Assembly: GCA_020059585.1 (NCBI GenBank)
Contig: JAGVBU010000016.1
Location: 1-50,460 of the forward strand
Source of the DNA: Minisyncoccota bacterium
Lineage (GTDB): Bacteria > Patescibacteriota > Minisyncoccia > UBA6257 > GWB1-50-10
Direction: 5' to 3'
Length of the DNA stretch: 50,460 nucleotides
Of the stretch, positions 1 through 50,460 are shown one piece after another. The notes below the pieces were generated by a model. The model did no database searches, was not told the DNA's origin, and was given only the letters and a program-made list of their open reading frames with translations. The position numbers were made by a program, and so were the translations under genes. Numbering within the stretch: the first letter of the stretch is position 1; each line of letters starts with the position of its first letter.

Positions 1-10
1 CGCTAACTTA

Positions 11-1552
11 ATGATTTATTATAGTGCGGGGAATCACGCATTTACTGGCGGTAACATCGGTATCGGGACGACTATTCCCGCATACAAACTCGACGTCGTA
101 GGAACTGGTTCGTTTAGCCAACCCGTGATTGTCGGCACGCCGACCGCCACGACACACGCAACCACGAAATCATATGTTGATTCTGCGATAGATACCGCCG
201 TCACTTCAGGGGGATCGAGCGGGGAAGCAAGTATCGTAACTTCAAGAACTATAGGAGCAAATTCTGGAGATACGGTAGCGGTTGGTTATTTTTCAAACGA
301 TGGGACTGGAAAAAATATAAAAGTAAGACTGCAAGCACATAACTCAGGAGTAATCGATGTGTATTCTTATGAAATAAACGAAGTCACGTATACAGGCGCT
401 GCGACTGATTGGTTAGAAGTGCCTGTTTCTATTTCAAGCGTTTCGTATGGGGGCGTGAGGAAATACGCGCTTGATATCTATCGTCCGAATATATTAAGCA
501 CTTCTGATGCTCTTTATATGAGAATTCGAAACAGGGGTACTGGCGGAGGAGGGGGTGGAGTCACTCTTTACTTGCAATACGATAACAATATAACACTTAC
601 CCAACTCTCGAGTGCAAGTACTATCGCAACTGCGTTCAATTCTTCATCTGCACCTGCCGGAGGAGCGACTACTGGATTCTATGCGAACTCAGAGTGGCAA
701 TTTCCCATTTCAAACGGACAAGGGTGGAACGTTCAGCAGGGAGGATTATTTATAACAAATGCGGGTAATATTGGTATTGGAAGCACAAGTCCGGGGGCGA
801 AGCTTGATGTGGCGGGATCTGTGTCCGCGCAGATGTATTATGACCGCGACAATACGAACTACTACATCGATCCGGCGAAGAATCTCATGCCATATGCGAT
901 GATTTTGAACGGGGCGATTGGGGTGAAGAACACGTCTCCCACATATGACGTCGATGTGACGGGAACGCTTCGCGCGACCGGCAACTGGTCTTTGGGAGGT
1001 GCCGCGCAGACAAATCTTAATATGAATAATCTCCAGATCCTCGGGGTAAGTAAGATTGATGTAGGGACTATCGACCCGCTCTATGAGATTGAGGGAGGGA
1101 AGTATGCGACCTATGCGTCGTCAATTGCGGGAGGGGTGAAGGAAGAGTATGTGGGACGCGGAAAGCTCACCGCTTCAATTTCCAATCAATGTAACGAAAA
1201 TTCAATGAAAATTGCAAATTGTAAATTGCAAAATTTCGAATATGTTATTGATTTTTCCAAGGTTGAGCGTGGGTCCGACTTGTGGGTGTGGCGGAAGACG
1301 GTAGATTTCTCGAAGGACAACGTCGAAGTGATGGCAACGGCGTATAATATCCCAATTCCTGTCGCATATAGAATTGAGGGAAACTCAATAATATTTATTG
1401 CGGAATTGGATAAATCTCAAATCTCAAAAATCAAATCCCAAAATGGAGAGATAGAATTTTCATTCAGATTGGTGGGAAAGCGCTTTGACTGGAAGAATTG
1501 GCCGACGTTTGGAACGGACCAAACGAAGAGAGCGAATCTGATAGTGAAATAG
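11..1552 (+). CDS. Secreted/surface fibre-like protein, probably the C-terminal part of a longer gene
   Basis: The frame has no stop between base 2 and the ATG at 11, so the gene may start outside the window. It carries repeated G(N)IGIGTT.P..KLDV motifs (GNIGIGTTIPAYKLDV, GNIGIGSTSPGAKLDV), a tail-fibre-like ATTKSYVD motif and a Gly run. Two AT-rich low-complexity patches lie in the C-terminal domain. Confidence 0.8.
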   Translation: MIYYSAGNHAFTGGNIGIGTTIPAYKLDVVGTGSFSQPVIVGTPTATTHATTKSYVDSAIDTAVTSGGSSGEASIVTSRTIGANSGDTVAVGYFSNDGTGKNIKVRLQAHNSGVIDVYSYEINEVTYTGAATDWLEVPVSISSVSYGGVRKYALDIYRPNILSTSDALYMRIRNRGTGGGGGGVTLYLQYDNNITLTQLSSASTIATAFNSSSAPAGGATTGFYANSEWQFPISNGQGWNVQQGGLFITNAGNIGIGSTSPGAKLDVAGSVSAQMYYDRDNTNYYIDPAKNLMPYAMILNGAIGVKNTSPTYDVDVTGTLRATGNWSLGGAAQTNLNMNNLQILGVSKIDVGTIDPLYEIEGGKYATYASSIAGGVKEEYVGRGKLTASISNQCNENSMKIANCKLQNFEYVIDFSKVERGSDLWVWRKTVDFSKDNVEVMATAYNIPIPVAYRIEGNSIIFIAELDKSQISKIKSQNGEIEFSFRLVGKRFDWKNWPTFGTDQTKRANLIVK

Positions 1553-1804
1553 TAGAGAGTATTAAGTAGTAAGTATTAAGTATATAGGAGAAAGCTCCAT
1601 AAATACTAAATACTTTATACTAGGCGCTTAATACTTTTGTTTGCTATAATATAGGTATAAGAATCGAAAGGTCGAGCAATGCAAGTAGCAAGTAGCAAGT
1701 ATTAAGTAGAGAGTAGTAAGTATAAATCAGTAGCTAGAAGCTAGAAAATAGAAAATAGAAATACTGAATACATAATACTAGATACTCAATACTAATTTAA
1801 TTTT
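1553..1804. repeat. Low-complexity intergenic spacer: C-poor GTA/TAG/TAA-rich half followed by its inverse TAC/ATACT-rich half
   Basis: It starts tagtagagagtattaagtagtaagtattaag right after the stop. It ends atactgaatacataatactagatactcaatac right before the next start. Words such as gtaagtattaagta recur in other spacers. Confidence 0.8.
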
Positions 1805-2371
1805 ATGGAACAGAAGAAAAATATTTGGGTATGGATCGTTGTGGGTGTTATTGTTCTGGCAGTCATAGTGTATCTTGCCCTGACCGGCGGATTTAAGGCA
1901 CCGGCCGAGAAATCGACTGAAGGAACGCAGACCGAACAGGGAGCCGTTGCGGTTCCTGGAGCGAGCCCGGTGACGGAAGAAGGAACGGTCTTGAATACAC
2001 AGGGAGAGGAAGCAAAGAACGATGTGCAGCCCGGATCGCCGGAAGCGCCGCAGCAATCGAATCCGATCGCTGCAGACGAAGTTCCCACAAGCGCAACGAA
2101 AGTGACGGTGAGCGCGCAGGGATTTTCCCCCGCAGAGTTCAGCGTGAAAGCGGGAGCGGCGGTGACACTCAGTGTGACCTCAGCAGATACGCAAACGCAC
2201 ATTTTCTTGTTTGACGATCCGTCCCTTTCCGCCGTTGCAGTAGGAATCGGACCAGGAGAGACACGAGCGATTACCTTCAATGCGCCGACAACGAAAGGCG
2301 AATATGCATTTCACTGTGATGTTCCCGGACACGCGGGACGCGGTGAAGCGGGGAAGATGATTGTACAATAA
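1805..2371 (+). CDS. Membrane-anchored cupredoxin-like (type-1 copper-like) protein, paralog 1
   Basis: N-terminal TM helix (IWVWIVVGVIVLAVIVYLAL), then a Pro/Glu/Thr-rich linker. The C-terminal domain of about 95 aa has F.P.E..V..G motifs. The candidate ligand set is His (TQTHIF), Cys-x4-His (HCDVPGH) and Met (GKMIV). Confidence 0.85.
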   Translation: MEQKKNIWVWIVVGVIVLAVIVYLALTGGFKAPAEKSTEGTQTEQGAVAVPGASPVTEEGTVLNTQGEEAKNDVQPGSPEAPQQSNPIAADEVPTSATKVTVSAQGFSPAEFSVKAGAAVTLSVTSADTQTHIFLFDDPSLSAVAVGIGPGETRAITFNAPTTKGEYAFHCDVPGHAGRGEAGKMIVQ

Positions 2372-2400
2372 AAAAAGTCGCCCGAAAGGGCGATTTTTTT
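2372..2400 (+). terminator. Rho-independent terminator
   Basis: aaaaaagTCGCCCgaaaGGGCGAttttttt: GC stem, GAAA loop and a T7 tract, directly after the TAA stop. Confidence 0.85.
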
Positions 2401-2415
2401 ATTGTGAAGTAGTAA

Positions 2416-2560
2416 GTAGTAAGTATTTGGTATTAAGTATAGACAGAAAATAGAAACTAGAAGACAGACCCAGTATCTAGGAGTTAATAGTAAGTATTCA
2501 GTATTAAGTAGTAAGTATTTTGTATTAAGTATAGACAGAAAATAGAAACTAGAAGACAGA
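2416..2560. repeat. 53-nt direct repeat (52/53 identical), 92-nt period, in a GTA/TAG-rich spacer
   Basis: gtagtaagtattt[g/t]gtattaagtatagacagaaaatagaaactagaagacaga occurs at 2416-2468 and 2508-2560. A related gtattaagtatagacaga word is at 6115-6135. Confidence 0.9.
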
Positions 2561-2652
2561 AACTAGAATCTTATTCATTTACAAAATTATCGCCACAGCG
2601 ATTTTAAATTAAAAATTACCCCGCTGTATTGAGTTTTTGCCGTAGAATGTTT

Positions 2653-2680
2653 TTGCTTTTCGTACAGAATATGATATACT
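2653..2680 (+). promoter_or_regulatory. Putative sigma70-type promoter (TTGCTT-16 nt-TATACT, with TGa just upstream of the -10)
   Basis: ttgctt is at 2653-2658 and tatact at 2675-2680, with tg at 2672-2673. No annotated ORF follows. An orphan terminator lies about 45 nt downstream. Confidence 0.35.
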
Positions 2681-2722
2681 TTCAGTACATGAATCGAGGG
2701 GAGTGAGGCCCTGACATTCTTT

Positions 2723-2748
2723 CCAAAACGCCTTCCGGCGTTTTTTGG
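2723..2748 (+). terminator. Orphan rho-independent terminator
   Basis: ccAAAACGCCttccGGCGTTTTttgg: an 8-bp stem plus a T6 tract. It is more than 350 nt past the previous gene, which already has its own terminator. Confidence 0.7.
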
Positions 2749-2956
2749 TTTTATAGGGATATTTTTTAGAGGGAAATGATACAATTAAAAAGTAGTGACT
2801 ATCCGACGTTAAAAATTTTTAAGTCCCAATTTTTATAATTTTTAAATAAATTCGAATATATTAATTTTTTTAAACATTAGGAAATTGGTTCTTTCTTAAA
2901 AATTATGTCCCTACAGGACATCTTCCAAAGGGAGACAAAATTAAAAATTTCCATTC

Positions 2957-4504
2957 ATGGTTATCAAAAAAGATTTTAAAGCGGAAAAAATCGCATATCG
3001 CGAAAGAAAGAATGAGATGCTCGAAACGGCGAAAAAGGAACTTAAGAAGTCTTTTTCGTGGAGTTTTTTTGGAAAGGCATTTGTGGTAACGCTCGGCACC
3101 GGTGTCTTCCTTTTTTTTGTGATACAGGCAGGTGGATTTTTGCAGACGCGCCTTGAAGACCTCATTCGGAACCGTTTTTCTACGCAACTCAAGGAGCAGG
3201 AAAAAACAAATACCGCAACACAGGGAACACCGAAAACATATCAATATATGCAGGAATCCGCGCCGGGGACTTCTCCGGCAACCACGCCACGGGAACCGGA
3301 CTTCAATGTTGTGACGCCCGTATCGCCGATGCAGAAAAAGGAGGAACTTGTCTCAACAAGTTTTTCAGATCTTTTCTCTGGTGTGGGACGCATCAATCAG
3401 GACGACACTACGATGTATCACGACCGTATCGCGACGGCGTATACGTTCGCACCAAAGTTCAAATGGGAACGCCGATTTTCATCTTTGTTTGATGAGACGC
3501 AACTTGTCGCGCTCGATGCGGCAGGAAGAGATGTGCGTTGTATCCGCGGAAAATGTCTCTTTCAGAAGAATATATCACTTTCGTTCAATGGACAGGAAAT
3601 CATGCTTCCTGTCGAAGTGAGGGATAAAAAGATCGAGACGGTTTCGATCGGCACGCTTTCTTCTCGCTGGGTCGTGGGAGTGGTGGTTGCCGCGGGAGGG
3701 GAGTATGAAGGATGGGTATTCTCATTTGACGGAGAACGATATGAGAAAGTATTCGGAGAAGCAAATACACCGTTTGTATCGAAATATAAAGGAACTCTCG
3801 GGTTTGGCGGCATTGATGACGACTGGATCGCGATCTACGGAGGATATGAGGGAATTGCGTTTCGCATCCGTTCGGGCGCGCCCTTTGAAAATATCTCAAA
3901 CTTTTTTGGATACCGAATGATGGGAGAGGGATTTCATCCCGTGATTCTCCGCGCGGAAAACGGACGCGTGGTGCGGTGGTATGTTTTCAGCATTACCGAC
4001 GAAAAACCCCGTCTCCTGAAACTTTCGCAAAATCCGCAGACGGGAAAAATAGAGGGAATCCTTGATTATGCTCCCGGAATTTTTATCAGCACATTTAAGA
4101 AGGCGTCGTTTAACATTCTCTCGTCGTCAGAGGACGGCGTGGTTTTGGGGGGTCTTATGACGACGCAGGGGAACGCGCAGGAGATTTGGGAACTGACCGA
4201 CGGGGGATACGCATATCCGCAGGCGGCAGAGGTGGTCTCGGTGAATCTCAATAATTATCCCGCGGAGGTGCGACACGCGACCGTGGTGGAGTCGGAACTC
4301 TATGCAGACGGCAACGCGGTGGAATATTATCTTTCGAATAACGGCGACGATTGGGTGCGCGCGGAGTTGGGAAGAGAAGTGACATTTCCCAATCCTTCGG
4401 GGACGCGGCTTTTGTGGCGCGCGCGGTTTATTCCGAACGCGGAGACGTCAAACCCTCCGTTCTTTGACAGGATAAGGGTGGACTACAAAGTAAAATTCCT
4501 GTAG
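2957..4504 (+). CDS. Hypothetical membrane-anchored extracytoplasmic protein (515 aa)
   Basis: Long ORF with coding-like composition. One TM helix (FGKAFVVTLGTGVFLFFVIQAGGF) follows a charged N-terminus. No family was recognised. The C-terminus ends ..GTRLLWRARFIPNAETSNPPFFDRIRVDYKV. Confidence 0.8.
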   Translation: MVIKKDFKAEKIAYRERKNEMLETAKKELKKSFSWSFFGKAFVVTLGTGVFLFFVIQAGGFLQTRLEDLIRNRFSTQLKEQEKTNTATQGTPKTYQYMQESAPGTSPATTPREPDFNVVTPVSPMQKKEELVSTSFSDLFSGVGRINQDDTTMYHDRIATAYTFAPKFKWERRFSSLFDETQLVALDAAGRDVRCIRGKCLFQKNISLSFNGQEIMLPVEVRDKKIETVSIGTLSSRWVVGVVVAAGGEYEGWVFSFDGERYEKVFGEANTPFVSKYKGTLGFGGIDDDWIAIYGGYEGIAFRIRSGAPFENISNFFGYRMMGEGFHPVILRAENGRVVRWYVFSITDEKPRLLKLSQNPQTGKIEGILDYAPGIFISTFKKASFNILSSSEDGVVLGGLMTTQGNAQEIWELTDGGYAYPQAAEVVSVNLNNYPAEVRHATVVESELYADGNAVEYYLSNNGDDWVRAELGREVTFPNPSGTRLLWRARFIPNAETSNPPFFDRIRVDYKVKFL

Positions 4505-4576
4505 GAATTTTACAAATTTTTAGTTTTTAATTTTGTAATTTTTAAATAAATAAGAATGACAAAATAAAACAAAAAT

Positions 4577-4930
4577 ATGCAATACGATCTTGAAGAACGA
4601 ACGGCAAAATTCGGAGAAACTGCGATCCTTTTTTGTAAAAGATTGCCACAAACTCCAATAATGAGGACTCTTTTTGTGCAACTCGTGCGCTCCGCCACAA
4701 GTATCGGCGCTAATTATATGGAAGCAAATCAGGCAAGTTCAAAAAGAGACTTTAAAAACAAAATTCGTATATCGCAAAAAGAGGCAAATGAAACAAAACA
4801 TTGGCTTCGAATGATCGCCACAGCCGACGAAAATAAAAAGAACGAATGTCAGAAACTCTGGAAAGAAGCTCATGAACTCACCCTTATTTTTGCGAAAATC
4901 TCGAAAAATATTGCAGAAAAAGAGGTTTAA
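4577..4930 (+). CDS. Four-helix-bundle protein (23S rRNA intervening-sequence protein / Avd-like family)
   Basis: Family signatures are RSATSIGANYMEA, SKRDF..K..IS.KEANET.HWL and a size of 117 aa. Confidence 0.9.
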   Translation: MQYDLEERTAKFGETAILFCKRLPQTPIMRTLFVQLVRSATSIGANYMEANQASSKRDFKNKIRISQKEANETKHWLRMIATADENKKNECQKLWKEAHELTLIFAKISKNIAEKEV

Positions 4931-5010
4931 AAATTTCTATTTGAATGTTATTTTGAAATTAAAAATTAAGCATTAAAAATTTAGTTTTATAAGAATTCCC
5001 GAGACTCGTA

Positions 5011-5019
5011 TGGTATAAT
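5011..5019 (+). promoter_or_regulatory. Extended -10 element TGGTATAAT
   Basis: tggtataataaata lies 4 nt before the ATG at 5024. The same 14-mer recurs at 17127 upstream of the 1333-aa surface protein. Confidence 0.45.
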
Positions 5020-5023
5020 AAAT

Positions 5024-6091
5024 ATGCATATTCCGATGAACTATAAAAAACACACGCTTTTATTAGCATCTGCGGTTATTCTTCTTAGCGCCGGAGTTGT
5101 GGGTGTGGCAATGGCGCAATCCGTTCTTTTTGACAAAGATATCGACCTTCAGGGAACGAAGAAGATTTTGAATGCGGCGGATATCGGAATAGGAACCACA
5201 AGTCCAGCGAGAGATTTAGATATTCGAAGTACGGGGACCACATACGCGCAAATCTTGGGAACCGGAGCTGATTATATAAATGCGGGAATCATATTACACT
5301 CCGCTGATAGCGGTTCCGACTATCGTGGGGCTGGTATTTTTCTTTATCAACAAACAAGCCAGAAAGAATGGTATATCGGTTCTCCTTACGCGGCATCGGA
5401 CAGTTTGATTATTGCAAGAAAAACCGCTGTCGCAAGCCACGACGTGACTCTTGCGCAAGACACATACGCATTGCTTAAAATAAATTCATCCGGATACGTA
5501 GGTATAGGAACGACGAATCCGAGTGCGCGGCTTACGGTATCTCCGGTATCTTCTATTTCCGCCGATATGCTTTCGGGACGGATACAAAATCTTGCGAGTC
5601 CTGTGAATACCGCGGATGCGGCAACAAAAAATTATGTGGATACGGTTGCGGCGGGGGGAACGCTTTGGACACTTGGAGCCACAGAGCTCAACATTTATAC
5701 CACCAACTCACGAGGCGTGGGTATCGGGACCGCAACCCCGCTCCACAAACTCGACATTATAGGATCCTATTATTCCCGCACGGTGGTGAAGGGGACGTGT
5801 AGCGGCACGGTTGCAATCGACTGGACTCAGGGGAACACACAGCATTGCGTCTTGGGAAGCACGCCCGTCACCTTCACATTTTCCGGAGCACAGAGCGGCG
5901 GAAACTACAAGCTCATTTTGAAACAGGATGGAACGGGATCGCGCACCGTAAGCTGGCCCGCAACAATCCGTTGGGGATCGGGAAGCGCGCCCTATCTTAC
6001 CCCTACGCCGCTTAAAACAGATTACGTGGGATTCATCTATAACGGCATCGACGGATATTATGACAGCGTTGCGTTTAATGCAAATTTCTAA
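5024..6091 (+). CDS. Secreted fibre-like protein with IGIGTT.P motifs (alternative start 5036)
   Basis: Signal-peptide-like N-terminus (MNYKKHTLLLASAVILLSAGVVGVAMA). Motifs are DIGIGTTSPARDLDI, VGIGTTNPSARLTV, VGIGTATPLHKLDI and the tail-fibre-like DAATKNYVD. It ends with double TAA stops. Confidence 0.85.
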   Translation: MHIPMNYKKHTLLLASAVILLSAGVVGVAMAQSVLFDKDIDLQGTKKILNAADIGIGTTSPARDLDIRSTGTTYAQILGTGADYINAGIILHSADSGSDYRGAGIFLYQQTSQKEWYIGSPYAASDSLIIARKTAVASHDVTLAQDTYALLKINSSGYVGIGTTNPSARLTVSPVSSISADMLSGRIQNLASPVNTADAATKNYVDTVAAGGTLWTLGATELNIYTTNSRGVGIGTATPLHKLDIIGSYYSRTVVKGTCSGTVAIDWTQGNTQHCVLGSTPVTFTFSGAQSGGNYKLILKQDGTGSRTVSWPATIRWGSGSAPYLTPTPLKTDYVGFIYNGIDGYYDSVAFNANF

Positions 6092-6212
6092 TAAGTAGCG
6101 AGTATATAGTAGACAGTATTAAGTATAGACAGAGAAAAATACTTACTACTTACTACTTACTACTTACTACTTACTACTTAATACTATCTACTAAAAGCGG
6201 TATACTAAATAC
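6092..6212. repeat. Self-complementary GTA-rich / TAC-rich spacer containing a (TACTTAC)6 heptamer array at 6140-6181
   Basis: The left arm is agtagcgagtatatagtagacagtattaagtat. The right arm is atacttactacttac... with six tandem 7-mers (five perfect, the last TACTTAA). agtattaagtat and atacttactact can pair 11/12. Confidence 0.85.
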
Positions 6213-6761
6213 ATGGAATCAAAAAATAAATTTATCGTAATCGGTGTGATCATCGTGATACTCGTAATCGGAGCGATATACATATTCGGAGGAAGTGGAA
6301 AACCGGAACCCGGGAAGGGTCCGAACGGAGAAACTCTTCCGGTGACTGCAAGTCCCCGCACCACATCGGCAACGGGAACCGAAAGTTTTGCCACAACAAC
6401 GCCGCTTCAGCCAATAACTGCAAGCGATGTAGGGAAGGAAGAAACAAAAACAGAAGTAGTGGTAAAAGATGAGGGAGGAGAGTTGCGGGCATATACTATA
6501 GAAGCAACGGCCGCAAAATTCACACCATCGGAAATTGTTGTCGACAAAGGAGATCGTGTGCAGATAAAAGTGGTCGCGGTCGGCGGGACACGAGACATAA
6601 CAATCTCGGAACCGCTTGGTCTTTATTTTGAGGTGAAAGAGGACAAACCAGTTGTATTCGGATTTGACGCGACGACCGAAGGACGTTACCGATTTTCGTG
6701 CAATAACTATTGTCCAAATGGAGGACCGGAAAGTATGTCGGGAGTGATTATTGTCAGATAG
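6213..6761 (+). CDS. Membrane-anchored cupredoxin-like protein, paralog 2 (ligand-divergent)
   Basis: Same architecture as 1805..2371: TM helix, Thr/Pro linker and a C-terminal domain (FTPSEIVVDKGDRVQIKV ... GRYRFSCNNYCPNG..SMSGVIIV). A C-x3-C replaces the C-x4-H, and the upstream His is absent. Confidence 0.85.
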   Translation: MESKNKFIVIGVIIVILVIGAIYIFGGSGKPEPGKGPNGETLPVTASPRTTSATGTESFATTTPLQPITASDVGKEETKTEVVVKDEGGELRAYTIEATAAKFTPSEIVVDKGDRVQIKVVAVGGTRDITISEPLGLYFEVKEDKPVVFGFDATTEGRYRFSCNNYCPNGGPESMSGVIIVR

Positions 6762-6810
6762 AATAGTAGATAGACAGTAGAAAGAATTAAGTATTAAGTA
6801 TAAAAAACAT

Positions 6811-7308
6811 ATGGAATCAAAAAAAATAGTAAAAATAATTGTAGGGATAATTGTGGTCGTTGTTCTTGTGGTCTTGTTTGCGTCCGGTGCGTTTCAGAAA
6901 AAAACTACGTCCTCGAACGGAGAAACGCCCGCGAATACGGAAGGAAATGCGTCGGGAACAGAGATATCGCTCGAACCTTCGGCGCCAGTGAAAGTGACGG
7001 GAGGTCCATTAGCATCGGTAGAATCTCCGACGCTATTTTATGAAATAAAGATTATCGGTGGCGAATTCTTTCCAAGCGAGGTGATTATCGAGGAGAAGGG
7101 GAATGTTCAAGTCGGTGTGGTCGCGACGGACGCGACATATGATGTTTCATTTCCCGCCCCAATTGAAAAATATCTTTTGATGAAAAAAGGACAGGCAGCG
7201 GTGTTTGGGTTCGATGCGGGTGCGATACAAGCAGGGACGTATCAATTTTCCTGCCGCGACAAGTGTCCTGAAGGAAAAAAGATGGAGGGAAGGCTTGTGT
7301 TCAAGTGA
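6811..7308 (+). CDS. Membrane-anchored cupredoxin-like protein, paralog 3 (ligand-divergent)
   Basis: TM helix (IIVGIIVVVVLVVLF), a linker, then FFPSEVIIEEKGNVQVGV ... GTYQFSCRDKCPEGKKMEGRLVF. The 3' end overlaps the convergent gene by 8 bp. Confidence 0.85.
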   Translation: MESKKIVKIIVGIIVVVVLVVLFASGAFQKKTTSSNGETPANTEGNASGTEISLEPSAPVKVTGGPLASVESPTLFYEIKIIGGEFFPSEVIIEEKGNVQVGVVATDATYDVSFPAPIEKYLLMKKGQAAVFGFDAGAIQAGTYQFSCRDKCPEGKKMEGRLVFK

Positions 7309-10240
7309 GTACTTTGATTTTAATATGCGCGAGGCGTTGACTTACCGCGTCCGCAACCGCGACGGGGCTTAGTTTTGCGATCATATCATTCCGCGCTCTT
7401 CCTCCTTTTCTTCCCGCAATTTCGTGGTGACTATAGATCATGCGCATCGCTTCGGCGGCTTTTTCTTCGTCAGGATTCGCCCACACGTTTCCTTTTTTGT
7501 AGGGCCCATAGTCCTTTTCGAGCGGAACAAGCGTGTAGGGAATCGGAAATCCGTTTTCTTCATTCAAAAAGTCGGTGTTTCCGGAATAATTCGTAGCAAT
7601 GACTGGTTTCCCAAGCATCATGGATTCCGCAATCGTAAGCCCGAATCCTTCGGAACGATGGAGGGACACATACGCGTCACACACGTTCATCAAACTTGAT
7701 ATTTCGTCGCGCGAGAAACAGTCATTCAAAAGGAATATGTTGTGCGCTTCGGATTCTTTTTGGAGTTTCGCGAAGTCTTCCAAGTTGATTGTGTGATTCG
7801 AAGATTTTATGACGAGCCCCACAGGTTCATCTAAACGGAACGCGTTTTTGAACGCGCGCACGATCGCAAGCGGATTTTTCCGTTCGAAGATACTGTAAAA
7901 ATCAAACGTAAAAAGAAAAAGAAACATATCATCCGGCACTCCGAATCGTTTCCTCGGATATGGGCATTTTCTCATCGTGATGGCGTGCGGAATGATGGTA
8001 ATAGGAATGTCTTTTTTCGCTTCATGGATTGCTTTCGCAGAAAAAGAACTTGGGGTCCATATCTCATCTACATTTCCAAGGAGCGCCGCCCATGAAGCGG
8101 GAAGCGAGGAAAGTTCCCACGCCCAGTAGGCAATATTGTATTTGCCCCGAAATTTCTTTTCTCCGAATGCGCGGAGCTCACTCGCGAATACATCTCCGTA
8201 GAAGACGATGATATTTACCGCATACGGATTTTTCGCGGAAAATTTCTTTGAGAATTCATTTTCTTTCCTGCGGTGCGGACAACGCGGACTGTTCAAAAGC
8301 GCGTGAGGGATACCTTTTTGCATCACTGCTCGTGTGAGAGTACGTGCGGCTTCTCCCACGCCGCTTTCGGAATCGAGAAATCCGAAAATATTCACCCCAT
8401 GAGAAATAACCAATTCCGGAGATTCTTTCAATTTATCCCCACCGCCCATATGTCGTGGTTGAACCACAACTGATCTGGTTTTTTTGTTATAGAACGAGTG
8501 CAGGCGTGTTATACAATATCGCAACAACCCATGTTCTCTATACATCCGCAGGTATAGTTTTAGGGAGAACGGGATCCTGCCCCTCTTTAATTTTTCGTAC
8601 TGGAAGCGATTGATAAGCATATTTTGCATGCGCGATCCGTCTCTTTTCAAGGTCTCGAGAGTTTTTCCGGGGACTATAGGTGTGTCTTCCGATGCATTCA
8701 CGAGACGAAGGTATCCGTACAACTGAGATGAAGCATTTATGGTTTTAGCGATCGTGGTCGATTTTTCCCAGTCGATCTTTGCGTGTTTCAGATGTTGCGC
8801 GCTCAAGCGTATCTTCCCCAGAGCCATCTCGAAATTTTTTTCATTGCGGCGGAGAGGAAGTTGAAAAAAAAATACGCAGGCATCTATGACGAGTGCCGAT
8901 TCATTTTTGAAAAAATCCTCCTTCCGCATCATAAAAAGATGAAAAGGGAGGTATGTCGATATGGTTTCAAAATATTCATGTACTGTGTTGTCATTGACGC
9001 GCAGAAAGACCTCTTCCGCCGGCGCGTCTCCAGGAAGCGTGTCGCACATAAGGCGTTCACGCAAAGCCTCTAGTTCACGGGGGATTGAAGCTATAGGTTT
9101 ATTATCCTGTTGATGTATGGGAGGTCGTGCCGTTGCTTTTTTTAACATCGGAATTTTTTCTTTCAAATGCTTCAGCCACTCTCTTACCGGAGCGAAATCT
9201 TGTTCCGCAAGGCGCATTATCGTTTCATCGGGGACGGTGCGTTCGCGCTGTATTTTTTTTCGGTTTTTGAGCGTAGCGGGAAGATTAATCACATTCCAGA
9301 AGAGTGCATAAAAAGGAATACTCACAAATCCCAATTTTTTCAGGAACGGGAGGCGGTGTTTACTCGTCTGAAAATATCCGACAATCGCGAACCAATACCC
9401 AATAAGAATATATAATATGGAGCGAAAGAGGTATTTTTTTTCGTAGTTTTTGAGCGCCGCACGGAGTGCATTTCGCTTACAATAATATAGTTTTTTATAT
9501 GGCGTTTGGTTGTAGCTCGCGCTGTGTTTGTGATACACGATTGCCTTCGGTTCGAAAAGGATCCGATACCCATAGAGATGTGCTCTCCAGCTCCAATCGA
9601 GATCTTCGAAGTATGCGCCGAATGCCCCGTCGAGAAGCCCGACGTTTCTAAACGCCGCGGATCGGATGAGTGCCGCACCAAAACACGCGCCGACCACTTC
9701 GGAGCTTTCTTTTTTTCCGCGTTCGCGGGAAATTCCGAAATTAATATCGTACCCGTCGCCGTTCCAATCGATCGTACCGCCCTGACTGTTGATAATTTCC
9801 GGATGATCTGCAAAAAACATATTCGAGGTAACCGCCGCAATGGTCGGGTCCGTTTTGGTGCGCGCCACCAACACTTCGATCCATTGTTCGCCGACCGTCG
9901 TATCGTTATTAAGAATCGCAATAAATTCGGGAGAATATTTTTTGAGCGCGTATACGATTCCGTAATTTACCGCGCGGGCAAATCCTTTGTTACGGGCGAG
10001 TGTACGTATATCAATTTCCGGAAAATTCGCGCGTAGATGTTCCACACTGTCATCGGTTGACGCATCATCAACGACAACGATTTTGAAATTTTTATACGTT
10101 TGTTTTCTTAAAGAGTTCAGACATTCATCTAAAAGGCGCGTATTATTGTGGTGAGGAATTAAAACGATAGTTTCCATATCATTAGCTATTTTTCCATTAA
10201 AGATTTTTATAATATTCCAACACTTTTTTCGTTTCATCAA
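7301..10240 (-). CDS. Bifunctional glycosyltransferase: N-terminal GT2 domain plus C-terminal GT4 (GT-B) domain. The likely true start is 10177 (METIVLIP).
   Basis: GT2 signature: VLIPHHNN...LNSLRKQTY.NFKIVVVDDASTDDS. GT4 signature: SLHRSEGFGLTIAESMMLGKPVIATNYSGNTDF. Hydrophobic helices lie mid-protein. A start at 10177 removes the overlap with the upstream ABC ATPase gene. Confidence 0.9.
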   Translation of the reverse strand: MMKRKKCWNIIKIFNGKIANDMETIVLIPHHNNTRLLDECLNSLRKQTYKNFKIVVVDDASTDDSVEHLRANFPEIDIRTLARNKGFARAVNYGIVYALKKYSPEFIAILNNDTTVGEQWIEVLVARTKTDPTIAAVTSNMFFADHPEIINSQGGTIDWNGDGYDINFGISRERGKKESSEVVGACFGAALIRSAAFRNVGLLDGAFGAYFEDLDWSWRAHLYGYRILFEPKAIVYHKHSASYNQTPYKKLYYCKRNALRAALKNYEKKYLFRSILYILIGYWFAIVGYFQTSKHRLPFLKKLGFVSIPFYALFWNVINLPATLKNRKKIQRERTVPDETIMRLAEQDFAPVREWLKHLKEKIPMLKKATARPPIHQQDNKPIASIPRELEALRERLMCDTLPGDAPAEEVFLRVNDNTVHEYFETISTYLPFHLFMMRKEDFFKNESALVIDACVFFFQLPLRRNEKNFEMALGKIRLSAQHLKHAKIDWEKSTTIAKTINASSQLYGYLRLVNASEDTPIVPGKTLETLKRDGSRMQNMLINRFQYEKLKRGRIPFSLKLYLRMYREHGLLRYCITRLHSFYNKKTRSVVVQPRHMGGGDKLKESPELVISHGVNIFGFLDSESGVGEAARTLTRAVMQKGIPHALLNSPRCPHRRKENEFSKKFSAKNPYAVNIIVFYGDVFASELRAFGEKKFRGKYNIAYWAWELSSLPASWAALLGNVDEIWTPSSFSAKAIHEAKKDIPITIIPHAITMRKCPYPRKRFGVPDDMFLFLFTFDFYSIFERKNPLAIVRAFKNAFRLDEPVGLVIKSSNHTINLEDFAKLQKESEAHNIFLLNDCFSRDEISSLMNVCDAYVSLHRSEGFGLTIAESMMLGKPVIATNYSGNTDFLNEENGFPIPYTLVPLEKDYGPYKKGNVWANPDEEKAAEAMRMIYSHHEIAGRKGGRARNDMIAKLSPVAVADAVSQRLAHIKIKVLT

Positions 10241-10916
10241 ACATTTTTAATTCTCCCTTGTCGAGCAGAATAGTTTTGTTGCAGTGTTTAGCGACCGCTG
10301 TGAGGTCGTGACTCGCGAAAATGATAGTTTTCCCGCGATGTTTGTAACTATTGAGGATGGAAACGCAGTGCGGTATGAAATCCTTGTCGCCCACCGCAAA
10401 GATTTCGTCGAGTAAGAGCACGTCCGGATCGGTTTGGACCATTGTGGCGAACGCGAGACGGGCGGTCATTCCTGAGGAAAAATGTTTGAGTTTCATATCG
10501 GCAAACCGTTCCAAACCAGCAAATTCAAAAATCGCCATGAGTCTTTCTTTTATTTCCCTGCGCGACATGCCGAGCACAGCACCGTAGAGATATAAATTCT
10601 CTTTGGCGCTTAGTTCGTTATGAAATCCAACACTGAGACTCAAAAGAGGAGCAACGGTACCCTCGATTGAAAATGAGCCGGTTGTCGGTTCTATAATACC
10701 GCCCAAAATCTTGAGAAGAGTGGTTTTGCCGCTCCCATTTTTTCCGATGAGTCCCACCATTTCACCTTTTTGTATCGAAAAACTTGCGTTTTTTATTGCA
10801 TAGAAATCTTCATACATAATCCGGTTTTTCAGGCGGCCAAGCAGTTGTTCAAAAAGCGTGCCCGTTTTTTCATGCGGTATCCTGTAGAATTTTGTTATAT
10901 TGCGCGCCTCTATCAT
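10197..10916 (-). CDS. ABC transporter ATP-binding protein, polysaccharide/teichoic-acid exporter type (Wzt/TagH-like, no C-terminal carbohydrate-binding domain)
   Basis: Walker A is GKNGSGKTTLLKIL, the ABC signature is FSSGMTARLAFA and Walker B is LLLDE. It sits directly downstream of an ABC-2 permease. Confidence 0.93.
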   Translation of the reverse strand: MIEARNITKFYRIPHEKTGTLFEQLLGRLKNRIMYEDFYAIKNASFSIQKGEMVGLIGKNGSGKTTLLKILGGIIEPTTGSFSIEGTVAPLLSLSVGFHNELSAKENLYLYGAVLGMSRREIKERLMAIFEFAGLERFADMKLKHFSSGMTARLAFATMVQTDPDVLLLDEIFAVGDKDFIPHCVSILNSYKHRGKTIIFASHDLTAVAKHCNKTILLDKGELKMFDETKKVLEYYKNL

Positions 10917-10918
10917 AG

Positions 10919-11683
10919 TTAAAGCTCTTCTGCGAACCTCTTGCCGTATTTTTTAAATATAAAAGTCCCAGCGGTGCATAGCAATGCAGTAATGATAATG
11001 GTGATGATTATCTGTTTCATTTCGGGATACACACCATCAATAATTACGCTTCGTGCGTCGATAATGAGCCGAGAAATCGGATTCAACAGATACCATTTGG
11101 ATAAGGATGGGGGGACGAGTTTATAATCGTATACAATGGGAGTGGTCCAGAAGAGCATTTGGAGGAAAATATCCCATATATGGCCGAAATCTTTAAATTT
11201 CATATATAACGGAGCGATGAAATAAGAAGCTCCCGCCGTGAGCAATACCAGGAGTGGCACTATGAGTATGAGCATGGTCACACTTGTTGCAAGATGGAGA
11301 CCGAACGCAAAAAAGAAAATAAAAAATATTCCGAGCGTTATAAGGAACGTCCAAAACGAATGGAGTACCGTACCAGCGACAACAATGAAGGGAGGCAGGT
11401 TTGTTCCTTGAAGGAGATGGGTTTTGGCGGCGATGCCAGGGGCGATGTCTTTGGTGGTATCGTTGAAGAAATTCCAAAAAATAATGCCGAGGAAAAGATA
11501 CACTTCATAGTTAGGAATATTAACCTTAAGAAAATAAAAAAATACGATATACAGTATACCGAGCATCATGAATGGTTTTAATAAACTCCAAAAAAGGCCG
11601 AGCGCAGAGCCGTAATATTTCAATTTGAAATCTAACCGGCTCAATTCGTATATAAGGTTGAGTTTGTTTTTAATATCTTTCAT
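10919..11683 (-). CDS. ABC-2 type transporter permease (Wzm/TagG-like)
   Basis: About six TM helices and the typical N-terminus (..ELSRLDFKLKYYGSALGLFWSLLKP). It is adjacent to the ATPase. Confidence 0.9.
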   Translation of the reverse strand: MKDIKNKLNLIYELSRLDFKLKYYGSALGLFWSLLKPFMMLGILYIVFFYFLKVNIPNYEVYLFLGIIFWNFFNDTTKDIAPGIAAKTHLLQGTNLPPFIVVAGTVLHSFWTFLITLGIFFIFFFAFGLHLATSVTMLILIVPLLVLLTAGASYFIAPLYMKFKDFGHIWDIFLQMLFWTTPIVYDYKLVPPSLSKWYLLNPISRLIIDARSVIIDGVYPEMKQIIITIIITALLCTAGTFIFKKYGKRFAEEL

Positions 11684-13064
11684 GAGTGCCGAGTGTATCC
11701 CTGATTTTGGACAAAAATTTATATGACAATATTCGATTGAGGGGCACAGAAATTGTTTTTGATTTTTTGTGAAGGATTATGGGTGATAACAACATCATCC
11801 CTAATTTTCTTATATCTCCGAGGCCGTCTCGACGCGTGGGGACGAATGTGGTGTTGGAGAATCTTATTTTCGTTACGTTCCCATCGATGCGCACATGGAT
11901 GGTGTCGTCTGTGGTGTGATATTCACGTTTCGTAACCATTAAAGAATTCCGGTCATACGTCTCCATGGTGAAAGTTTTTTTGTTGAACGGAGAGAACATG
12001 ACATCAAACTCCACGCCCGTTACCATATCCGTATATATGAGGATTTCCGATTGGCGGGAATTCCAGATGAAGGATTTTTTCAAAATGTCATGATATTCCA
12101 AGACATACCACCCGTGTCCCAATACGACATCTTTTTTGAAATAGCCCAACAATAATCCGACACGTTTTGTCGATTTACTCAGAAACTTATAGAGAAAATA
12201 TCTCAGTTCAATTCGATATAAATAACGAAAATAAAGAACGCTGAATATATTGAATGAGTATGGCGTGCCGTTGCGGGGACTCTTCAGATCCATCAAATCC
12301 GCCACACGGAGATTATCACTCCATTCCCGGTAACAGGGAGATTGTCGGTCCCACGGCTTGTACTTTCCCGCGAAATGCAGTACAGCGCATTTTATTTTTG
12401 ACGGGTTGTTTTGATACCTTCGCGGCAACGAGAAATAATATAAGTTGAAAAAAAATGGCATTCTGATCCATTTTTTATGAAAGAAAACATTCAATATCGC
12501 CTGATCCGGAAAATACACAGTCTTTCCTACGAATTCGTCGGCAAGGTTGCAAATATTCTGGAACGTATCTTCGGTGATGATATCGGTGGAAAAACAGAAC
12601 ATTCCACTATTGAACGCTTTTGCGTTCACCATTTTTTTATCTATGGTGGTTTGCGTATAGTCATCAATCTGATTTTCGATGAATGGGAGCATGTCGGTGA
12701 CGGCACCAAACCCTTTTATTCTGGTTAATCCGCTCATATCGGCTTTTACCATGATATCACTATCTAAAAAAACAACGTGTTTCCATTTTTTGAACTCCAA
12801 CGTGAACACGTAAAATTTAGCGAGGATGAGTGGTGAGTAATTTAAACTCCAATCATCTTCTTTCGCGTTTATGGGTGGGGCCGACACATTCTTTACGAGT
12901 ATTCCTTTTTTCCTAAACCAAACTAGTTTCGGTTCAGGAATTTGATATGCTAGAAGCATATAGTCTCCGTCCCATCCGCCCTTCCAATATGCCGAAGAAA
13001 AAAGTTGCCTTGCTTGGTCAATGAAATTTTCATCGGCGAGAGTGACGAGTAAATTTTCTTTCAT
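11670..13064 (-). CDS. Glycosyltransferase family 8-like protein with a C-terminal extension of about 190 aa of unknown function
   Basis: GT8-type motifs are VVFLDSDIMV, FNSGMFCF, DQAILN and HFAGKYKPW. The 3' end overlaps the permease start by 14 nt. Confidence 0.85.
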   Translation of the reverse strand: MKENLLVTLADENFIDQARQLFSSAYWKGGWDGDYMLLAYQIPEPKLVWFRKKGILVKNVSAPPINAKEDDWSLNYSPLILAKFYVFTLEFKKWKHVVFLDSDIMVKADMSGLTRIKGFGAVTDMLPFIENQIDDYTQTTIDKKMVNAKAFNSGMFCFSTDIITEDTFQNICNLADEFVGKTVYFPDQAILNVFFHKKWIRMPFFFNLYYFSLPRRYQNNPSKIKCAVLHFAGKYKPWDRQSPCYREWSDNLRVADLMDLKSPRNGTPYSFNIFSVLYFRYLYRIELRYFLYKFLSKSTKRVGLLLGYFKKDVVLGHGWYVLEYHDILKKSFIWNSRQSEILIYTDMVTGVEFDVMFSPFNKKTFTMETYDRNSLMVTKREYHTTDDTIHVRIDGNVTKIRFSNTTFVPTRRDGLGDIRKLGMMLLSPIILHKKSKTISVPLNRILSYKFLSKIRDTLGTHERY

Positions 13065-13073
13065 ATCCCATCT

Positions 13074-14150
13074 TTATAAACCCAACAGTAATTTTATCTC
13101 ACGAGAACTTTCCTGCCAACCGTGCCCTTTCGCCCACCGACGACAACTTTTTTCTTTTGCGTGGAGTTTTTTGAGATCAAGCCAGCGAACTATTTCTTCA
13201 GCAAAAATTTGAGGATTATAACAGTAGGTTAGAATACCGGTTTTGCCGTCAATGACCGATTCTTTGAGGCCTTCAACGGTATTTGCGATGACAAACGTGC
13301 CGGTGGCATTTGCCTCAATCACCGAGATGCCATATCCCTCAATGCGGGAGGGAGCGACATACACCCACGTCCGGCTGAATAATTTTTGTTTCTCTTCTTC
13401 AGAAACATAATCTAAAAATTTAATATCGGGATGATGTTGGTAGTGTTGGAACTCCCGACCGGCTATGACGTACTTCACCGCCGGAATTTTATTTTTGACC
13501 AGGGGATAGGTTTTTAGAAACAAATCAACGCCTTTCCGGTTTTCCAATCGACCTAGAAAAAGAACCGTCGGTTCGGGTGCGTATGCTTTTTTGACGTTAA
13601 ATAATTCCTCATCAACGCCGTTCAATACTTTATGGACTTCCTTGAATTTATGTCGTAATAATTCCTGTTTCATCCATTCACTGACCACAATCGTCTTTTC
13701 CTTGCGATAAAGGAGTAAAAACAAACTTTCGGCAAGATATCCGATTAAAGCGTAAAAGAATTTCTGGGATTTGAAAAATTGAAGGCGGTTTAAATTATGA
13801 ATTATTATTATTTTTTTCCGGCGAGGATAAAAAAGAGGGGTGAAAAATGGTAATACGCTCACATCTTCAAAAAGGATGTCTGGGGTGAAGATTTTTAAGT
13901 ATTTTTTGACTAAAAACGGCAGGAGAAGATGAATACGAATAATGTTTTCCGAATCCGGCAGACCAAAACGGTGTATATGAATATTACGGTAAAACTCTTC
14001 TTGTTTGCCGCCGGGAAACATGGCGCTTAAAAGATGGACGTCGTATTTTTCCCCGATTCGGGAAAATATTTCCAGTAGGTTTTTTTCCGCCCCTCCCGCC
14101 TTGGGATGTAGGGGACAGAATTTATTTATTATTAGTACTGTTTTCTTCAT
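13074..14150 (-). CDS. Glycosyltransferase family 4 (GT-B fold)
   Basis: PSRIEGYGISVIEANATGTFVIANTVEGLKESVIDGKTGIL is an E-x7-E-type motif. The N-terminus has GGAEK. Confidence 0.9.
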   Translation of the reverse strand: MKKTVLIINKFCPLHPKAGGAEKNLLEIFSRIGEKYDVHLLSAMFPGGKQEEFYRNIHIHRFGLPDSENIIRIHLLLPFLVKKYLKIFTPDILFEDVSVLPFFTPLFYPRRKKIIIIHNLNRLQFFKSQKFFYALIGYLAESLFLLLYRKEKTIVVSEWMKQELLRHKFKEVHKVLNGVDEELFNVKKAYAPEPTVLFLGRLENRKGVDLFLKTYPLVKNKIPAVKYVIAGREFQHYQHHPDIKFLDYVSEEEKQKLFSRTWVYVAPSRIEGYGISVIEANATGTFVIANTVEGLKESVIDGKTGILTYCYNPQIFAEEIVRWLDLKKLHAKEKSCRRWAKGHGWQESSREIKLLLGL

Positions 14151-14160
14151 GGTGTGTAGT

Positions 14161-15222
14161 TTACTTTATGGAGAGCGTCGAAAGTATTGTTGAATTAAAT
14201 ATCACCTGTAATCCTATGAGAATAGAAACGAGCGTCTTATCGAAATCAACTTCGCTCGTTCCAGTGATTTTCATGACAAGTGCGCCTCCAATAAATAGAA
14301 AACCAAGAATAAGTGCAAATGAAAATTTGAATTTTTCGTAGAAATTTTTTATAAACTCGTCAGTTTCACCAAGGCGTGTAGTAAGGTATGTTTTTGCAAA
14401 GAGTCCAAGAAATAAAATCTGAATGCCGAGTATCGGGAAGAAAATTTTTACCGTTGCGGAGGCAAGAAATGGGGTGATGTGGTTTCCCCATAGAAGACCA
14501 ATCATCCCAGTAATGAAGAGCATGCTCCCCGTTACAAGGTAAAAGACAATGGGTGTTTGTATAAGAATATATTTTAAGTGCGCAAAACCATCACGATAGC
14601 GTCGAAGTTTTGATGTGCCACCTCGTCGGGAATAATCAGTTGCAATCTCTTTTATAACAAGATTTTTTCTTTTTGCTTTTATCATCATTTCCGTTGCAAA
14701 CTCCATGCCGTTCGTTTTTTGGTCCAGTTCAAGAAATGTTTTTTTTCTTAACGCCCTGTATCCCGATTGGCTATCTGATGTTTTTATTCCCAAAAGGACA
14801 AAAAGAAGCAGATTAAAAAGTGGTGTTCCCAAGAAACGATGGAGTAGTGGCATAGCTCCTGTCTCTATGGTTCCCCTGAAGCGACTTCCGAGTACTATGT
14901 CGCTTTTTTCCAATTCCTTTAAAAATTTTGGTATATCAGTAAACTGGTACGTGTTGTCGGCGTCTGCGTAGATGATAATTTCTCCACTCGCGTTCTTTAT
15001 TCCTTCCTTTACCGCAAATCCATATCCTTCCGTGTCGTGTTTTATCACTCGCACCCCTTCCGTTTCAGCAATTTTTTCTGTTCCATCATTTGATGAATCA
15101 GAAACGATAATTTCTATTGAAAGACTATTTTCACCAGCAACCTTCTTTATTTCTCGAATACACCGGCCCACAGTTTCCTTTTCGTTCCGGCATGGGAGGA
15201 CTACTGATATAATAGAGTTCAT
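14161..15222 (-). CDS. GT2 polyprenyl-phosphate sugar synthase-like glycosyltransferase with C-terminal TM helices (DPM1/GtrB/ArnC-like)
   Basis: ISVVLPCRNE..., IIVSDSSNDGT and YADADNTY (a DxD motif). About four C-terminal TM helices follow. Confidence 0.88.
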   Translation of the reverse strand: MNSIISVVLPCRNEKETVGRCIREIKKVAGENSLSIEIIVSDSSNDGTEKIAETEGVRVIKHDTEGYGFAVKEGIKNASGEIIIYADADNTYQFTDIPKFLKELEKSDIVLGSRFRGTIETGAMPLLHRFLGTPLFNLLLFVLLGIKTSDSQSGYRALRKKTFLELDQKTNGMEFATEMMIKAKRKNLVIKEIATDYSRRGGTSKLRRYRDGFAHLKYILIQTPIVFYLVTGSMLFITGMIGLLWGNHITPFLASATVKIFFPILGIQILFLGLFAKTYLTTRLGETDEFIKNFYEKFKFSFALILGFLFIGGALVMKITGTSEVDFDKTLVSILIGLQVIFNSTILSTLSIK

Positions 15223-15239
15223 GCGTATATAATTATATC
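15223..15239. promoter_or_regulatory. 17-bp divergent intergenic region with overlapping, oppositely oriented TATAAT boxes
   Basis: The sequence is gcgTATATAATTATATc. The plus-strand TATAAT (15228-15233) lies 6 nt before ATG 15240. The minus-strand TATAAT (15237-15232) lies 9 nt before the ATG at 15222. Confidence 0.45.
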
Positions 15240-17033
15240 ATGAGTTTTCTACTTGTTCTTCCATTCATTTTAATCCCGGGATACCTCATTACGCTTTTTT
15301 TCCCCCGCATACATGGGTTTTCAGAACGAATTGGTTTTTCCATTGCAACGTCAATTTCTCTCGGAGTAGTGATTAGTAGTGTGTTTGTGGCGTTGCATTT
15401 TCCGCTCGCAGGAACATTTTTTGTATGGAATATAATTATTTGTCTTTTCCTCGCAATTGTCTTAAGGAAAAAGCTGTTTCTTATTCGGGAAGAATGGAGG
15501 GATACAAAATCAAAAGAAAAAATATTTATCGGCACTGCGTTTTTTGTCTCAGTTCTTGCGGGCGTTTTTATTTTAGCGATACACATGGGATATCCATGGG
15601 CAATCCACGCCGATGAATGGTGGCAAATAGGGATAGTTCAAAATGTTATTGAGGGCAAATCACTTAATATAAATCCATATCTTTTTAATGATTTTTCAAA
15701 TGATAAACCGGGATTTTCAAGCTATATAGCAATGCTTTTAGGTGCTACGGGGATAGATCCAGTGAAAGCATGGCCCTATACGCCAGCACTCAGCGTATTT
15801 CTTATTTCTTTTGTGGGATCTTCCTTTATCTTTGTAAGAACAAAAAGTTTTTTGGCAGGGATGCTGTTCCCGATTTTTCTTGTTGCACTCCGGTCAAATG
15901 CATATTCACTCGGATGGTGGTTTTTTGTTCCCTCGATGTTCGCACTTTTCTTTGTTCTTGTTATTTTTTTCACCTCGTCTCTATGGACAAGACACCTTTC
16001 AGAATTTTTTTGGGCATGTCTTATTTTTAGTGCGCTTGCGCTTGTGTATTTCCCATTCGCAATAATTTTATTCCTCTCCTTCCTCCCGGCCATTCTCAAG
16101 AATGTAAGAAAAAGACAGATACGGTTGTTAATGTGCATGGGGATGTTTTTTTTGATACTCGCGGGGGTATATGTTGCAGAATCCATAAGCCCCTATAGCG
16201 AATTTTGGAGAATGGCAGATGATATTTCTCTTCCTTCTTTTTTGTCGCAGTCAAAAATTATCCAAACGTTTTTTGTTCCTCTCTCCGCGACATTTCATTT
16301 TGCGGAAAAAATAGGTTTTTTTAGTACGGTTCCCATTCTTCTTTTTGTGTCCGCTCTCGTTGGTTTTTTTCTTACTCGAAAAGATGATTGGATGGAGAAC
16401 ATTCGCTTCGGTTTTTTAATTGGAATGGTGATGCTCCTTTTCGGAATTTTTACCGGAGTTTCATTTCTTGTGTTTTATCAACGCCTATTTTATTTTGTGG
16501 GAATTATAGTCGCAATATTGGGGACGATGGGGGTGGTGTTAAGTGTCGAGAAAATTCGCTTACTCTGGGATAAAGCGCGGTTTTCCGTATTATGGAGAAA
16601 TGTCGCTATATTTTTTTTGATGGCGACATTTTTTCTAGTTCTCTTTAATAAATATTTTATTCTTCCTAATGGTGCGGGTCTTTATGAGTTAGTAAACAAA
16701 GATGATCTTGCCGCGTTACTATGGCTTAAAGAAAATAGCGGAAGATTTAATGGAATGGCGGTAGTAGCAAATCAAGCGGTGGGGACTCTCGTTACTCCAT
16801 TTACTCGTCTTCAGTCAAAGATTTCATTTCTTACCTCACAAAGTGCGGGTGCACTTATTAATCCAGCTGGGCTCATGGTGGAAGAAGAGGGGGAGTGTGG
16901 AAAAAAAGAAAAAACATTGATGGATCTTGGTGCGAAAATTCTCTATGCAAAAAAACCGCAGGAATGCCCATTTTTAGAGGAGATATATCGAAATCCAAGC
17001 GTATTTATCTATCTCTATACGGCGGGAAAATGA
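15240..17033 (+). CDS. Large polytopic membrane protein, possibly a GT-C-type glycosyltransferase or glycan polymerase
   Basis: At least 12 predicted TM helices, an acidic loop motif (HADEWW) after the early helices, and a soluble C-terminal domain of about 120 aa. It is divergent from a polyprenyl-P-sugar synthase gene. The function is inferred from context only. Confidence 0.8.
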   Translation: MSFLLVLPFILIPGYLITLFFPRIHGFSERIGFSIATSISLGVVISSVFVALHFPLAGTFFVWNIIICLFLAIVLRKKLFLIREEWRDTKSKEKIFIGTAFFVSVLAGVFILAIHMGYPWAIHADEWWQIGIVQNVIEGKSLNINPYLFNDFSNDKPGFSSYIAMLLGATGIDPVKAWPYTPALSVFLISFVGSSFIFVRTKSFLAGMLFPIFLVALRSNAYSLGWWFFVPSMFALFFVLVIFFTSSLWTRHLSEFFWACLIFSALALVYFPFAIILFLSFLPAILKNVRKRQIRLLMCMGMFFLILAGVYVAESISPYSEFWRMADDISLPSFLSQSKIIQTFFVPLSATFHFAEKIGFFSTVPILLFVSALVGFFLTRKDDWMENIRFGFLIGMVMLLFGIFTGVSFLVFYQRLFYFVGIIVAILGTMGVVLSVEKIRLLWDKARFSVLWRNVAIFFLMATFFLVLFNKYFILPNGAGLYELVNKDDLAALLWLKENSGRFNGMAVVANQAVGTLVTPFTRLQSKISFLTSQSAGALINPAGLMVEEEGECGKKEKTLMDLGAKILYAKKPQECPFLEEIYRNPSVFIYLYTAGK

Positions 17034-17126
17034 TATATTGTTTGTATTTTTGGTTTTGAAAGAAGAGCAGAGAGAGAAGGAAAAACAACCCCAGAGAGAG
17101 ATAAAATTATTATGATATGGATAGTG

Positions 17127-17135
17127 TGGTATAAT
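17127..17135 (+). promoter_or_regulatory. Extended -10 element TGGTATAAT, with an AGGAGA Shine-Dalgarno site at 17147-17152
   Basis: gtgtggtataataaata is followed by caggagaagcATG. Confidence 0.5.
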
Positions 17136-17155
17136 AAATAGCAATCAGGAGAAGC

Positions 17156-20100
17156 ATGAAATCCCCAAAGTCATTTCTAGTGTTTTTATTCGTAAGTATT
17201 ACTATTGCAGCCTTTTTTGTTGCTGTGTTTTATACCGATACGGTGAGAGCTGCGTTGTGGTCTGTGAACAGTTCCGACTCTTTAAGTCTTTCTCCCTCAA
17301 CAAATTCAATTTATCTCTCATGGTCATTGAGTCAACAAAATGGTGGGACTCAGACCATTTATCGCAACGGATCTGTCATTACTTCGGTGGGCGTAGGAAC
17401 TTCTTCGTATACGAATTCTGGACTGGCTACGTGTACCACATATTCGTATAGCGTGTGTTCCGCATATGGATGTGCTTCAGCCTCTGCATCTACAACCGGA
17501 TGCGATCCGTGTGCAGGAGTGACCTGTAATGCTTACTGTTCCGCCTCAACCGCATACTATTCTGGGTATTGTTCGGGCGGCGCGTGTTACTATTCGACCG
17601 ATAACTGTGCGAATGGGTTTTGTAGTGGTATGGTGCCATATCCAGGGTCAACGTGTACTTCTGGAGTATGTAATCGCACCGCCGGATCGACATGTCTTTC
17701 GTCAACATGTTCTGGAACGACGTATTTATACAGTGGTTATTGTTCGGCAGGTTCATGCGGCTATGGTGCGTCGTCAATCACTGCGGGTACGTGTGGCGCG
17801 GTGTGTACCCCCGGAACAACCCGAACAATGTATGCGAATTCGCAAACAGCGTGTGGTAATTCGTGTTTAAGCGAGACACAAACTTGTAATAGTAGCGGAA
17901 CGGGGTGGTCCGGATCATACACATTGACGTCATGTACCCCCGCAACACGGACAGCGTACGGAGCACTTACCTCTGCGTGTGGAACATATTCGTATACAAG
18001 TGAAACGCAAACCTGTCAAACGAGTGGTGTATGGAGTCCTTATAATTACACACTTACCTCTCCACCCTCAGCAACTACTCGCACTCGTTATGCGGCAGCG
18101 ACATCCGCTTGTGGTACGTACGGATCGAACAGTGAGACTCAATCATGTCAATCAAACGGATCGTTTAGCGGTACGTACACTCTAACTTCCCCCGCCACCG
18201 TTACTACTCGCACTCGTTATGCGGCAGCGACATCCGCTTGTGGTACGTACGGATCGAACAGTGAGACTCAATCATGCCTTGCGGGTGGATCGTTTAGCGG
18301 TACGTATACACTTACATCACCGCCATCAGCAAGCACAAGGACAATGTATGCGGCATCTTCCGTTGCGTGTGGTGGTGTGTGTTCAAGTGAAACACAATCG
18401 TGTCTTTCGAGCGGATCATGGAGCGGAACGTATGCATATAGTTCATGTAGTGTTGCGGAGTGTGCTCCGGCTGCTCCATCTGGTCTGTACGGAACACCAG
18501 GCTTAGATTCATATTCACTCTCGTGGACTGATAATTCTTCGAACGAAAGTGGGTTTAGAATTTATACCTATAGTTATTCAACTTATACTCTTGTGGGAAG
18601 TGTCGGAGTAAATGTTACAAGTTTTACCGATTCGAGTCGTTCTTGTTCAACCTCTAAGCCATACATTGTAAGAGCATATAACCCCCCCGCGGGAGAATCT
18701 GCTGATAGTAATGATGTACAGGGATTGACTTCTCTTTGTGTGCCCGCGACAACTACTCCACCAAATGGATCGTGGTCGACTTCAAAACAGTTTTGTGCAT
18801 CGGTCACTGGATATGCGACAGTTTCAACAAGAGCAAGGTTTGTAATTGGAGGAATAACATATAGTGGAAATTATGTTACAGGAAGCGGTTCAAGTTGTTA
18901 TGACTATACGGGTTCCGATGTAAATGGAATATCGTGGTCTGCTTATACGGAAGATTCGGCGGGACGTACAAGTTCAAACTCCGCTTCGTGGACGGCATAT
19001 ATTGACACAGTTGCGCCGACTCCGAATCCGCCATCTGTTACATTGTCGTCGTCCGGTTCTTCTGTGACCGCAGTGCTTTCAAGTGGATCTGACGCAACAT
19101 CGGGATTGGATTCAACGGCGTATGGATTCATGATTGATGCAGGCGGCGCATACTCCTGGCAATCTTCCGCCTCAAAAACGTTTACGGGAGTTACTTGTGG
19201 TGTATCACACACGGTGAGTGGAAAGATAAGAGATGCGGCTGGGAATGAAACATCTGTAGGAACTGCTTCAATAACTCCACTTTGTGCGCCTACGGGGGTT
19301 TCTGCATCATTTTCGTATGATAGTTCTGCAATCGAACGAGTTGATATTTCCTGGAGCGCAGTATCCGGTGCGTCATCGTATACGATTTATAGAAGAGTGA
19401 ATGCGGGGAGTTGGGCGGTAACAAATCCAACATATTGGTGGAGTGCAACAAATGCAGGAGTTGATGTAGGAACGCTTTCGTGTGGAAGTACTTATGAATA
19501 TTATATTGTTGCGAATGGCCCCGACGGATCATCTTCTCCATCCGCATCGGTATCGAAAGCATATGGCGCGCCAGGAAGTGCGCCGAGAATGTATCAAATA
19601 TGGCCGGAATCGAATTCCGCTGTTGATATGTATTGGGAGGGTGTTGAGGGTGCGCCGCGCTATAAGGTATATCGGGGAGGTTCTCTTGTTGCGACAGACC
19701 TAGGACAGGGATCGGGTTTCTGGAATACGGGGCTTCCCGCAAACACGCAATATTCCTATTATGTTACCCCATATAACGCATGTGGCGATGGACCTGCGGG
19801 AACGACATACACCGTGCGTACACTTGGAAATATAACTACGAGTCAAAGCGCATCAACACAGACATCTATTACTGCGTGTTATACCGATTCCGTGAATCCT
19901 ACTCATCCGAATCTTTCGTATGTTGATCACTACTGGATAACAAGGAGCAGTCTTGGTGGACCCGTTGATATGACTAGTGGAAATATTTATCCTTCCACAA
20001 CATGCTGGACAGATACAGGACTTACATGCGGAACAACATATTCATATCAGACGAAAGCGGGTTTTGTGATGCAGGCACAGGGAATAACGAACGGGAACGG

Positions 20101-21157
20101 CGGACTTGGTGCCGCGAGTGTTGATTCATCTTCGCAAAGTTATAGCACCGCTGCATGTGATACAACACCACCGACTATTTCCATAAACGGTTCAAGTGCC
20201 GCGTGGACGACTTCAGCAAGTGCTACAGCGACAGCGAGTGATGGTTCGGGGATCTCATATGTTCGCCACTGTTGGATTGATACGGGGGTTATGCCTCCGT
20301 GCGACCCAGGAACAACAAGCGCAAACACGTTCACAAATGGCGCTACACTTACACAAGTAACATCCGGATCGTCGTGGTATGTATGCTTTAGGGCGCGCGA
20401 TACGAACGGAAATTGGACTCCTGCGCCGACCTCGGTTAATTACGCTTCATACTGTTGGGGTCCAGTGCGAGTTGATACGACAGCACCGACACCAAATCCT
20501 CCGAGTCCTTCGGAATCGAGTACGAGTGCCGATTCTATTACGGTTGTGATGGGTACAACAGGATCTGATGCACATTCTGGAATGAATAGTACGCCGTATG
20601 GATATGCAATAGACGGGGGATCATATTCATGGACGAGTTCTGGTGCGAATACATTTTCAGGACTTTCGTGCGAAACAAATCATACAATTTATGGAAAATT
20701 GCAGGACGCGGTGGGAAATCAGACATCTGCGGGAAGTGCTAGTATTACGACCGGATCGTGTGTTGTTGCTCCTACAACGGTTAGTGCTGTGACTGCAACG
20801 GAAAAATCTGGAGGAGGTGGGCTTAGCGCATCATGGACAAATGTCGGTGCAGATGGATATAGGGTGTATTTGAAAGGAGGAAGGTCAAGCGCGAACACCA
20901 CGACACTTATAACAGACACGGGAAATGTCACGATTCCTTCACAGTCAGGACTTGACTGTCCGGGAACATATTCCGTGATTGTGGTTCCTTACAATAGTGA
21001 TATTAGTCTTAGTGGAGGCACTCATTCGAGCTGTACAAGCGCTTTTTCAGACTCATCACTTTCAGGAGTATCGGTTCCTACAAACAGAAAATGTGCGGCG
21101 CCCACCATCGGTACAGTAAGTCTTATATCGTGCACTAAAGGGTTCTTATTCGAATAA
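17156..21157 (+). CDS. Giant Cys/Ser/Thr-rich surface protein with tandem modules and FN3-like domains (1333 aa)
   Basis: N-terminal signal/anchor (FLVFLFVSITIAAFFVAVF). A Cys-rich region follows (YYSGYCSGGACYY / YLYSGYCSAGSCGY). Five modules of about 43 aa have the form TRT.YA..S.ACG....SETQ.C...G..SG.Y.L.S. FN3-like segments include SWTDNSSNESGFRIY and several SW..V.GA..Y.(I/V)YR. Two paralogous modules of about 95 aa begin DT.APTPNPPS. Confidence 0.9.
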   Translation: MKSPKSFLVFLFVSITIAAFFVAVFYTDTVRAALWSVNSSDSLSLSPSTNSIYLSWSLSQQNGGTQTIYRNGSVITSVGVGTSSYTNSGLATCTTYSYSVCSAYGCASASASTTGCDPCAGVTCNAYCSASTAYYSGYCSGGACYYSTDNCANGFCSGMVPYPGSTCTSGVCNRTAGSTCLSSTCSGTTYLYSGYCSAGSCGYGASSITAGTCGAVCTPGTTRTMYANSQTACGNSCLSETQTCNSSGTGWSGSYTLTSCTPATRTAYGALTSACGTYSYTSETQTCQTSGVWSPYNYTLTSPPSATTRTRYAAATSACGTYGSNSETQSCQSNGSFSGTYTLTSPATVTTRTRYAAATSACGTYGSNSETQSCLAGGSFSGTYTLTSPPSASTRTMYAASSVACGGVCSSETQSCLSSGSWSGTYAYSSCSVAECAPAAPSGLYGTPGLDSYSLSWTDNSSNESGFRIYTYSYSTYTLVGSVGVNVTSFTDSSRSCSTSKPYIVRAYNPPAGESADSNDVQGLTSLCVPATTTPPNGSWSTSKQFCASVTGYATVSTRARFVIGGITYSGNYVTGSGSSCYDYTGSDVNGISWSAYTEDSAGRTSSNSASWTAYIDTVAPTPNPPSVTLSSSGSSVTAVLSSGSDATSGLDSTAYGFMIDAGGAYSWQSSASKTFTGVTCGVSHTVSGKIRDAAGNETSVGTASITPLCAPTGVSASFSYDSSAIERVDISWSAVSGASSYTIYRRVNAGSWAVTNPTYWWSATNAGVDVGTLSCGSTYEYYIVANGPDGSSSPSASVSKAYGAPGSAPRMYQIWPESNSAVDMYWEGVEGAPRYKVYRGGSLVATDLGQGSGFWNTGLPANTQYSYYVTPYNACGDGPAGTTYTVRTLGNITTSQSASTQTSITACYTDSVNPTHPNLSYVDHYWITRSSLGGPVDMTSGNIYPSTTCWTDTGLTCGTTYSYQTKAGFVMQAQGITNGNGGLGAASVDSSSQSYSTAACDTTPPTISINGSSAAWTTSASATATASDGSGISYVRHCWIDTGVMPPCDPGTTSANTFTNGATLTQVTSGSSWYVCFRARDTNGNWTPAPTSVNYASYCWGPVRVDTTAPTPNPPSPSESSTSADSITVVMGTTGSDAHSGMNSTPYGYAIDGGSYSWTSSGANTFSGLSCETNHTIYGKLQDAVGNQTSAGSASITTGSCVVAPTTVSAVTATEKSGGGGLSASWTNVGADGYRVYLKGGRSSANTTTLITDTGNVTIPSQSGLDCPGTYSVIVVPYNSDISLSGGTHSSCTSAFSDSSLSGVSVPTNRKCAAPTIGTVSLISCTKGFLFE
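17816..18463 (+). repeat. Five tandem 129-bp (43-aa) coding repeats. Copies 18074-18202 and 18203-18331 share a 74-bp identical core.
   Basis: actactcgcactcgttatgcggcagcgacatccgcttgtggtacgtacggatcgaacagtgagactcaatcatg is identical at 18074 and 18203. tcgtttagcggtacgta is also shared. Confidence 0.9.
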
Positions 21158-21161
21158 GGAT

Positions 21162-21752
21162 ATGAAAAACGATACCTCAAAAAATATAAAGATAGTACTT
21201 GTCGTAATCGGATGCGTCGTGGTTATTGTGCTTGGAATGATAATCTTTTCGGATAAAAAACCCCAGGCGGTTCTTGAGGGTGCGACGGAAGACGTCGGAC
21301 AATCTGAAATCACGGAACCGGAAAATATGGCAACCGGGTCAAACCAGGAGGCGAATGTTTCTATAGCGGGGAACACCGGTCTTACACCGTACGAACGGCA
21401 AGTTGAGGCATTGAAAACAGCGTCACTTACGAAAGCGGATATAGAAGAGTCACTCGGTGCGGGACTGAAAGAAAAATTCAAGGTATTTAATCTGCGAATA
21501 ACCGCAGACGGATATATTCCGAATGCAATCATTGTCGAAAAAGGAGATGCGGTGCAGTTAAATATGACGGCGGACGAAGATGCTGATATACAATCACAGG
21601 ATTTTAATTTCTTTGTTCCTGTTCCAGCAAAAGAAGTCACGAACCTTGGGTTTATTGCAAATAAGGAGGGGACATTCGTTTTCTATTGCAGAAATCAATG
21701 TCTTGGAAAAGATCGGGTATTCGGGCACATAGTGGTACGGCCACGGTCATAG
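21162..21752 (+). CDS. Membrane-anchored cupredoxin-like protein, paralog 4 (ligand-divergent)
   Basis: It starts 4 nt after the giant protein's stop. TM helix (IVLVVIGCVVVIVLGMIIF), a linker, then YIPNAIIVEKGDAVQLNMTA ... GTFVFYCRNQCLGKDRVFGHIVV. Confidence 0.85.
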   Translation: MKNDTSKNIKIVLVVIGCVVVIVLGMIIFSDKKPQAVLEGATEDVGQSEITEPENMATGSNQEANVSIAGNTGLTPYERQVEALKTASLTKADIEESLGAGLKEKFKVFNLRITADGYIPNAIIVEKGDAVQLNMTADEDADIQSQDFNFFVPVPAKEVTNLGFIANKEGTFVFYCRNQCLGKDRVFGHIVVRPRS

Positions 21753-21836
21753 TTGTCCACATTACTTTTTCCCGTAAAAGATATATACTGAGAGAGAACT
21801 ATATAAAACGGTCGATTAAATTTTTTTGCTACGCAT

Positions 21837-22259
21837 ATGAACAAAATAAACAGAGTGCTTTTGTGGGTTGTTGCGGTGCTCGTGGTCATACTTCTTGTGC
21901 TTGTGGTGTGGCAGATATTCTTTGGAAAATCGTCGTATTACGCGGTATATATGCGGACAGGGGATCTTTATTTCGGAAAACTTGTGAAATTCCCCTCATT
22001 CGCGATGAAGAACGTATATACGCTGCAGGTGACACAGGATGAGCAGAATCCTATCCGCGTGCAAAAGTTCGCTGACGTATTCTGGGGTCCTGAAGATTAT
22101 CTGAAAATAAACAAGGATGAGGTGGTGTGGTACACGAAATTGAAGAGCGAAGGACAGCTTTCACAGCTTATCACTTCAAACCCCAATCTCGTTCCGCAGC
22201 AGCAGGTCCCGCAGCAACAGGTGCCCGTACAACAGGTTCCTGAAGATGTGAATCAGTAG
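21837..22259 (+). CDS. Small membrane-anchored hypothetical protein with a PQQQV-repeat tail
   Basis: N-terminal TM helix (VLLWVVAVLVVILLVLVVW). The C-terminus reads VPQQQVPQQQVPVQQVP. No family was recognised. Confidence 0.65.
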   Translation: MNKINRVLLWVVAVLVVILLVLVVWQIFFGKSSYYAVYMRTGDLYFGKLVKFPSFAMKNVYTLQVTQDEQNPIRVQKFADVFWGPEDYLKINKDEVVWYTKLKSEGQLSQLITSNPNLVPQQQVPQQQVPVQQVPEDVNQ

Positions 22260-22320
22260 ATAGAAGTTAGAATCTAGTAGCTAGAATCTAGAAACTAGGA
22301 GATAGGAGATGAAAGAATTA

Positions 22321-22364
22321 AAAATCTCCCTGCCACAACTTATAGATGTCGGCAGGGAGATTTT
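22321..22364. terminator. Bidirectional hairpin terminator between convergent genes
   Basis: AAAATCTCCCTGCC-16 nt-GGCAGGGAGATTTT: a 14-bp stem with A/T tracts on both sides. Its right end abuts the recR stop. Confidence 0.75.
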
Positions 22365-22966
22365 TATTTTCTGTTCTCGAGAGAGTTTCTCAGGGTTTCC
22401 TCGTCGGCAAACTCTATGTCGCCTCCCGTGGGGATTCCTCTTCCAAGCCGGGTGATCTTCGCGTGTGTGTCCTTAAATCCCTGCCGTATCAGTTCGGATA
22501 CAAAGTCGCCGAAGGTGTTCGGTCCAAGCGCAATGATGATCTCAATCCCTGCGCCGTTTTCTGATTCCTTCACTATCCGATTTTTGAGACTCTGGAGACG
22601 CTGTTTCTGAGTCTCTCCAAGGGGATTCCTGTGATCAAGCTCTCCAATGACACAGTAGTGTCCCGAAAACCCTCCCATTTTTTCTATGGAAAAAACATCC
22701 GTATCTTTTTCCACAATCGCAACAATATGAAAATCTCTTTTTTTGTTGGTGCATATGCCGCACATCTTTTCCGCGCGTGGTTTTATGAAGAAACAGCGGG
22801 GACATCTGTCGAGTGTTTTTAGTCCATTCAACGCTTCGCGAATGCGCGATTGCTCGTGTTCGGGAAGCGATGCAATGAAAAATGAAAGCCGCGTTGCCAT
22901 ACGGGGTCCTATCGCGGGAAGTTTTGAGAATGAATCTACAAAATTCTGTATTTCGGGGGGAAGCAT
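22364..22966 (-). CDS. recR: Recombination protein RecR
   Basis: HhH motif (LPAIGPRMATRLSFF), a C4 zinc finger (CPRC...CGIC), a Toprim region, and a length of 200 aa. Confidence 0.95.
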   Translation of the reverse strand: MLPPEIQNFVDSFSKLPAIGPRMATRLSFFIASLPEHEQSRIREALNGLKTLDRCPRCFFIKPRAEKMCGICTNKKRDFHIVAIVEKDTDVFSIEKMGGFSGHYCVIGELDHRNPLGETQKQRLQSLKNRIVKESENGAGIEIIIALGPNTFGDFVSELIRQGFKDTHAKITRLGRGIPTGGDIEFADEETLRNSLENRK

Positions 22967-23047
22967 AACATAAGTATAAAGTATTAAGTATAAAGTATTA
23001 AGTGTGGGAATAATGTATTTTCCTTTATACTCCCTACTAAATATTTA
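22967..23047. repeat. GTA-rich / TAC-rich self-complementary spacer
   Basis: aagtataaagtattaagtataaagtattaagt is followed by tttatactccctactaaatatttactac. Confidence 0.75.
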
Positions 23048-24394
23048 CTACTGTTCCGTGTGTACCGTGTCGATGGTGTGAAAGCTCACTTTTTCGGGAT
23101 CAAAGCGAAGACGGACATTCCCCAAGGGTCCGTTCCGGTGTTTCGCAACGATAACATCGACAATGTTCTGTTCCTCCTCGGGAACGTCGATGCGATCGCG
23201 GTCTTTGCGATAGATGAACATAACGACATCTGCGTCCTGCTCAAGCGATCCGGACTCGCGGAGATCGGAAAGGCGGGGAATCTTCACATCGCGCTTGTCC
23301 ACCTCACGGGAAAGCTGGGAGAGCGCGAGGACCGGAATATTCATTTCGCGCGCGAGCGCTTTAAGTCCTCTTGAGATTTCCGTAACCTGCTGAACCATAT
23401 TGTCGTAGCCGCCGGTTCGCGGTTGGATGAGCTGGAGATAGTCGATTACAAGAAAATCGAGCCCGTGTTCGAGTTGAAGGCGCCGCGCCGCGGAACGCAT
23501 CTGAAGCACGGAAGGGGAGGGAGTGTCATCAATAAAAAGATTTGCTTTTGAAAGCTCATCGAGTGCTTGCTGCACAAGCGCAAACTCCGTTTCGCCCTGA
23601 AGCCGTCCCGTGCGGAGACGCCAGAGGGGTATTTTTGCCTGATTGGCGATGAGGCGGTCGATAATCTGCTCGCGGGACATCTCTATTGAAAAGACACCTA
23701 CGGACTTTCCGTGCAACGCGATATTGCGCGCAATATCGAGCGCCAGCGCGGTTTTTCCGAATGATGGCCGGGCGCCAAGAATGATGAGATCGGAATTTTG
23801 GAATCCGGAAAGAATCGCATCGATCTGATGAAAGTACGAAGGAACACCGCGAAGCATGCCGTCGCCGCGATGGAGCTTTTCGAGGCGTTCATACGCATCA
23901 GTAAGCTCATCGCGAATAGGAATGAAATGCTGTGTCCGCGATTTCTGCGAAATATTGAATATCTTCTGTTCCACCGAATCAAGGAACGAATCGAATTCAT
24001 CGGATTTGAATGCTTCTTCGTTTATTTCCGATGATGCATGGATGATTGACCGGCGTACGCTCAATTCTTTCACTATCTTCGCGTAGTGTTCCACGTGCGC
24101 CGCGGTTGGCACGTTTGATACAAGCTCGGCAAGATAATCAGCTCCTCCCGAATCTTTTTTCTTTTTTTCCTTTTTAAGGAATAAGGAGACGGTAAGTACG
24201 TCCACCGGTTCGCCGCGCTCAAAGAGTGTGAGTATCGCATCGAATATCGCCTGATGCGCGGGGTGATAAAAATCAGAAGGAGTGAGAATATCGGTAACGC
24301 GGATGATTGACAGCGGGTCGATCATAAGCGCGCCGAGTACGGATACCTCGGCGTCAATATCGTGGGGAGGGAGTTTTATGTTTTTATCAGGCAT
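23048..24394 (-). CDS. dnaB: Replicative DNA helicase DnaB
   Basis: N-terminus is PPHDIDAEVSVLGALM. Walker A is GARPSFGKTALAL. Other motifs are IDYLQLI and SQLSREVE-like (LSQLSREVDKR). Length is 448 aa and no intein is present. Confidence 0.97.
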   Translation of the reverse strand: MPDKNIKLPPHDIDAEVSVLGALMIDPLSIIRVTDILTPSDFYHPAHQAIFDAILTLFERGEPVDVLTVSLFLKKEKKKKDSGGADYLAELVSNVPTAAHVEHYAKIVKELSVRRSIIHASSEINEEAFKSDEFDSFLDSVEQKIFNISQKSRTQHFIPIRDELTDAYERLEKLHRGDGMLRGVPSYFHQIDAILSGFQNSDLIILGARPSFGKTALALDIARNIALHGKSVGVFSIEMSREQIIDRLIANQAKIPLWRLRTGRLQGETEFALVQQALDELSKANLFIDDTPSPSVLQMRSAARRLQLEHGLDFLVIDYLQLIQPRTGGYDNMVQQVTEISRGLKALAREMNIPVLALSQLSREVDKRDVKIPRLSDLRESGSLEQDADVVMFIYRKDRDRIDVPEEEQNIVDVIVAKHRNGPLGNVRLRFDPEKVSFHTIDTVHTEQ

Positions 24395-24462
24395 GCAAAA
24401 GTATGAAGTATATAGTATTAAGTATTAAGTATTCGGATTTTATTCCAAACACCCACTTCTCT
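24395..24462. repeat. GTA-rich spacer with a partial inverse half
   Basis: aagtatgaagtatatagtattaagtattaagtatt ... cacttctctttacttaacac. Confidence 0.7.
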
Positions 24463-25869
24463 TTACTTAACACTTTTTCGGACAAGCGGTCCGAGAGGCG
24501 TATCCTCTATTGTATATCCTAACGCATTGATTTTTTCTCTCAAGGCGTCCGCGCGGATAAACTGTTTATGACTTCTGGATAACTCACGTTCGTCCATATA
24601 CTGAGCGATTTCCGGGGGTATTATGTGTTCGGGAAATTCAAATCCGACCATTTTCATCACGCGACGAAGTGTATTTCGCATATATGTTGCATCCGAGGGA
24701 GAGAGGGAGAATACGTTTTTTTCATTAACCTCGTTTATAAATGTATGAATTACCGCGATGGCTTCGGGGGAATTGAAATCATCATCCATTGCGCGGATAA
24801 ACTCTTTTTCAAACTTCTTGCATAGGGAGCGTGTTTCCGCATTGGAAGCGCCCGTTCCTTTTTTCGAAACAAACGCGAGTTTTTCGGTAAATTCGGAAAT
24901 TTGGGAAAAATTCGTTTTTACATATGCCACTGCCTCATCTGAAAAATCGAGCGGCGTGCGGTAATGCTGTTGGAATACCATGAAGCGGAATTCATCGGGG
25001 GACATTTTTGAGAGAATCTCCTCCACAGAAACGAAATTTCCAAGGCTTTTCGACATTTTTTGTCCGCGCACCTTGAGAAATCCGGTGTGCATCCATATCT
25101 TCACAAATGGTTTTTTCCCCGATGCGGATTCTTGTTGCGCGATTTCCGCATCGTGGTGGGGGAACTTCAAATCGATGCCTCCGCCGTGGATATCATATTG
25201 GGGTCCGAAAAAGGATTCCGTGATGGCGGTGTCTTCAATGTGCCATCCGGGACGTCCGCGTCCGATAGATGCGTGCCATGAGGGTTCCCACTCCGCATCT
25301 TCTTCCGAGGTAAATTTCCAAAGACAGAAATCTCCCGCATTTCTTTTCTTTTCGCTTGCGTCAATGCGCGATACGCCATCCTCCGCCTGCGCGGTTGTTC
25401 GATGGGAGAGCTTTCCGTATTCGGGAAAACGGGAAAGATCAAAATACCATCCATCACCATCTATCTTATACGCGCAATCTTTTTCGATAAGAGTTGAAAT
25501 TTGTTTTATGATCGCGGGAATGTAATCGGTTGCGCGCGCGTATCGATCCACGGAATCGATACCGAGAATCTTTGTGTAATCAAGAAACATTTTTTCATAT
25601 TTTCGAGAAATGGAATCCCATGAGGCGTTTTCCTGTTTTGCTTTGGCGATGATTTTATCATCAACATCGGTGATGTTCTGAAGATACACAAGCTTCAATC
25701 CGCGGTTTCGGAGATAACGGACGATAATATCGAACGACATAAACGTGCGGAGATTTCCGATGTGAGGCGCGTCATATACGGTCGGTCCGCAGACAAAAAG
25801 CTTCAGTTTTCGGAAAAGAGGCTTTTTGAGAAACTCTTTTTTATCGGTTAATGAATTATAGATACGCAT
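24463..25869 (-). CDS. cysS: Cysteine--tRNA ligase
   Basis: The class I motifs are HIGNLRT (HIGH) and KMSKS. CGPTVYD lies near the N-terminus. Length is 468 aa. Confidence 0.96.
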   Translation of the reverse strand: MRIYNSLTDKKEFLKKPLFRKLKLFVCGPTVYDAPHIGNLRTFMSFDIIVRYLRNRGLKLVYLQNITDVDDKIIAKAKQENASWDSISRKYEKMFLDYTKILGIDSVDRYARATDYIPAIIKQISTLIEKDCAYKIDGDGWYFDLSRFPEYGKLSHRTTAQAEDGVSRIDASEKKRNAGDFCLWKFTSEEDAEWEPSWHASIGRGRPGWHIEDTAITESFFGPQYDIHGGGIDLKFPHHDAEIAQQESASGKKPFVKIWMHTGFLKVRGQKMSKSLGNFVSVEEILSKMSPDEFRFMVFQQHYRTPLDFSDEAVAYVKTNFSQISEFTEKLAFVSKKGTGASNAETRSLCKKFEKEFIRAMDDDFNSPEAIAVIHTFINEVNEKNVFSLSPSDATYMRNTLRRVMKMVGFEFPEHIIPPEIAQYMDERELSRSHKQFIRADALREKINALGYTIEDTPLGPLVRKSVK

Positions 25870-25947
25870 AGCAATAAGTATTAGGTATATAGTATCAAGT
25901 ATAAAGTGTGAGATATAAAATACTTACTACTTCATACTTTCTACTTA
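25870..25947. repeat. GTA-rich / TAC-rich self-complementary spacer
   Basis: aagtattaggtatatagtatcaagtataaagt is followed by aaatacttactacttcatactttctacttacta. Confidence 0.75.
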
Positions 25948-26913
25948 CTAGGGGCTCCAGTTCAGGATGATATCCGTCACGACGGGGGTTTCGGTTTGAA
26001 GGAGATCGCTTGCGAGGCGGACTTTGTAACGGAGATACCGGTATCCCACAAAGTCGGTTCTTAGTACGCAGATGGGAACGTTCGGAAGGGCGCATCCCAC
26101 GCCGCCATAGAGGGAACTTGTGCACGAAAGGCCGTAATAAGTGGAACTGTCGCCAGAGGGACCGCGATACTGCCACGGGCCGCTTGGGCTGTTTGATGCC
26201 GCAATCTGAAAGTCGACGCACGTGCCTCCGGGGGAATCGCCTTGCCAGATGATGCTGTTCAAAAGGGCTCCCGCGGTCGTCTCCGTGTCGAATATCGATG
26301 ATTCAAGATAGCCGAGGGAACTTGTCGCGCGCCATGTGGTATTCACTTTGTAATCGGACGATGCGCAACTGGAATTATTCGCGCAATTGAAACTTATCCA
26401 TCCCGCGATGTCATTCCACGCGTATCCGGTGAAGTCGCCGTCGGAGCTTATTTCCACTTTGTAATTCGAGGTGGTGCACTGATTCGTTCCTCCATGCGTT
26501 GATTGATCGCAATTGAAACTTATCCATCCTATGGTGTCATTCCACGCGTATCCAGAAAGCACTCCCGACGCATCGCCATTCGGACAGGTTCCGTCCGTAT
26601 TGTGGGGTCCCGGACCATTGCAGATGCCGTAATTTGATGATGCGCATACGCTTCCCAAGGGGCTCGTCGTGCAATCGAGGGACATATCGCCGATGGATGA
26701 ACTTGCATATCCTTCAACACGGGTTCCTTTCACAAGCACGGTGTCGGTGCCGTTGAAATCCCACCATCCGTTCGTGTCATCCCACGCGTGGCGCGTTTCC
26801 TGCGTGGCGCCGATGTTTGTTTCCGCGCGGACAAGGGGAAACGCGATAAAAGAGAAAAGCGCTCCGCAAAGGATTCCAAGCGCCGCGTATGCGTATTTTT
26901 CCGTTCGCGTCAT
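25948..26913 (-). CDS. Secreted repeat protein with GY.WND..GW(I/W).FN motifs
   Basis: Signal-like N-terminus (AALGILCGALFSFIAFPLVRA). Repeats are WDDTNGWWDFNG, GYAWNDTIGWISFNCD and GYAWNDIAGWISFNCA, with a 126-bp DNA period at 26383/26509. The C-terminal module ends RYLRYKVRL..DLLQTETPVVTDIILNW. Confidence 0.85.
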   Translation of the reverse strand: MTRTEKYAYAALGILCGALFSFIAFPLVRAETNIGATQETRHAWDDTNGWWDFNGTDTVLVKGTRVEGYASSSIGDMSLDCTTSPLGSVCASSNYGICNGPGPHNTDGTCPNGDASGVLSGYAWNDTIGWISFNCDQSTHGGTNQCTTSNYKVEISSDGDFTGYAWNDIAGWISFNCANNSSCASSDYKVNTTWRATSSLGYLESSIFDTETTAGALLNSIIWQGDSPGGTCVDFQIAASNSPSGPWQYRGPSGDSSTYYGLSCTSSLYGGVGCALPNVPICVLRTDFVGYRYLRYKVRLASDLLQTETPVVTDIILNWSP

Positions 26914-26960
26914 ATACCGTTATTATATCATCAATCGCCGTATATCTTATAATATATACA

Positions 26961-28109
26961 ATGAAGAAAAGGACGCGTGTTTTTCTTCTTGTCGCGTGCG
27001 CCACGTGCGTATGCGCGCTTGCATACGGTACGGGTGCGGTATTGGGGAGCGCGGATCTTCTGAGGTCATTTTCCGCGGATATGACGCGCGCGTTTTCCGC
27101 GACGTTTCTCCGGCAGGAAGAATTTCTCGGCGAGATTGATTTTAAAAGCGATGACACACGCACGGAGACCATAGTGTCTCCCGAATGCGCGTTTGATACG
27201 CTGTCTCTCCCCTTAAGAAAAAGAGTAATCTTGAATGAGATTGCGTGGATGGGTTCGGGTGGGGATTATAGGGACGAATGGATCGAGATACGAAATATAT
27301 CCGATGCTCCCATGGATGTATCATTTTGGAAGATAAAAGACAGGAATGATATTTCGTTCGAATTTCCGCGGGGCGAGATCATCCCATCGGGGGCGGTGCG
27401 TGTAATAAAAAGAGAGGGGGGATTTGGAGGATCACTCAAAAACAGCGGAGAGCACGTACGGCTTTTTAACGCGCTCTGCGAACTCGAGGATGAGGCGGGA
27501 GGAGCACAATGGGAAGCGGGGGACAACATGACGAAACAGACAATGGAACGCGATCTTTCGGGATTTGGATGGCACACCTCGGCATCTCCTGGCGGAACAC
27601 CAGGAGATGAAAACTCCAATTTTCAAACTCCCGTGCCTATCAGCAGGCAGGCAATTTTCAAAAATACAGAAGACAAAAAAAAGGACTCAGAACAAGGCAG
27701 CGTGAAACGCGCTGAAACAAGTGAATCAGAAATTCCGAAATCCGCAATTTCCGATGATATAGAGACGAAAAATGTGCGCATAGTCGAGGTGGTGGCGGGG
27801 ATCGAGGGGAATACGGGATATGAGTTTATAAGATTGAAAAATATATCAGACTCCGCAATTTCGCTTACGGGATGGACGGTGAAAAAGAGGAGCTCAACAG
27901 GAAATGAAACCACGCTTGTCTCGGAGTCGCGTCTTGAGGGGAAGATTATTTCAGTGAATGGAGAATTTCTTCTCGCGCGCGAGGGAGGATACTCGGGTAT
28001 TCCGGAGCCGGATGTATGGTGGCCGAAGTCATATACGCTCGCGCAGTCGAATAACGCGGTGATTTTCTATGACGCGAACGGAACAATAATGAGTGAATTC
28101 TCGTGGTAA
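26961..28109 (+). CDS. Secreted protein with two lamin-tail-domain (LTD)-like modules. The ORF-track start at 26889 is probably spurious.
   Basis: MKKRTRVFLLVACATCVCALAYG is a signal peptide. The LTD-type motifs are VILNEIAWMGSGGDYRDEWIEIRNISDAPMDVSFWKI and VRIVEVVAG..GYEFIRLKNISDSAISLTGWTV. A start at 26961 avoids overlap with the divergent gene. Confidence 0.85.
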   Translation: MKKRTRVFLLVACATCVCALAYGTGAVLGSADLLRSFSADMTRAFSATFLRQEEFLGEIDFKSDDTRTETIVSPECAFDTLSLPLRKRVILNEIAWMGSGGDYRDEWIEIRNISDAPMDVSFWKIKDRNDISFEFPRGEIIPSGAVRVIKREGGFGGSLKNSGEHVRLFNALCELEDEAGGAQWEAGDNMTKQTMERDLSGFGWHTSASPGGTPGDENSNFQTPVPISRQAIFKNTEDKKKDSEQGSVKRAETSESEIPKSAISDDIETKNVRIVEVVAGIEGNTGYEFIRLKNISDSAISLTGWTVKKRSSTGNETTLVSESRLEGKIISVNGEFLLAREGGYSGIPEPDVWWPKSYTLAQSNNAVIFYDANGTIMSEFSW

Positions 28110-28137
28110 AAAAAAGAACCGTCACAAAACGGTTCTT
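28108..28137 (-). terminator. Rho-independent terminator, best oriented for the minus-strand gene
   Basis: The 9-bp stem AAGAACCGT/ACGGTTCTT has a 6-nt loop. On the minus strand it is followed by a T-run, which is the complement of the A-run at 28108-28113. Confidence 0.7.
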
Positions 28138-28155
28138 AAATAACTTTTTGATATA

Positions 28156-28452
28156 TCATCTTTCCATTTTTCGAAGCATTCGGAGACGTCTCAGGCGCAT
28201 AAGCGCGAGGATGGGGATCCATGAGAACGTCACTCTATATAATATTTGGAGTTCACGGTTGTCTACCGTGATGCCAAGATTATATATAGCGTCAAACATT
28301 TCGATAAAAAAGAAACATGAAATCAGAAACGCAATGAATTGCCATCGAACTGCTATCTTTAGATTTCTTTTCCCCGTGTCTCCAGAAAATACAGTGGATA
28401 CGACAAAAGAAAATAGCATTACGATGTACGAAATAGCAAGGAGCTCTTTCAT
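28156..28452 (-). CDS. Small hydrophobic membrane protein (98 aa)
   Basis: About three hydrophobic helices. AAGAGG lies 7 nt upstream of the ATG, with a TATAAT further upstream. Its own terminator is downstream. It is preferred over the overlapping plus-strand ORF 28103..28471. Confidence 0.6.
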   Translation of the reverse strand: MKELLAISYIVMLFSFVVSTVFSGDTGKRNLKIAVRWQFIAFLISCFFFIEMFDAIYNLGITVDNRELQILYRVTFSWIPILALMRLRRLRMLRKMER

Positions 28453-28726
28453 TCAAAACCTCTTTATTTAATTTACAATGTCATTTTAATTGCTGGTGTA
28501 ATTATAGCATATAAATAATGATTTGTCAATAACAATAAACCCTCTGTCTATATAAGAGAATTAGAGGGTTTTGAATGCCGCGAATCGCGGCGATGAGGAG
28601 GTTATGGATACCATCAGACAGTAAGAGAACAAAATACAGAAAATCGGTGAGAATTCCTTATGAGGGGGAAAAGTCCCGCATTTCAAATGTCTATATACAG
28701 TATAGCACAAAGTATGCGGATGTTTA

Positions 28727-28755
28727 TTGACTTTTCTTATATATTATGATATAAT
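28727..28755 (+). promoter_or_regulatory. Near-consensus sigma70 promoter TTGACT-17 nt-TATAAT
   Basis: ttgact is at 28727-28732 and tataat at 28750-28755. The AAGGAGGA Shine-Dalgarno site is at 28770-28777 and the GTG start is at 28785. Confidence 0.6.
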
Positions 28756-28784
28756 TCAAATCAGAAAATAAGGAGGATTTATAA

Positions 28785-29243
28785 GTGAATATCACAACAG
28801 CATTCGAATATGAATTTCAATCGGGTGAATTCGAGGGGAAAAAATTAAAATCGGTTATTTTCAAAAGTTTCCGACACCTCTCGGATCTGAAGAAAAAGAT
28901 GGATGCGGGGCTCACGCGCGATTCTTCGAAAAACGCTCTCCATAAGGCGCTCGAAGAAATTATGCTTTGGGAAAAGAATCCAGACATTTTGGTCGTATGC
29001 CCATTCTGCGGAGAAAAGAGAGTGAGATTTTTCTCTTATAATTCCTCGCGGGAAGACGTATATTTTTCCGACTCTCTCGTTTCGTGCGAAGAGTGTATCC
29101 CAAAACTAGAAAAAAGAGTTTCCTCACATTGCGGACGTCCGGTCATTGTACCCATCAGGATGACTTCCGTCTTCCGTTTTCTCCCGAAATTCGAGAAAAA
29201 AGTGCTCACATTTCTGAAAAAAATCATTTCCCATCCAAGGTAA
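28785..29243 (+). CDS. Hypothetical protein with a CxxC...CxxC zinc-ribbon-like motif (152 aa, GTG start)
   Basis: It has a strong promoter and Shine-Dalgarno site. CPFCGEKRV and CEECIPK lie about 30 aa apart. No family was recognised. Confidence 0.65.
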   Translation: MNITTAFEYEFQSGEFEGKKLKSVIFKSFRHLSDLKKKMDAGLTRDSSKNALHKALEEIMLWEKNPDILVVCPFCGEKRVRFFSYNSSREDVYFSDSLVSCEECIPKLEKRVSSHCGRPVIVPIRMTSVFRFLPKFEKKVLTFLKKIISHPR

Positions 29244-29260
29244 CGCGGGTGGGTTTTTTT

Positions 29261-29749
29261 ATGTATACTGTCTTTATGATCGCCGTGCTCGACAATATAC
29301 GGAGCGTCCATAACGTGGGTTCGATATTCCGCACCGCGGACGGCGCGGGAATACAAACGCTGTATCTTTGCGGCGTAACCCCGTCTCCCGTCGATCGGTT
29401 CGGGAAGATCCGCGACGATTTTTCAAAAACAGCGCTTGGCGCGGAAAAGAATGTCGCGTGGGAATCGGTGCCCTCGACCGCGCGCCTTTTAAACAAGCTG
29501 AAGAAAGAGGGGTGGCACATCGTTGTGCTTGAGCAGACGAAAGGATCTGTTCCATATAACAAATTAAACACAGGAAAAAAACAGAGAGAAAAAATGGCGC
29601 TTGTCGTGGGAAATGAGGTTTCCGGTGTTTCGGGTACTGCCCTGAAATACGCGAATCACGTTATAGAAATACCGATGCGGGGGACAAAAGAATCCTTGAA
29701 CGTTTCCGTTTCGTTCGGTATCGCGGCGTATGAGTTAACTAATAACTAG
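29261..29749 (+). CDS. SpoU/TrmH-family RNA 2'-O-methyltransferase
   Basis: SPOUT motifs are NVGSIFRTADGAG, LVVGNEVSGVS and ESLNVSVSFGIAAYEL. The upstream part of ORF 29084.. overlaps the previous gene and looks non-coding. Confidence 0.88.
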   Translation: MYTVFMIAVLDNIRSVHNVGSIFRTADGAGIQTLYLCGVTPSPVDRFGKIRDDFSKTALGAEKNVAWESVPSTARLLNKLKKEGWHIVVLEQTKGSVPYNKLNTGKKQREKMALVVGNEVSGVSGTALKYANHVIEIPMRGTKESLNVSVSFGIAAYELTNN

Positions 29750-29778
29750 CAACCAATAGTCAATGGCCGGCAACTGAA

Positions 29779-30285
29779 ATGAAACACAAAAAGACACAAC
29801 ACATAGTAGCGTTTTTACTCATTGCGGTGTGCGTCATCTTTGTGGTGGCACTATTTTTGGAGACGGAACATATAGAGACATACAACGGGCCATCCGTGAA
29901 TATTAATGGTAGGACAATATCCGTTGATGTTGCGGAGACCCCAGAAGCGCAGAGAAGGGGACTTTCAGGAAGAGAGACGCTTGATGGAGACGCGGGTATG
30001 CTTTTTCTTTTTCCGGAAAAACAGATTACGGGTTTTTGGATGAAGGAGATGCGTTTTCCCATCGATATCGTATGGATTTCCGAGGGGGAGGTTATAGGAA
30101 TTGAAAAAAATATTGATCCGCAAATCGGCGCGCGCGAAGAAGAGTTGAAGATATATTTTCCGCCCTCCGCGGTTGATGCGGTACTTGAGATATATGCGGG
30201 AAAGGCAGACGAATGGGGAATAATAGTGGGAGACAAAATCATCTCTTATATTTCAAAACCGCAGTTCACTATTTCCAGCGAATAA
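29779..30285 (+). CDS. DUF192-family protein with an N-terminal anchor
   Basis: VDVAETPEAQRRGLSGRE.L..DAGMLFLFPE...GFWMKEMRFPIDIVWI matches the DUF192 (COG1430) pattern. Confidence 0.85.
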   Translation: MKHKKTQHIVAFLLIAVCVIFVVALFLETEHIETYNGPSVNINGRTISVDVAETPEAQRRGLSGRETLDGDAGMLFLFPEKQITGFWMKEMRFPIDIVWISEGEVIGIEKNIDPQIGAREEELKIYFPPSAVDAVLEIYAGKADEWGIIVGDKIISYISKPQFTISSE

Positions 30286-30621
30286 TGACTGCTGCCTCTC
30301 AACGCAAAAAGCCGCTTCGCGGCACCAAGCTTTTTACGTTTCCGAGAGCTTTTGAAATGCAAGAGATGATTTTCACCAAAAATTAACGACTTTCTCTTGT
30401 TGCTAATTACTCGTCACGAAAATCCATTGTCCAATTTTTTCGGCGGATTTATTTTTAACCGAAACGTGGGTTGTTTCCACAAAAAAATTTTCCTTCAATA
30501 CGCTCACGTCCCATACTCGGGACTGCGCTTCCGTTTTAGATTTCAGAAAAACTTTTTTCAGGAAAATAAGAATAGTTATCTCTAAAGAATTTTCAGTGTA
30601 TTTGTATTATAATGAACGTGT

Positions 30622-31650
30622 ATGACAAAAATAGCTATAAACGGGTTTGGGAGGATAGGTCGGCTTTTTTTCAGGAAAACGTTCGGAGAGGGAGAATTTG
30701 ATATCGTGGCGATCAATGATTTGGGAGATATTGAGGATCTCGCGTATCTTTTGAAATACGACACGGTATATGGACGGTATCCGAAAGAAACGGGAAGCGA
30801 GCAGGGGGAATCCGGCGCGTATCTTATAATAGATGGGAAGAAGATACCTTTTTTCCAAGAAAAGGATCCTGCACAGCTTCCGTGGAAGACGCTCGGAGTG
30901 GATATTGTACTCGAATCAACGGGTGCGTTCGAATCTTTCGCGCACGCGGAGGCGCATTGTAACGCGGGCGCGCGGCGTGCGATCATCACCGCGCCAGCGA
31001 AAGACGCGGATGGTCCGATCGGGAAAACAATTCTTATGGGAATTAACGAGGAGGAGCTGGAACACGTGAAGGTGAGTTCGAACGGATCGTGTACGACGAA
31101 TGCCGCATCTCCCGCAATACAGATTCTTCATGAAACGATCGGCATTGAGAAGGCGATATTGAACACGGTGCACGGATATACCGCGACGCAGAATATTGTT
31201 GATGGACCGACGAAGGGAAAAGACTTCCGCCGCGGACGCGCAGCCGCGCAGAACATTGTGCCTTCCTCAACAGGAGCGGCAATCGCGGTGACCCGCGCGC
31301 TTCCCGCGCTTGAGGGAAAGTTCGACGGAGTCGCGATGCGCGTTCCCGTCCCCTCGGGATCGGTTGCTGATATTACATGCGTGATGTCACGCGATACGAC
31401 TCCGGATGAAATACGGGAAATATTCAAAAATGCCGCACGGGAGAAGCGGTGGGAGGGAATAATGAAAACGACCGAAGATCAGGTGGTCTCCTCGGATATT
31501 CTTGGGGAACCGTACGGCGCCATTATAGATCTCTCATTTACAAAAGTGGTGGGAGGAAATCTTGTGAAGATACTTTCGTGGTATGACAATGAAGCGGGAT
31601 ATGTGGCGACGCTTGTCAAACATGCCCGCGCGGCGGCGACATTCATCTAG
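30622..31650 (+). CDS. gap: Glyceraldehyde-3-phosphate dehydrogenase (type I)
   Basis: INGFGRIGR is the NAD-binding site and SNGSCTTNAASP holds the active-site Cys. The C-terminus has WYDNEAGY. Confidence 0.96.
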   Translation: MTKIAINGFGRIGRLFFRKTFGEGEFDIVAINDLGDIEDLAYLLKYDTVYGRYPKETGSEQGESGAYLIIDGKKIPFFQEKDPAQLPWKTLGVDIVLESTGAFESFAHAEAHCNAGARRAIITAPAKDADGPIGKTILMGINEEELEHVKVSSNGSCTTNAASPAIQILHETIGIEKAILNTVHGYTATQNIVDGPTKGKDFRRGRAAAQNIVPSSTGAAIAVTRALPALEGKFDGVAMRVPVPSGSVADITCVMSRDTTPDEIREIFKNAAREKRWEGIMKTTEDQVVSSDILGEPYGAIIDLSFTKVVGGNLVKILSWYDNEAGYVATLVKHARAAATFI

Positions 31651-31657
31651 CGTTTCA

Positions 31658-31891
31658 ATGAAAAAAGAGCATATTTTTATTGCATGTATATTATTTGCCC
31701 TCTTCTGCCTCTTTCTTTTTTACACGCGGCTTGAGGTGCAGCGCCTTATTTTTATGAGAGTGCAAAGCGCGCAGGAAGTGAGCCGCACTGCGTCGGGATA
31801 TCTTCGCGCCATTCGCGCGGGGTCGTTGCCTATTATAGAAAGGGGAGACGCCCTTATTCTTGAATCACCGGAAAATGAAGACGGAAAATAA
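31658..31891 (+). CDS. Small membrane-anchored hypothetical protein (77 aa)
   Basis: MKKEHIFIACILFALFCLFLFY is a TM helix. The 3' end overlaps the next gene by 17 nt, which suggests coupling. The ORF-track start at 31583 overlaps gap. Confidence 0.5.
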   Translation: MKKEHIFIACILFALFCLFLFYTRLEVQRLIFMRVQSAQEVSRTASGYLRAIRAGSLPIIERGDALILESPENEDGK

Positions 31892-33305
31892 CACAAAAAA
31901 AGAGCCGCGCATATCCTGGAAAAGAGTTGTTTTTCCGGGATTTTTCTTGGCGCTTATCGCGTTGGGATTTTCGATGAGCGCAGTGCTTTGGTTTCAGAAC
32001 AAGGAGCTGAAGGCGATGAAATCGCTCCAGCCGATTGTGTATTACAGTATTTCAAGAGAGGAACCGTTTCTCAACGCCGATGACGTGGTTGCCGCGGATG
32101 ATCGGGAGACGTTTCAGGCAGAAAAGAAAAAACTCATCGACAAAAAAGAGAACTTTATTGAGGCGGACCTGAAACGCATGAAGATGTCGCTCTATGAGAA
32201 TGGTGAAATAAAAGAAGAATACTCAATACTTATGAAAGGAAAGATGGGAAGTTTTTGGGAAACGACTACGGGTATCTATTCGGTAGGCGCGAAAAGCGCG
32301 AACCACTTCTCGTCTATCGCAAAAGTATGGATGCCGTACGGCGTGCAGTTCTACGGAAACTTCTTTATCCATGGGTGGCCGTATTATAGCGACGGAACCC
32401 CCCTTCAATCCTCGTATTCCGGAGGATGCATCCGTCTTTCGACGAAAGACGCGGAGAAGGTATTTTCTTTCGCGAAATACGGGATGCCCATTCTTGTATT
32501 CGAAGAGAAACCAAGAGCTACGCTTTATGAAGCGTTTACGCGCGCGGATGAGGAAGCGGAAATGCCCCTTATAGAAGCGGAAGCCGCGATCGTTGCTGAT
32601 CTTGATACGGGGGAGGTGCTCCTTGATAAAAACAGCGAAGAGTCGTTTCCTCTGGGCGCGCTTACGAAGAGTATGACCGCGCTTACGGTGAGCGAGGTGG
32701 TGAATCTTGAACGGACGATCACCGCGCAGTCGTGGATGCTCAATACGCCGAAGAGCGACAATCTCTTGAACGCGGGCACGCGCTATCGGGGTTTTGATCT
32801 TCTCTATCCGCTTCTCATGCAGTCCTCAAATGACGCCGCAACGGTGCTTGGTGGTTTTTTAGGCGAGACGGGCACCGTGTTTCAGATGAACAAAAAAGCG
32901 AAAGGACTCGGTATGTCTCGCACCACGTTTGTTGATGTGACGGGAGAATCCGAAAAAAACGTTTCAACACTCACAGATCTCTCGCGTCTTGCGGAATATA
33001 TTCTTGCGAAAAGAGGGTTCGTTTTCGGAGTGAGTATCGGCACGGAATATCCCGAACAGCAGTCAATCACATTTCAGAATCTCTCCAATTACAATCCGTT
33101 CGTGGGAGAAAAAAATCTCGTGGGCGTCATCGGCGGTCGCACTGATGCGGTCGGATTTACCGTGCTTACCATATGGCAATTTTCGAAAGAGGGGAAGCCC
33201 CCGAGAAATGTGCTTATAGGAGTGCTCGGATCCAAAAACGCGAACGGCGATATTATCGCGATTCGTTCGTGGTTTGAAAGAAATTTCGGAGTCGTTCCGC
33301 GGTAG
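31875..33305 (+). CDS. Fusion protein: L,D-transpeptidase (YkuD) domain plus a peptidase-S11 (D-Ala-D-Ala carboxypeptidase)-like domain
   Basis: A TM helix is followed by the YkuD motif FFIHGWPY....SSYSGGCIRL. The S11-like region has LGALTKSMTA, QSSNDAA and GGRTDAVG. The expected SxxK serine and the KTG motif appear substituted. Confidence 0.88.
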   Translation: MKTENNTKKEPRISWKRVVFPGFFLALIALGFSMSAVLWFQNKELKAMKSLQPIVYYSISREEPFLNADDVVAADDRETFQAEKKKLIDKKENFIEADLKRMKMSLYENGEIKEEYSILMKGKMGSFWETTTGIYSVGAKSANHFSSIAKVWMPYGVQFYGNFFIHGWPYYSDGTPLQSSYSGGCIRLSTKDAEKVFSFAKYGMPILVFEEKPRATLYEAFTRADEEAEMPLIEAEAAIVADLDTGEVLLDKNSEESFPLGALTKSMTALTVSEVVNLERTITAQSWMLNTPKSDNLLNAGTRYRGFDLLYPLLMQSSNDAATVLGGFLGETGTVFQMNKKAKGLGMSRTTFVDVTGESEKNVSTLTDLSRLAEYILAKRGFVFGVSIGTEYPEQQSITFQNLSNYNPFVGEKNLVGVIGGRTDAVGFTVLTIWQFSKEGKPPRNVLIGVLGSKNANGDIIAIRSWFERNFGVVPR

Positions 33306-33357
33306 GGAAATAAATTCCTCCGTATTCGTTTTTCGGTGAGCGTATTATAATAAACAT

Positions 33358-33855
33358 ATGATTGTATATATAGGAGCGGATCATAGGGGGTTTAAACTGA
33401 AAGAGGCAATAAAGAGCTTTCTGAAAAATCGCGGGTATCAGGTGTGGGACGTGGGAAATTCGAAATATGACGAGCAGGATGATTATCCGGATATCGCGCT
33501 CGCGCTCGCGCGGAAGGTATCGAACGATTATGAAAACAGCAAAGGAATCCTCATCTGTGGAAATGGTGTGGGAATGAGCATTGTCGCGAATAAATTTCGC
33601 CGTATCCGCGCGGGGCTTGTGATGAATTCTGATCAGGCATTTGATTCGAGGAACGATGACGATACGAACGTGCTTGTGCTTTCCGCGGATTATCTCACGA
33701 CCGATGCGGTGCGAAAGACGCTTATTACATGGCTTGAGACGCCGTTTGCAAGAGAAGAGCGTTTCCGTCGGAGGATCGAAAAAATACAGAGAATCGAGGA
33801 AGAATTCGTAAAATCTTTCGTTGATGTCGAGGGAAAGAAGAAGGAGAACGAATGA
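33358..33855 (+). CDS. rpiB: Ribose-5-phosphate isomerase B
   Basis: IYIGADHRGFKLKE, ILICGNGVGMSIVANK and RR..KI are RpiB/LacAB family motifs. Confidence 0.93.
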   Translation: MIVYIGADHRGFKLKEAIKSFLKNRGYQVWDVGNSKYDEQDDYPDIALALARKVSNDYENSKGILICGNGVGMSIVANKFRRIRAGLVMNSDQAFDSRNDDDTNVLVLSADYLTTDAVRKTLITWLETPFAREERFRRRIEKIQRIEEEFVKSFVDVEGKKKENE

Positions 33856-33859
33856 GCGT

Positions 33860-34513
33860 ATGATTACAATTCCTTCCTTAAATTGCCGTGATACGCAGTG
33901 CGTCCGCGAAAAATCGCGAATAGTGAGCGGCATCGATGCGCCGTGGGTGCATATAGACGTCGCCGATGGGGAATTTGCGCCCGTCGTGCTTGCGGAAGAC
34001 GCGGGAGCGGTAATGCGGATATTGGAAGAGGAGCGCTATCGGGGATATATTGAGGTGCATCTTATGGTAACGCGTCCGGAAACAAGAGTCCGCGCGTGGC
34101 TTGAGCGCGGAGCGAAAAGAATCATAGTCCACGCCGAAGCGCTTCCCGGACCCGATGCGCTGGAGATCCTGAAATCGGAATGTGAAATTTTTGGTGCGGA
34201 ACTTGGCGTTGCGGTACACGCGGAAACGCCCACGGATGTGATAAAACCATTTCTGGGAAAAGCGGAATTTTGGACGATTCTCTCGGTGCCTATAGGATTT
34301 TCAGGGGGAATATTTAAGGAGGAAGCGTCTCTGCGCATGCTTTCATTTTTGCGTACCCATGGACCGAAGACGATCATAGAGATAGACGGAGGAATGCGCG
34401 AGGATACGGGACTGCGAGTGAAAAACGCGGGTGCCGATATTATTGTGAGTGGTTCCTTTATATTTTCTCATGAGGATCCGACGCGCGCATTTCACATACT
34501 CGAGAATCTTTAG
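33860..34513 (+). CDS. rpe: Ribulose-phosphate 3-epimerase-like protein
   Basis: IPSLNC, WVHIDVADGEFAP, EVHLMV, VHAE and EIDGGM match the Rpe TIM-barrel pattern. The ATG at 33860 follows the rpiB stop by 4 nt. Confidence 0.85.
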   Translation: MITIPSLNCRDTQCVREKSRIVSGIDAPWVHIDVADGEFAPVVLAEDAGAVMRILEEERYRGYIEVHLMVTRPETRVRAWLERGAKRIIVHAEALPGPDALEILKSECEIFGAELGVAVHAETPTDVIKPFLGKAEFWTILSVPIGFSGGIFKEEASLRMLSFLRTHGPKTIIEIDGGMREDTGLRVKNAGADIIVSGSFIFSHEDPTRAFHILENL

Positions 34514-34536
34514 AAGAACGGATATAATAAAACAAT

Positions 34537-35397
34537 ATGGCATATTTTCACGAGGATGAATTGAAATATCTCGAAAAGACGGCAACAAGGATCCGAGAGA
34601 AAATTATTGAGACGCTTCTTGAGGCAGAATCAGGACACTCCGCGGGACCTCTTGGGATGGCAGATATATTTACTGCCCTTTATTTCAATATACTTCAGCA
34701 TAATCCGAAGAAGCCAAAATGGCCGGATCGTGATCGTCTCGTGCTTTCAAACGGACACATTTGTCCGGTACAGTATGTCGCGCTCGCGTACGCAGGATAT
34801 TTTCCTCTCGAAGAACTGCGAACACTTCGAAGATTAAACTCCCGTCTTCAGGGACATCCGCATCGGGGAACGGTTCCCGGAGTTGAAACGACCTCGGGTC
34901 CTTTGGGTTCGGGGCTTTCGCAGGCAATCGGAATCGCGCTTGCCGCGCAGATGGACAAGAAAAAATATTGGACATATTGCGTTGCGTCTGACGGAGAGCA
35001 TCAGGAGGGAAATTTCTGGGAGGCCGTGATGTTCGCGGGAAAACATAAATTTCTTAATCTTATTCTTATTGTCGACAGAAACAATATACAGATAGACGGC
35101 TACACGGAGAAGGTTATGCCCTTGGAGCCCCTTCGCGCGAAATATGAGTCATTTAATTGGCACGTACTTGAGATAGACGGGCACAATATTGAGGATTTCG
35201 TGGACGCGGTGAACGAGGCGAAGGCTATTTATGAAAAACCAACCGTTATCATCGCGCATACAATTCCCGGAAAAGGGGTGAGCTTTATGGAAAGAGATTA
35301 TCTCTGGCACGGAAAGCCTCCGACGAAAGATGAGGCGGAAAAGGCGATTGCCGAACTGCGGACATTGGGAAAAAAAATAGTGTCGGAGCACGAATAA
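34537..35397 (+). CDS. Transketolase, N-terminal (TPP-binding) subunit
   Basis: GHSAGPLGMADI, LSNGH and ASDGEHQEGNFWEA are present. It is 286 aa, as expected for a split enzyme. Confidence 0.94.
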   Translation: MAYFHEDELKYLEKTATRIREKIIETLLEAESGHSAGPLGMADIFTALYFNILQHNPKKPKWPDRDRLVLSNGHICPVQYVALAYAGYFPLEELRTLRRLNSRLQGHPHRGTVPGVETTSGPLGSGLSQAIGIALAAQMDKKKYWTYCVASDGEHQEGNFWEAVMFAGKHKFLNLILIVDRNNIQIDGYTEKVMPLEPLRAKYESFNWHVLEIDGHNIEDFVDAVNEAKAIYEKPTVIIAHTIPGKGVSFMERDYLWHGKPPTKDEAEKAIAELRTLGKKIVSEHE

Positions 35398-35470
35398 AAA
35401 TAGTAGCTAGTATTTAGTAGAAAGTAGTAAGTATAAATTCGAATCAAGATGCCGAATATATCTAAATAAC

Positions 35471-36469
35471 ATGTTGAATAAAAATTTAAATCAAAAACTT
35501 TTCGATGCCGATGTGGAACAAATTCCGACGCGCAACGGATACGGAGAGGGACTTGTTTCGGCGGGAGAAGAGGATAAAAACGTGGTGGTTTTGTGTGCCG
35601 ATCTTACTGAGTCAACCCGCTCAGAAGCATTTGCGAAAAAATTTCCCGACCGATTCATTCAAGTTGGCGTTGCCGAACAGAATCTTGCGACGATCGCGGC
35701 GGGACTTGGCGTGAGCGGAAAGATTCCCTTCATATCTTCATACGCAACATTTTCTCCGGGAAGAAATTACGAGCAGATACGCACGACGATCGCGTATAAC
35801 GATTCGAATGTGAAAATCGGGGGAGCGCATGCCGGAATTTCCGTGGGCCCCGATGGGGCAACACATCAGGCGACGGAGGATATCGCGATTATGCGCGCGA
35901 TGCCGAATATGAAAGTCGTCGTGCCGTGTGATGCGATTGAGGCGAAAAAAGCAACGGTTTCCGCGGCGAAAGTGTGGGGTCCCGTGTATATCCGTTTTGG
36001 GAGGGAAAAAAGCCCCGTGATGACGACTAAGGAAACACCGTTCACCATGGGAAAAGCGGAAGTAATGTGGACGCCGGGAGGGGCGAGGAAAAAAGCGGAC
36101 GCGGTGATTATCGGATGCGGAATACTGCTCTCGAATGCGTTGCGCGCCGCCAAGGAGTTGGAGAAGGAAAAGATATACGTATCAGTATTGAATAGTCACA
36201 CGATAAAACCGCTTGATGAAAAGAAGATACTCGATTTCGCGGAAAAGGCGGGAGCGGTGGTTACCGTGGAGGAACATCAGATCGCGGGGGGATTGGGAGG
36301 AGCGGTCGCGGAGCTCCTCGCAAAAAAACTTCCTACGCCTATTGAGTTTGTGGGAATGCAGGACACATTCGGGGAATCAGGGAAACCGAATGAGCTTATT
36401 GAGAAATATGGTATGGGAGTGAAAGATATTAAGGAAGCCGTGAAAAGAACGATTTCAAGAAAGCGGTAA
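35471..36469 (+). CDS. Transketolase, C-terminal (pyrimidine-binding) subunit
   Basis: FIQVGVAEQNLATIAAGL, GATHQATEDIAIMRAMPNM and VTVEEH are present. Length is 332 aa. Confidence 0.94.
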   Translation: MLNKNLNQKLFDADVEQIPTRNGYGEGLVSAGEEDKNVVVLCADLTESTRSEAFAKKFPDRFIQVGVAEQNLATIAAGLGVSGKIPFISSYATFSPGRNYEQIRTTIAYNDSNVKIGGAHAGISVGPDGATHQATEDIAIMRAMPNMKVVVPCDAIEAKKATVSAAKVWGPVYIRFGREKSPVMTTKETPFTMGKAEVMWTPGGARKKADAVIIGCGILLSNALRAAKELEKEKIYVSVLNSHTIKPLDEKKILDFAEKAGAVVTVEEHQIAGGLGGAVAELLAKKLPTPIEFVGMQDTFGESGKPNELIEKYGMGVKDIKEAVKRTISRKR

Positions 36470-36628
36470 TTTTTAGATGAAAAATCACGCGAAAGTGGGA
36501 AATCGGAATGGAAAACCGGCATATCGGACGCCCGCGTCGTTTCGGATGAAACGAAACGGACAATTTTCAAATAAACGAAGAGTAAAAAATTAGAAACCCT
36601 AAAACCTGATAATTAACGAATTATATTT

Positions 36629-37303
36629 ATGGGAACACTTTACATTGTCGCGACACCGATAGGGAATATGAAAGATATCACGCTCCGCGCGGTTGAGACG
36701 CTTGAAAGTGTGGATCTTGTTCTCGCGGAAGATACGCGTGTCGCGAAAAAACTTCTGTCACATCACGGTATACGAAAATCCGTGTGGCGCGCTGACGCGC
36801 GGGCGGAAAGAGAGATGGGAGAAAAAGTGGCGCGCGAACTTATGTCGGGAAAAAATATCGCATTCATTTCCGACGCGGGAACGCCAAATGTTTCCGATCC
36901 GGGTGCCGCTCTTGTCGCGTATATCCGCGAACATGCTCCGCGTGTTCCGATAGTTTCTATTCCGGGAGTATCGGCGATTACAGCACTTCTTTCTATTGCG
37001 GGAGTTTCGGGAGATTCATTTGTATTTCTCGGATATCCTCCGCATAAAAAAGGAAGAAATACCTTTTTTGAAAAACTCGCGAAGATTGAGAATTCAGCGA
37101 TCTTTTATGAGTCGCCTCACAGGATAGAAAAAACTATCGCGGCTATAGAGGAGTTTCTCGGAAAGGAGAAGAGGTTTTGCGTTGGGCGGGAGCTCACCAA
37201 GATGCATGAGGAGATATTTTGGGGCACCGCTACAGAGGCGGCGGCACATTTCAGAGGGGAGAGGAAAAAGGGGGAATTTGTTCTGCTTATTCCACAGAAT
37301 TAG
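36629..37303 (+). CDS. rsmI: 16S rRNA (cytidine1402-2'-O)-methyltransferase RsmI
   Basis: GTLYIVATPIGNMKDITLRA...L..VDLVLAEDTR, SDAGTP.VSDPG and YESPHR are present. Confidence 0.93.
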   Translation: MGTLYIVATPIGNMKDITLRAVETLESVDLVLAEDTRVAKKLLSHHGIRKSVWRADARAEREMGEKVARELMSGKNIAFISDAGTPNVSDPGAALVAYIREHAPRVPIVSIPGVSAITALLSIAGVSGDSFVFLGYPPHKKGRNTFFEKLAKIENSAIFYESPHRIEKTIAAIEEFLGKEKRFCVGRELTKMHEEIFWGTATEAAAHFRGERKKGEFVLLIPQN

Positions 37304-37326
37304 CACTTGACACTCTTGAGTGCTAA
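37300..37326. promoter_or_regulatory. CIRCE operator (HrcA binding site)
   Basis: The observed sequence is TTAGCACTT-gacactctt-GAGTGCTAA. The consensus is TTAGCACTC-N9-GAGTGCTAA. It includes the rsmI TAG stop and overlaps the putative hrcA promoter. Confidence 0.9.
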
Positions 37327-37334
37327 TTTATAAT
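37307..37334 (+). promoter_or_regulatory. Promoter TTGACA-16 nt-TATAAT embedded in CIRCE
   Basis: ttgaca is at 37307-37312 and tataat at 37329-37334. The hrcA ATG at 37341 lies 6 nt after the -10. Confidence 0.6.
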
Positions 37335-37340
37335 AAGCGC

Positions 37341-38054
37341 ATGAGAGATAGGACGAGAGAAATTTTAGAGGCGGGGGTGCGCCAGTTCATAAAAACGGGG
37401 CTTCCTATCACATCGGAACGCCTTTTTGAGGAATATGATTTTGGCATCAAACCCGCGATGATACGATGCGAGTTGAATGCGCTTGATGAGGAAGGATATC
37501 TCGAACAGGGACATCCCTCCGGAGGACGGCGTCCTACCCATAAAGCGTATAAGTTTTTTGTGGATGGACTCCTTTCGGAAAAAGAAGAATCATCTCGCAA
37601 AGTCCGTCAGGCATTCGGCACTCTTGTCTCCCTCTTTGAGCAAGAGAGAAAAATGTTTATTGAACATGTCGCGGACGCGTTTGATTCGCTTATCGCGGGA
37701 TACGAACCGAAAAGAGAAGAATTTTACGGGAGCGGACTCTCCGATCTCATGACGAGAATGGAACTCGATTCAAAAGACGAAATATTGCAGATAGTAGAAG
37801 ATTTCGAAAATCTTTCTTCGCGTATAGAGGAAGAAAGGCGTTGGTGGGAACAAGAATCATCGTGGCCTCAGGTATTCATTGGCGGAAGCCCGCTCACGCG
37901 GAGCAGAAATACCTCAATTATCGTGGAGCGATTCGACAGGGGAAATGAAAAATTTTTCTTTGTGATGCTTGGGCCTACCCGCATGGATTATCAGAAATCG
38001 ATACATTTTTTCAAAACGCTCGAACAGTCGTTTGTAGATAAAAAAGAAAAATAA
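37341..38054 (+). CDS. hrcA: Heat-inducible transcription repressor HrcA (short form)
   Basis: The N-terminal winged-helix region reads RTREILEAGVRQFIKTGLPITSERL..., with IRCELNALDEEGYLEQ.HPSGGR.PT. It is preceded by CIRCE and followed by grpE-dnaK. The GTG at 37320 in the ORF track lies inside CIRCE. Confidence 0.85.
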   Translation: MRDRTREILEAGVRQFIKTGLPITSERLFEEYDFGIKPAMIRCELNALDEEGYLEQGHPSGGRRPTHKAYKFFVDGLLSEKEESSRKVRQAFGTLVSLFEQERKMFIEHVADAFDSLIAGYEPKREEFYGSGLSDLMTRMELDSKDEILQIVEDFENLSSRIEEERRWWEQESSWPQVFIGGSPLTRSRNTSIIVERFDRGNEKFFFVMLGPTRMDYQKSIHFFKTLEQSFVDKKEK

Positions 38055-38059
38055 AAGTT

Positions 38060-38560
38060 ATGGAAGAAAAAGAACATATACCACAAGAAACAGACGTATC
38101 TTCTGATGATACGCTTAAGGCGCTTGAAGAGTGCGGTAAGCAGCGGGATGAATATCTCGACGGGTGGAAGAGGGCAAAAGCCGACCTTATCAATTACAAA
38201 AAAGATGAGATGTCGAGAATGGAGCATGCGGTGAAGTTCGGAAATGAGGCGATCCTTTATGATATGCTCGCGGTACTCGATAGTTTTGATATTGGTATCG
38301 CAACGCTCGAAAAAAACAGCGACGCGCATAAGGGGATGACGCTTATACGCATGCAATGCGAAGACATTATGAGACGATACGGTCTTATGCCGATAGATGC
38401 GCCCCCCGGCACTATTTTTGATCCCAGACGGCACGAGGCAATTGAGGAGGTTTCGTCCGATCTGCCTCCGGGGGCAATTACGGAGGAAGTGAAACGGGGG
38501 TATGAGCTGCACGGAAAAGTGCTTCGCCCGTCAAAGGTTAAAATAGCGAAGCAATCGTAG
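38060..38560 (+). CDS. grpE: Nucleotide exchange factor GrpE
   Basis: [13 protein letters not shown], and FDP..HEA in the C-terminal domain. It sits between hrcA and dnaK. Confidence 0.93.
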
Positions 38561-38591
38561 TCGAAAAAAAACACATTATATTACACACATT

Positions 38592-40529
38592 ATGGCAAAA
38601 AAAATAATCGGTATCGATCTTGGTACCACAAATTCCGCGGTAGCGGTTATGGATAAGGGCGAATTAAAGATTCTGGAAAGTCATGAGGGAAATCGTACTA
38701 CTCCGTCAATCGCGGCATATAGTAAATCAGGAGAACGGCTTGTGGGAATGTCCGCGAAGAGGCAGGCAGTAGTGAATCCGAAGAATACGATTTTTTCGGT
38801 GAAGCGTCTTATAGGAAGGAAATTCAGCGATGATGAGGTGAAGCGGGATAAGGATGCGCTTCCGTATGAGATACGCGAATCTTCGAAGGGGGGAGTGGAA
38901 GTGAAGATGGGAGACAAGTGGTATACTCCCGAGGAGGTTTCAGCGATGATACTCCAGAAACTCAAGGCGGATGCCGAAGCGCGGATTGGCGAAAAAATAA
39001 CGGACGCGGTTATCACCGTGCCGGCATATTTCGACGATAGCCAGCGACAGGCAACGAAAACCGCGGGGGAAATCGCGGGACTTACGGTGCGGAGAATTAT
39101 TAATGAGCCCACCGCGGCGGCGCTCGCATACGGATTAAACAGCAAAAAAAGCGAACAGGTAGTGGTGTATGATTTTGGAGGAGGCACATTCGATGTCTCG
39201 GTGCTTGAAGTTGATTTCGACGCGCTTGGGGGAGACGTAAAAGTGCTTGCAACGGGAGGCGATACGCATCTCGGAGGAGATGACTTCGACGCGCGGATTA
39301 TTGAACATCTCGTGAGTGAATATAAAAAGCAGGAAGGAATAGACATTTCAAAAGATCCTCTTGCGCTGCAACGTCTCAAAGAGGCGGCGGAACGGGCAAA
39401 GCATGAGCTCTCGACGTCAATGGAAACCGAGGTGAATCTTCCTTATATCACTTCAGACGCAAATGGGCCGAAGCATTTTCTTTTGAAGCTTACTCGCGCG
39501 AAGTTCGAGGATCTTGTGCGTGATCTTATTGATCGTTCTGTCGCGCTTGTGCAAGAGGCGGTTACCGCTCCGGCGCCGAAAGGTGCGGGGCTTGCCATAG
39601 CCGATGTTGATGAGATTGTGCTTGTCGGCGGACAAACAAGAATGCCCGCGATACAGGAAGCGGTGAAAAAACTTTTTGGAAAAGAACCAAATAAAACCAT
39701 CAATCCCGATGAGGTTGTCGCGCTTGGCGCGGCGGCGCAGGGAGAGATTATCGCCGCGAAAGACGATGGAAGGAAGACCGAGGGAGAGGTGAAAGACATA
39801 CTTCTTCTCGACGTAACCCCTCTCACGCTTTCTCTCGAGACTCTCGGAGGAGTGGCAACGCCGATGATACAGAAGAACACCACCGTTCCCACGTCAAAGA
39901 CGCAGGTGTTTTCAACCGCGGCGGATAATCAGACCTCGGTTGAAATACATATCGGACAGGGTGAGCGACCGATGATGGCGGATAATAAAACGCTCGGACG
40001 ATTTATTCTCGATGGTATTCCTCCTTCTCCGCGCGGAATACCGCAGGTTGAGGTGACATTTGATATTGACGCGAATGGAATTCTCAATGTGTCCGCGAAA
40101 GACAAGGCGAGCGGGAAGTCGCAGTCCATACACATTGAAGCGTCCACAAGCCTGAACAAAGAAGAGGTGGAGCGCCTCAAGCAGGAAGCGGCGCAACATG
40201 CGGCGGAGGACGAGAAAAAACGGACGCTTATTGAGGAACGCAACAAAGCGGAATCGGTGGTATACGTTGCGGAGAAAAGCATTAAAGAAAATGCGGAAAA
40301 AATACCCGCAGAAGTGAAGACGGATATCGAGGAAAAAATAAAGAAGGTGCATGAGGTAAAAGAAAAGGACGATGTACAGGCGATTTCCGCGGCAACGCAG
40401 GATTTGTCCGCCGCGATGCAAAAAATAGGGGAATCGCTGTATAATAAGGATGCGAATAAAGAAACGGGAAACGAGGAGAAGAAAGAAGAAGGAAATACAA
40501 CCAATGACACCGGGACCAACAATAACTAG
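38592..40529 (+). CDS. dnaK: Molecular chaperone DnaK (Hsp70)
   Basis: [30 protein letters not shown] and the EEVD-less Lys/Glu-rich tail are present. Length is 645 aa. Confidence 0.98.
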
Positions 40530-41544
40530 CCACGCGACAGAAGCCGAGATAGATCGGAATAATCTCAAGATACTCATTCTTGCGGTGCTTGGGATAGGAG
40601 CAAGCGTGCTCTCCGCGCGAATATTTATGGCGTTTCTCTCGGATATTCGCACGGATTATTTCGCGGTGTGGGCGGTGTCGGTATGCGTCTTTGTCACCTT
40701 TATTATGCTTCAGACGATGTTTGTGAAGAGCCAGACCAAGCTTCAGGTGATTATGTTTCTTCAGGGAATCGCGCCCGCAGCAATCTTTTTCGAATATCTC
40801 TATCCTTCTGTATCTCTCCCTCTTTTCGTAGGAATATTTGCGTCGGCGGTTTTCTATATGATTGCCGCGCATAGGGGATGGACGATACTCGCAAACAGTT
40901 TAAGTATCAGATTTTCTTTTGTCGCGAAGAACACTATTCCCAAGGCAATGACGGGACTTCTTATCTTTTCGGCGCTTTTCTCATACTCATATTATTTCGA
41001 GGAGGGGAAGTTCACGGAAGAATTGGGCCGTTCCATTTCTGATCAGATTCTGATTTCTTCAGAACCTCTCGTGCAAATGTGGTTTCCCGGAATAAGTTTT
41101 TCACAGAACGGAAAAGATTTTTTTGAAAGAATCGCCGCGGCGCAACTCGAAAAAATACCATTTGAGGAAGCGGCAAAAAATCCAATGATTGCCGCGTTTG
41201 GTACGATGCCCGAAAAAGAGAAACAAAAACTCATCAGCGAAGCGGCAACAAAAGTGCGGGGCGCGATGGAAGAGTCGTTCGGATCATTTCCAACGCATAG
41301 ACCGGTACACGAATCGATATTCAATATTGCGCGCGATTGGGTAGGTCATATGAATGAAAAATTTGGAGGCGTTTTTCCGGCGGTTCTTATCGCGGCGATG
41401 TTCTTTTCCGCAAAAGGATTATTTTCTCTTTTCCATTGGTGCATATCCCTTCTTTCCTTTCTTTCGTACAAATTTCTCGTGGTGACGGGATTCGCGTATA
41501 CGAATCTTGAAAGCAGGAGCAGGGAGTTTATTCTTTTGTCATAG
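40504..41544 (+). CDS. Polytopic membrane protein (about 7 TM) of unknown function, located between dnaK and dnaJ
   Basis: Five N-terminal TM helices, a soluble loop of about 130 aa, then two C-terminal TM helices. The ATG at 40504 overlaps the dnaK 3' end by 26 nt. The start choice is uncertain. Confidence 0.7.
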
Positions 41545-41710
41545 GAGGAAGAATAAATTAATTTCCAGACTGCAAATATCAAATAACAAACAATTTCGAA
41601 ATTTCAAACACAAATTTTCACACAGTCTCTTTTTGTCATTTGAATTTCAATATTGGATATTGTTTGTAATGTGATACTTGTGATTTCGGATTTTCCGCAG
41701 CCTATTATAT

Positions 41711-42811
41711 ATGTCTAAAGATTATTACAAAATATTAGGAGTTGAGCGAAACGCGTCTGAAAATGAAATAAAAAGCGCGTACCGAAAACTCGCGCATCAG
41801 CATCATCCCGACAAACAGGGGGGTGACGAGAAAAAATTCAAGGAGATAAACGAGGCGTATCAGGTGCTTTCGAATAAAGAAAAAAAAGCGCAGTACGATC
41901 AGTTTGGCACGACATTTGAAGGCGCTCAGGGGGCGGGAGGTTTTTCTGGATTCGGAGGATTTAATCCGAATGATTTTCAGAACTGGAACTTTCAGGGAGG
42001 ATTCGGAGAAAACGATTTTGGGGACATTTTTGAGAGTATTTTCGAGCAATTCGGCGGAAGTAACAGAAAAAGAGCCACCGCGCGGCGAGGAAACGATATT
42101 GAAACAGAGGAGAGGCTTTCGCTTGAGGATGCGTTTCGCGGCGCGGATCGGATGATAAAGTTCAAAACGTACGTTTCGTGCGCAAAGTGCGGTGGTCCGG
42201 GATACGATGAAACAAAGGGATTTGGAACGTGCGCGAAATGTAAGGGAAAAGGGGAGCTTCGCGCGGAACGTCGAACGGTATTTGGAAATTTTTCGCAGAT
42301 TGTCGTGTGTGATGCGTGCAACGGAAGCGGAAAAACGCCGAACGCGCTCTGTTCCGCATGTAGCGGAAAGGGCCGTGTATCCGACACAAAGGAAGTAAAA
42401 TTTTCGATTGCCCCTGGGATCGAAGACGGGCAGGTTCTTCAAGTGAGGGGAGGCGGAGAAGCGGGCGAGCGTGGCGCGCAGGGAGGGGATCTTTTCGTGA
42501 GAATACGCGTACAGCCGCATTCTGTTTTTACGCGCAAAAAGGAAGATTTGTATATGAAAAAAGAGATCTCTCCAATAGGCGCCCTTTTAGGAAAGAAATT
42601 TTCCGCGAAAGATATTAGCGGAGAGGAATTCCATTTTTCAGTGCCGGAAGATTTCGACATAAATGAGCCGCTGAAGATAAAAGGAAGGGGTATGCCGAGA
42701 TTCGGGTCGTCGTCCCGCGGAGATCTCTATATAAAGATTTCGATACGAACGCCGAAAAAACTCTCAAAAAAGGCAACGCAATTACTCGAAGAACTGGAGA
42801 AGGAGATTTGA
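41711..42811 (+). CDS. dnaJ: Molecular chaperone DnaJ
   Basis: The J domain has HPD ([12 protein letters not shown]). A G/F-rich region follows. There are four CxxCxGxG-type zinc motifs ([32 protein letters not shown]). Confidence 0.97.
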
Positions 42812-42842
42812 TTTTCTTTTTGAAAGTAGCATCATTAAAGGT

Positions 42843-43259
42843 ATGGAAAATATTGAGAAACAACTTTTGAATAATGAAGAAGAGGCGGAGAAAGCAGAGA
42901 CCTATGATGCATCAGAGGATCTCGTAGGACAGCACGGACTTCGGCTAAGGAAATTGGAACGAGGGAGAGAAGGAAAAGCGAATTTATATCCTGAAGAAAT
43001 TCCCGACGAGGACACACTGAATATCGAGGATATGATTATAGAGGGAATGGAAGAAAACTCGGAAAACGAGGATGAAAATCTGGAGGAGATACGATCGAAT
43101 AACAGGGTGCCTCTTCCGATTGAAATAAAAAAGATTATTGCAAAATATTCATTGTCTCCCGAAATGTGGAACAAGCTTTCAGGAAGCGAGAAGAAAGAGA
43201 GGAAGTCCGCGATCCAGAAAGAAATAGAGCAATATTATATTTCTCGGCGGGGCGCGTAG
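42843..43259 (+). CDS. Highly acidic hypothetical protein (138 aa)
   Basis: Glu/Asp-rich ORF (EDMIIEGMEENSENEDENLEE). No family was recognised. Confidence 0.55.
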   Translation: MENIEKQLLNNEEEAEKAETYDASEDLVGQHGLRLRKLERGREGKANLYPEEIPDEDTLNIEDMIIEGMEENSENEDENLEEIRSNNRVPLPIEIKKIIAKYSLSPEMWNKLSGSEKKERKSAIQKEIEQYYISRRGA

Positions 43260-43291
43260 TCATTGGTTTTTCGCATATAAAGAAGGTTTTG

Positions 43292-43319
43292 TTGACGAAT
43301 GGCATTTTGTGTGTAATAT
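43292..43319 (+). promoter_or_regulatory. Putative promoter TTGACG-16 nt-TAATAT (TG immediately upstream of the -10)
   Basis: ttgacg is at 43292-43297 and taatat at 43314-43319. Confidence 0.4.
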
Positions 43320-43541
43320 TATTGAAGCAAGCCCGTAGACAGTCCTGACTTATGTCGGGATCCCGATCAGAAAAATGCATCGGGACAGGCAGCTAGAAAT
43401 AGCGGAAGTCCTGCCGAGGAAGATGTAAGTTTTTAGTTTGTGGTGTTTAGTTTTTTGAATTTTTCTAAAAACTAAAAGACCAACGGCTAACAACTCTAGT
43501 TGAGAGTCTGCGGCGTAAAGGTCGGAGATTTTTTTGTTTTT
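43320..43541 (+). promoter_or_regulatory. Long structured 5' leader of rplJ-rplL (candidate L10-leader-type autoregulatory element)
   Basis: About 220 nt are non-coding. Stems are CCTGAC/GTCGGG, the palindrome TCGGGATCCCGA, GGCAG..CTGCC enclosing ctagaaatagcggaagtc, and an AT hairpin TTTAGTTTTT/AAAAACTAAA. The function is inferred from position only. Confidence 0.3.
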
Positions 43542-44039
43542 ATGAAGACAAAGGCACAAAAGGAAGAAAAAATAGAGAAAAGCGTAAAGATTATCGGCGA
43601 AAAAAACACCGTAGTATTTGCTGATTTCACCGGTACGAAGGTGAATAATATGAATGCTCTTCGAAGAACCCTTCACGATATGGAAACGAAGATGGAGGTA
43701 TTCAAGAAGCGTTTGTTCCGCGTTGCTCTCGAGAAGAGCGGATTTGAATTTAATCCCGAAACCCTTGGTGGGCAGCTTGGGGTTATCTACTCGGACAAGA
43801 ATATCGATGAAATTGCGGGCGCGATATGGAAATTTGCGAAGCAAAATAAAACATTCAAGATTCTCGGCGGATTATATCTCCGAGAAAAGAAATTCGTGCC
43901 AGGAACGGAAGTGGAGGCGATAGGGCAATTGCCGCCCCGAGATACGCTTATTGCGCAGGTGGTGGGCACTATTGCCGCCCCGATGAGCGCGTTTCTTTAC
44001 GTATTGAGCGAGCGAGGAAAACAATTACAGTCGAAATAA
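43542..44039 (+). CDS. rplJ: 50S ribosomal protein L10
   Basis: MKTKAQKEE...VVFADFTG..V..M..LR is typical L10. It is followed by rplL. The upstream part of the ORF-track call (43500) is unlikely to be coding. Confidence 0.93.
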   Translation: MKTKAQKEEKIEKSVKIIGEKNTVVFADFTGTKVNNMNALRRTLHDMETKMEVFKKRLFRVALEKSGFEFNPETLGGQLGVIYSDKNIDEIAGAIWKFAKQNKTFKILGGLYLREKKFVPGTEVEAIGQLPPRDTLIAQVVGTIAAPMSAFLYVLSERGKQLQSK

Positions 44040-44057
44040 ATTTTTACTCATTACATT

Positions 44058-44423
44058 ATGGAAAAATATAATGATATCATCGAGAAAATCGAGAAAATGA
44101 CCGTTGTCGAGCTCGCAGAGCTCGTAAAGGTTCTTGAAGAGAAGTTTGGAGTAACGGCGGCAGCACCGGCAGCGGCAGGTGCGGCGGGAGGCGCTGCGGA
44201 AGCAGCGGAAAAAACCGAATTCAATGTAGTATTGAAAGTTGCGGGAGATCAGAAGATTAATGTCATTAAGGTGGTGAAAGAAGCAACGGGACTCGGATTG
44301 AAGGAGGCAAAGGATATCGTTGACGGCGCGCCGAAGGCGATAAAAGAAGGGATGAAGAAAGAAGATGCTGAAGAGTTGAAGAAGAAACTCGAAGATGCGG
44401 GAGCAGTGGTGGCTTTGGAGTAG
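44058..44423 (+). CDS. rplL: 50S ribosomal protein L7/L12
   Basis: E.I..MTV.EL.ELVK.LEEKFGV, then an Ala-rich hinge. The C-terminal domain reads KI.VIK.V...[11 protein letters not shown]...P..IKEG..KE.AEE.KKKLE.AGA.V. Confidence 0.97.
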
Positions 44424-44430
44424 TTTACAT

Positions 44431-44568
44431 GGTCTCTTTATTATTCGAAAAGACGCGGTCATTTTTCCCAGCGAGGAAAATGCCGCTTGACTCTCAATTT
44501 CGCTCGTCCGATTACGGACACCGTGCCCGCGAAATTTCCGAGACACTTTTCTCAATAATAAAGAGACC
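44431..44568 (+). ncRNA. Candidate structured RNA or inverted-repeat element of about 140 nt. Its identity and strand are unknown.
   Basis: The closing helix is GGTCTCTTTATTATT (44431-44445) with AATAATAAAGAGACC (44554-44568), extended by GAAAAG/CTTTTC. Inner helices are 44455-44486 (12 bp), 44496-44503/44529-44536 (8 bp) and the hairpin GTCCG-atta-CGGAC. A U-rich tract follows. Confidence 0.35.
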
Positions 44569-44640
44569 TTCTTCTTTTATTCTTTCGGTAAATTAGTTTA
44601 AAATGGGGTAGTAGTAGGAAAAGTAATAAAATAATAAAAC

Positions 44641-44714
44641 GGGCGCTTAGCTCAGATGGTTAGAGCGTACGATTCACATTCGTAAGGTCACAGGTTCGAT
44701 TCCTGTAGCGCCCA
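44641..44714 (+). tRNA. tRNA-Val (anticodon CAC)
   Basis: It folds by hand into a cloverleaf. The acceptor is GGGCGCT/AGCGCCC, the D arm GCTC/GAGC and the anticodon stem TACGA/TCGTA. The anticodon loop is TT-CAC-AT and the T arm is ACAGG-TTCGATT-CCTGT. The discriminator is A and no CCA is encoded. Confidence 0.93.
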
Positions 44715-44716
44715 CT

Positions 44717-45103
44717 ATGAAAACGATATTAGTCGATGCGGTGGATACATTCGTCATAGAAAATGAGGGAATCTCGGAGGAGATGTATAATCTGCTCGAG
44801 ACATTTCCGAATAGGAAAATTATTGTCACGAACGCGGATGACGCGCAGATGATTGAGTTTGGTCTCGTGAATATGCCCTATGAGGTTTTCACGCTTAAAC
44901 ACAATCCCGACAAGACGCATCCCGTGTATTTCGAGAGAATGCTGGAGCATTTTTCTCTCACGAGCGATGATGTAATCTATTTCGAGCACAATCCCGACGC
45001 GGTGAAAAGCGCCGAATCGGTTGGAATCCTTTCGTATCGATATGATCCAGAGAAAAAAGACATGCACGCGTTGAGAGATTTTTTGGAAAAACATAGCGTA
45101 TAA
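44717..45103 (+). CDS. Small HAD-superfamily-like hydrolase (128 aa)
   Basis: ILVDAVDTF resembles motif I, KIIVTNAD motif II and FEHNPDAVKSAESVGI motif IV. The ATG starts 3 nt after the tRNA. Confidence 0.6.
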   Translation: MKTILVDAVDTFVIENEGISEEMYNLLETFPNRKIIVTNADDAQMIEFGLVNMPYEVFTLKHNPDKTHPVYFERMLEHFSLTSDDVIYFEHNPDAVKSAESVGILSYRYDPEKKDMHALRDFLEKHSV

Positions 45104-45111
45104 TAAAGAAT

Positions 45112-45390
45112 ATGAAAAAAATAAAAGAAACGTTCGGATCGTTAAAAGAAAAAGGAGAGGATGTAAAAGATCAGGTGAGGGAGAAGATTCTTGGATACAT
45201 TCTCGCGGCACTCGGACTTGTCGCGGGTCTCTCGTGGAATGAAACGATGAAGGCATTCATTGAATATCTGTTCCCCTTAAACAAAAATTCGCTTCTGGCA
45301 AAATTTATTTATTCGATTTTTGTCACGATACTTATCGTTCTTTTGAGTCTTTATCTCACGAAACTTTTTTCGAAAAAATCAGAAGAATAG
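45112..45390 (+). CDS. Small two-TM membrane protein (92 aa)
   Basis: ILGYILAALGLVAGLSW and FIYSIFVTILIVLLSLYL are hydrophobic helices. The TATAAT 7 nt upstream overlaps the previous stop codons. Confidence 0.65.
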   Translation: MKKIKETFGSLKEKGEDVKDQVREKILGYILAALGLVAGLSWNETMKAFIEYLFPLNKNSLLAKFIYSIFVTILIVLLSLYLTKLFSKKSEE

Positions 45391-45441
45391 ATGTCTTTAC
45401 GGTGGGGAATCGTGAAGAAAATAAAAATGAGTATATTCAAC

Positions 45442-45601
45442 TGTTGATAACTCCTGAGAGCATAAGAAAAACATAGATAAATGCAGTACTTTTAGCCCCC
45501 ACATAGGGGGTGTTTTTCTTTTGCGTACGAGTGGTGTATGATAATTGGGAAGTGGGGAATTGTGGATAACAGTGTGGATAAGTACCCATTTCGGGGGATA
45601 A
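45442..45601 (+). promoter_or_regulatory. Cluster of co-oriented DnaA-box-like 9-mers / GTGG direct repeats upstream of mraZ
   Basis: TGTGGATAA at 45561-45569 and 45573-45581 is the exact reverse complement of TTATCCACA. TGTTGATAA at 45442-45450 has 1 mismatch and GGGGGATAA at 45593-45601 has 2. GTGGGGAAT occurs at 45402 and 45552. Confidence 0.5.
45496..45522 (+). terminator. Short rho-independent terminator
   Basis: CCCCC-acata-GGGGG is followed by tgtttttctttt. Confidence 0.55.
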
Positions 45602-45611
45602 CTTAAACAAT

Positions 45612-46043
45612 ATGCTTCTTGGAGAATATACACACAATTTAGATCCGAAGGGACGAATAGCGGTTCCCTCGAAATTCAGGGAAAAGTTTGAATCCGGTGC
45701 GATTGTCACTCGGGGACTTGATCATTGTCTTTTTATTTTCAGTAAATCGGAGTGGGAGGTCTTAGTGCAAAAAATTGTCGCTCTTCCGCTTGCGCAGGCA
45801 GATTCGCGCGCGTTCGCTCGCTTGATGCTTGCGGGCGCGACTGATGTGACCCTTGATGTACAGGGACGCATTCTTATTCCCGATACGCTCCGAAGCTACG
45901 CGCATTTGAAGAAACAGGTTGTGGTGACGGGAATGTACACCCGCGTTGAATTGTGGGATGTGGATGCGTGGAATACATACAAGACAAAAACGGAGAGCGC
46001 CGCGGATGAGATTGCTGAAAAGCTCGGGGAGCTCGGAATATAA
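45612..46043 (+). CDS. mraZ: Transcriptional regulator MraZ
   Basis: MLLGEYTHNLDPKGRIAVPSKFRE plus a second SpoVT/AbrB-like half (DVQGRILIP..LR). It is the first gene of the dcw cluster. Confidence 0.95.
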   Translation: MLLGEYTHNLDPKGRIAVPSKFREKFESGAIVTRGLDHCLFIFSKSEWEVLVQKIVALPLAQADSRAFARLMLAGATDVTLDVQGRILIPDTLRSYAHLKKQVVVTGMYTRVELWDVDAWNTYKTKTESAADEIAEKLGELGI

Positions 46044-46177
46044 AATAAAAAATTTCCAATTCTCAATTTTCAAATCCCAAATAATTTCCAATATGCCAAT
46101 TTCCAAAATTCAAGACAGAAAAACCTTTCCGGTATACATATAATTGTTTTTTGGATGTTGGTGTTTGGGATTTTATC

Positions 46178-47065
46178 ATGCATATTCCAGTTCTTTTAAA
46201 TGAAGTGATACGGACGTTGCAGCCGAAGGAAGGAGAAATTTTTATTGACGGGACATTGGGAGGAGGAGGACACGCTGAAGCAATATTGAAGTTACTTGGG
46301 AAAAAAGGAATGTTTGTGGGTATTGACGCGGACGCGGGCGCGATTGATGAGGCGAGAAAGAAATTCAAAAATGACGCGCGATGCACATTCATTCATGGGA
46401 ATTACGCGGATATCCCGGAAATACTGAACACGCTGCATATTGATGGAGCGGATGGGATGCTTATAGATCTCGGTTTCTCCTCCACGCAGATAGACGATCC
46501 AACGCGAGGGTTCAGTTTTAAATTTTCCGATGCGATTCTTGATATGCAATACGGAGTAAGCGGAGGGGAAGAAACCGCATACGCAATAGTGAACGCGTGG
46601 GATGAAAAATCACTCCTCTCGATATTCAAAAAATTTGGGGAGGAACGATACGCGGGGCGGGTCGCAAGGAAGATTGTCGAGGAGAGAAGAAAGAAAAAAA
46701 TACGGACTGTCGGCGATCTCGTCGGTATTATAGAGCGGACAATTCCGATGGAGAGAAAGAAGAGGACATTCATTCATCCCGCAACGAGAATATTTCAGGC
46801 GCTTCGCATTGCGGTCAATCACGAATTCGAAAATCTCAGCACGATTCTCGATGCGCTTCCCAGCGTGATGCGTTCAGGAGGACGGGCAGGGATCATATCA
46901 TTTCATTCTTTAGAGGATAGGGAAGTGAAAGTTCATTTCAAATCATTAGTTGCGTGCGGTGTCGCATCATTTATTACAAAAAAACCGATTATTCCGTCAG
47001 TCTCGGAATCGTCGGAAAATCCACGGAGCAGGTCGGCAAAATTAAGAGCATTATTATTTTCATAA
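46178..47065 (+). CDS. rsmH: 16S rRNA (cytosine1402-N4)-methyltransferase RsmH (MraW)
   Basis: HIPVLLNEV, DGTLGGGGH, DLG.SS.Q.D...RGFSF, ISFHSLEDR and NPRSRSAKLR are present. The TTG at 46151 in the ORF track is unlikely to be the start. Confidence 0.95.
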   Translation: MHIPVLLNEVIRTLQPKEGEIFIDGTLGGGGHAEAILKLLGKKGMFVGIDADAGAIDEARKKFKNDARCTFIHGNYADIPEILNTLHIDGADGMLIDLGFSSTQIDDPTRGFSFKFSDAILDMQYGVSGGEETAYAIVNAWDEKSLLSIFKKFGEERYAGRVARKIVEERRKKKIRTVGDLVGIIERTIPMERKKRTFIHPATRIFQALRIAVNHEFENLSTILDALPSVMRSGGRAGIISFHSLEDREVKVHFKSLVACGVASFITKKPIIPSVSESSENPRSRSAKLRALLFS

Positions 47066-47077
47066 TTTAAAATATCC

Positions 47078-47368
47078 ATGACTATCATCAGTCCTATAAA
47101 AAATCAAAATATCTTCCGTTTTTTCGCCGCATTTTTCGCGGTATTCGTGTTCGGGGGAATCACATATATCTATGAATACAACAGGGTGGCGAATGCGCGC
47201 TTCGAGATAAAAACACTTAAGCAGGAGATAATAGCGCTTGAGGGAAATGGCGCGGAATTAAAAAACGAGCTTTATCACGTCACCGACCCCGAAAAGTTCA
47301 GGGCACTTACTAGGGATTTTAATCTTGTCGTCCAGCAGAAACCGCAGTATCTTACGCTCTCGCAATGA
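47078..47368 (+). CDS. ftsL: FtsL-like cell division protein
   Basis: 96 aa with one TM helix, then a coiled-coil (EIKTLKQEIIALEGNGAELKNEL). It lies between rsmH and ftsI, with an ATGA overlap onto ftsI. Confidence 0.7.
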   Translation: MTIISPIKNQNIFRFFAAFFAVFVFGGITYIYEYNRVANARFEIKTLKQEIIALEGNGAELKNELYHVTDPEKFRALTRDFNLVVQQKPQYLTLSQ

Positions 47369-48978
47369 AGATGCGATTTTATACTCTCGCATTTTTTTTC
47401 GTGGTGCTCTATGCGATGTTGGGAGTGAAGCTTTATGATCTCCAGATAGAGAAAGGGGATTATTTTGCGGAGCGGGTGAACGCGATGAAAGAACTCAATA
47501 CCGCCTTGGAACTGAGGCGTGGGCAGATTTTCATCACGGACAGAACGGGAGGAAATATCCCGCTCGCGATAAATAAAGACGAACCTATCATATTCATCGC
47601 GCCCAAAGAGATTACGGATACGCAAAAACTTTTTGCAACATTACCCGAAGGACTTGGTATTGATAAGGCGCTTCTCCAAAAGGCGCTTAGAGATGAAAAA
47701 AGTTCTTTTAGGCTTCTTGTGGAAAAAGCGACCGATGATCAGATAGATTTTGTGCGGAAGCTTTCGAGAGAGGACGGAGTGAGGGGTGTATACACGGAAG
47801 AAAAACAATATCGATACTATGCGTTTCAGTCTCTCGCGTCCCAGCTTTCGGGTTTTGTCGGTTTTACGGAAGATAACGATCAACCGGTGGGACTGTATGG
47901 TATTGAGAAGATGCATGATGACAGACTTGCCGGAGGAGATTCGGTATATCTCACAATTGACAGAACAATTCAAACCCACATTGAGCAGGTTTTGAAGGAT
48001 CTTATGACTGATTATGAGGCGGTGGGAGGGACGATTATCGTGGAAGATCCGAATACCGGAAAAATAATCGCCATGGCGAGCGCTCCGGATTTCGATCCAA
48101 ATGAATACGAGAAATATCCCCTCAAAAATTTCCTCAATCCCGCGGTGCAACTCGTATACGAACCCGGATCGGTAATGAAACCGATTACCATGGCGGCAGG
48201 AATAGAGCTTGGAGTGCTTACGCCTGACACGATATTCTTTGATAAGGGGAGCGTCACGATGAATGGAAGAACGATACGGAACGCGAATGACAAGATATAC
48301 GGAAAAATCACAATGACGCAGGTAATAGAGAACTCGGTCAACACGGGCGCTGTGTTCGCTGAACAGACGATAGGACACGAGAATTTCACCGCATATCTTA
48401 AAAAATTTGGATTCGGGGAAAAAACAAACGCGGACATTCCTGATGAAATAGGGGGGAGTTTGAGAAATCTTGAGAAACGTGACGTGAGAGATATAGATTT
48501 TGCGACCGCATCATTCGGGCAGGGAACCTCAGTAACTCCATTGCAGCTCGTGAACGCGTTTTCCACTATTGCAAATGGGGGACTTCTTATGAAACCTTTT
48601 GTGAACAGAGAAGAAGATCCATATGTGGTGCGAAGAGTGATACATAAAGACACGGCGAAAGCAATAACCGCGATGCTTGAATCAACCGTGGAAAAAGCGA
48701 AAATCGCCGCGATTCCCCAATATCGAGTTGCGGGGAAGACGGGTACGGCGTATATTCCCGATTTTCAGAGAGGAGGATATACCGAGGAGATGATGCATAC
48801 GTTTGTGGGATTTGCCCCCGCGAGTGACCCCCAATTCGTCGTTCTCGTGAAGTTGGAAAAACCGCAGGTAGGAGAGCTTGCGGGAATGACCGTGGTCCCC
48901 GCATTCCGAGATATTGCGCAATACATTCTGAATTATTATCATATTCCTCCCGATAAGCTTTCCCCGGAAGAAAAATAA
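47365..48978 (+). CDS. ftsI: Penicillin-binding protein (FtsI/PBP2-type transpeptidase)
   Basis: TM anchor and dimerisation domain. The motifs are SVMKP (SxxK), SVN (SxN) and KTGTA. Confidence 0.94.
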   Translation: MKMRFYTLAFFFVVLYAMLGVKLYDLQIEKGDYFAERVNAMKELNTALELRRGQIFITDRTGGNIPLAINKDEPIIFIAPKEITDTQKLFATLPEGLGIDKALLQKALRDEKSSFRLLVEKATDDQIDFVRKLSREDGVRGVYTEEKQYRYYAFQSLASQLSGFVGFTEDNDQPVGLYGIEKMHDDRLAGGDSVYLTIDRTIQTHIEQVLKDLMTDYEAVGGTIIVEDPNTGKIIAMASAPDFDPNEYEKYPLKNFLNPAVQLVYEPGSVMKPITMAAGIELGVLTPDTIFFDKGSVTMNGRTIRNANDKIYGKITMTQVIENSVNTGAVFAEQTIGHENFTAYLKKFGFGEKTNADIPDEIGGSLRNLEKRDVRDIDFATASFGQGTSVTPLQLVNAFSTIANGGLLMKPFVNREEDPYVVRRVIHKDTAKAITAMLESTVEKAKIAAIPQYRVAGKTGTAYIPDFQRGGYTEEMMHTFVGFAPASDPQFVVLVKLEKPQVGELAGMTVVPAFRDIAQYILNYYHIPPDKLSPEEK

Positions 48979-48982
48979 CACA

Positions 48983-50284
48983 ATGAAATCCACGATTTTA
49001 TCATTATTGAAGAGGGTACTTAAGATACTCGCGCACCTCACGCTAAAGCGGTATAACCCCGGTATTGTTGGTATTACGGGAAATATAGGGAAGACATCCG
49101 CAAAAGAAGCGATAGGAAGGGTATTGGGGGCAGAACGCAGGGTAAGAGCATCATCGAAAAATTTTAATAACGAGTTTGGCCTTCCCCTCTCTATTCTCGG
49201 CGATTGGGAGAAAACAGAAGGATTTGTGTTTTGGATACGGGTTGTGATTGAGTCGGTATTCCGGCTTATCGTTCGGCATAAGGAGTATCCGGAGATAATT
49301 GTTTTGGAGTATGGCGTTGATCGCGCGGGGGATATGCGTTATCTCATTGATATTGCTCGCCCGCAGATAGGAGTGTTCACCGCAATGGGAGAACTTCCCG
49401 TACACATCGAATTTTTTACAGGTATTGATGCAATTGTTAGAGAAAAATCAAAACTCATAGGGAGCGTGCCGACAACCGGATTTGCGGTATTAAACGCGGA
49501 TGATAAAAAAGTGATGGAAACGAAGGAGGTCGCGCGAGCGAATGTCGTGACATTCGGATTTTCCGACAAAGCGGATCTCCGTATCACGAATTTTTCAAAT
49601 AATATACACGAACATGGCGGGGGAGTATCCTTCAAACTTACGTATGGGGGAACATTCATTCCCGTAAGGATTGAGGGAGTGCTTGGTAGGGCGTCGGCGT
49701 ACGCGGCTGCTGCTGCCGCGCTTGTGGGACTCGTATTCGGAATGAATCTTGTGCACATTGCGGAAGCGCTTGGAAAATCAGTGCCTCCGAAAGGGAGACA
49801 ACGCATTGTTCCTGGGATAAAACATACGACCATCATTGATGACACATATAATGCGTCGCCCGCAGCGACGGAAGAGGCGCTTCGTACGATTGGAAGTCTC
49901 AAGGCACCGAGAAAAATAGCGATTCTCGGAGATATGCTTGAGTTGGGTAAATATACACTTGAGGCGCACGAGGAGATGGGGAAGCTGGTTCCCGAGAATG
50001 CGGATATGCTTTTCACTGTAGGTACTCGGGGGAAGATTATCGCGGAAGCGGCGGAGCGCGCGGGATTATCAAACAAAAAGATTTTCTCGTTCCTTAATAT
50101 TCATGAGGCGGCAATGCAGATTCAGCAAAGAATTCAGCGCGGGGATCTTATTCTTGTAAAAGGATCGCAGGGCGTGCGTATGGAGCGTATCGTGAAGGAA
50201 ATTATGGCAGAACCGCTTCGCGCAAAAGAATTGCTGGTGCGTCAGGAACGCGCGTGGTTGCGAAAGACAGGTCTTTACGATTAA
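48983..50284 (+). CDS. murF: UDP-N-acetylmuramoyl-tripeptide--D-alanyl-D-alanine ligase MurF
   Basis: GITGNIGKTSAKE is the P-loop. DDTYNASP and ILGDMLELG are present. It sits in the dcw cluster. Confidence 0.9.
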   Translation: MKSTILSLLKRVLKILAHLTLKRYNPGIVGITGNIGKTSAKEAIGRVLGAERRVRASSKNFNNEFGLPLSILGDWEKTEGFVFWIRVVIESVFRLIVRHKEYPEIIVLEYGVDRAGDMRYLIDIARPQIGVFTAMGELPVHIEFFTGIDAIVREKSKLIGSVPTTGFAVLNADDKKVMETKEVARANVVTFGFSDKADLRITNFSNNIHEHGGGVSFKLTYGGTFIPVRIEGVLGRASAYAAAAAALVGLVFGMNLVHIAEALGKSVPPKGRQRIVPGIKHTTIIDDTYNASPAATEEALRTIGSLKAPRKIAILGDMLELGKYTLEAHEEMGKLVPENADMLFTVGTRGKIIAEAAERAGLSNKKIFSFLNIHEAAMQIQQRIQRGDLILVKGSQGVRMERIVKEIMAEPLRAKELLVRQERAWLRKTGLYD

Positions 50285-50371
50285 TTTTTTTATATTCTCG
50301 AAGGGATCAGATTCGAATAGATTTTCCTTATTAGGTTCAAGGAATGCGCGATTTTCGCGTATTTTCTTTTA

Positions 50372-50405
50372 TTACATTTTACCCGCGATCGCGGGTAAAA
50401 TGTAA
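50372..50405. repeat. Perfect 34-bp palindrome
   Basis: TTACATTTTACCCGCGA|TCGCGGGTAAAATGTAA has all 17 positions complementary. It has no flanking U-tract on either strand. Confidence 0.9.
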
Positions 50406-50460
50406 CAATTGGAAATAGAGTGTTTTTATTCAGAAACAAGGTTTATAAGTAAAACCACGC

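Follow-up and report, generated by a model that had tools for sequence, protein, structure and literature searches.

Many genes in this stretch of Minisyncoccota DNA are separated by stop-codon-dense, self-complementary spacers, and the question we address is what these spacers are and what they might do for the genes on either side. The first-pass annotation had described them as one set of short words, GTA-rich after stops and TAC-rich before starts, and had suggested that each combines a read-through backstop, a terminator and a promoter. We followed up these claims over the whole 50,460-nt stretch, hereafter the window, and in related loci. Heptanucleotide repeats have been known since 1990 and have no established function or origin (PMC4679880, PMC4692102). 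PF05635, named "23S rRNA intervening-sequence protein" (IVP), is uncharacterised (PMC11270868). This locus ties the two together, as the same inverted arms either enclose an IVP gene or are empty.

The shared words are real, but they turn out to be tandem heptanucleotide repeats, whose 7-nt periodicity had been missed. Tandem Repeats Finder (TRF) detected period-7 arrays at every tract named earlier, with 2.9–6.6 copies per tract, which places them among heptanucleotide SSRs (tandem 7-nt units, at least 3 copies). Arrays of the AGTATTA, GCAAGTA or AAGTATT type lie at 1558-1583, 1681-1722, 2407-2440, 2484-2532, 6092-6125, 6782-6801, 22972-23003, 24399-24433, 25876-25907 and 35401-35437, those of the TAGAAAA or TAGAAGC type at 1732-1761, 2537-2568 and 22261-22310, and complement-type arrays at 1600-1622, 1759-1795, 6140-6185 (TACTTAC x6.6, 97% matches) and 25919-25947. 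Base autocorrelation in intergenic DNA reaches 0.341 at lag 7 (0.323 at lag 14 and 0.319 at lag 21, baseline ~0.28), compared to 0.252 in coding DNA. Among periods 4-12, strict arrays were found for period 7 only, in six regions totalling 206 nt, all intergenic. Overall, 13 of the 15 window arrays are intergenic, dispersed as heptanucleotide SSRs are. The k-mer comparison proposed earlier bears this out: GTAAGTA is enriched 30x in intergenic over coding DNA (p = 4e-11), AGTATTA 42x and GTATTAAGTA >180x (0 coding, 12 intergenic). Searches for known elements gave little: at gathering thresholds Rfam matched only a tRNA-Val in the window and nothing in the spacers, the window holds no rRNA, exact-sequence look-ups of its proteins matched no record, and a literature search for the exact repeat strings found no bacterial paper.

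The features are given below in window coordinates; L001 and the other L numbers are related loci.

1553..1640, plus strand: hairpin 1 of the 1553-1804 spacer, with a 5' arm of AGTATTA type (1558-1583), beginning 2 nt after the stop of ORF 11-1552, and a 3' arm of TAAATAC type (1600-1622); predicted RNA fold -28 kcal/mol, z = -5.36, 0/200 shuffles equally stable (TRF, fold).
1642..1650, plus strand: putative extended -10-like TGcTATAAT between hairpins 1 and 2 (sequence reading), a possible promoter from which hairpin 2 would be transcribed as part of the 5' leader belonging to the gene at 1805.
1681..1795, plus strand: hairpin 2, made of GCAAGTA/AGTAAGT (1681-1722), unpaired CTAGAAG/ATAGAAA (1732-1761) and complementary AATACTn (1759-1795) arrays, the last stopping ~10 nt before the ATG at 1805 (TRF; fold z = -2.92, 0/200 shuffles).
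2401..2570, plus strand: a composite G-type block present twice in tandem, AAGTAGT/AAGTATT heptamers then ATAGACAGAAAATAGAAACTAGAAGACAGA, unpaired (fold z = 0.07) and directly 3' of a canonical terminator at 2378-2400 (TRF).
4505..5023, plus strand: IVP cassette, inverted AATTTTT-type arms (4505-4576, 4931-5023) around a PF05635/TIGR02436 four-helix-bundle gene (4577-4930) (Pfam, NCBIfam).
6092..6212, plus strand: stop-to-start spacer with a GTA-type 5' arm (6092-6126) and a TACTTAC x6.6 3' arm (6138-6192) (TRF; fold z = -2.18); the promoter scan places TTAATA (6178-6183) 17 nt from TATACT (6201-6206), 6 nt before the ATG at 6213.
6762..6810, plus strand: unpaired G-type arrays (TAGAyAG, AAGTATT x2.9) occupying the entire spacer, with TATAAA 6 nt before the ATG at 6811 (TRF; no fold).
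22260..22311, plus strand: TAGAAGC/TAGAATC/TAGGAGA heptamers immediately 3' of the stop codon that ends gene 21837-22259; a canonical bidirectional terminator, seen by folding, comes next at 22320-22363; L001 has GTAAGTAGTAAG at the matching position (TRF, fold).
22967..23047, minus strand: dnaB-to-recR spacer, GTA-type units after the dnaB stop and TTWATAC units to the recR ATG, with TTAATA-17-TATACT 6 nt before that ATG (TRF, fold, promoter scan).
24395..24462, minus strand: cysS-to-dnaB spacer, a C-poor 5' part, then AATACTT-type heptamers to 5 nt before the dnaB ATG (TRF, fold).
25870..25947, minus strand: spacer from a 321-aa gene to cysS, with a GTA-type arm from the stop codon and a TAC-type arm to 2 nt before the cysS ATG (TRF; fold z = -2.59).
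35398..35440, plus strand: unpaired G-type array (AGTAGAA/AGTAGTA) after the stop of a transketolase N-terminal gene, kept in L361, the junction being 1-4 nt in more distant relatives (TRF).
41545..41690, plus strand: second heptamer family, CAAATAT/AAATTTC ... GAATTTC/TTGGATA, C-bearing arm first (sequence; weak predicted hairpin, z = -0.64).
46044..46110, plus strand: single-arm AATTTCC-type array after the mraZ stop (TRF; fold z = -1.35).

Read in the sense direction, units that carry G and are dense in stops (AGTAnnn, TAGAAnn) lie 3' of stop codons, and the tract leading to the following start is made of the complementary units (nnnTACT). The polarity claimed by the first-pass annotation holds: the 45 nt that follow stops contain 34 AGTA to 12 TACT, whereas the ratio is 10 to 27 in the 45 nt that precede starts (Fisher p = 2.5e-5), counts that are non-independent within one array, with 7-8 separate spacers concordant. 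Likewise, the 42 nt after stops contain 6.1 stops over three frames and 5.8% C in array spacers, compared to 2.3 stops and 16.5% C in other genes. The pattern needs some trimming. The minus-strand tract 24441-24462 is C-poor in sense orientation but has no GTA words, and the array at 6762-6810 is an exception to the TAC-before-start pattern, being of GTA type and directly before a start. Moreover, the opposite order, described as not seen, is absent from the GTA/TAC family, while other families have the C-bearing arm first (41545-41690, and in relatives).

The fixed handedness of the GTA/TAC family is common to three phyla, and we considered several causes for it. Replication direction can be discarded, as the minus-strand genes at 22364-26913 carry arrays in their own sense orientation; cumulative GC skew climbs across the whole window, which we tentatively read as a single replication direction. 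Stop- and start-codon content fails too, as (AGTATTA)n has TAA in all frames on both strands; ATG, GTG and TTG are absent from both. A general rule placing G-bearing arms after stops does not hold either: typing every heptamer array as G or C across 1.24 Mb of unselected Paceibacteria loci showed no polarity, with C-type arrays numbering 9 at starts and 8 at stops, and G-type arrays 5 and 6. Finally, handedness is not merely a by-product of the palindromes, at least in part, as in other phyla no partner was detected within 130 nt of most (AGTATTA)n arrays, which nevertheless lie at stops (21 vs 4). Other phyla also have very long perfect (AGTATTA)n arrays, frequently where a fetched locus or contig ends; the matches at such ends may reflect assembly breaks.

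Where both arms are present, they are predicted to form imperfect hairpins of 20–30 bp that bridge stop to start. The self-complementarity noted earlier is supported by folding, the paired spacers giving z = -5.4, -2.9, -2.2, -2.6, -1.6 and -2.5 against dinucleotide shuffles (-3.3 to -0.7 in L001). Reading the sequence also reproduces the reported 11/12 pairing at 6092-6212, with agtattaagtat set against the reverse complement of atacttactact (agtagtaagtat) and one mismatch. At three consecutive junctions of the cysS-dnaB-recR cluster, predicted stems begin 0-3 nt from the stop and finish 2-3 nt from the ATG. Across 6 orthologues, the consensus cysS-dnaB stem comprises 18 pairs, with pairing in 96% of cells (12/500 shuffles equal) and 1 compensatory pair, whereas the dnaB-recR stem has 0 compensatory pairs and 7 broken cells; with 2-6 orthologues each, these covariation analyses are weak. 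It should be noted that the arrays at 2401-2570, 6762-6810, 22260-22311 and 35398-35440 are unpaired. Given these unpaired arrays, and that most (AGTATTA)n arrays elsewhere are partnerless, the hairpin cannot be the whole story.

Comparison with relatives tells us how the spacers come and go. In ~25 relatives (DnaB identity 64–82%), the cysS-dnaB-recR junctions are mostly 0-15 nt or overlapping, and heptamer spacers were evidently gained in ancestrally compact junctions. All ten close relatives (DnaB 77–96%) have heptamer palindromes of 60–146 nt at these junctions, belonging to at least four unrelated unit families; 7 of 10 alternative-family spacers fold with z <= -2. The comparison of sister genomes suggested earlier thus finds a palindrome retained, but often one of an unrelated heptamer family; it is "some heptamer palindrome" that is kept while its family changes.

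The replacement is abrupt. The dnaB-recR spacer of the window is replaced wholesale in L441 and L442. L442 and L001 share 98.1% and 99.0% identity on its two sides, yet the spacer is wholly different between them, with lengths of 89 and 118 nt. On the dnaB side the break point falls inside the gene, 9 nt short of the stop, and is linked to its last two codons; on the recR side it falls 1 nt ahead of the ATG. Such a swap could be explained by ordinary homologous recombination of alleles just as well as by a mobile element. Where the family is the same, divergence is slow: spacers differ by 17–22% between the window and L001 (dnaB-recR is 83% identical), compared to 53% at 4-fold degenerate sites, which suggests constraint but could reflect concerted evolution of the repeats rather than selection.

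The other thread is the IVP cassette at 4505-5023, whose arms align as a local inverted repeat with z = 7.5, the MFE test on them not being significant (z = 0.7). A significant flanking inverted repeat (z > 3) was found for 69 of 74 IVP homologues, and AATTTTT-type arms like those of the window for 68 of 74, across CPR classes. Together with the spacer folds, these give the long terminal-inverted-repeat stem of IVS elements, and some copies also carry the PF05635 ORF in the loop. In L450, an IVP gene (4389-4745) sits at the dnaB-recR junction, where the window has an empty spacer, and the arms of this cassette share 19/20 and ~36/40 nt with the empty palindrome upstream of cysS in the same locus. 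GTA/TAC palindromes enclose IVP genes in L164 (Ignavibacteria) and L419 (Parcubacteria), and in L138 (Bacteroidota) an IVP gene lies next to (AGTATTA)n. PF05635 ORFs scored above the Pfam gathering threshold in the window, L450, L164, L419, L138, L009, L202, L208, L422 and L431, and IVP subfamilies track arm families. From sequence comparison, empty palindromes and IVP-bearing copies have both sites and arm sequences in common.

An IVP is not the general driver of the arrays. A single-seed jackhmmer search found none in 120 array-bearing loci from other phyla, and a four-seed search matched in 3 of the 120, where the L138 gene and one L164 gene are flanked by arrays; given so few matches, most arrays have no IVP gene nearby. 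Genes for rnc, transposase or reverse transcriptase are absent from the window (46 proteins, 50 kb).

Taking these results together, we hypothesize that the spacers are ORF-less, IVS-like, exchangeable palindromic hairpin cassettes of tandem heptamers, subject by analogy to RNase III-type processing, a reading to which we give about a 50% probability. One arm follows the upstream stop codon and the complementary arm runs up to the downstream start codon. The cassettes would be counterparts of IVS-type elements with their optional PF05635 gene in the loop, and would have colonised the gene junctions of a Paceibacter-like lineage rather than rRNA helices; as they lie outside 23S rRNA, we call them IVS-like rather than IVS. 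Their working form would be the RNA hairpin of the co-transcribed spacer, with a stem that may be cut or bounded as an IVS stem is, by RNase III-type processing or as a 3'-end barrier. Such processing would separate the cistrons and leave the downstream message to start near its AUG, which would suit a genome in which leaderless mRNAs are apparently numerous. The 3' arm of the TAC family may additionally have been co-opted as a -35/-10 pair. Related genomes have the empty or the IVP-bearing form at one and the same gene junction, strains 98–99% identical show whole-spacer swaps, and the IVS-like reading makes bacterial heptamer repeats experimentally testable. A bolder extension, which we hold only tentatively and think rather unlikely, is that heptamer palindromes and PF05635 genes form a single widespread IVS-like class in Patescibacteria, Ignavibacteria and Bacteroidota, inserted at operon stop-start junctions and exchanged between strains, where each protein subfamily would recognise its own arms, the stems would be RNase III-type sites that uncouple the cistrons and yield mRNAs beginning near the AUG, and heptamer repeats would largely be cargo-less arms.

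The interpretation offered by the first-pass annotation, which had missed the link to IVP/IVS-type cassettes, is only partly supported. It amounts to a compact expression module, with stops as a backstop, a U-tract-free terminator hairpin and a TAC-arm promoter of a leaderless mRNA. We regard this as unlikely, even if its elements are there. Hairpins are predicted and stops occur in all frames after the ORFs, although a backstop as the main role of the unit is not supported. The -10-like boxes are present too: two array-derived TTAATA-17-TATACT sites lie 6 nt before the ATGs at 6213 and 22966, and both dnaB and cysS have WATACT 5-7 nt ahead of the ATG, as is conserved in L001. Moreover, SD-like motifs were seen in only 5 of 46 window genes and TATAAT-like hexamers are concentrated 4-9 nt ahead of starts (13 found vs 5.4 expected), which appears to be a leaderless signature. 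With few SD motifs and many leaderless-looking starts, gene-start and operon prediction in CPR genomes is affected.

However, promoter-like matches in the window are no more frequent than in shuffled sequence. Among 120 loci of other phyla with the same repeat, arrays are present in 29% of the co-directional spacers and in 34% of the convergent ones. In divergent spacers, where only promoters are needed, the share is just 9%, and arrays are put at 4-5x rarer there; arrays favour transcribed 3' or intercistronic spacers. Canonical hairpin and T-tract terminators adjoin arrays at 2378-2400 and 22320-22363, indicating that arrays are no substitute for terminators. Stems made of heptamers are rich in A/U and lack the G+C-rich stem and T-tract of an intrinsic terminator, and the terminator scan returned only conventional ones outside them (e.g., 2378-2393, 4490-4513). 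A G-to-C palindrome would also place the same "promoter" on the other strand, aimed into the upstream gene. Finally, sequence comparison suggests that replacement spacers of other families keep the hairpin but end in unrelated sequences over the last 25 nt before the recR ATG, and arrays that come within 2-6 nt of an ATG in other phyla are too close for a -10 box.

Replication slippage offers another account, and quite an improbable one, in which the spacers are ordinary heptamer microsatellites in dispensable DNA, hairpins, polarity and conservation being by-products helped by concerted evolution. Heptamers are the commonest long SSR class in prokaryotes, with polymerase slippage proposed as their source (Mrazek 2007, as related in PMC4679880 and PMC4692102). 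One 14-nt, two-unit indel between orthologous spacers upstream of cysS, the very long perfect arrays of other phyla and the patchy distribution among relatives (0.33 arrays per kb intergenic DNA, compared to 2.2 in the window) agree with this. The other length differences (78, 93, 95 and 101 nt) are not multiples of 7, and strains differ mainly by whole-spacer replacement. Slippage provides no source of inverted arms, nor of replacement by an unrelated family between strains 98–99% identical. It also leaves unexplained the arms shared with IVP cassettes, the palindrome at every junction recovered from ten relatives, and a junction-specific non-repeat core, conserved at 18 of ~23 nt between the window and L001 (by eye in the alignment) while 4-fold sites are half saturated.

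We likewise doubt that the repeats are binding sites, read in single-stranded or duplex form, either for the ribosome on a G-free unstructured (UAAUACU)n leader with SD-independent initiation or for a cognate IVP/Avd-like protein, controlling translation or mRNA fate: in Bacteroidota, Ignavibacteria and Patescibacteria the gap between C-type arrays and start codons narrows to 2-6 nt (the 40 nt upstream of starts have 28 C-type vs 5 G-type arrays), SD-like motifs are few, IVP subfamilies track arm families, repeats just upstream of starts have been proposed as translational regulators (MacGregor, for TAACTGA; PMC4679880) and deleting heptamer repeats altered recO reporter output in Nostoc/E. 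coli (bioRxiv 10.1101/2022.06.06.494920), but some families put the G-bearing arm next to the start, a leader function leaves the G-type arrays after stops unexplained, and the only IVP of the window has arms of another family than its GTA/TAC spacers.

How do these spacers compare with known systems? They resemble heptanucleotide SSRs, of which the cyanobacterial STRR repeats were reportedly described by Mazel in 1990, in that they consist of tandem 7-nt units in few to dozens of copies, dispersed, almost exclusively intergenic and patchy. TAACTGA repeats occur in Beggiatoaceae, Cyanobacteria and Bacteroidetes, often directly upstream of start codons (PMC4679880), and Xanthomonas GGGAATC repeats form convergent inverted pairs (70-75) with potential stem-loops, on average 28 nt from the upstream ORF (PMC4692102). 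The present arrays are like the former in lying upstream of starts and like the latter in lying 3' of the 5' neighbour and in inverted pairs. They differ from known heptamer SSRs in their A/T-rich AGTAnnn and TAGAAnn units, in arms that fill the whole stop-to-start spacer, in whole-spacer replacement between near-identical strains and in a PF05635 gene inside the same palindromes. We found no report of heptamer repeats in Patescibacteria, nor any link to IVS/IVP elements in the heptamer-repeat literature.

In 23S IVS elements, terminal inverted repeats make up a 28-bp stem with an S23p/IVP ORF in the loop, RNase III cuts mid-stem, and the elements, exemplified in Coxiella and Leptospira, are regarded as selfish and horizontally transferred (PMC4990558); 23S_rRNA_IVP also occurs in CPR rRNA insertions (PMC11270868). 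The spacers share with both the inverted-repeat stem of ~20-30 bp, the optional PF05635 loop ORF and the existence of ORF-less versions, and with 23S IVS the sporadic distribution and an appearance of horizontal transfer. Unlike 23S IVS, they lie between protein-coding genes and not in 23S helices 9, 25 or 45, their arms are tandem heptamers and most copies are ORF-less; here they are read from sequence, and RNase III excision would apply by analogy.

REP/BIME, REP-RAYT and MITE elements are short imperfect palindromes found after stop codons in operons, whose co-transcribed RNA hairpins can stabilise the upstream mRNA and which have autonomous and cargo-less relatives. The spacers resemble REP/BIME in being short imperfect palindromes dispersed after stop codons inside operons, but no RAYT or other transposase occurs among the 46 window proteins, and the arms are of period 7 with no single conserved palindrome. 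In phage T7 early mRNAs, RNase III processing hairpins lie between cistrons. These sites are not built of repeat arrays as the spacers are, but both are long imperfect intercistronic stems, and cleavage would by analogy give the upstream message a 3' hairpin and create a new 5' end close to the following start.

The spacers between the genes of the window, described by the first-pass annotation as built from one shared set of words, are tandem heptanucleotide repeats, and TRF places period-7 arrays at each tract it named. Intergenic base autocorrelation peaks at lags 7, 14 and 21 (0.341, 0.323 and 0.319, against ~0.28), and coding DNA carries a period-3 signal only. When periods 4–12 were scanned, strict arrays had period 7 only and were 100% intergenic. 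The density of the words in intergenic DNA is 30 to >180 times that in coding DNA. The polarity was also borne out, the AGTA:TACT ratio being 34:12 in the 45 nt after stops and 10:27 in the 45 nt before starts (p = 2.5e-5), and the tracts after stops are indeed stop-dense and C-poor (6.1 stop codons per 42 nt versus 2.3 elsewhere; C 5.8% versus 16.5%). Two details have to be corrected: the supposed GTA tract at 24441–24462 contains zero GTA words, and a TAC tract does not precede every start, as 6762–6810 is a GTA array immediately 5' of one. Other families occur as well, with AAATTYC-type arrays at 4505–4576, 4931–5023, 41545–41690 and 46044–46110.

Within coding DNA, the uninterrupted ORF 11–1552 (513 aa) carries AAATTGC x3.4 (1203–1236) and AAATCTC x4.4 (1412–1442), both near its 3' end, which suggests that arrays are able to invade coding sequence. 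Past the arrays at 2401–2570, a long non-coding stretch (2570–2956) has a TATACT box at ~2674–2681, a canonical terminator (2725–2744 plus a T-tract) and no Rfam match; a small RNA may be encoded here.

Exact matches to (AGTATTA)3.5 were found at >120 loci from Bacteroidota, Ignavibacteria, Patescibacteria and some Proteobacteria. In co-directional contexts, sense-strand G-type arrays (AGTA-bearing) lie at the upstream stop in 23/26 cases by AGTA/TACT typing and 29/33 by G/C typing. Their median distance to that stop is −1 nt (co-directional, AGTA/TACT typing); therefore, the array itself supplies the stop codon. The complementary C-type arrays (TACT-bearing) lie at the next start in 27 of 39 cases (G/C typing), the median gap to that start being 13 nt (AGTA/TACT typing), and extend to 2–6 nt from the ATG. 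This polarity is significant overall (Fisher p = 1e-6) and is also seen when Bacteroidota, Ignavibacteria and Patescibacteria are each taken alone. Where arms are paired, the G-type comes first in 12 loci from three phyla and the reverse order in 0; that the GTA/TAC family keeps one handedness in all three is unexplained. For most arrays, no complementary partner lies within 130 nt, and unpaired G-type arrays are still found at stops (21 versus 4), a placement of sense-strand (AGTATTA)n that is equally unexplained. Arrays are present in 29% of the spacers between co-directional genes, in 34% of those between convergent genes and in only 9% of those between divergent genes (p < 0.001), which ties them to the DNA downstream of gene ends. 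Exact matches often stand at the extreme ends of fetched loci or contigs (L092, L093, L095, L106, L120, L145, L153, L160 and others) and some arrays exceed 150–200 nt (L101, L144); these repeats may commonly break short-read assemblies.

The window belongs to a bacterial chromosome and is filled with housekeeping genes; it encodes DnaB, CysRS, RecR, a split transketolase, DnaK/DnaJ/GrpE/HrcA, L10/L12, MraZ/RsmH, a PBP, a Mur ligase, glycosyltransferases, cupredoxins, LTD proteins and one tRNA. Among public genomes, those closest to it are Patescibacteria MAGs of the Paceibacteria/Jorgensenbacteria type, and Candidatus Paceibacter is the name given to one close relative (the source of L361 and L448); DnaB identity is 96% to MAG SKS1.bin17 (the sister genome, L001) and 65–71% to many others. 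A 129-nt tandem repeat of ~2 copies, 80–92% identical, lies at 18074–18355 inside the 1333-aa surface-type protein gene 17156–21157; the sister genome has 2.5 copies.

Across ~25 relatives (DnaB identity 64–82%), the cysS, dnaB and recR gaps are mostly 0–15 nt or overlapping, and the transketolase gene pair is separated by 1–4 nt in distant relatives. Because these junctions are mostly short or overlapping in distant relatives, the window spacers are gains in ancestrally compact junctions. In 1.24 Mb of unselected Paceibacteria loci, each kb of intergenic DNA has 0.33 heptamer arrays, whereas the window has 2.2. Protein search and exact-protein look-ups recovered ten close relatives, and every recovered junction contains a 60–146-nt spacer of inverted heptamer arrays, whose unit family varies by genome and by junction.

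Unit families at the junctions of close relatives
GTA/TAC: window, L001, L445–L448
AAATCTC/GAGATTT: L444
CTAAATC/GATTTAG: L441, L449
AAAGTTT/AAACTTT: L450

The architecture persists, whereas the sequence changes, as does which of the arms, G-bearing or C-bearing, stands first. Downstream of the 140-aa gene, the array has TAGAAGC-type units in the window (22260–22311) and is GTAAGTAGTAAG in the sister genome (L001 8086–8097), the unit family having turned over with its sense-strand polarity retained. Between the window and L001, 53% of 4-fold degenerate sites differ (299/561), but the three GTA/TAC spacers differ by only 17–22%. The dnaB-recR spacers of L001 (7339–7427) and L442 (4339–4456) are unrelated, although their flanks are 98.1% and 99.0% identical; the break points fall 9 nt upstream of the dnaB stop codon and 1 nt upstream of the recR ATG, and each spacer allele goes with its own final pair of DnaB codons (EQ-TAG versus QE-TAA). 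This demonstrates replacement at the strain level, and together the low divergence and the swap indicate slow drift in place with occasional whole replacement.

Spacers with both arms are predicted to form a long imperfect hairpin in the sense transcript.

Predicted spacer folds (z-score of the sense transcript against dinucleotide shuffles)
1553–1640: z −5.4
1670–1804: z −2.9
6088–6212: z −2.2
25870–25950, minus strand: z −2.6
22967–23050, minus strand: z −1.6
24395–24465, minus strand: z −2.5

At three successive junctions of the minus-strand cluster X-cysS-dnaB-recR (X being a 321-aa gene), the predicted stem starts 0–3 nt from the stop and ends 2–3 nt before the ATG. Seven of the 10 alternative-family spacers fold with z <= −2; the single-arm spacers 2401–2570, 6762–6810 and 35398–35470 gave no fold. 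Covariation among 4–6 orthologues agrees with conservation of the stems but does not settle it.

The upstream half had also been proposed to supply −10-like boxes. An SD-like motif is present in only 5 of the 46 window genes, and hexamers resembling TATAAT cluster 4–9 nt upstream of start codons (13 against 5.4 expected), a leaderless signature which suggests that mRNAs without a leader are widespread in this CPR genome. About 12 genes (e.g., 5024, 14161, 25948, 30622, 33358, 34537, 46151) are preceded by such boxes, several of them with TGn. In TAC-type arms, the heptamer register produces TTAATA-17-TATACT, which at 6213 and at 22966 ends precisely 6 nt ahead of the ATG, and WATACT boxes 5–7 nt before dnaB and cysS are conserved in L001. 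Together with the leaderless signature, these features support promoter activity of the TAC-type 3' arm as a secondary, lineage-specific use. As the primary role, a promoter is disfavoured by the depletion of arrays in divergent spacers, by promoter-like matches that are no more frequent than in shuffles, by other-family spacers that finish in unrelated sequence just before the same ATG, and by the canonical terminators adjoining arrays (2378–2400, 22320–22363). Separately, an extended −10-like TGcTATAAT (1642–1650) between the two hairpins of the 1553–1804 spacer would put the second in a ~150-nt leader of the cupredoxin gene at 1805.

A different relationship emerged from gene 4577–4930, a PF05635/TIGR02436 four-helix-bundle protein (IVP) annotated "23S rRNA intervening sequence protein", which has inverted AATTTTT-type heptamer arrays on either side (cassette 4505–5023). 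Among 80 homologues, 62–78% identical and from many CPR classes (L281–L360), 69 of the 74 analysable loci have a significant inverted repeat around the ORF, with near-identical arms in 68/74 (AATTTTTAATTTTGTAATTTTTAAAT upstream, ATTTAAAAATTACAAAATTAAAAATT downstream); the downstream arm extends to the next gene's ATG in most printed examples. The dnaB-recR junction, "empty" in the window, holds an IVP gene in L450 (4345–4836), whose own empty X-cysS palindrome shares 19/20 and about 36/40 nt with its IVP cassette arms. More divergent IVP genes, all Pfam-confirmed, lie within other heptamer palindromes, among them ones of GTA/TAC type in MAGs from Ignavibacteria (L164 4418–4696) and Parcubacteria (L419 7306–7659); in a MAG from Bacteroidota (L138 6949–7329) the gene is accompanied by (AGTATTA)n. 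Empty spacers and IVP cassettes thus have sites and arms in common, and particular arm families accompany particular IVP subfamilies.

The spacers are best viewed as palindromic cassettes of heptamer repeats that occupy gene junctions, ORF-less relatives of intervening sequence (IVS)/IVP elements. By analogy with IVS stems, we infer that they act at the RNA level, in processing or as a 3'-end barrier, the 3' arm of the TAC family perhaps having been co-opted as a promoter. Heptamer repeats (PMC4679880, PMC4692102) and IVS elements (PMC4990558) are each already known, and CPR rRNA insertions have been described (PMC11270868); neither a heptamer-IVS connection nor stop-to-start cassettes in CPR genomes were found in the searchable literature. 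In the 23S rRNA IVS, terminal inverted repeats make up a 28-bp stem with the S23p/IVP ORF in its loop, RNase III cuts mid-stem, and the element behaves as selfish and horizontally acquired (PMC4990558). The IVP-bearing cassettes described here have the same anatomy, but lie between protein-coding genes, with heptamer arrays as their arms.

Follow-up and report, generated by a model that had tools for sequence, protein, structure and literature searches.

A giant surface protein gene and its cupredoxin-like partner in an uncultivated bacterium of the Paceibacteria (CPR): two genes that behave as one inherited unit

In the Sulfolobales, the SlaA/SlaB system comprises a large exported glycoprotein and a small anchored tether whose genes lie side by side and are co-transcribed, SlaB being a coiled-coil protein anchored at its C-terminus. 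In the S-layer glycoprotein loci of Gram-positive bacteria, the structural gene has as its neighbour an slg glycosylation cluster that includes a Wzm/Wzt exporter. The locus described here pairs the gene of a giant Ser/Thr-rich protein with that of a small anchored cupredoxin-like protein (the partner), and its parallel to SlaA/SlaB is a working analogy only, without a relationship in sequence or fold. As in the slg loci, the giant adjoins glycosyltransferases, an ABC-2 exporter and a polytopic membrane protein; unlike in those loci, the membrane protein (~600 aa) matched no known oligosaccharyltransferase family in profile searches, and there are neither SLH nor other known anchoring domains.

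The partner, for its part, has the same β-sandwich as the CuA domains of ba3 oxidase subunit II and NosZ, with two Cys at the bridging positions of the corresponding loop (FYCRNQCLGK.. compared to IICNQYCGLGH.. in CuA). Unlike in the CuA systems, the two His ligands and the Met ligand have all given way to other residues, a subunit I or NosZ catalytic domain is missing, and the protein is a stand-alone, anchored one of 196 aa, paired with a giant FN3 protein. The partner also resembles the Cupredoxin_1 proteins of Bacillus anthracis (4hcf/4hcg/4hci) and CupA (4f2e) in having a small cupredoxin domain (TM-score 0.76-0.82, normalised to target). CupA is membrane-anchored at its N-terminus, its domain faces the cytoplasm, and its metal site is composed of Cys plus CxMxM. 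That site is absent from the partner, whose genomic neighbour is a surface protein and not a copper exporter.

The locus and its transcription

In the window (the whole stretch of DNA analysed, 50,460 nucleotides), the open reading frames of the giant, the partner and a third small gene lie exactly where an earlier note on this DNA had placed them, with 4 nt separating the first two:

17127..17151, plus strand: giant promoter and ribosome-binding region, read from the sequence; extended -10 TGGTATAAT (17127-17135), AGGAG Shine-Dalgarno (17147-17151)
17156..21157, plus strand: giant surface protein gene, open reading frame of 1333 aa; residues 1-32 signal peptide or anchor, then FN3-like domain, Cys-rich region, repeats and FN3/Ig-like domains
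20762..21154, plus strand: C-terminal module of the giant, residues ~1203-1333, ~125 aa, FN3-type, four invariant Cys, tail SCTKGFLFE
21155..21164, plus strand: junction TAA-GGAT-ATG, gaaTAAggatATG, with the 4-nt spacer between giant stop and partner start
21162..21752, plus strand: partner gene, 196 aa; TM helix (residues 6-30), disordered linker (32-67), helix (76-86), CuA-type cupredoxin β-sandwich (94-193) with C176-x3-C180
21753..21815, plus strand: third-gene promoter region; DnaA-box-like TTGTCCACA (21753-21761), -10 TATACT (21784-21789), conserved AACGGTCGA (21807-21815)
21837..22259, plus strand: third gene, 140 aa; N-terminal TM helix, ~90-aa domain, Pro/Gln-rich tail
22320..22365, no strand: bidirectional intrinsic terminator between third gene and recR; A-tract, 10-bp GC-rich stem (22325-22334/22351-22360), U-tract

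The giant is rich in Ser (239) and Thr (190; 32% Ser+Thr together), contains 56 Cys and has only 8% charged residues. Five repeats of ~43 aa each, with the pattern TRTxY..ACG..SETQxC, occupy residues 218-435. The N-terminus presents a hydrophobic stretch of 20 residues followed by V-R-A|A; the stretch could be an uncleaved anchor, which would leave the C-terminus far from the membrane. Pfam profile search of the window giant itself gave no FN3 match at E < 0.1, and the only match by sequence in the PDB, a weak one, was to Dscam FN3 domains. Assignment to the FN3 surface proteins comes from the orthologues P0001-P0004, in which Pfam fn3 (PF00041) is present, and from the model of the C-terminal 200 residues, which matches tandem FN3 structures with a probability of 1.0.

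Transcription of giant and partner on one mRNA, as proposed in the earlier note, is almost certain. A sequence scan of the junction revealed neither promoter nor terminator, and no RNA structure was found there; the giant has its own -10 element, and a TGnTATAAT/TATACT box lies 20-25 nt 5' of the giant start codon in L001, L012, L002, L004 and L007. The giant is also among the very few genes of the window to have a canonical Shine-Dalgarno sequence, in a genome that is largely SD-less. A metatranscriptome contig of a relative covers the giant 3' end, the partner and the third gene at a depth of 21.5, compared to 2-4 for flanking housekeeping genes (~8-fold), these contigs belonging to another strain than that of the window and to assemblies that possibly contain DNA. 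Translational coupling of the two reading frames is plausible; the AAGGA overlapping the giant stop codon in the window is not conserved among relatives.

The third gene, for which profile searches found no family, is a separate unit on the conserved backbone, outside the variable cassette. The earlier note names it as a third small anchored protein, and its place and N-terminal TM helix hold up; it is not part of the unit, given a conserved promoter of its own and 98% nucleotide identity to the near-identical strain L010, as opposed to 48-80% for the partner. In the pairwise identities it reaches 99% to L010, compared to 84% for the partner domain. The promoter element is conserved in six lineages, and it remains adjacent to this gene where the spacer is expanded to 185-375 nt. 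The strong bidirectional terminator noticed earlier behind this gene is real: the hairpin (-32.8 kcal/mol, z = -6.1 vs shuffles), flanked by A- and U-tracts, lies where the third gene and recR (22364..22966, minus strand) converge, and equivalent hairpins exist in L001, L003, L004, L007 and L010. With a loop longer than 8 nt, it escaped a consensus terminator scan.

One inherited unit

The 4-nt spacing had been taken as the strongest evidence for a functional pairing. We give it little weight, since the genome is compact and its genes often follow one another closely: by our own tally of the gene list, roughly one in three same-strand neighbours is ≤16 nt away or overlapping, and PBP2 and the following Mur ligase are likewise 4 nt apart. 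It is the comparative data that carry the argument, and they bear the pairing out. In 13 of 13 giant/partner pairs examined, from at least 10 distinct sequence lineages, the small gene lies 1-16 nt 3' of the giant, with the reservation that all examples except L016 belong to one syntenic clade, so that shared ancestry could partly explain the adjacency. The gaps in the relatives are 4, 4, 1, 10, 4, 4, 16, 5, 5, 4, 10 and 13 nt, hence within this range in every one of them.

The non-syntenic L016 carries the pair twice in tandem, in the order cupredoxin, FN3 protein, partner-like, FN3 protein, partner-like (gaps of 1, 10, -4 and 13 nt). Its two short FN3 proteins have only the C-terminal module in common with the giant, and this module, with the family tail SCTxGFLxE, is the sole region shared by all partner-linked big proteins. 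The AF2 model of the module (pLDDT 83.6) matches tandem FN3 domains in structure search. The last five residues, GFLFE, have pLDDT < 50, and the giant is predicted to leave its most conserved C-terminal residues unpacked. Pfam search of the last 135 residues gave no match, and beyond SCTKGFLFE there is nothing that would identify the giant as a protein with a C-terminal sorting signal (LPXTG/sortase, PEP-CTERM, PGF-CTERM, T9SS).

Comparison with L010 delimits the unit on its 3' side. Nucleotide identity is 48-80% across the giant 3' part and the partner, steps to 98% at ~21800, just past the partner stop, and stays at 91-98% through recR and dnaB. Pairwise identities of the partner domain and of the giant C-terminal module are correlated with r = 0.90 (36 pairs), a value that shared phylogeny and the L016 outgroup pairs push upwards; control correlations with the third gene, RecR and the membrane protein, on fewer pairs, are 0.41-0.75. 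Giant and partner thus behave as one inherited unit.

A cupredoxin fold with an incomplete copper site, and what it might do

The cupredoxin-like label given to the partner in the earlier note holds for the fold and needs to be narrowed as regards the metal site. Against Pfam PF13473 (Cupredoxin_1) the partner scores 26.9 bits (E 5.1e-6), 0.1 bit under the gathering cutoff of 27, and precomputed annotation assigns PF13473 to the partner and to 10 of 11 listed homologues. The AF2 model shows a TM helix, a 36-residue disordered linker and a confident β-sandwich (domain pLDDT 88-96) of Greek-key cupredoxin topology, for which Foldseek returns, at a probability of 1.0, CuA domains, B. anthracis Cupredoxin_1, CupA, nitrosocyanin and FtrB. 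The top matches are the CuA domains of NosZ and ba3 oxidase (28% identity, rmsd 1.7 Å over 90 residues). In keeping with this assignment, NCBIfam gives weak matches to the C-terminal domain of NosZ, and JGI has labelled one orthologue oxidase subunit 2.

Aligned to the CuA domain of T. thermophilus ba3 oxidase, the partner keeps C176 and C180, that is, two of five side-chain ligands, and the other positions are changed (H114 to Q/S, H157 to K183, M160 to V186). The CuA signature H..C-x3-C-x3-H-x2-M is therefore absent; so is that of a type-1 blue copper protein, for the upstream His is missing (DIQSQDF), as is a C-x(2-4)-H-x(2-4)-M loop. H189 is not conserved and is N, E or Y elsewhere. Judged from the ligands retained, a role as a normal copper electron carrier is unlikely. 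The CxxxC, kept in most if not all close orthologues, could there still bind Cu(I) or be redox-active. Three further anchored cupredoxin-like genes are found in the window (1805..2371, 6213..6761 and 6811..7308), of which the first, paralog 1, has the full type-1 ligand set (THIF...C-x4-H-x8-M) and passes PF00127 at 29.2 bits.

Four explanations other than the one we favour were weighed. The partner might be a metal-handling or redox maturation factor, with the CxxxC binding Cu(I) or acting as a thiol-disulfide centre that folds or oxidises the 56-Cys giant outside the cell, and without an anchoring role. The two Cys at the CuA bridging positions, structural neighbours that include the Cu(I) chaperone CupA and the metal-bound B. 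anthracis Cupredoxin_1, the unusual Cys content of the giant, and the copper chemistry implied for this protein set by the complete site of paralog 1 would all suit such a function. It is nonetheless unlikely, considering the replacement of both CuA His and the Met and the variability of H189. Moreover, in L016 one or both Cys are gone from the partner-like proteins, which yet remain paired with FN3 proteins that keep all four module Cys, and the other giants adjoining cupredoxins in the window are not Cys-rich.

Somewhat less probable still is an accessory role in export, assembly or glycosylation, in which the partner would, for example, hold the C-terminal module during secretion or present it for glycosylation and not be bound afterwards. 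The adjacency and co-variation data fit this explanation as they fit ours, and so does the genomic context: 5' of the giant lie a GT2 resembling AglJ/dolichyl-phosphate hexose transferases, further glycosyltransferases and the ABC-2 exporter, all kept beside the operon in relatives, and the ~600-aa polytopic membrane protein is directly upstream in all syntenic relatives. Against it, the L016 pairs persist without an adjoining membrane protein of this kind, profile searches provide no sequence tie between the partner and glycosylation, and we know of no precedent for the cupredoxin fold as a secretion chaperone.

That there is no specific interaction at all, the partner being an ordinary extracytoplasmic cupredoxin, for instance an electron carrier such as has been suggested for NirK in CPR, that merely resides in the operon of the giant, we regard as improbable. 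Short gaps between functionally unrelated genes are indeed common in the window, small anchored cupredoxin proteins form a broad and large family, with 961 representatives at E ≤ 1e-10, and in CPR genomes cupredoxins have been interpreted as donating electrons to NirK (PMC5581439, PMC12931201). However, a CuA or type-1 centre is incompatible with the ligands of the partner, L016 has the pair duplicated as a unit, the recombination boundary lies right after the partner and not between giant and partner, and no respiratory or NirK gene is present among the scanned genes of the window. A polymorphic toxin/immunity pair as in contact-dependent inhibition, in which a large surface protein ends in a toxin and a small co-varying immunity gene follows, is very improbable indeed. 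The locus resembles one superficially, in its giant exported protein, its tightly linked small downstream gene and a cassette differing between near-identical strains; but conservation in the family is highest at the C-terminus, which folds as tandem FN3 domains with no enzyme-like domain, the strain divergence is graded (48-80%) over the whole 3' half with no replacement after a pre-toxin motif, and the partners come from a single homologous family throughout.

A proposed two-part surface structure

The explanation we favour, if tentatively and at somewhat short of even likelihood, is that giant and partner form a conserved two-gene operon for a two-part cell-surface structure of the Paceibacteria cell, a bicistronic surface module in which the partner would tether or mature the giant. 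The data above establish the operon layout, the invariable adjacency, the duplication of the pair, the co-variation, the fold of the partner and the loss of its ligands; we infer an outside-facing topology, glycosylation, physical binding and an anchoring role. Against the outside-facing topology speaks the case of CupA, the structural relative whose membrane-anchored domain faces the cytoplasm. The giant would be exported via its N-terminal signal sequence as a long, Ser/Thr/Cys-rich fibre or layer of FN3/Ig-type domains, and would probably be glycosylated by the products of the neighbouring genes for glycan synthesis and export. The one part conserved in all giants, the FN3-type module at the C-terminus with its exposed tail SCTxGFLxE, would be held at the membrane by the partner, which combines an N-terminal anchor, a flexible stalk and, as putative binding module, a cupredoxin domain derived from CuA but stripped of its copper-centre ligands. 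The amounts of both proteins may be matched through the close coupling of their reading frames, and the pair would diversify and recombine between strains as a single cassette. It is possible, and we put this forward with greater reserve, that a CuA-derived cupredoxin devoid of its copper centre has been recruited as a dedicated membrane receptor, capturing giant surface proteins that vary between strains by their conserved C-terminal FN3 module and GFLxE tail. A more general version of cupredoxin/giant attachment may apply, since members of another cupredoxin subfamily, that of paralog 1, are also conserved next to giant proteins, tail-fibre-like ones, in an unrelated contig.

Life attached to host cells is the prevailing view of CPR bacteria, and little is known about how their envelope retains large, variable surface proteins. 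A cupredoxin receptor, if true, would be a mode of attachment for surface fibres or S-layer-like proteins not described before in CPR, and the conserved giant/partner cassette provides a concrete pair for work on binding, localisation and structure. Because the partner is without the copper ligands, labels such as electron carrier or 'oxidase subunit 2' should not be given to every cupredoxin of CPR. The sharp recombination boundary, finally, marks the cassette as a strain-variable surface locus, the pattern expected of structures that face a host or phage.

Layout and expression of the locus

The three reading frames lie exactly where the earlier note had placed them, and the features at and after them are as follows.

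17156-21157, plus strand: giant gene, encoding a 1333-aa Ser/Thr/Cys-rich surface protein
21162-21752, plus strand: partner gene, encoding a 196-aa anchored cupredoxin-like protein
Giant/partner junction: reads gaaTAAggatATG
21837-22259, plus strand: third gene, encoding a 140-aa protein
22325-22334/22351-22360: terminator hairpin separating the third gene from recR, which converges on it, with A-tract and U-tract flanks

The strong terminator that had been claimed after the third gene was borne out by a hairpin folding at -32.8 kcal/mol (z = -6.1) within these flanking tracts, with equivalent hairpins in relatives. Other genes of the window are typical housekeeping ones (recR, dnaB, cysS, GAPDH, split transketolase, dnaK/dnaJ, PBP2, Mur ligase), in what is a Paceibacteria-type CPR genome. 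Public gene calls conflict for the giant, NCBI giving the 1333 aa and JGI/IMG only a 202-aa 3' piece from Met1132; for the membrane protein beside it the two calls differ as well, at 482 and 597 aa.

Shine-Dalgarno sites are absent from nearly all genes of the window and many genes have TATAAT 5-10 nt before the ATG (examples at 5024, 14161/15240, 25948, 30622, 34537 and 40450), which suggests, from sequence, that leaderless transcripts are widespread. The giant is among the few genes with a canonical AGGAG site, and its own extended -10, TGGTATAAT at 17127-17135, is conserved in relatives. Consensus scanning and RNA folding found no promoter-like or terminator-like sequence at the giant/partner junction; the sigma-70/terminator consensus scan gave fewer hits than in shuffles and detected neither the true extended -10 nor the terminator with its long loop. 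The divergent start codons of a GT2 gene (14161..15222, minus strand) and the 597-aa membrane protein gene (15240..17033) are 17 nt apart, the -10 of each being inside the coding region of the other.

Related sequence is present in five metatranscriptome runs. In run X23, a 1660-nt contig of depth 21.5, identical in length to a relative's locus (L011), comprises the last 483 nt of that relative's giant together with the partner and the third gene, and ends at the window equivalent of 22330, adjoining the terminator; for recR, dnaB and cysS the run has only fragments, at a depth of 2-4. Such uneven coverage favours RNA over contaminating DNA and hence a transcript crossing the giant/partner junction, the read-through for which the earlier note had proposed to look, and because it comes from a relative and from assembled contigs the evidence is supportive only. 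Contigs of a second run (X24) that are confined to the third gene begin at 21806; a transcription start there was rejected, since near-identity of the strains also begins at 21800 and an assembly break would explain the contig starts equally well. The region's deepest RNA contigs map to 28839-29205 (367 nt; depth 17 in one metatranscriptome and 59 in another, neighbours having 2-4), a segment that overlaps ORFs 28785..29243 and 29084..29749 and matched no Rfam family or tRNA.

The third protein is N-terminally anchored, and no family was found for it in Pfam, NCBIfam or PDB. The spacer 5' of its gene contains three conserved elements: TTRTCCACA, which in three lineages is the perfect DnaA-box consensus TTATCCACA; TATAAT/TATACT about 22 nt downstream of it; and AACGGTCGA. 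This promoter block remains beside the third gene as the spacer expands to 185 or 375 nt and, together with a step in strain identity at ~21800, it assigns the gene to the conserved backbone, with a promoter of its own. The gene's position before the terminator is confirmed, and its membership of the giant/partner unit is not. Read-through from the operon is possible, as no terminator intervenes and the X23 contig runs through. DnaA-box matches number three in the window, against 0.74 expected:

21753-21761: DnaA-box-like TTGTCCACA, about 22 nt before the -10 of the third gene
45561-45569 and 45573-45581, minus strand: a perfect TTATCCACA box each, in tandem, in the spacer that precedes ORF 45612..46043

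The motif matches hint that regulation at these sites may be DnaA-dependent; GC skew indicated no replication origin within the window.

Recurrence of the pairing in relatives

The tight spacing had been advanced as the strongest evidence that giant and partner belong together functionally. Alone it is weak, because about one third of same-strand neighbours in the window (our tally from its gene list) are 16 nt or less apart; it is comparative evidence that carries the case. Contigs were traced for the giant orthologues P0001, P0002 and P0004 and for the partner orthologues P0079, P0080, P0082-P0084, L012, L014 and L020. Every one encodes a 999-1497-aa FN3-rich protein with the partner directly after it, at gaps of 4, 4, 1, 10, 4, 4, 16, 5, 5 and 4 nt, so that close adjacency at the junction, the conservation of which the earlier note wanted checked, is found in all of them. 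A metagenome scan with a partner profile yielded one new locus only, a short one (L020), and a protein-database search with the profile of the giant's C-terminal module, in which low-complexity words swamped the candidates, recovered nothing but the 202-aa JGI gene call of the window itself. Literature searches found no description of a giant/cupredoxin-partner pairing.

Most of the traced loci are syntenic (GT2 on the minus strand, ~600-aa membrane protein, giant, partner, third gene, then recR/dnaB/cysS on the minus strand), and shared ancestry therefore contributes to the adjacency. Three observations reach beyond synteny. Firstly, in L016, a more distant, non-syntenic genome, a cupredoxin gene is followed by one for an FN3 protein of 451 aa, a partner-like gene, one for a second FN3 protein of 354 aa and a second partner-like gene, at successive gaps of 1, 10, -4 (ATGA overlap) and 13 nt, so the pair was duplicated as a unit. 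Secondly, these short FN3 proteins have only their last ~125 residues in common with the giant, a stretch with four invariant Cys that ends in SCTxGFLxE or FCTQQFLGN; the partner thus goes with this module and not with the variable body. Thirdly, the locus is a recombination mosaic, the boundary of which follows the partner and does not separate it from the giant. Compared with the near-identical strain L010, the giant's 3' part and the partner are 48-80% identical at the nucleotide level; identity steps to 98% at ~21800 and continues at 91-98% through recR and dnaB; against the relative L001 the pattern is reversed, left flank and cassette being close and recR and beyond 75% identical. Over 9148-29608 the window resembles L001 (~85-90% nucleotide identity) in the left flank and the cassette and L010 (92-98%) rightwards from 21800, and the central part of the giant gene either matches both at ~70% or fails to align with them.

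When identities are compared pair by pair, those of the partner domain follow those of the C-terminal module with r = 0.90 (36 pairs; control genes 0.41-0.75, from fewer pairs), a relationship that lends support to the pairing, though it is not independent of phylogeny. We consider a functional pairing of giant and partner highly probable.

The two proteins and a possible tether

The giant is rich in Ser (239), Thr (190) and Cys (56), with charged residues making up only 8%. Its basic N-terminus is followed by a 20-residue hydrophobic stretch and V-R-A|A, a pattern retained in orthologues, and no known C-terminal sorting signal fits the other end. The last 202 residues were modelled at pLDDT 83.6 and matched tandem FN3 domains; GFLFE, the most conserved motif, is the sole low-confidence stretch apart from the cut N-terminus, as would be expected of a short docking motif. 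Residues 218-435 (17807-18460) hold five ~43-aa repeats (TRTxY..ACG..SETQxC..GxWSGxYxLTS) that matched no Pfam family and occur in many otherwise unrelated Cys-rich giants from CPR and other bacteria (P0005, P0010, P0014, P0024, P0049, P0059).

In the AF2 model of the partner (mean pLDDT 77; 88-96 over residues 68-196), residues 6-30 form a transmembrane helix and 32-67 a disordered acidic/polar linker, after which come a short helix and a beta-sandwich. Foldseek matched it to CuA domains, from NosZ and from subunit II of Thermus ba3 oxidase (28% identity, 1.7 A rmsd across 90 residues), as well as to a Bacillus anthracis Cupredoxin_1 protein, CupA, FtrB and nitrosocyanin. In an unambiguous profile alignment to ba3 CuA, C176 and C180 correspond to the two bridging Cys, and H114, H157 and M160 are replaced by Q/S, K183 and V186; in partners further removed, H189 is replaced by N, E or Y. 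The name cupredoxin-like is therefore right as to the fold, which is CuA-type, and membership of the CuA, type-1 and CupA metal-site classes fails; the label 'oxidase subunit 2' on one orthologue reflects the fold and no more. At E <= 1e-30 the orthologue group is narrow, with 6 representatives; the wider family of ~175-aa anchored cupredoxin proteins is large, with 961 at E <= 1e-10. P0088 (267 aa) is apparently a frameshifted gene call in which the end of a giant's C-terminal module is joined to a partner with Asn at H189. P0094 (535 aa) has two type-1-like cupredoxin domains flanking a long middle in one anchored polypeptide, the middle containing two repeated segments that are FN3-like by eye.

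In the mechanism we propose as the best supported, the giant would be exported, probably glycosylated, and form one half of a two-part surface module; its conserved C-terminal module would tether it to the membrane-anchored partner, a protein with a cupredoxin domain devoid of the copper ligands, and translation coupling would match the amounts of the two. Between strains, the cassette would vary in the manner of structures that face hosts or phages. We hold this tethering tentatively, at slightly below an even chance. A redox or metal maturation role for the partner's CxxxC pair, which aligns with the bridging Cys of CuA, is unlikely; one or both Cys are lost in the L016 partners. Somewhat less likely still is a transient accessory of export or glycosylation. 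Beside the giant are an AglJ/dolichyl-phosphate-hexose-transferase-like GT2, more glycosyltransferases, an ABC-2 exporter and the ~600-aa polytopic membrane protein, a candidate protein- or cell-wall-glycosylation route consistent with the glycoprotein reading. The genes concerned (14161-17033 and 7301-14150: GT2 with C-terminal membrane helices, 597-aa membrane protein, 979-aa GT2+GT4 fusion, ABC-2 permease/ATPase pair) are all conserved beside the giant in relatives. The 597-aa protein, for which Pfam, NCBIfam and PDB sequence searches gave nothing usable, could be the putative transferase of that route. That giant and partner are mere operon neighbours is quite improbable, and a toxin/immunity pair is very improbable indeed. 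Overall, what the earlier note observed holds, and its interpretation is partly supported.

Anchored cupredoxins and giant surface proteins in CPR genomes

In the published readings of CPR cupredoxins that were found, these are taken for electron donors to NirK (PMC5581439, PMC12931201). In the other two pairings of the window the genes stand farther apart (253 and 121 nt) and have -10 boxes of their own, and both arrangements recur in the relatives L017 and L019. Paralog 1 (1805-2371) has full type-1 copper ligands (THIF..C-x4-H-x8-M) and passes PF00127; a 52% identical orthologue with intact ligands (L024, 3258-3929), on an unrelated 398-kb contig, neighbours tail-fibre-like giants, a Peptidase_S74-domain protein and a 1321-aa Cys-rich giant. 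Orthologues of paralog 2 (6213-6761) in L017 (2949-3467) and L019 (7713-8243) have no CxxxC pair (FSDIEGNATGMIIVR vs FSCNNYCPNGGPESMSGVIIVR), and Cys loss thus extends to this subfamily.

Systems that pair a large surface protein with a small membrane protein from the same operon are of a known kind, and giant and partner conform to it; what sets this pair apart is its partner, an unexpected, ligand-degenerate cupredoxin. Given the recurrences in L017 and L019 and the L024 case, the association of anchored cupredoxins with giant surface proteins appears to be more general in CPR genomes.
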